Positions 1 to 24,079 of a DNA stretch of 24,079 bases are shown here, piece by piece. How positions within the stretch are numbered: position 1 is the first letter of the stretch; each line of letters begins with the position of its first letter. The position numbers were made by a program, and so were the translations under genes. A model generated the notes under the pieces. That model had not been told where the DNA came from, ran no database searches, and was given only the letters and a program-made list of their open reading frames with translations. The DNA is from Gemmatimonadota bacterium. Lineage in GTDB: Bacteria; Gemmatimonadota; Gemmatimonadetes; Longimicrobiales; Gaopeijiaceae. Where the stretch lies: positions 1 to 24,079 of the forward strand of contig JBDHHQ010000066.1 in NCBI GenBank assembly GCA_039589315.1, in the 5' to 3' direction.

Positions 1-103
1 TGCGGCGGCTGGTCGCGTAGGACATTACGCCGTAGATGCTCACGGTCGTCAGGACGGCCGCGGTTCCGGCAAAGAGCATCATGAGGGTGGTGATGAAACC
101 CAT
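1..103 (-). pseudogene. C-terminal FtsX-domain portion of an ADOP/MacB-type ABC permease; runs off the window start
   Basis: Translates MGFITTLMMLFAGTAAVLTTVSIYGVMSYATSRR, matching the 'LFAGLALLLGAVGIYGVMSFSVTQR' segment near the C-terminus of the ADOP permease at 18769-21453. An in-frame TAG lies immediately before the ATG, so the N-terminal bulk is absent. Confidence 0.7.
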
Positions 104-211
104 CTAGTCCTTTGCAACCAAGGGACCGGTCCTGGCTGACCGGGCACGGCGGGTCGCCGGGTTCTAGGCGGTCGGCGGTAGGGGTCCGGCTCCAAGGTCC
201 CCACCCAGGAC

Positions 212-234
212 GTGAGCGGGTTTGTGTGCGGGTT
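212..234 (+). repeat. Tandem direct repeat GTG(A/T)GCGGGTT, putative integrase arm-type sites
   Basis: GTGAGCGGGTT at 212-222 and GTGTGCGGGTT at 224-234 (12-nt period), about 105 nt upstream of the tRNA fragment. Confidence 0.5.
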
Positions 235-339
235 CTCGTTCAGGGGAACCTTGAAACAGGGCAGGGCCCTGTACCGAGAAACCAGAAGGATGCGCCCGAG
301 TCATGCGGTTTCCCCGCAAGATCAGGCCTCTGGCGACAT

Positions 340-384
340 GCTTCCCAAGCTGAGGGTCGCCGGTTCGAATCCGGTCGCCCGCTC
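340..384 (+). tRNA. 3' fragment of tRNA-Gly(CCC), probable att site of an integrative element
   Basis: GCTTCCCAAGCTGAGGGTCGCCGGTTCGAATCCGGTCGCCCGCTC contains the anticodon loop TT-CCC-AA, a perfect T-arm (GCCGG-TTCGAAT-CCGGT) and the 3' acceptor strand CGCCCGC. No complementary GCGGGCG or D-arm lies upstream. Confidence 0.85.
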
Positions 385-400
385 TGGAGGTAAGTGAAAG

Positions 401-428
401 CGGCGGTTGGCTTTGGCCGGCCGCCGTT
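401..428 (+). terminator. GC-rich hairpin downstream of the tRNA fragment
   Basis: CGGCGGTTGGC-TTTG-GCCGGCCGCCG forms an 11-bp stem including G:U pairs. The T-tail is weak. Confidence 0.45.
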
Positions 429-486
429 CGCCGTCTTGGACGGGAGCGGCGAAGGGGACCACACGGCGGTCGGCCCCACCAATGGG

Positions 487-1134
487 TCACCACAGGCCGC
501 GGATTCGTCGAAGCAGCCGGCGGAAGGGTCCCTCGACACATTGATCCCACTTTCTGTAGCGCCGCGTGTCCACGTGGAACCGCGTTCCGCAATATAGGCC
601 GAGCCCCACCGAGTGGCCCGGACCCGTCTCCGCCCAGATGCTCTTGAGGGTCGCGAACAACTCGCCTCGCCCGATGGGCTCCCTCGGCACGAGGTCGACC
701 GCGGAGAAGCGCCGGTGTTGGCTGCGGCTCGCTCCGCCGGCGGCGCTGTTGTACTCGGGCGTCCGAAAGGCCGATACGACCTCGACCTCGCCGATCCGCG
801 GCCTCAGCTCGGCGCGAATGAACCGTAGCGTCGGTACGATATTGGGCCAGGCGGCGCGCGGCGGAACGGCGAACGGCGGCAATCCGAGCTTCCGGTAGTC
901 GGTTCCCTGACGTAGCAACTCTGGCGGATCGACGACGGTCCCCACCTGATGGTCGTGGAGGAACTCCGTGAACGCCCCGACCTCCCGTGCTGCTTCCTCG
1001 TCCTCCAGGAACGCGAGCCACTCCTGCTCCGTTGGTGGGTGGTCGGATAGCCCGCAGCCCGGGAGGGCCAGTGCTCCCATGACGAGCAGCAGCGCCTCGA
1101 GTGGTCGCCGGTGAATCGTCGGCGTCGCGCTCAT
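487..1134 (-). CDS. Peptidase M15A family (D-Ala-D-Ala carboxypeptidase-like Zn metallopeptidase) lipoprotein; cassette copy 1, intact
   Basis: Motifs SAFRTPEYN..GGASRSQH..SAVD and GLGLY..FHVDTR; lipobox-like LALPGC. The start codon is uncertain (1170, 1134 or 1080). Confidence 0.85.
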   Translation of the reverse strand: MSATPTIHRRPLEALLLVMGALALPGCGLSDHPPTEQEWLAFLEDEEAAREVGAFTEFLHDHQVGTVVDPPELLRQGTDYRKLGLPPFAVPPRAAWPNIVPTLRFIRAELRPRIGEVEVVSAFRTPEYNSAAGGASRSQHRRFSAVDLVPREPIGRGELFATLKSIWAETGPGHSVGLGLYCGTRFHVDTRRYRKWDQCVEGPFRRLLRRIRGLW

Positions 1135-1205
1135 ACTCCAGCCGGTCGACGAGTGGTCGGTCCCGCCCACCTCAGCGGCCCTTCCGGACAGACAACTTGC
1201 GCAAC

Positions 1206-1350
1206 ATGAGGAGCCCCATACGTCACCGACGAATCTTGGTCACGGCAACCTCCAAGAGCCTTCGACCGCTGACCACGATAACGCTCCTCGAGGGCAGGCA
1301 CACGGTGTTCGCGACCACGCGCGATCCCACAGGGAAGAACGGTGATTCTG
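1206..1350 (+). pseudogene. N-terminal fragment of an SDR oxidoreductase (copy 1)
   Basis: RILVTATSKSLRPLTTITLLEGRHTVFATTRDPTGKN is a decayed form of 'ILVTGASSGFG...GHTVFATMRD'; the glycine motif is lost. Confidence 0.6.
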
Positions 1351-1513
1351 CCTCGGGTTCGCGAGGTTGGTTGCGTTGCTCGGATTTGTCATCGATGCTA
1401 CCGACGGACGTCGACGCAACGAGAACAGCGACGACGGGCAACGCCGAAGCTGCCTGCTCAGCATTGTTGGCGCGAAGACCCCCCTCGTTCGTAGCACACG
1501 ACGGAGCCGGACA

Positions 1514-2077
1514 CTGAAAGACGACCATCCGACCATCTCAGGGGGCCAGAACCGGCGGTGGACGGCGCGACGGCGGACGCTTCCGACCCTGCTGGCAACC
1601 CTCGTCGCCGGCTGCGGCTCTCCTGAGACCCAGGGGCCCTCGGCACCGCTGAGCTCGAGCGACAGCGCATCGATCCACCAGCTCCGGCGAGCATTTTCAG
1701 AGACGCAGCTTTCCGGAGCCTGGCGCCGGCAGGCTGGACTGTTCACCCCGGACGGGGCCCTCCTCGAGGGGCGACGGCGACCCCTCATCGGCAGAGCCGC
1801 GATCCGGGGAGGGCTCGGGGAATTCGACATCGCCGTAGACACCTTCGACCTCAGCTCCCGAGAGGTGGCAGGCAACCGGACCCTGGCCGTGGATCGAGGA
1901 CGTTACGTGATCGGGGTCCGGACTTCCAGGTCGGGGCCTCTGGTTCGCGATTCCGGGTGGTATCTGATGGTCCTGAAGGGACAGCGAAACAGGTGGCGGA
2001 TCGCGGCTCTGACCCATCACTCAGACGGAAGATCCGAGGCGGATTCGGCATGGCAATCAACGAGCACCAACCGGTGA
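1514..2077 (+). CDS. DUF4440/YybH (SnoaL/NTF2-like) lipoprotein A, copy 1
   Basis: Lipobox LVAGC; LFTPDG..IGRAAIR..LAVDRGRY..GWYLMVLK..WRI. The start is uncertain: a CTG at 1514 follows GGAG, and the frame is open from 1367. Paralog of 8106-8665. Confidence 0.75.
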   Translation: MKDDHPTISGGQNRRWTARRRTLPTLLATLVAGCGSPETQGPSAPLSSSDSASIHQLRRAFSETQLSGAWRRQAGLFTPDGALLEGRRRPLIGRAAIRGGLGEFDIAVDTFDLSSREVAGNRTLAVDRGRYVIGVRTSRSGPLVRDSGWYLMVLKGQRNRWRIAALTHHSDGRSEADSAWQSTSTNR

Positions 2078-2500
2078 GGTCCGCTCGGCATCCAAGAGCC
2101 CGACCTCGACCACCCTCGTCGCTCACGGCCTCTTGCCTGGTTGGGGCAGTCGGTCTTTCCTTGGCCGCATGCTCCGACGATTCCGGTACCGTTGGGCGTT
2201 TGCACGAAGCGGTCCCCGGTGTCGAGGTCTGGCAACGGCGTACGTGAACGCCGTCCTTTCAAGAGATTCCGCGGATTTCGCGGCACTCTACCACGCGGAG
2301 GCCGTCCAACTCCCCCCGGGAGAGCCGGCCGTCGAAGGCCGTGGTGCCATCATGGAGCGTTTCGCGAGGTCTCGGAGCGACACCGAAACCGGTGGTCCGG
2401 TGAGCTTCTGGGGGTTCTCCTGGAGCGTCGACGGCATCGGTGGAGATCTCGCCTACGACCATGGGATGTATCAATTCCAGGTGACGTACGAGGACGGCGA
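2074..2500 (+). pseudogene. DUF4440 lipoprotein B, copy 1; frameshifted and 3'-truncated
   Basis: The GTG overlaps the upstream TGA; lipobox LAAC. One base is missing at about 2228 relative to copy 2 (GAG-GT-CTG vs GAA-GCT-CTG). Homology to 8670-9206 ends at QVTYEDGE. Confidence 0.8.
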
Positions 2501-2865
2501 ACCCGGTAGCGGCCGGGCTCTGGGGGTCGGTCGCGCCGGCCTTCGAACGTACCGTCCCATATCGCGACCTTGTGGCCCGGCGTCGGATCCGTCCAGGTGA
2601 AGGTCCTGCGCTCTCCGCCGAGGGTCCCTCGGCGCGACACGACGAGGTCGATGCACCCAATCGTAGGAGCCACGGCTCTGGAAAAGCCGGCCGCCTCCGA
2701 GCGTCGATCTCGAACGGTGAAGGTGATGCGGGCAGACTCGCCCTCGTCGACGCGCGACAGTCGTGGTCGAACCCGGAGATCGGTGATCCAATCGCCAACC
2801 GTGGTCGGCTCGGCGCACGCCGCAGTCGCGGTCCAGGCGAGGATCAGGACGATTGGGACTCGCAC
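2498..2865 (-). pseudogene. N-terminal half (signal + FlgD Ig-like domain) of the Tlde1-like lipoprotein, copy 1; catalytic domain deleted
   Basis: VRVPIVLILAWTATAAC...AIWDGTFEG..PPEPGRYRVR aligns with 10182-11129 up to GRYRVR, then abuts the truncated DUF4440 B. Confidence 0.85.
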
Positions 2866-2913
2866 GCTCGGAATCTTCGCTGTGAAGCGGCCCCGTGACG
2901 AGGAGTCGGAGCA

Positions 2914-2947
2914 ACGACCGCCACCTGGGGTCGGAGGTGGCGGTCGT
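2914..2947 (-). terminator. Hairpin, probable intrinsic terminator of the small lipoprotein gene (copy 1)
   Basis: ACGACCGCCACCT-N8-AGGTGGCGGTCGT is a perfect 13-bp stem, conserved in copy 2. Confidence 0.6.
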
Positions 2948-2983
2948 CTCCTCTCGCGGAGGGAGGGAACCGGGCTAGGACCT

Positions 2984-3276
2984 CTACCTCTTCCCAGGGC
3001 GCTCGCAGGGAGTCGTCTTGCCGGGAGCCGCCTCGACACTGGTGCCGCTCAAGTCGGGGGGCCCGCCCACGTTGTTGTCGACGGTCACGGTCCGGCTGTC
3101 CACCCAGCCCTCGCACACGTAGCAGTCGGCCGGGTGTCGCTCTGGAGCTGCCTCATTCCGTTCTTGAAATGGGATCTTACGCATGACCTCCCCGGGGCGG
3201 CCAACGCCATCTCTCTCTCTCTCGCACGCGCAGCACGTCCCTTCAACCCCCCACCGCCCCACATCAGGGAGGGCAT
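2984..3276 (-). pseudogene. Degraded homolog of the small Cys-rich lipoprotein (copy 1)
   Basis: DCYVCEGWVDSRTVTVDNNVGG..TPC matches DCIVCEASVDSRTVTVDNNVGG..TPC of 11238-11528. No intact in-frame signal peptide; the 5' limit is approximate. Confidence 0.6.
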
Positions 3277-3469
3277 GCGGTAGCGTACGCCTATCCGAAC
3301 CGGGCCGGGAACGTGTGCACCGTCCAGCCGTCGCCGGCCTCCTTGATGGTTGCGCACAGGATGGTCCCGCCGTCGTCCGGACGTTGACCAGGCCGAAGTG
3401 GTTCCTGGTCATGATCCGCGATTTCCAGACCGACCGGTTGCCGTACCAGATGCTGAACAGCTCGTGCAC

Positions 3470-3530
3470 CGTCCGGCTGCAATCCTCGCAGCGAGCGCGA
3501 GCGAAGCCGTCGTGACCCGCCACGGAGGAC
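3470..3530 (-). mobile_element. Tiny remnant resembling an IS91-family transposase zinc-binding domain
   Basis: LRGG..GFARARCEDCSR resembles the 'LRCG..HGFARVRCxxC' signature. The rest of the transposase is absent. Confidence 0.4.
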
Positions 3531-3532
3531 GA

Positions 3533-4336
3533 TTACCATTCCGCCGTTGGTGGGGCGTCGTACTCCAGGTCTAGCAGGTCCGATATGGTGGCGAAAACGT
3601 AGCCTTGTTCCCTCAACGTCCTAATGATCTCGGGTAAGGCCTCGGCCGTGTGCCAGCCCCGGCCGTTGGCATGCATGATTACGATCGAACCGGGCCGCAC
3701 CTGTTCCACGACCCATGGAATCATCCTCTCGGCGGTTATCTCCGGGTCCGGGTCGCCGCTAACGACATCCCACTGGATAGTGTGCAAGCCGTGAGCTTCG
3801 ATCACCGCCAAGGCTTCGTCAGTGTACGTGCCGTATGGTAGCCGGAACAACCTTGATTGCCGACCCAATAGGTCCCACATCGCTTGTTGGGTCAGGATGA
3901 CTTCCGAGGCCATCTGATCGGGCGTGATCTGAGCGAAATCGAGGTGGCTCCAGCCGTGATTACCCAATTCAAACAGTTCACTCGCCGCCAGTTCCTTCGC
4001 TGCCTTTTCATTATGCGTCATCCACAGGCCACCCAGGAAGAAAGTGGCCGGCACGTCGTTTTCAGTGAGCACCCTGACTATCTCCGCGTCGTATCCCGCC
4101 GGATCTCCTTCCCGCTCGCCAATGTCAAACGTCAAGGCAACCTTCATGTCCGTTCGAGTCCCGTTCGTGATCGGACCACCTTCGTTGGCGTTCAGAAAGA
4201 ACTGTGCGAGATAGACGAACGCCGCACAGGCGATCAGGCCTAGTACCGCCACCACGACAGCGACGACAAGACGGTGCGTTCGCAGCCCATCATCGCTTCG
4301 CGATAGAGAGTCCCTGTCCCGGCCATTGAACCCCAT
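3533..4336 (-). CDS. Membrane-anchored polysaccharide deacetylase (CE4/NodB)
   Basis: N-terminal TM helix; VALTFDIG, ATFFLGG, GNHGWSH, FRLPYG, WDVVSGD and IVIMH motifs. Confidence 0.92.
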   Translation of the reverse strand: MGFNGRDRDSLSRSDDGLRTHRLVVAVVVAVLGLIACAAFVYLAQFFLNANEGGPITNGTRTDMKVALTFDIGEREGDPAGYDAEIVRVLTENDVPATFFLGGLWMTHNEKAAKELAASELFELGNHGWSHLDFAQITPDQMASEVILTQQAMWDLLGRQSRLFRLPYGTYTDEALAVIEAHGLHTIQWDVVSGDPDPEITAERMIPWVVEQVRPGSIVIMHANGRGWHTAEALPEIIRTLREQGYVFATISDLLDLEYDAPPTAEW

Positions 4337-4349
4337 AGCGGCCTACGTC

Positions 4350-4715
4350 AGTCCAAGTAGCTCGTCAAATATCGTCACGCTAACCACACTGGTCGCGTGT
4401 GCCAGGTGCCCGACGTCATCATGTGTGAGCCAGTGCCATCGCTCTTCATTGGGCCAGATCTGGAGAGTGCCGGAAACTCACGTCACGTAAGCGGTTTGTC
4501 GGCGGGTCGGCGACCAGCCTTGACCGGTGCTGTTGACGTCCGTAAGCCTGGCTTCGCTTCCGGTTCCCACATCCATCTTGCATATGGCGGCCTGGCTGCT
4601 GTCCAGAGCGCAGGCACTGTAGCCGACATACCGGCTGTCATGCGACCAACTGGGCCAGAAGCTCTCACGTTGGACCAGCATATGCTGTCTTGCCCATCCC
4701 AGTCCATGAGGTGTA
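4350..4715 (-). pseudogene. TolB-like (PD40) beta-propeller fragment
   Basis: FWPSWSHDSRYVGYS..ICKMDVGTGSEARLT..WSP..AYV, then a stop at 4478. No start of its own; limits are approximate. Confidence 0.55.
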
Positions 4716-5078
4716 CCCAGCAATTGAGATCCGAGCATGACCGTCGCCTCGGCAACCGCGATCCGGCGCCCCACTCTCACCGTCGTCGCGGTCGCTGTGA
4801 CCGCCGCACCGACCCGGCCGCTCGCGAGGAAGTTGATCTTGAACTCGATGCCGGTGATGCGGCTTCGGGGGCGGAAGAGCGCGCAGGACCGCGTAGACGC
4901 ACGCCGTGTCGGCAGCAGCGGAAATCACGCCGCCATGGAGCACGCCGTTCTCCTGCATGAGCTCGTCGCGAGCATCCAGCTCGACACAAGCCCTGCCGGG
5001 CTCAGCCCGTTCGCCGAGGCGAAGGCCAAGGAGACGGTTGAACGGTACTCGGTCGAACGCCTCGCTGGTCGCTTCCAT
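4716..5078 (-). pseudogene. PaaI family (hotdog) thioesterase, frameshifted and fused to the TolB fragment
   Basis: PFNRLLG..NGVLHGGVISAAADTA, a frameshift near the G-run at 4867-4871, then ITGIEFKINFL..VGRRIAVAEATV. Confidence 0.8.
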
Positions 5079-5330
5079 GGCCGTCTCCGCCGTCTCGATG
5101 AAAGGACGGAAGCGGAGGGCCGTGTACGTGTCCGCTGCCGAGTTGCCCACGATCACACACGGAATTGCCACGGCCGCTCCCGCCCTCCAATTATGGAGCG
5201 CAGGAGAACGGACGCCAGCGCAGGAGAGCGAGGGCCGGGCAGGGGAGTGAGGCGCCGGCAAAGCCTCGACCGGGGCCGAGCGTACAGGTTCCGCCCGCAC
5301 GCCTGAGGCTGGGAGGATCGTGACCAAAGG

Positions 5331-6617
5331 GTGGGCAACGTGGAGCTAGAGACCGGGCGCGGGCGCAATCTCAGCCGTGCACTGCCGGCTCTGGGTGCTG
5401 GCGCGCTCCTCGGCGCCACACTCGCTTGTGAGTCTGTTACGGCCCCTCCCGCTTTGCCCTTCTCGGGTGCAGAGATCGGTGTCGACTTCGAGGGCGCTTC
5501 TCTGGGGAGCTGGCAAGAGGTGGATGCCGGCCGATTCGTCCTGGAGATCCGGCGGGACACGAACTCGGACTTCGCCAGGTGGTACTCGTTCCGAGTCCGG
5601 AGCGGCATCGACACACCGCTCAACTTCGAGGTGCAGAACGCGGGGGATGTCTCCGTTCCCGAAGCGTGGCCCATGAACCGTCCCGCCGTGAGTGCCGATG
5701 GCGGATGGACCTGGGGCCGGATCGCCGACACACGGTACGACGGGATGACCTTCGCGTTCCGGCACACGCCGCGGTCTGACGACGAGTGGATCGCCCTCGC
5801 CCCGGTCTACAACTTTTCGCGCTGGTTGGCGATGGTCGACGAGATCCGAGACCATCCCATGGTCGACACGCTCGAGGTGCTGGCGAACACGTTGGAGGGA
5901 CGCCCCGTGCATCTCGTGAAGGTCACGGATCCGGCCGCTCCGGATGCCGAGAAGCGCGCGGTTTGGGTCATTGGGCGGCAACATCCCGCGGAGGTAGGAG
6001 GATCGTGGAAGGGCGAGGGACTTCTGCGGTGGTCGCTCGGAGATGATCCGCAGGCGGCGGAGTTCCGGCGGCGGGCCTCCCTCTACATGATTCCCTTCAT
6101 GAACCCCGACGGCGTGTGGAACGGCAACTACAGGGTGAACGTTGCGGGGGCGAACCTGAACCGTGAATGGGAGAACCCGGATCCGGCCACGGCCCCGTCG
6201 GTCGCCGCTGCTGCGGCTCGGATCGAGAGCTTCGTGGCAGCCGGAGGTGACATCGCCTTCTTCGCGGACCTGCACTCCTTCACCATCCTGCGGAAGAACT
6301 TCTTCTTCTATGCCGGTGCCGATCGCGCTCCCCCCGAAAGGGTCCAGGAAGTCGAGGCGCTCATGGCCCGGTTCGAGGAGATCAACGGTGACTTCACGCG
6401 GGACGGGTCTGAGCCATCGGCGGATGAAAGGCGGTTCGCGCGCGGGTGGATCCACGAGACCTTCGGGGTCCAGGCCGTGACGTTCGAATCCGCCTACCAG
6501 GACGTTACCTATGGGCCCCACGCCGGGATGTTCATGACTCCGGAGCGCTACATGGCCCTGGGCGAAGGACTGGGAGGGGCCGTGGCCGAGGTTCTGTTTG
6601 CCATCGCCGCTCAGTAG
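5331..6617 (+). CDS. M14 family zinc carboxypeptidase (cytosolic-carboxypeptidase-like) lipoprotein
   Basis: RQHPAE (HxxE), PFMNPDG..GNYR, NLNREW, DLHS; N-terminal DFEGASLG..WYSF domain; lipobox TLAC. Confidence 0.9.
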   Translation: MGNVELETGRGRNLSRALPALGAGALLGATLACESVTAPPALPFSGAEIGVDFEGASLGSWQEVDAGRFVLEIRRDTNSDFARWYSFRVRSGIDTPLNFEVQNAGDVSVPEAWPMNRPAVSADGGWTWGRIADTRYDGMTFAFRHTPRSDDEWIALAPVYNFSRWLAMVDEIRDHPMVDTLEVLANTLEGRPVHLVKVTDPAAPDAEKRAVWVIGRQHPAEVGGSWKGEGLLRWSLGDDPQAAEFRRRASLYMIPFMNPDGVWNGNYRVNVAGANLNREWENPDPATAPSVAAAAARIESFVAAGGDIAFFADLHSFTILRKNFFFYAGADRAPPERVQEVEALMARFEEINGDFTRDGSEPSADERRFARGWIHETFGVQAVTFESAYQDVTYGPHAGMFMTPERYMALGEGLGGAVAEVLFAIAAQ

Positions 6618-6677
6618 AGCTGGGGAGATGAATCCGGAAGCGGTGCGGATGAACGATTCGCGCGGGTTCGGCGATCG

Positions 6678-6753
6678 GCGGTGACGTGGCGGCTGCGTCG
6701 GAACTTGAAAACCCGCGTCCGCAAGGGCTCGCGGCTTCGAATCCCGGCCCCGC
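6678..6753 (+). pseudogene. Decayed class II tRNA (Leu- or Ser-like)
   Basis: CGTGGCGG, anticodon-like CGGAA-CTTGAAA-ACCCG, long variable arm GTCC-GCAA-GGGC, T-loop TTCGAATCCC and 3' CCCCGCA. The D-loop is missing and the stems are mismatched. Confidence 0.55.
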
Positions 6754-6779
6754 AGTTGTCTGTTTGCAACCAGGACGTA

Positions 6780-7150
6780 GGCCGGATATCGGCGGCCGCG
6801 AAGCGGACCTCGGGGACTCCGTCGTGGGCCAGCGTGTGAGGGAGTCGCTGGGCGTGTTCGGATGTGCGGCCGCAGTAGCACGGAGCACCGTGTCTTCGGC
6901 CTCTGCCAGCCGGGCGAGCGTGCCTGCTGCGGTGTTGGGGTGCCGGGCCACGATCCGGGCGGCCCAGGGCCCGAGCCGGGCGATGGACTCGAGCTCGAGG
7001 GGTTCGAGGGCCGAGTCCGGCGGCACCGATCCAAGGGGCTCGCGCGAGCTACCCGCGCGCTCCAGGAGGTCCAGGAAGTCACCCGGCATGTTGACATGCC
7101 GAGCCGCCCACTCGCGCGAGCCGCGGATGCTGTCGGACTGGCTCCTATTT
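6780..7150 (-). pseudogene. Leucine-rich-repeat-variant (LRV/HEAT-like) repeat protein fragment
   Basis: Repeats REWAARHVNMP, RIVARHPNTAAGTLARLA and RATAAAHPNTPSDSLT; after a frameshift near 6832 it continues LAHDGVPEVRFAAA. Confidence 0.6.
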
Positions 7151-7219
7151 TCAAGAAGCTCCTCCGCGCATGGCTGCGCAGGCACTGCTTTCCAGTCAGG
7201 GCCAAGTGATGGAGGAATC

Positions 7220-7714
7220 ATGAGTGATGTTACGTCGCTGACACAGAACATCATCAGGGCGAATGGCCTTTACGACTGGCTCAAGGACTTCCCTTGGCTG
7301 ACCGGGCACTTGGGTGACCCCCATGCCGCGGTCTGGTTTGTGGCCGAGAACCCGAGCCTAGCGGGCGTAAGGGGGGTGGACGCGCGGTTCACCGACAAGT
7401 CAGCGAACCTACAGTGGACCTGCCTTCCCGGAACCTCCAGCCGACTTTGGCGCGACGCGATCACTGAGGCCGGCCTCAAGAGGGGACACCCGTGCGACGA
7501 TGAAGGATGGCGATGCTACATAACCAACGCGGACAAGGAGCTCCAGCAGGTCACGGCGCGCAACCAGAAGAAGAACTCGTCGTTCATGCGGCAGCAGGCG
7601 ATTCGTTGGCTGCCCGTCCTCCAAGCGGAGATCGACGAGGGGAACCCGAAGGTGCTCGTCGCACTGGGCGCGCAAGCCGAGAAGCTCCTGCGGAGCCATC
7701 CCTCGCTACACTGA
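7220..7714 (+). pseudogene. Uracil-DNA glycosylase superfamily protein, 3'-truncated
   Basis: GGAGGA RBS before ATG 7220; GDPHAAVWFVAENP, YITNADK and PKVLVALGAQA motifs. Sequence after about 7681 is homologous to the antisense strand of the M15 gene. Confidence 0.7.
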
Positions 7715-7911
7715 TCCCACCTTCTGTACTTGCGCGTGTCGACGTGAAACCGCCTTCCGCAATAGAGGCCGAGGCCAACCGAGTCGGCCGCGCCGTGCTC
7801 CGCCCACACGCTGTCGAGGGTCCGCACCAGCTCACCTCGCTCGACAGGGTTCTTCGGCACGAGGTCCACCGCGGAAAAGCGCCGGTGTTGACTGCGGCTC
7901 GCTCCGCCAGC
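7681..7911 (-). pseudogene. C-terminal fragment of the M15 peptidase (copy 2)
   Basis: GGASRSQHRRFSAVDLVP..GLGLYCGRRFHVDTRKYRRWDQC aligns with about 510-741. The N-terminus is missing. Confidence 0.85.
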
Positions 7912-7922
7912 AATGCAGATAC

Positions 7923-8030
7923 GTGACCACGATAACGCTCCTCGAGCTCAGCCACACGGTGGTCGCGACCACGCCAGCTCCCACACGGAAGAACGTCGGC
8001 CACACGCGTGACCGTGAGAGCTTGCGGCAA
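7923..8030 (+). pseudogene. SDR fragment (copy 2)
   Basis: TGACCACGATAACGCTCCTCGAG is identical to 1270-1292; translates VTTITLLELSHTVVATT. Confidence 0.6.
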
Positions 8031-8105
8031 ACCCCCCGCCTGTCGACGTTCCCGATCAGGACGTCAGGCGAAGGCGCCGCACCCGCGCCGCTGTGAGGTC
8101 GGACA

Positions 8106-8665
8106 TGAGCTTTCCGGAGTGTGTACCCGCAGTGTCTGAAGCGGCCGTTGGCGTCCCGCGGCGGGCCGCGATCGTGTCGCTGCCGATCCTGCTCGTGGCC
8201 CTTGTCGCCGGCTGTGGCCCCCAAGAGACCCCCTCTGCACATCTGAGCCCGAGCGACAGCGCGTCGATCGACCAGATCCGGCGGGCGCTCGCGGAGACGG
8301 AGCTCGCCGGGTCATGGCGCGAGCAAGTCGATCTGTTCGTCCCGGATGGCGCGCTTCTCGAGGGCCGGAGGCCACCCCTCGTCGGCAGAGCAGCGATCCG
8401 GGCAGGGCTCGGGGAATTCGACATCGCCGTGGACACCTTCGACCTGAGCTCTCATGAAGTCGCGGGCAACCGGAGCCTGGCCGTCGATCGAGGGCGTTAC
8501 GTGATCGGGGTTCGGACCTCCAGGTCGGGGCCCATGGTTCTGGATTCCGGATGGTATATGATGGTCCTGAGGCAACAGCGAAACCGGTGGCGGATCGCCG
8601 CTCTGACCCACCACTCCGATGGAAGATCCGCGGACGCAGCGATGCGCGCCGTCAACGAGCGCTAG
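8106..8665 (+). CDS. DUF4440/YybH (SnoaL/NTF2-like) lipoprotein A, copy 2
   Basis: Lipobox LVAGC; LFVPDG..VGRAAIR..LAVDRGRY..GWYMMVLR..WRI. The start is uncertain. Confidence 0.75.
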
Positions 8666-8669
8666 CCTG

Positions 8670-9206
8670 GTGACGTCGGCCTGGTATCGGAGGCGTCTAC
8701 GACGATTGCGGTCGCCCCGCATGGGCTCGTGGATGATTGGGACAGTGAGCCTTTCCCTCCTCGCATGCTCCGACCACTCTGGTGCCGCTACCTCCGTGCG
8801 CGAGGCGATCCCCGGCATCGAAGCTCTGGCGACGGCGTACGTGAGCGCCGTTTTGTCCAACGACGCTGCGGGCCTCACGGCACTCTACCATTCTGAAGCG
8901 GTCCAACTCCCTCCAGGAGAGCCGGCCGTTGAGGGTCGCACCGCCATCGTGGACCGGTTCGCGAGGTCTCGGAGCGCCTCCGAACCCGGTGGTCCGGTGA
9001 GCTTCTGGGGGTTCTCCTGGAGCGTGGACGGGTTCGGAGGGGATCTCGCCTACGACTACGGCATGTACCAATTCCAGGTCACGTACGAAGAAGGGGACAC
9101 GTCGGAGCTTCTCGAAGGGACCTACGTGGTGGTGCTGCGGGAAGAGGGAGGTGCCTGGAGGATCTGGCGGGAGGCCTGGACCGAGGGGGCCACCGACGAT
9201 CCCTAG
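8670..9206 (+). CDS. DUF4440/YybH lipoprotein B, copy 2, intact
   Basis: Lipobox LLAC; ALYHSEAVQLPPGEPAVEGRTAI..LAYDYGMY..GTYVVVLREEGGAWRIWREAW. The start is GTG 8670 or ATG 8721. Confidence 0.85.
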   Translation: MTSAWYRRRLRRLRSPRMGSWMIGTVSLSLLACSDHSGAATSVREAIPGIEALATAYVSAVLSNDAAGLTALYHSEAVQLPPGEPAVEGRTAIVDRFARSRSASEPGGPVSFWGFSWSVDGFGGDLAYDYGMYQFQVTYEEGDTSELLEGTYVVVLREEGGAWRIWREAWTEGATDDP

Positions 9207-9216
9207 CCGGACACGT

Positions 9217-10185
9217 CTAGGGAACCCTGCCTCGCAGGCGCTCGATGTTCGACCGATGCTCGTCGAACGTGGTCGAGAACACCGACCGCCCATCCGGACC
9301 CGCCACGAAGAACAGGTACGGCTCGTCGGCCGGGGAAAGGGCGGCATCGATCGCGAGCTCGTCCGGGGCTCCCACCGGACCTGGCGGCAGGCCGTCGATG
9401 AAGTACGTGTTGTAGGGATGGTCCGCGAGCTGGTCGATGTCCCTGAAGGATACCCCCGCCCCTACAGGCAGCGCGTACCGGATCGTCACATCGGCTTGCA
9501 GCTGCATTCCCTGGCGAAGGCGATTGTGGAAGACGGCCGAGACCAGCGGCAGCTCGTCGTCCCGGAAGGTCTCGGCTCGGATCAAGCTGGCGAGGGTGGC
9601 GAGTTCCCTCTCGGACATTCCAAGGGAATCCAATCGCGCCTGCCGGGCCTCGGTCCAGACCTCCCGGTATCGCTGGTAAAGGAGGCTGGCCACACCTTCG
9701 ACTGTCATCGGCGCCTCGAGGCGGTAAGTGGCCGGAAACAGGTATCCTTCCATGGTGGGGCCCGGAGCGCCAAGCGAATCGGCGAGAGACGGTCGCAGCA
9801 GCTCCTGGACGACGGTCTGGGGAGTCAGTCCCACGAGGGGGCCGATTCGATCGCCGATCTCGGCAATGCGAGCACCTTCGGGAATCGTCAAGACATACCC
9901 AACTGACCGACCGGAGACCAGGACGTCCAGGATCTCCGCCCAGGACGCCCCACTGGGCAGGTCGTAGGTACCCGGCTTCACGGCCCGGTCCACGCCGCGG
10001 AGGCGGGCGTAGACCCGTAGCCGAAAAGCCGAACGAACCACGCCTCGGGCATGGAGGGAGTCCGCGATCTCGGCGAACGTGGCGCCCTCGGCGACGGTGA
10101 CACGCTCGAGGTAGTGCTCCGTGCGTCCACAGCCCACCAGAAGACACAGGAGCAGACCAAGGCCGCCGGCAGTCAACCGGCTCAC
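9217..10185 (-). CDS. mltG: Endolytic transglycosylase MltG (YceG family)
   Basis: TIPEG, EGYLFPATY, LASLIRAET, VFHNRL..GMQLQAD, PYNTY..GLPPGP and YLFFVA motifs. Its GTG overlaps the upstream TGA. Confidence 0.95.
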   Translation of the reverse strand: MSRLTAGGLGLLLCLLVGCGRTEHYLERVTVAEGATFAEIADSLHARGVVRSAFRLRVYARLRGVDRAVKPGTYDLPSGASWAEILDVLVSGRSVGYVLTIPEGARIAEIGDRIGPLVGLTPQTVVQELLRPSLADSLGAPGPTMEGYLFPATYRLEAPMTVEGVASLLYQRYREVWTEARQARLDSLGMSERELATLASLIRAETFRDDELPLVSAVFHNRLRQGMQLQADVTIRYALPVGAGVSFRDIDQLADHPYNTYFIDGLPPGPVGAPDELAIDAALSPADEPYLFFVAGPDGRSVFSTTFDEHRSNIERLRGRVP

Positions 10186-11129
10186 GAGCTACCGTAGTCC
10201 ACGACGAAAGGCACGCTGTCCTGAGGCATCCAGGAGAGCAGCGACATCATCTGATTGAACCGACCTTCATCTGCGGGATGGACGCCGATGCAGCCGGCGG
10301 TACCATCGTCGGCAGGATCCAGGTGAAGGAAGAAGCCGAAGCGGGTGTGCGCCTCTGCGGGGTGCATGGGCACGCGTATGGGACCCCACTGCTCCAGCGT
10401 CCCGCCCGTAGTGTACTGCAACTCCCCGTTCCGGACGTCCGGAAACTGAACCTGATCCTTCAGAACATAGTATAGCCCCTGTGGGATCGGGCCCCGGTCG
10501 GTAATCGACTGATACCTCGGGTGTGTGTAGTCGATACCGGTCTCGTTCTCGGGGTTGTCGGCTCGCAGGCCGGACACCGCCCGGACCCGGATCTCGTTGC
10601 CTCCACGATCGAGCAAGCTGACCGTTTCTCCGTCGAACCTGAGCAATGCCAGGCCCAGTCCGGAGTGCGTCCGGGGTAGGACAGATCGGCCCGCGGCATT
10701 GGAGAGCCGAACGGAGCCCGAGACGGTTTGGCGCCGTCCGCTGGAGTCCGTCACACGGGCCCGCACCCGGTAGCGACCGGACTCGGGCGGCCGGTTGCGC
10801 TGGCCTTCGAACGTGCCGTCCCAGATGGCGACCTTGTGCCCGGGCGTCGGATCGGTCCAGACGAAGGTCCTGCGTTCTCCACCCAGCGCCCGCCGTCGCG
10901 ACACGACGACTTCGATGGACCGGATCGTGGGAGCCACGGACCTCGAGAAGCCGGCCGCCCTCGAGCGTCGATCTCGAACGAGGAACGTGATGCGTACGGC
11001 TTCACCCTCGTCGACTCGCGACGGTTGCGGTTGGACCTGGAGGTCGGTGACCCACTCGCCCACCCCTGCCGAGTCGGCGCACGCGACAGCCGAGGTCCAC
11101 ACGAGGATCAGGACGATTGGGACTCGCAC
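10182..11129 (-). CDS. Lipoprotein with FlgD-type Ig domain and C-terminal Tlde1/DUF2778 (L,D-transpeptidase-fold) domain
   Basis: Signal ending AVAC; WDGT..GRYRVR (Ig domain); AVSG..RGPIPQGLY..WG..RFGFFLH..GTAGCI (His/Cys pair). Confidence 0.75.
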   Translation of the reverse strand: MRVPIVLILVWTSAVACADSAGVGEWVTDLQVQPQPSRVDEGEAVRITFLVRDRRSRAAGFSRSVAPTIRSIEVVVSRRRALGGERRTFVWTDPTPGHKVAIWDGTFEGQRNRPPESGRYRVRARVTDSSGRRQTVSGSVRLSNAAGRSVLPRTHSGLGLALLRFDGETVSLLDRGGNEIRVRAVSGLRADNPENETGIDYTHPRYQSITDRGPIPQGLYYVLKDQVQFPDVRNGELQYTTGGTLEQWGPIRVPMHPAEAHTRFGFFLHLDPADDGTAGCIGVHPADEGRFNQMMSLLSWMPQDSVPFVVDYGSS

Positions 11130-11177
11130 GCTTGGAATCCTCGCTCAGGAGCGGTCCCGTGACGAGGAGGCGAACAA

Positions 11178-11209
11178 CGACCGCCACCTGTGGTCAGAGG
11201 TGGCGGTCG
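11178..11209 (-). terminator. Hairpin, probable terminator (copy 2)
   Basis: CGACCGCCACCT-N8-AGGTGGCGGTCG, followed by TTGTT on the minus strand. Confidence 0.6.
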
Positions 11210-11237
11210 AGTCCTTCCGTCGAGGGAAGAGACCGGA

Positions 11238-11528
11238 CTAGAACTTCTTCCCCGAGCAGGGGGTCGAGGAGGGAGTTCCGCCGACGTTGTTGTCGACAGT
11301 GACGGTTCGGCTGTCCACCGACGCCTCGCAAACGATGCAGTCTCCGTTCACGTCCATGGGATGACCGGTCGCGGTCCTCGGAGCGAAGTGCAGTGGACAG
11401 AGCCCCTCTCCGATTGCGGAGAGCAGGGCCTCGGATTCGGGACTGAGGACATCGCCGTCCATGGCTTCACATGCGAGCCACGAGGTCGTACCTAGCACGA
11501 GCGTGACGAGTAGGACCAGCTTTCTCAT
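11238..11528 (-). CDS. Small Cys-rich lipoprotein of unknown function
   Basis: GGAGG RBS; MRK-hydrophobic-WLAC signal; CPxxF, DVNGDCIVC and VDNN; a homolog is present in copy 1. Confidence 0.8.
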   Translation of the reverse strand: MRKLVLLVTLVLGTTSWLACEAMDGDVLSPESEALLSAIGEGLCPLHFAPRTATGHPMDVNGDCIVCEASVDSRTVTVDNNVGGTPSSTPCSGKKF

Positions 11529-11645
11529 TCGCGGCCTCCAGTCGTAGTGGGTCTGGCAACGAAATCCGTCTCGGCGCTGTCCCGGCGAACGTAGGACTCG
11601 CGTCCGTGCCGGCGCAACGACCGGCCGTGCGCATGTTAAGCCGGC

Positions 11646-11665
11646 ATCGTTATCTCACCGTTACC
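11646..11665 (-). promoter_or_regulatory. 11-bp-period direct repeat GGTAACGGT-GA-GATAACGAT
   Basis: About 118 nt upstream of the small lipoprotein start; matches the motif at 14627-14646. Confidence 0.5.
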
Positions 11666-12000
11666 TGGGTATCCCGCGTCCGCTCGTGATCCCGCTGCAG
11701 ACGTGCACCAGCGGGAGTGAAGAGCCACCGGCTTTGGAAGGCATCCCCTCGAGACGCCATCCCAGGGATTGGCGGACAGCAGCAGGCGGTTGCGTTCGCC
11801 TTGATGAGGGCTTCAACACCGGCGGTGACTTGGCGTGGACCGGAGGAGCCTCCAGGATGCCGGGCTTCGGTATGACGACCGATGGGTGCCGTAGCCTGCG
11901 CCCGACCACTGGCTCTGCGCTCGGATGTGGGCACGTGGTGGCCGGCGTCATGTGCGTCGCCGTCTCACCCCGAACCATGCTCAGGGAAGGAGCGGGAAAG

Positions 12001-13104
12001 ATGAAGGACCTGAGAGCGAATCTGGTTGCCCCTGCGTTGCCTTGCGCGGCCATCGTCCGTGCTGTCGTGCGCGCCGGCGTGGTGGCCGTTGCCGCCGGGC
12101 TCGTCCACACCGCCGCGATCGCACAGGAGCCCGTCTCGTTCGTCGAGCCGGACCCCGAGCTGTTCCCACCCAACACGCTGGTGTCGCGCATTCACATCGA
12201 CGACGCCGTGCTGGAGAACGTGACGAACACCGCCCAGTTCGTTACTGCGCTGAGGGAGCACCTCATGGTCGAGGCCAGCATGCCGTTGGACGAGCCGCTG
12301 TGGGTGACCCCTCGTTGGAACGTCGTTGGTGTGCCGGACGGCATGCCGTACACGATCGAGACCGGCCGGCTCGGTTTCGGGCTCGAGGGCGGCTCGGCAG
12401 TGTCGTCCGACCTCGCATCCGCCGTTCGCGCCTCTCACGAGGCCGACACCTTCTCCGACTGGGAGGAAGAGGCGGCTTGGGCCTGGTTCCTCGAGGCCCT
12501 GGAAGATGCCCTGGCTGATCCCGCCATGATGCAGGGGTTGACGCCCCGTGGACGAGACGACTCGGGACGTGTGCCGGTTCGCATCGCAGCGGTCCATTCC
12601 GTGCCGTTCGGAGAAGAGGCGTTGGACCTCAAGGAGAGCTTCGAGCGGGACTACCTGGAACTGGGCCCCGGCGCCAGCTTCGGTTCTTCGGCGATGGCGG
12701 ATTGGGAGGCGCCGGAGGGACTTGCATACGACACCCAGATGTTGTTCTTCGAGCTCGAGCCCAGCGCCGAAGCCGAGCGGGCGCAGCAAGCCAGGGACGC
12801 GTTCGGGGCTGACCTGACCGCGATCGAGCTTCCGGCTGATGCGCTGGACCGATTCGTGGGCAACTACGAGATCCAGCCCGGCGTGATCCTCGAGGTCTGG
12901 CGCGAAGGCGGTTCGCTGATCGCCGCGACCCGGGACGACAAGACCGATCTGGTCACCCTGATCCCGTTCTCGAAGACGGGATTCTGGACCGAAGTGGAGG
13001 GTGAGCGGATGACCCTCACGTTCGCCATCGATGGCGACGGCGCGGTGGAAAGCGCGACGATGGAACGGACCGATTTCACCATGACGATGCCGAGGGTCCC
13101 CTGA
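12001..13104 (+). CDS. Secreted protein with C-terminal DUF3471 domain
   Basis: AAGGAG RBS; signal ending AIA-Q; C-terminal 'LPADALDRFVGNYEI..LEVWREGGSL..LIPFSKTGF..LTF'. Confidence 0.75.
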   Translation: MKDLRANLVAPALPCAAIVRAVVRAGVVAVAAGLVHTAAIAQEPVSFVEPDPELFPPNTLVSRIHIDDAVLENVTNTAQFVTALREHLMVEASMPLDEPLWVTPRWNVVGVPDGMPYTIETGRLGFGLEGGSAVSSDLASAVRASHEADTFSDWEEEAAWAWFLEALEDALADPAMMQGLTPRGRDDSGRVPVRIAAVHSVPFGEEALDLKESFERDYLELGPGASFGSSAMADWEAPEGLAYDTQMLFFELEPSAEAERAQQARDAFGADLTAIELPADALDRFVGNYEIQPGVILEVWREGGSLIAATRDDKTDLVTLIPFSKTGFWTEVEGERMTLTFAIDGDGAVESATMERTDFTMTMPRVP

Positions 13105-13139
13105 CCTGGGACGTGGGATTGCCCGGCCGGGAGGAGACA

Positions 13140-13252
13140 CCGTGGATGTCGATCGCAGGACCGACGTGCGGATCGCCCGTCGCCTGCTCGGGGCTCATGT
13201 AGTGTCGAGCGCCGAGACCCAGGCCGGTCTCGGTTACGCGGTCCCCTCCGGC
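13140..13252 (-). pseudogene. Ser/Thr protein kinase activation-loop fragment
   Basis: AGGDRVTETGLGLGARHYMSPEQATGD..DI is a decayed 'GGxRLTETGLSLGTPHYMSPEQA'. Confidence 0.75.
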
Positions 13253-13401
13253 GTACGGCTGTCCTTTCCGGTGTTCACGAACCGGATGCACTGCCCCTGG
13301 TTGCGGAACCCGAACGCCTGCCATCCGCCCTTCTTGCACTCGTCCTTGTTCGCGGGATCGTCGCGTGAGAGCGTTCCGACGACGTTGTCGATGAGCAGCG
13401 C
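13234..13401 (-). pseudogene. C-terminal fragment of a secreted protein with a two-Cys tail motif
   Basis: DPANKDECKKGGWQAFGFRNQGQCIRFVNTGKDSR; an in-frame TGA lies just upstream and there is no start codon. Confidence 0.55.
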
Positions 13402-13409
13402 TCACCGAC

Positions 13410-14594
13410 CCTGGGTACCGGTACGGCGAACCGGCCGAGGCCGGGCCAGCCGCCCTGGGGGCGCGTCAGCCCTGCTTCTCCTCCGACGGACAACGGATCG
13501 GCTTCATCACCGCCGGTCGCGAGCTCAAGGTGGCCTCGCTGGGGGGAGAGCCGCCCTTGACCCTGTTGGATACCGGCCTCGTCCGGGGCGGCGGCTCGTG
13601 GAGTGACGACGGATACATCTACTTCACGAGAGGGGCCGTGGTCGGGGGGACAGGAGTGACCCTCGGGCTCGGTCGCGTGCCTGCAGTCGGAGGCGCCCCC
13701 GAGATCGTCTCCGAGCTGGACAGCGCACGCGCCGAGGTGGGTCACATGTTTCCGGACGCCCTTCCGAACGGCCGCGGCGTGCTGTTCACGATCTCCCGCG
13801 AGCGCCTGTATGGGGGCCGAGCGGCGCTCGCCATCACCGAGGGGTCGGAGACCCAGATGTGGATCAAGCGGCTCGATCAGGGCCCGCTTTCCAAGCTGTC
13901 GTTCGAGGGGACCGTCAGCGGACGGGCCAACTGGCATCCCGATGGCCAGTCATTGGTCTTCCGCTCGATCCGCGGCGAGAATAGCGATCTGTATTCGCGT
14001 CGCGCAGATGGCAGCGCCCCGACCGAGCTGCTCATGGACGACGAGCTGGACCTGACCGAGGTGCTCTATTCGCCGGACGGGGAGTGGCTCGTTTATCGTC
14101 GCGGCCTCGATCTGTTCGCGCAGCGCGTTGGATCCGACGAAGCTCCCCTCGCTCTGGCAGCCGGCGAGTTCGCGGAGCTGCAGCCCGCGATCTCTCCCGA
14201 CGGCCGCTGGCTGGCCTTCGCCACGGACGAGGCTGGGAGGGACGAGGTGTACGTCCACCCGTTTCCGAATACGGCCGACGCGCGCTGGCAGGTTTCCTCG
14301 GACGGAGGCCTGGAACCGGTCTGGGCTCACAGCGGGCGCGAGCTATTCTATCGGAGCCTGGACGAGCAGCTGATCTCGGTGGACGTCCTGCCGGGCTCCA
14401 CGTTCATCGCGGGAGACCGCAGGGCGCTGTTCTCGGTTCAACCGTTCGCAAGTAGCGTCCAGAGTCGATTCTACGACGTCGCACCTGACGACGAGCGCTT
14501 CGTGATGGCCCGCCCCGTGGCCGACGAAGGCCTCGGTCAGATGGTGGTCGTGGAGCACTTCCTCGAGGAGCTGCGGCGGCGGATCGCGAATTGA
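13410..14594 (+). pseudogene. TolB-like beta-propeller (PD40) C-terminal part of a kinase-TolB protein
   Basis: Repeated SPDG/HPDG blades and the C-terminus YDVAPDDERF..VVVEHFLEELRR. There is no kinase domain, the 5' end is frameshifted, and an internal deletion is apparent near 13810. Confidence 0.75.
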
Positions 14595-14626
14595 GCGGAC
14601 GCGATTCGAGCCGCTGCCTCCTTCGA

Positions 14627-14646
14627 GATAACGGCTGGATAACGGC
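14627..14646 (+). promoter_or_regulatory. 11-bp-period direct repeat GATAACGGC-TG-GATAACGGC
   Basis: Perfect 9-mer repeat about 130 nt upstream of the CHRD gene. Confidence 0.55.
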
Positions 14647-14776
14647 CGTCGCAGAGATTGACGGTTCTGGTGGACATCAGGGCCCCTGTAGGCCGTGTGG
14701 GGTCCTCAATGCCTGGCTCACCTCGAAACGACCCGACCTCGCACAGGCTGCCGCGCATTCTCATGGAGGGAGTCCG

Positions 14777-15322
14777 ATGAACCGAAGCGCCCTTGGCACC
14801 GTAGCGATTCTTCTCGGCGCATTGCCGTTGGCATTCGGATGCGCCGAGCAGGCGAGCACGCCAACCGACGCGAGCGATGCCGCCCGGGCCGACCTGATGA
14901 TCGTGCCCGAGGTGGCTCACTTCCTGGCTCACCTGGACGGCGGCCAAGAAGTCCCGCCGGTGGTGAGCGACGGAAATGGCTTGGCCACGTTCAAGCTTTC
15001 CCCAGACGGCACGGAGTTGAAGTACACCCTGGTGACGAACCACCTCGAAGAGGTCCTCCAAGCTCACATCCACCTGGGCCCGGCAGGCGAGAACGGACCC
15101 GTGGTGGCCTTTCTCTTCAGCGCCGGAGTTGTCTCGCAGAACGGCGTGCTGGCCCAGGGGACCATCACCGAGTCCGATCTGGTCGGCCCGCTGGCGGGGC
15201 AACCCCTCCTGGTGCTGGCCGAGGAGTTGGAGGGCGAGAATACGTACGTGAACGTGCACACGCTCAGCCACCCACCGGGAGAGATTCGAGGGCAGATCCA
15301 GGTCACGGGGTTGGGGCGCTAG
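14777..15322 (+). CDS. CHRD domain lipoprotein
   Basis: GGAGGGAG RBS; lipobox AFGC; LDGGQEVPPV, AHIH..GENGPVV and YVNVHT..PGEIRGQI. Confidence 0.92.
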   Translation: MNRSALGTVAILLGALPLAFGCAEQASTPTDASDAARADLMIVPEVAHFLAHLDGGQEVPPVVSDGNGLATFKLSPDGTELKYTLVTNHLEEVLQAHIHLGPAGENGPVVAFLFSAGVVSQNGVLAQGTITESDLVGPLAGQPLLVLAEELEGENTYVNVHTLSHPPGEIRGQIQVTGLGR

Positions 15323-15331
15323 GTCCCGCCG

Positions 15332-18010
15332 TCACTCCGCGGCGATCGCCTTCAAGGGATCCACTCGTGCCGCGTGCACCGCTGGCACCACGGACGCCGC
15401 CAGAGCAACGGCCGCAAGAAGCCCGACGGCCATGACATAGGTACGGACGTCGGTCGCACTGACTCCGTAGATCTGCGTCGCGATCGCCTGGCTGAGCGTC
15501 AAGCTGACCAGGATCCCGAGGAAGAGCCCGATCAACACCCGGGCATAGCCCTGCCGTACTACCTGGAGAACCACTCCTTCCGGTGGTGCGCCGAGCGCCT
15601 TGCGGATACCGATCTCTCGACCGCGCTGGGCCACGGAGAAGCTCAACACGCCGTAGAGTCCAGCGCCTCCCATCGCGAGCGCCACCAGGGCGAACACCGA
15701 GAGCAGAAGCATGCGGTACCGGCGAGGGGCGATGGCGTTCGCCACCACCTCGTCCATGGTCAGCAGGCCGTACAGAGGAAGGGCGGGATCCGCTTGTTTG
15801 ACCGCATTGCGCACGGCGGAGGCGACGCTGTGGGGATCACCCGAGGTGCGGACGACGAAGGTCGTGTGGTTCAGGGCATTCTGGCTGTGAGCCAGGAAGA
15901 CCTCGGGCTCGGGTGAACTGTCCAGACCGCCGGTGGTGACGTCGGCCACGACCCCGATCACCGTGGCCCACTCCGTCTCGGGATCATCGGGATCTCCCCA
16001 GAACGTCAGGCGCTTTCCGACCGGGTCCTCGCCGGGCCAATACCGGTCGGCGAGCGCCTGGTTGATCACAGCCACGGTGGTCGTCTCAATTCGGTCGCTG
16101 CCGTCGATCGAGCGGCCCCGCAACAGAGGGATGCGGAGCGTGCGGAAGTAGTCCGGGCTCACGACCTGATAACCGGCCGAAGGAAAATCCACCGCGTCCT
16201 GAGGCCTCCCCTCTATCGCGAAGGTGAACGTGCCACGCATTGCCCAATGCATCGGCAGCGTCAGGACCGTGGCCGCCGACTCCACTTCCGGGATCGCTCG
16301 AAGTCGCGCCAACACGTCGTCGTACAACGCCGCGATCGCGCCCTCCTCGGCGTACTCGGCGGTCGGCAGAGAGACATGAGCGACCAAGGTGTGTCCTGGA
16401 TCGAATCCGGGATCCGTGTCCTGGAGCTGTTGAAACGTGCGAACCATCAATCCGGCGCCGACCAGCAGCACCAGTGAGAGCGCGACCTCAGCGACGACCA
16501 CGATGTCGCGGAGGCGCGAGCGGTACTTCTCGGTCGCCAGGGATCCACGCAGCCAGGGCGACAGACCAGACCCACGGTCCGACACGCCGAGCAGGGGAGC
16601 GAGGCCAAAGAGGACGCCCGTGACAAGTGCCAGAATGGTGCTGAACCCGAATACGCGAGCATCGACCTCGACCTCGCCCAGCCGGGGGATGCCCTCGGGA
16701 GCCATCGCGACGAGTCCCCACGTGCCCCCCACCGCCAGCGCGAAACCGGCGAGTCCCCCAAACAGGGACAGCAACACACTCTCCGTGAGGAGTTGGCGTC
16801 GAATCCGGGCCGCGCTGGCACCCAGCCCGAGGCGAACGGCCAGCTCCCGCCCCCGTTGTGACACGCGCACGGTCAGGAGGTTTGCCACGTTTGCGCACGA
16901 AATCAGCATGACCAGACCCACCGCTCCGAGCAACAGGAGAAGGGTGGGCTTCACTTCGCCAACGAGCGCGTCCCGAAGCCGGACGACCGAGACGCCCTCA
17001 TCGGTCTGGGTATCAGGAAACTCGAGCGCGAGCTGTGCGGCCAGTCCGTCCATCTCCGCTTGGGCAGCAGCGATGCTGACCCCGTCGGCCAGGCGACCCA
17101 CTACCGAGAGGTACTGAGCGCCGCGGTTGTCGCTCATGTCCGTCAGGTCGCGCGGTTGCAGTGGGACGCGGTGAGGCGAGGTGACGAAGATCGACGCGTC
17201 TGGTGGGAAGTCGAACTCGGGAGGCATCACGCCGACGATCGCGTGCGCCTCACCATTGAGGATGACGGTCCGTCCAATGATGTCCGGATCCGCTCCGAAT
17301 CGAGCCTGCCAGAACGAGCTCGCGAGAACGGCGAGGCGACTCCCGACGGGCTCACCGCTCCGTGGAGTCCGCCCGAGCGCCGCCGGGACGTCGAGGACAT
17401 CGAAGAACTCGGGTACGACGGATACGCCTGAGATGCGCTGGGGGAATTCTCCACCCACGAGGTTGAAGCTCAATCTCCGATACGCAGCCAAGGCCTGGAA
17501 CGACTGCGCCTCCGCGCGCCAGTCGAGGTAGGTAGCCCCCGCAACCACGTTCGAGAATTCGCCCAGCGCGGGCTCGGTGGCATACACCTGGACCAGTCGT
17601 TCCGGCTCTGGCAGCCGCACGGGTCGCAGGAGCAGCGCATCGGACACGCTGAACACAGAGGTGCTGGCCCCGATTCCGACGGCCACACTCGCGACCGCAA
17701 AGGAGGTAAACCCTGGTTTGCGCCTGAAGCTGCGGGCCGCGAAACGGAGATCTCGGATGAGCTCAGGCGGTACCGCCCGCGTTCTCTCCCAGAAGAAGGC
17801 CGCGCAGACCTGCAGCGTGGACCGCCAATACCAGAGGCGGGCGTGGGCCGGGTTCCGAGCTGATCGAATCCGATACTCCTCCGCTAGATCGCCGAGCAGC
17901 GAATCTCGTGTGAGACCCTGCGGCAGAGCCGCGCGCAGCAAGGCGACGGCAACCCGTGGTGGACGGGACGAGGCCGGGCGGCTCGGGTCGGTGGGAGGCC
18001 GAAGCTTCAC
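15332..18010 (-). CDS. ADOP family duplicated orphan ABC permease (MacB_PCD/FtsX x2)
   Basis: PPR..LGDLAEEY prefix, DLRFAARS, LISCANVANLL, REIGIRKALGA and AARVDP. The GTG overlaps the padR TGA. Confidence 0.95.
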   Translation of the reverse strand: MKLRPPTDPSRPASSRPPRVAVALLRAALPQGLTRDSLLGDLAEEYRIRSARNPAHARLWYWRSTLQVCAAFFWERTRAVPPELIRDLRFAARSFRRKPGFTSFAVASVAVGIGASTSVFSVSDALLLRPVRLPEPERLVQVYATEPALGEFSNVVAGATYLDWRAEAQSFQALAAYRRLSFNLVGGEFPQRISGVSVVPEFFDVLDVPAALGRTPRSGEPVGSRLAVLASSFWQARFGADPDIIGRTVILNGEAHAIVGVMPPEFDFPPDASIFVTSPHRVPLQPRDLTDMSDNRGAQYLSVVGRLADGVSIAAAQAEMDGLAAQLALEFPDTQTDEGVSVVRLRDALVGEVKPTLLLLLGAVGLVMLISCANVANLLTVRVSQRGRELAVRLGLGASAARIRRQLLTESVLLSLFGGLAGFALAVGGTWGLVAMAPEGIPRLGEVEVDARVFGFSTILALVTGVLFGLAPLLGVSDRGSGLSPWLRGSLATEKYRSRLRDIVVVAEVALSLVLLVGAGLMVRTFQQLQDTDPGFDPGHTLVAHVSLPTAEYAEEGAIAALYDDVLARLRAIPEVESAATVLTLPMHWAMRGTFTFAIEGRPQDAVDFPSAGYQVVSPDYFRTLRIPLLRGRSIDGSDRIETTTVAVINQALADRYWPGEDPVGKRLTFWGDPDDPETEWATVIGVVADVTTGGLDSSPEPEVFLAHSQNALNHTTFVVRTSGDPHSVASAVRNAVKQADPALPLYGLLTMDEVVANAIAPRRYRMLLLSVFALVALAMGGAGLYGVLSFSVAQRGREIGIRKALGAPPEGVVLQVVRQGYARVLIGLFLGILVSLTLSQAIATQIYGVSATDVRTYVMAVGLLAAVALAASVVPAVHAARVDPLKAIAAE

Positions 18011-18342
18011 GGCGTGTCCATGAGGAGCTCGTCGATTCCCTCCCACGAGGCGAGCAGGGAGGCTCGGGCCGCGCGAAGCGCGTTGCGCCCGTCGCGCGTG
18101 ACCTCGAGGTACCGTTTGGGACGCCCCTCTCGCCCCGGCCCGGTGTCGCCTCGGTTGGACCTGAGAAGCGACTTCTTCTCGAGACGGTCCAACGTGACGT
18201 AGAGGGAGCCGCGGTTCACGTCCCGGCCCGTCGTTTCTTCCAGCCAGGCCAGGACCAGAGGGGGGTATGCGGCGGGGCCGACCTGCAGAACAGCGGACAG
18301 AACCAACTGTTCGAAGGTTCCAAGCAACGGATCTCGTGTCAT
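18007..18342 (-). CDS. PadR family transcriptional regulator
   Basis: LGTFEQLVL..GSLYVTLDRLEKK..GRPKRYLEVT..W. Confidence 0.93.
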   Translation of the reverse strand: MTRDPLLGTFEQLVLSAVLQVGPAAYPPLVLAWLEETTGRDVNRGSLYVTLDRLEKKSLLRSNRGDTGPGREGRPKRYLEVTRDGRNALRAARASLLASWEGIDELLMDTP

Positions 18343-18348
18343 GCTTTC

Positions 18349-18377
18349 ATCGTAAGCATAACGGACGAGGCAGTCAA
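18349..18377 (-). promoter_or_regulatory. Sigma70-type promoter, probably leaderless
   Basis: TTGACT-N17-TACGAT-N6-ATG with no SD sequence. Confidence 0.7.
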
Positions 18378-18403
18378 CGGAGGATCTCTGGATGGGTCCG
18401 AGC

Positions 18404-18431
18404 TTGATTTGTTCAATCCAATTGATAAAAT
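18404..18431 (+). promoter_or_regulatory. Sigma70-type extended -10 promoter, probably leaderless
   Basis: TTGATT-N16-TAAAAT with TG-n before the -10; the ATG follows 5 nt later with no SD; the palindrome TCAAT-CCA-ATTGA lies in the spacer. Confidence 0.65.
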
Positions 18432-18436
18432 ACGGT

Positions 18437-18772
18437 ATGGCAAGGAACCAAACCCTCGGGGAGACGGAGCACCTCGTCCTGTTGGTCGTCATCCGCCTGG
18501 GCGATGACGCCTACGGCATGCGCATCTCGGAGGAGCTGGCGGACCGCGTGGGCCGCGACGTGTCCATCGGATCGGTCTACGCGGCGCTCGATCGCCTGGA
18601 AAAGCGCGGGTACGTCACCAGCCGCGTGGGCGATCCGACTCCTCAACGAGGGGGACGCGCGAAACGGTACTTCGCGGCGGAGCGCAGGGGCGTCGAGGCC
18701 CTCGCCGATTCCCGGGCGCTTCTGACCGATCTCTGGGACGGGATCGAGCTCGATCCCGAGAGCTACGGGTGA
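18437..18772 (+). CDS. PadR family transcriptional regulator
   Basis: LGETEHLVLL..AYG..GSVYAALDRLEKRG..RGGRAKRYF..LW. Confidence 0.95.
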   Translation: MARNQTLGETEHLVLLVVIRLGDDAYGMRISEELADRVGRDVSIGSVYAALDRLEKRGYVTSRVGDPTPQRGGRAKRYFAAERRGVEALADSRALLTDLWDGIELDPESYG

Positions 18773-21453
18773 CGGACTCCAGGGCGGCACCACCCGGCCT
18801 GGCCAGGCTGATGGTCACCCTGGCAACACCCCCACGGTACCGGCAGTGCGTTCTGGGCGATCTGGAGGAGGCCTTCCACCTTCGGGCCGCCCGGTGGAGC
18901 CTGGACGAGGCGCGACGATGGTACTGGCGACAAGCCCTCCGATCGGTGCTGCCAGGGCTGAGCACACGACTTCGCAAGTGGGAGGGCGACCGAGAGACCG
19001 AGATCGATCTCGGCGAGATGAGACGGAAGAGACGTGCCACATGGGCTGAGGAGTGGACGATGGGCGGATGGATTCGGCATGTGAGACTGGCGGTGAGATC
19101 ACTGGCCAGAAAGCCTGGCTTCGCGCTCTTGGCCATCGTCACGCTGGGGCTCGGAATCGGGGCGAACACGGCGATCTTCAGCGTGCTCTACGGGTCGCTC
19201 CTGCGGCCGCTCCCGTACTCCGACGTCGACCGGCTCGTCTACCTGTCCGACGGGCATGAGAACTTCGGTGGTGCGGGGGTCGATCAGACCATTCCGAATC
19301 TGCTCGATCTGCGTGAAGGATCACGCCTCATGCAATCGTCGGCGATGTTCACCTTCACCGGCGGCAACCTCTCCACGAGCGAGCAGCCCGAGCGCGTTCG
19401 AGTGCTGCTGACGTCTTCGGAGCTGCTCAGCGTGCTTGGCGTGGCCCCCTCCCTCGGCCGGGACCTGGTCCCTGAAGACGACTTGAATGGCGCGGAGCGG
19501 ACGGTGCTGATCAGCGATGCGCTGTGGCGTCGCAGCTTCGGGGCCGACCCGGGTGTGGTCGGACGAACGACGATCATCGACGCGGCTCCCGTGCGCATCG
19601 TTGGGATCACGCCTCCAGGATTCTCGTTTCCCGCCGCGCCGGACGTGTTCATGACGCTCCAGCACGTGGGCGGGGACTACCCACGGGGGAATCGGAACTA
19701 CAACGCGGTCGGCCGGCTGGCGGCGGGCGCCAGCGTCGAGGCTCTGCGGGAAGAGTTGCAGGGGATCTTCGACGGGCTGGTGGAGAGGTACCCGGACGCG
19801 AACGGCGGAGGGTGGTATACGTGGGCGGCCCCGATCGACGAGTTCGTGCTCGGCATGAACCGCCGGTCGCTGTACTTGCTGAGCGGTGCTGTGGTACTGG
19901 TGCTGCTGATTGCGTGTGTGAACGTGGCCAACCTGCTCCTGGTGCGCTCCGAGAGTCGGCAGCGGGAGCTCGCCGTGCGGTTCGCGTTGGGCGCAGGGCG
20001 TGCCGGTCTCGTCCCGCACTTCATCAGTGAGGGCCTGGTGCTCTCGGTGCTGGGCGGTGCCATCGGTGTGCTGGCGGCGATCGGCGGGATCGACCTCCTG
20101 GTCGCCCTCTACGGCGGCTCGCTCGCTCGATCCGAGCAGATCGACCTGAACGGAACCGTGCTGTTCTTTAGCGTTGGGGTCTCCTTGATCGTGGGACTGG
20201 TGGTCGGATTGGTGCCCCTCTTCCGCGCGCAGCCACAGCGGTTGCAAGCCTCCCTCAAGGAAGGGGCGCGCGGTTCGTCGCTCCGGAGCAGCCGGCTCGG
20301 TCGGTCCCTCGTGATGGCGGAGGTCGCGCTCGCCCTGGTCATCGTGGCCGGAGCGGGGCTCCTGATGAACAGCATGTGGAGGCTCCAGCACGTCGATCTC
20401 GGGCTCGCCGATACCGACGAGATGCTCACGTTCCAGCTCACGCTACCCGAGGCCAAGTACGAAGAGGGGGCACCGGTCGTCGGTTTCTTCGACGAGCTTT
20501 CACGGGAGCTCACGTCCATCCCCGGGGTGGAGGCGGTAGGGTTCGTGAATCGCTTGCCGCTCCTTGGGGGGTACAACACACGGATCTCCGTCTGGGGAGA
20601 CCCGGAGCGCGAGGCCAACTTCGTATCCTATCGACCCGTGACGCCCGGGTATTTCGACGCCCTGGGCGTGCCGCTCCTGTCAGGCCGCTGGTTGGATGCC
20701 GCAGAATATGCCGACGGAGCGGAGAGCGTGCTCATCAACGAGACGCTGGCTCGTCGGCTGTTCGCGGGGGCGGATCCGATCGGGCAGCGGATCGGGAGTT
20801 GGGTCGAGGGAGGTATGGCGGTCGTCGGCGTGGTGGGCGACGTGAAGGGCGGGGGGCCCACGCGGCCGGCCCCACCCGCGTTCTACTTCCCGTTCGCCAC
20901 ATTCGGAGGTGAGCGCGCCGCTTCGGCGATCGTGAGGACCGCCGGCAATCCTCGGGCGTTGATCCCCCACGTCCGCCAAGCGGTCGAACAGCTCGACCCC
21001 CAGGTCCCCGTCTACGGGATCAGAACCATGGAAGAGGTCGCGGTCCAGCGGTTGGGATCCCGGCGGTTCGCGATGTCGCTGTTCGGTGTCTTCGCGGGAC
21101 TGGCCCTGCTCCTGGGCGCGGTCGGGATCTACGGCGTTATGTCGTTCTCCGTCACTCAGCGAACCCGGGAATTGGGGGTTCGCCTGGCGCTCGGAGCGAG
21201 CCGAGGCTCGGTGATGCGGATGGTGTTGAGCCAGAGCGCTCGTCTGGTGGGGCCCGGCCTGGCGCTCGGGTTGCTTCTGGCACTCGCTGCTGCCCGACTG
21301 CTCAGCAGCTTGCTCTTCGAGGTGAGCGCGGTAGACCCGGTCACCTACCTGGCGGTGGCGTCCGTGCTCGCGATGGTAGCCCTCGGGGCGACCTTCGTTC
21401 CGGCGCTGAGAGCGACCCGGGTCGATCCGCTCACCAGCATCCGCAATGACTGA
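18769..21453 (+). CDS. ADOP family duplicated orphan ABC permease
   Basis: LGDLEEAF prefix, LGIGANTAIFS, LIACVNVANLLL, RTRELGVRLALGA and RATRVDP. The GTG overlaps the padR TGA. Confidence 0.95.
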   Translation: MTDSRAAPPGLARLMVTLATPPRYRQCVLGDLEEAFHLRAARWSLDEARRWYWRQALRSVLPGLSTRLRKWEGDRETEIDLGEMRRKRRATWAEEWTMGGWIRHVRLAVRSLARKPGFALLAIVTLGLGIGANTAIFSVLYGSLLRPLPYSDVDRLVYLSDGHENFGGAGVDQTIPNLLDLREGSRLMQSSAMFTFTGGNLSTSEQPERVRVLLTSSELLSVLGVAPSLGRDLVPEDDLNGAERTVLISDALWRRSFGADPGVVGRTTIIDAAPVRIVGITPPGFSFPAAPDVFMTLQHVGGDYPRGNRNYNAVGRLAAGASVEALREELQGIFDGLVERYPDANGGGWYTWAAPIDEFVLGMNRRSLYLLSGAVVLVLLIACVNVANLLLVRSESRQRELAVRFALGAGRAGLVPHFISEGLVLSVLGGAIGVLAAIGGIDLLVALYGGSLARSEQIDLNGTVLFFSVGVSLIVGLVVGLVPLFRAQPQRLQASLKEGARGSSLRSSRLGRSLVMAEVALALVIVAGAGLLMNSMWRLQHVDLGLADTDEMLTFQLTLPEAKYEEGAPVVGFFDELSRELTSIPGVEAVGFVNRLPLLGGYNTRISVWGDPEREANFVSYRPVTPGYFDALGVPLLSGRWLDAAEYADGAESVLINETLARRLFAGADPIGQRIGSWVEGGMAVVGVVGDVKGGGPTRPAPPAFYFPFATFGGERAASAIVRTAGNPRALIPHVRQAVEQLDPQVPVYGIRTMEEVAVQRLGSRRFAMSLFGVFAGLALLLGAVGIYGVMSFSVTQRTRELGVRLALGASRGSVMRMVLSQSARLVGPGLALGLLLALAAARLLSSLLFEVSAVDPVTYLAVASVLAMVALGATFVPALRATRVDPLTSIRND

Positions 21454-21471
21454 GGCCCCGAGGCCGGAGCT

Positions 21472-22092
21472 TCAAGCGGTTCCACCGGGGTCGCGCCACA
21501 TGAACCAGTTCGTGACACCGTGGATGACGGCTTCATCCATGACCTCGAAGGCGAAGCGTTCGTAGAACGGTACATTCTCGGGTCTATCGGTCTCCAGGTA
21601 GCTCGGCATCCCGTCCGCGTCCGCGAGCGAACAGAAGCGGCGCATGAGCAGTGTCCCGATCCCGCGGCCTTGACGGTTTGGAGCGACGCCGACCGGGCCG
21701 AGATGCCAGTGCGGGCGATCGGGATCGTGGCTGCCCCAAACAGCCTGCAGCTTTGCCGCGCGCGCCATCACACCGCGGAAAACTCCTCCGCCCGCTATGA
21801 GGATCAGCCTGGGAATGGCCCGTGCGGTGTCGCGACCCTTCATCTGGCATCGTGGCCAGGGAGCCATATTGAGGACACCGACGAGCTCTTCGGCGTCGTG
21901 GGCGACCAGTACCTTCGAGTACGGGCGCTCGAGCTTCAACAGCCTGAAGATCGCAGCCTGCTTGGCCTTTTCTGCCTCTCCCTGCCGCTGCCAGATCGCG
22001 ATGCTGTTCGGATTGGTGACAAACGCGGCGCCGAGTATCCGCGCAGCTGCTGAAACGTCTTTCGCGGCGAGGAAGTCTATGCTGATGTCCAC
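21472..22092 (-). CDS. GNAT family N-acetyltransferase
   Basis: GGAGG RBS; HWHLGPVGV..QGRGIG, YLET..NVPFYERFAF and MWR. Confidence 0.92.
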   Translation of the reverse strand: MDISIDFLAAKDVSAAARILGAAFVTNPNSIAIWQRQGEAEKAKQAAIFRLLKLERPYSKVLVAHDAEELVGVLNMAPWPRCQMKGRDTARAIPRLILIAGGGVFRGVMARAAKLQAVWGSHDPDRPHWHLGPVGVAPNRQGRGIGTLLMRRFCSLADADGMPSYLETDRPENVPFYERFAFEVMDEAVIHGVTNWFMWRDPGGTA

Positions 22093-22303
22093 GGTCCCAC
22101 CTCCATGAGCGTACTACGCAAGGCATCGGCACCTTCCCGCCGGCGATGGCGAACCGCCGGGCAAGGGGGTTTGCGTGCGGGTCCGCGTGTCGCAGAACGC
22201 GGCATGAGATCCAACTCACCGGATGTAGCCGGACTCCACAGTGCCTGCAGCTGCTCGCGTGTCGGCGTCAGGGGGTCCGAGCGAATGAAGAGCTCACTGG
22301 TGA

Positions 22304-24079
22304 TCACCGTATGGCAATCGGCTCGATCCGGGTGCCCTTCCGAACGAGCGTGACCTCGCCGTCCTCGCCGACCGCGTACAGATCCACCCAGAGGATGTCG
22401 TTGGTCCTCACGATCGCTCGGGCATCGCCTGCGGCCCGCTGTGCCGCCCCCCCTCCTGCGGGCAGCTGGTACGCGTCGGCCTCGTCTTGGTTCACCTCGG
22501 GCCAGCCGACGTCGGCAAGGGACTGGAGGGTGACAATGCTCAACGGTTCGGGTTCATTCTGCTCGGCGAACGGGGTCATGAGCTCCGCGCCGAATACCGA
22601 CTCTCGCCAATGGACGTCTACGGAGCCCTGCTCGCCCTCATTCTCGACCGGTACCTTCGGACCGGAGTAGTTGGCGCCGCCGACCTGATCGAACGCCTCG
22701 ATCGCCAGCGGGCCCGTGAAGTGTGGTTCCGACGTGCCCGCACCCACGAGCTGATCGCGCCAGAGCGTACCGACTCCCAGGACATGGCCGAACTCATGCA
22801 TCGCAGTCTCCAGGAGCTGGCCCGACGTCTCCATGCTCGCGAGATCAGCCTCGTCGAAGAGCAGCACGCCGATGATGGGCAGCCCGTCGACAACGCGCGT
22901 GAAACAAGGCGACGCGGCAGCGAGCGTGCCGCCCGGCCCGTCGCCGTCGAAGTCGGAAATCCCCACGAAGACACCGAGATCGTCCGCGTAGTCGTTCATC
23001 CCGAGTCCCTGGAGACCACAAACCGGGGCGGTCTCCGCGTCGGTCTCGATCCACAGTCCGATCAGGTCCCGAGGCAAAGCCGGCTCCCACCGGTTCGCGG
23101 CCTGTCGGACGATCGCCTGTTGGTTCGCGGTGAAGTCGCTCAAGAACGCGAGCTCGACGTCAAAACCCTGCTCGTCGTCCCGCATGCGGACGGTCAGATC
23201 GACGTCCGCGTAACCGGGACCGGTTCCGGTGTTGGGATCGACGAACCCGTCCACCAGGAAGAACCATTCGCCCGGCGTAGGATCGAGAATCTCTATCCAC
23301 TCGTTGTTGGCAGGATTGCCTGACGACTGCTGATCGGGGTCGTCGAAGTCATTCGTGGGCATCTGCCCGAGCCGGGCGAACAGGTCGAGATCGCCCGGTC
23401 CCGCGCCACCGAACGCCGTTCCTCCGCCCGTGGCGAAGTGCAGCTCACCGGTCCCCGGCAACACGGTGATCCGGTAGAAGCGCTGTAGCCCTGCCGGCCC
23501 CGAAAGGCCCGTGATCCGGTCACCGCTACTGAGCTCGGTGACCCCGCCGGACCCGACGAATACTTCGACCGGATTGCTGGTCATCCCTCCGGATGACGCC
23601 GTCAGGGCGGTGACGCCCTCGCGCCGGGCCGTGACGGTCACGCTCGGGCCCTCGGGATCGACGGTAGCGATGCCCGCATCGGCACTGACCCAGGTGAGCG
23701 GTGCTCCCGCAATGGCGGTGCCGAGTGCATCCAGGACCTCAGCCATCGCGGTCCCGGTTTCGCCCGGGCTCTGGAGAATCAAGAGCCCCGGTTCCGCGGA
23801 AACCGAGGCGGCCACCTGCTCGACCGTCACCTGAACCGGATCCGCCGGCACGCCGTCAACGCTGATGGCGATCTGGGCCTGCCCGTTCCCCGTCGCCGAG
23901 ATCAGTCCGTTCGCGTCGGCAATCGCGACGGTGGGATCGCTCGACACGTACGAGCCGTTGGGCGCTTCGATGATGCGGTCCAGTGCGTCGCGCGCCTCCA
24001 CGGTGATCTGGCTCGTCTCACCGATCGAGCTCAGTGCGACGGACGCGGCGCTCGTGAGAGATGCGGAGACTGCGACCTG
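22304..24079 (-). CDS. Secreted zinc metalloprotease, leishmanolysin-like (M8), with Ig-like (Big_2) repeats and a PPC domain; 5'-partial
   Basis: HEFGHVLG and HWRESVFGAELMT (third His plus Met-turn); SSDPTVA/WVSADAGIATV Ig repeats; GDLDLF..NNEWI..PGEW PPC domain. The frame is open to the window end. Confidence 0.9.
   Translation of the reverse strand, partial: QVAVSASLTSAASVALSSIGETSQITVEARDALDRIIEAPNGSYVSSDPTVAIADANGLISATGNGQAQIAISVDGVPADPVQVTVEQVAASVSAEPGLLILQSPGETGTAMAEVLDALGTAIAGAPLTWVSADAGIATVDPEGPSVTVTARREGVTALTASSGGMTSNPVEVFVGSGGVTELSSGDRITGLSGPAGLQRFYRITVLPGTGELHFATGGGTAFGGAGPGDLDLFARLGQMPTNDFDDPDQQSSGNPANNEWIEILDPTPGEWFFLVDGFVDPNTGTGPGYADVDLTVRMRDDEQGFDVELAFLSDFTANQQAIVRQAANRWEPALPRDLIGLWIETDAETAPVCGLQGLGMNDYADDLGVFVGISDFDGDGPGGTLAAASPCFTRVVDGLPIIGVLLFDEADLASMETSGQLLETAMHEFGHVLGVGTLWRDQLVGAGTSEPHFTGPLAIEAFDQVGGANYSGPKVPVENEGEQGSVDVHWRESVFGAELMTPFAEQNEPEPLSIVTLQSLADVGWPEVNQDEADAYQLPAGGGAAQRAAGDARAIVRTNDILWVDLYAVGEDGEVTLVRKGTRIEPIAIR

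Follow-up and report, generated by a model that had tools for sequence, protein, structure and literature searches.

What is a predicted lipoprotein with the likely fold of a wall-attacking toxin doing directly beside a second mltG gene? The arrangement occurs in a stretch of 24,079 nt (the window), positions 1 to 24,079 of the forward strand of contig JBDHHQ010000066.1 in assembly GCA_039589315.1, from a Gemmatimonadota bacterium. A sequence-only reading of this DNA had taken the two genes to be a domesticated or differently delivered wall-editing pair, in which one enzyme trims or exchanges peptide stems and the other cuts glycan strands. The interpretation that we favor, with a probability of about 0.5, is that they belong to a rare and likely mobile module of five predicted lipoproteins, in which the L,D-peptidase-like protein (the enzyme) trims or exchanges the D-Ala4 of the cell's own stems and the duplicated MltG cuts uncross-linked strands. 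The features on which the argument depends are these, with the signal peptides of all proteins judged by eye:

11238 to 11528, minus strand: gene for a small predicted lipoprotein of 96 aa, adjoining the enzyme gene on its upstream side
10182 to 11129, minus strand: enzyme gene, GTG start, encoding a predicted lipoprotein of 315 aa with Ig and Tlde1-fold domains
10695 to 11057, minus strand: Ig/FN3-like beta-sandwich of the enzyme (VIA-align and alignment A1)
10290 to 10325, minus strand: predicted catalytic site, with His269 at 10323-10325 and Cys280 at 10290-10292
9217 to 10185, minus strand: accessory mltG, 322 aa (YceG, E 9e-73)
8619 to 9206, plus strand: DUF4440 a, an NTF2-fold predicted lipoprotein with a probable start near 8724 (Pfam DUF4440, E 2.8e-9)
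8093 to 8665, plus strand: DUF4440 b, an NTF2-fold predicted lipoprotein (Pfam DUF4440, E 4.5e-6)
1367 to 3195, strand not given: diverged second copy of the module (repeats D1-D3, D5 and D6, and blastn)
487 to 1170, minus strand: Peptidase M15 predicted lipoprotein (Pfam Peptidase_M15_3, E 3e-7)
7516 to 7911: remnant of a second M15 copy
340 to 384, plus strand: att-like stretch of 45 nt, identical to the 3' half of tRNA-Gly(CCC) (match to contig C119)

Misbinning of the contig was considered and rejected, because its composition lies at the 87th-90th percentile of 469 chunks of the genome and is no outlier. A scan for promoters and terminators gave no signal above chance.

The enzyme consists of a signal peptide with lipobox (residues 1-17), an Ig/FN3 domain (about 25-145) and a catalytic domain (about 158-313). 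Its lipobox, AVAC17, is non-canonical at -3; the Cys is aligned in 7/7 full-length rows of alignment A2, where the relatives carry LLAC, LLGC, LAGC and VSAC. The Ig/FN3 part (model residues 23-145) matches FN3/Ig domains with Z of about 10 in VIA-align, and alignment A1 shows that this domain is common to the enzyme and to its long eCIS-type relatives. The two motifs recognized earlier in this Ig-domain lipoprotein, GPIPxGxY and H-x7-TAGC, were recovered, and the gene coordinates hold: GPIPQGLY occupies residues 213-220, and H269-LDPADDG-TAGC280 is an exact instance of the second, comprising T277-A278-G279-C280. His269 and Cys280 are invariant in all 50 rows of A1.

Assignment of the fold is based on an AF2 model, structure searches and a profile match to Tlde1a. 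The model built with alignment A1 has a pLDDT of 89.5 (32.6 from the single sequence), and Foldseek ranks Tlde1a first among its matches. Comparison of the predicted model with Tlde1a gives Z 13.1 and rmsd 3.0 over 132 aligned residues, a score with which Csd6 and Pgp2 (Z 12.5 each) are tied, being less than 1 Z away, and Bd1075 follows at Z 10.8. Searches of the PDB with phmmer (catalytic domain) and with profile A1 returned no Tlde1/LDT match; the broader profile A7 alone gave one, to Tlde1a (E 1.1e-10), and aligned the catalytic region with H121 and S128-H129-G130-C131 of that protein. An L,D-transpeptidase fold for the enzyme, with Tlde1a nearest, is thus supported by modeling, and no different fold emerged to contradict the earlier assignment. 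That assignment held for structure but not at the level of Pfam cut-offs: the match to Tlde1 (PF10908) is weak and below threshold (E 0.0013, 19.6 bits against 30.1), as is that to YkuD (E 0.05, 14.6 bits against 23.4). PF10908 is matched at E <= 0.01 by 37 of the 50 rows of A1, with a best value of 5.6e-6.

The likeness to Tlde1a of Salmonella extends to a short spacing between His and Cys (11 in the enzyme, 10 in Tlde1a), to the (S/T)xGC motif and to residues that Tlde1a requires, since W248, R263, H269, G279 and C280 are equivalent to W93, R115, H121, G130 and C131. On the other hand, R99, W90 and the disulfides of Tlde1a are not conserved, and the enzyme differs in having a lipobox and an Ig domain, in falling below the Pfam cut-off and in carrying Ala278 in place of H129. 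We considered whether this Ala might be a detoxifying change and rejected the idea, because it is present family-wide and so gives no sign of domestication. The enzyme also departs from classical cross-linking YkuD proteins, whose hallmarks are the motif HXX14-17(S/T)HGCh, an Arg in position Cys+2 and a score above the Pfam YkuD cut-off: its spacing is short, its motif is TAGCIG, it scores below that cut-off, and its Cys+2 residue is Gly, where most cross-linking LDTs have Arg.

These details bear on a proposal that we regard as distinctly unlikely, namely that the module is a portable kit for L,D-cross-linking or D-amino-acid exchange, in which the enzyme is mainly a transpeptidase and MltG supplies short strands, as proposed for YcbB and MltG of E. 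coli. Tlde1a does form 3-3 links and exchange D-Leu in vitro, and its H129A variant, which matches Ala278, halves the carboxypeptidase products and retains exchange; but H129A yields little peptide-acceptor product, Cys+2 is not Arg, and the best structural matches of the enzyme are carboxypeptidases. Canonical YkuD was not found in 3/4 of the genomes with the lipoprotein form, but genome G000 has two ordinary YkuD genes. The E. coli system (PMC13729221) does resemble the present one in that an L,D-peptidase-fold enzyme is functionally tied to MltG: MltG is conditionally essential for cross-linking mediated by YcbB (LdtD), and MepK can compensate. An M15 peptidase lies in the window; its match to the MepK model reaches only E 0.05. 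The E. coli set, however, consists of core housekeeping genes, with YcbB acting as a cross-linking LDT, whereas the module combines a toxin-related enzyme and a duplicated MltG in one gene cluster. Moreover, the M15 gene had no tblastn match in L002-L076, and since it is absent from the other module loci it is probably accessory.

The TGA of the enzyme gene overlaps the GTG of mltG by 4 nt (GTGA), just as had been claimed, and from this overlap we infer that translation of the two may be coupled. The mltG open frame comprises 323 codons, and because an in-frame stop lies just upstream, this GTG is the earliest possible start. The gene looks intact, with lipobox LVGC19 (by eye, housekeeping copies of the phylum also have a predicted lipid anchor), and its product matches TIGR00247 and PF02618 above cut-off. 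In an alignment to 2r1f, E205 and D232 correspond to E218 and D245 of E. coli MltG, and their equivalents are conserved in 9/9 accessory-type sequences checked; the prediction for the accessory MltG is therefore a lytic transglycosylase and not a muramidase of the MpgA type. By analogy with its family, its substrates would be glycans that are nascent or uncross-linked, and cleavage would leave anhydro ends.

The same genome also has a housekeeping mltG, at a ruvX-mltG-thiE locus, which answers the question whether another copy exists. The accessory gene lies outside that context, and in a tree made with a quick version of the search the accessory MltGs form one long-branched clade (SH-aLRT 99) nested among the housekeeping proteins. 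A second mltG is rare, occurring in 8 of 278 genomes of the class that have mltG. Those of G000 and G049 belong to the accessory clade and both lie beside the enzyme gene. The second copies of G059, G063, G109 and G112 were rejected as members of the module, as they form a separate clade with unrelated neighbors, and so were those of G551 and G553, which look like duplicated or fragmentary versions of the housekeeping locus.

Is MltG then the enzyme's partner? Inspection of the four lineages with the lipoprotein form, to which the visible gene context is limited and whose genomes are incomplete MAGs, gives a broader answer. A set comprising a small Cys-rich lipoprotein, the enzyme, DUF4440 lipoproteins and the accessory MltG recurs in these four lineages in four gene orders. 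The small gene and the DUF4440 partners are present in 4/4 lineages and mltG is adjacent in 3/4, so that the small and DUF4440 genes are the steadier partners, and the unit is a five-gene module rather than the pair first proposed. A search for adjacency of DUF2778 and mltG did find it in other genomes. The co-directional, overlapping arrangement is confined to the window's lineage; in two other lineages mltG has a divergent orientation, and it is a DUF4440 gene into which the enzyme gene runs. In L056, L060 and L128 the divergent mltG lies beside the small gene, and a 4.3-kb contig (L003) carries the enzyme, the small gene and both DUF4440 genes with no mltG. HMMs for the module match the four lipoprotein loci and 0/71 other loci among L002-L076; the 71 include nine long-form loci with 2 kb or more of flanking sequence on each side. 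The lipoprotein form occurs in 2/401 genomes of the phylum and the module in 0/300 genomes of the host's own family, an extreme patchiness that also fits conflict genes. The four lineages are not independent tests of association, because a mobile block passes on all its genes together.

Horizontal mobility of the module is likely. The tRNA-Gly fragment is 100% identical to an intact tRNA on contig C119 and, att-like, is separated from the first copy by about 100 nt. The second copy of the module is about 80% identical in nucleotide sequence, and in it DUF4440 b is intact and only a remnant of the small gene is left. Loss of about 1.66 kb has taken away mltG and the catalytic domain and joined DUF4440 a to the Ig part of the enzyme (junction at about 2497-2500). 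Between the two copies dN/dS is 0.19-0.29. One might therefore argue that the genes were transferred together as cargo of an integration hotspot, without functional partnership, and that rearrangement created the GTGA overlap incidentally. The att-like fragment and the decay of the second copy would fit, as would the restriction of the overlap to one lineage and the lack of mltG in L003 and of an accessory mltG in G487, a genome 90% complete that has the housekeeping gene only. We nevertheless consider hitchhiking very unlikely. The gene set remains clustered in each of the four orders, at protein identities of 45-56%, MltG is fused to DUF4440 in P0202, and the accessory MltG clade is seen only with the enzyme (3/3 sequences with known genome). 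No enzyme-MltG fusion was found among the longer homologs, which is weak evidence.

The small lipoprotein has lipobox LAC20 and the motif C-P-x2-F...D-x-N-x-D-x-x-x-C...V-D-N. Its gene immediately precedes that of the enzyme in the window and in L056, L003 and L060, and is found in 3/301 genomes of the class. It has no credible match in Pfam or the Atlas and belongs to no known family; an Excalibur-like Ca-binding identity, suggested by the DxNxD motif, was rejected for want of Pfam support. Prediction of a complex with the enzyme scored 0.00, with the partner poorly folded, and we count it neither for nor against an interaction. The small protein is a candidate regulator or immunity protein. 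It had been stated that the window holds no recognizable immunity gene, and this is correct insofar as no match to DUF2195, the immunity family, was found for the small protein; it is less apt in that a small secreted gene stands directly upstream of the enzyme, as tldi1 does in Salmonella. The module differs from Tlde1a-Tldi1a in lacking a T6SS locus and in its linkage to MltG and DUF4440.

DUF4440 a is convergent with mltG in the window; its homologs adjoin the accessory mltG in L056 and L128 and lie beside the enzyme in L003. Homologs of DUF4440 b directly follow the enzyme in L056, L059 and L060 and lie upstream of the small gene in L003. DUF4440-like genes are common as such (102/151 genomes of the class). 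Csd6 of Helicobacter, Pgp2 of Campylobacter and Bd1075 of Bdellovibrio, which are LD-carboxypeptidases, resemble the module in catalytic fold, in an NTF2-fold partner and in proposed action on the cell's own wall. They have 14-16% identity to the enzyme, and their NTF2 domain is C-terminal and in cis, where the module has separate DUF4440 lipoproteins or a fusion to MltG; no link of theirs to MltG was noted in the accounts consulted. The enzyme ends after its catalytic domain, and no NTF2 fusion was found among 4 longer homologs. Since a DUF4440 profile search did not match Csd6, Pgp2 or Bd1075, the NTF2 parallel is one of fold only.

The sequence-only reading had related the enzyme to T6SS effectors. 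Tlde effectors of the T6SS have no Sec signal and occur with T6SS, Rhs or PAAR genes, whereas the enzyme has a conserved lipobox Cys and none of these genes nearby; the earlier statement that the window contains no Rhs, PAAR or VgrG is borne out by the 23 ORFs scanned. T6SS VipB genes are present in 1/4 of the lipoprotein genomes, that of the host, on other contigs. The closest relatives of the enzyme have no lipobox and have long N-termini. Among them, eCIS-associated DUF4157 proteins with the same Ig and LD-peptidase C-terminus, which we group with the Tox-LD-peptidase of polymorphic toxins (PMC3482391), are 39-54% identical over about 90% of the protein; they differ in their long N-termini, in occurring in genomes with eCIS genes and in having no module neighbors. 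The eCIS core (DUF4157) was found in 6/50 rows of A1 and in 37/93 distant relatives scanned, and both the core (PF13699) and the tube genes (PF06841) occur in 4/5 long-form genomes versus 0/4 lipoprotein genomes. Because the relatives have no lipobox, many have the eCIS core and eCIS markers were not found in the lipoprotein genomes, the kin appear to be eCIS-type cargo rather than T6SS effectors, which displaces the earlier view. This suggests that predicted eCIS cargo commonly includes the Ig plus Tlde1-fold domain.

The lipobox forms make up one clade (SH-aLRT 99 with 9 rows, 90 with 10), and its long relatives are cytoplasmic proteins of the eCIS/Rhs type, whose toxin activity is only predicted. 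The predicted membrane anchor of the enzyme looks derived, a direction that rests on parsimony with an outgroup; an AU test leaves room (p 0.48) for a tree in which the lipobox clade is the sister group of the Ig-bearing long forms and does not arise among them. We tentatively raise the possibility of a single domestication, within Gemmatimonadota, of an injected eCIS wall toxin: a lipobox would have replaced the N-terminus used for injection, and a duplicate of the housekeeping MltG, two stand-alone NTF2 targeting lipoproteins and a new small regulator would have been recruited for opening or remodeling of the cell's own wall. The resulting mobile machine would be a split counterpart of Csd6, Pgp2 and Bd1075, of toxin origin and coupled to a glycan terminase.

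Alternatively, the protein may still be a weapon that is delivered otherwise, as a surface-displayed or vesicle-shed lipoprotein that attacks neighbors, with the small and/or DUF4440 proteins conferring immunity and MltG acting as a second lysin or in repair of self-damage. The toxin-type relatives and the patchy, mobile distribution are in keeping with this, the immunity gene in Salmonella is likewise small, secreted and upstream, and both NTF2-fold immunity proteins and lipobox-anchored effectors have been described. However, the Imm-NTF2 partners listed are nuclease and JAB toxins, not LD-peptidases, and polymorphism of the C-terminal toxin is absent, the same domain being present in all lipobox forms. 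The module neighbors are absent from the long eCIS forms, and the small gene is also found without an enzyme nearby (G306). Finally, the partner MltG stems from a housekeeping gene, and its E. coli homolog prefers uncross-linked strands, releases only uncross-linked material and is inactive on cross-linked wall. On balance we judge this alternative somewhat unlikely.

If the five-lipoprotein module acts on its own wall, Cys280 would attack the mDAP3-D-Ala4 bond of tetrapeptide stems, and the enzyme would either release D-Ala as a carboxypeptidase or swap it for another D-amino acid. Loss or exchange of D-Ala4 would lower cross-linking, MltG could then cut the uncross-linked strands, leaving anhydro ends, and the combined action would be local thinning or turnover of the wall. 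The DUF4440 lipoproteins may supply in trans the stem-binding or targeting role of NTF2 domains, by analogy with Csd6, Pgp2 and Bd1075, and, by analogy only, the small lipoprotein may restrain or position the enzyme.

The module is rare and comes from uncultured organisms. If the proposed history and function are correct, one could trace how the domain of a bacterial weapon turned into an enzyme for the cell's own wall; the eCIS forms (ancestor-like) and the lipobox forms (derived) retain about 50% identity, which makes the steps directly testable. Gene clustering would connect an L,D-peptidase with a dedicated MltG, a link that has so far been functional, in E. coli, and a candidate role would follow for some DUF4440 lipoproteins and for one small unnamed lipoprotein family. 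Further envelope-enzyme neighbors speak for the favored interpretation: an Amidase_3 gene follows DUF4440 b in L056, and fusions of the enzyme to CapA occur in two clusters.

The enzyme and its partner read as had been described from the sequence, with GPIPxGxY and H-x7-TAGC motifs in the first and a GTGA overlap joining it to mltG.

11129-10182, minus strand: enzyme ORF, 315 aa
10185-9217, minus strand: accessory mltG, 322 aa, overlapping the enzyme ORF at GTGA

The observation is real and extends beyond this pair. In the enzyme, GPIPQGLY begins at residue 213 and is followed by H269-x7-TAGC280. The proposed relation of the C-terminal domain to Tlde1/DUF2778 was borne out by searches with a predicted structure, with Pfam scores that were sub-threshold for both Tlde1 (E 0.0013) and YkuD (E 0.05). 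An AF2 model with 50 homologs as input alignment was of high confidence (pLDDT 89.5, pTM 0.87), and with this model Foldseek returned Salmonella Tlde1a as the best match to the C-terminal domain (E 4.7e-6). VIA-align of the model also placed Tlde1a first (Z 13.1, rmsd 3.0 over 132 residues) in a tie with Csd6 and Pgp2 (both at Z 12.5); Bd1075 came next (10.8). The same comparison matched residues 25-145 to FN3/Ig sandwiches. When the PDB was searched with a profile of 20 catalytic domains, the sole matches were Tlde1a chains (E 1.1e-10). The profile alignment pairs W248, R263, H269, T277, G279 and C280 with Tlde1a W93, R115, H121, S128, G130 and C131; A278 takes the position of Tlde1a H129, and no equivalents of R99, W90 or the disulfides are kept. 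The enzyme is predicted to work like a Tlde1-type LD-peptidase, whereas it belongs neither with the T6SS Tlde pairs, nor with eCIS cargo, the Csd6 architecture or the classical LDTs.

A homolog search with the enzyme yielded 54 proteins, among them the query itself and the broken copy from the window. By eye, six further full-length homologs have a short hydrophobic N-terminal segment with an aligned Cys, and two more that group with these lipobox forms are N-truncated; all others carry the same Ig and catalytic module after long N-termini. An eCIS core is present in 6 of 50 aligned homolog rows, and the 93 distant relatives scanned among 150 listed include 37 with eCIS_core, 3 with PG_binding_1 and 1 with RHS_repeat. 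One long form is directly preceded by a gene for a WHD-AAA ATPase, presumably of eCIS type. eCIS tube genes and the eCIS core were each found in 4/5 long-form genomes, and each in 0/4 lipoprotein genomes searched. T6SS VipB occurs in one of these four, the window's own, where contigs C105, C33, C83 and C2 have several matches; the other three module genomes have none. The lipobox forms group as a single clade both in a module tree of 66 rows (SH-aLRT 99) and in a 68-row catalytic-domain tree from which two motif-less rows were excluded (SH-aLRT 90). This clade lies within the long forms, a sister position not being rejected by an AU test (p 0.48). Because the long forms and the outgroup both lack a lipobox, the lipid anchor would by parsimony be a derived state.

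In loci L002-L023 and L057-L073, the Ig and Tlde1-fold domains often form the C-terminal end of long proteins, eCIS-core and related ones, from Chloroflexota, Actinomycetota, Bacteroidota and others, and S8 protease fusions occur (P0066, P0078, P0278). No conserved neighbouring immunity gene was seen beside the long forms in the loci viewed among these. With eCIS-core proteins among its relatives, the enzyme might itself be a surface or vesicle weapon with an unrecognised immunity partner, which we consider possible though rather unlikely. The DGTAGCIG motif is also found in distant secreted proteins (L031-L055; E values mostly 1e-4 to 1e-6), and a secreted LD-peptidase of such type is therefore not unique. 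These, many of apparent cyanobacterial type, and P0105, which has an N-terminal domain, share a related catalytic domain, are mostly non-lipobox, and are possibly separate recruitments to self-wall work.

Among 75 scanned loci (54 metagenome, 21 genome), four carry a lipobox-clade enzyme (L056, L003, L060, L059). As L059 and L060 are near-identical they were counted as one lineage, giving four with the window. The gene pair noted in the sequence-only reading is part of a larger unit: in 4/4 lineages a small lipoprotein (C-P-x2-F...D-x-N-x-D..C) lies directly upstream of the enzyme and DUF4440 genes adjoin. HMMs of these genes matched nothing in the other 71 loci, which include nine long-form loci whose flanks reach 2 kb or more on both sides. 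The enzyme-mltG adjacency recurs, in 3/4 lineages, and the co-directional overlap is confined to the window. In L056 and genome G444 mltG is divergent; L060, the G444 locus, ends within the first mltG codons, and L003 has no mltG on its 4.3 kb. A second G444 contig (L128), 82% identical, has the whole mltG, the small-gene start and DUF4440 a. The four lineages have four gene orders, at 45-56% protein identity. There are circumstantial cases as well: enzyme P0005 and MltG P0238 were each recorded from a single 4518-nt Logan contig, and P0266 and P0203 both from NCBI contigs of 3899 nt. A CapA/PGA_cap (metallophosphatase-fold) domain is fused to an Ig and Tlde1 lipoprotein in two separate clusters (P0057, P0276); this domain also has a weak match to the model of MslH, a lasso-peptide epimerase. 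In L056 an Amidase_3 gene is next along. Elsewhere, a small-lipoprotein family member with two motif repeats (L136:1244-1660, genome G306) lacks an enzyme and sits, by eye, between tRNA-fragment-like repeats.

The accessory MltG scores over the TIGR00247 cut-off, and its E205/D232 align with E. coli MltG E218/D245, whose roles are treated in 10.1101/2021.03.06.434200. Whether the genome has another mltG had been left as a check, and it has: on contig C146, 47% identical and flanked by ruvX and thiE (gene names by eye), the setting that single-copy mltG also has in almost every relative checked. A quick tree of 102 rows places the accessory MltGs in a long-branched clade (10 rows, SH-aLRT 99) nested in the housekeeping MltGs of a different family (f6) and away from the window genome's own copy, which suggests one duplication and then transfer. 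One member, P0202, has a DUF4440 a/NTF2 domain fused at its C-terminus. Of the 278 class genomes with mltG, 8 gave two mltG matches. Two of these cases belong to the accessory clade, each next to the enzyme; another four form a different clade with other neighbours, and the last two look like housekeeping-locus duplicates. That other clade (L123-L126; G063, G112, G059, G109; family f4) is independent, with variable, unrelated neighbours.

Tlde1a trims tetrapeptides, exchanges D-Ala4 and forms some 3-3 links, carboxypeptidase products prevailing (10.1101/2022.08.05.502956), and MltG releases only uncross-linked muropeptides (PMC8135044, PMC13729221). The simplest joint reading, to which we give about even odds (roughly 0.5), is sequential: the enzyme would trim or exchange stems, lowering cross-linking, and the dedicated MltG would then cut the strands so left. 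Predicted lipid anchors on all five module products would put them in one compartment. Csd6, Pgp2 and Bd1075 are self-acting carboxypeptidases whose NTF2 domain binds peptidoglycan or targets the enzyme (PMC8938487). Going by the DUF4440 neighbours and by the fusion of MltG to DUF4440, the DUF4440 proteins may play such a role in trans, the likeness being at fold level only. That the module is instead a kit for L,D-cross-linking or exchange, after the pattern of YcbB and MltG (PMC13729221), seems to us improbable. In the full texts searched, most subscription papers lying outside their scope, no lipoprotein Tlde1 form or such module was found; the genomic-context Table S2 of 10.1101/2020.02.18.954545 could list such members (for further comparison see PMC3482391 and PMC11297309). 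The apparent novelty lies in the combination of an eCIS-related origin with the MltG/DUF4440/small-lipoprotein module.

The enzyme profile matched 3/401 phylum genomes, one match being a long form, 0/300 in its own family, and 1/31 in each of families f6 and f9; across 60 relatives the sole other match was weak (E 3.6e-7). The small gene occurs in 3/301 genomes, once without the enzyme nearby. DUF4440-like genes are generally common (102/151 genomes), which weakens their link to the module. The window carries a second module copy, about 80% identical.

487-3195 and 7516-11528: duplicated module regions, an ancient duplication with reciprocal losses
340-384, plus strand: exact 45-nt duplicate of the tRNA-Gly(CCC) 3' half, the intact gene lying near the end of contig C119

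The copies diverged under purifying selection (dN/dS 0.19-0.41, four gene pairs). The copy at 487-3195 keeps its M15 gene and later lost mltG and the catalytic domain through one deletion; that at 7516-11528 keeps both, its M15 gene being truncated beside a UDG-like ORF. The ORF spanning the deletion junction (P0051) has also been recorded on a contig of 2632 nt, suggesting that the junction is no misassembly. Mere hitchhiking of the module genes, set beside their recurrence across four gene orders, strikes us as very unlikely. The tRNA fragment looks like an att (integration) site, and its orientation would put any element integrated there to the left of where the contig begins. Between the copies lie a PgdA/PdaB-like polysaccharide deacetylase (3533-4336) and an M14 carboxypeptidase (5331-6617) that probably has a lipobox; both could be further envelope enzymes. 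At 15332-21453 there are two divergent PadR and MacB/FtsX permease pairs, back to back.
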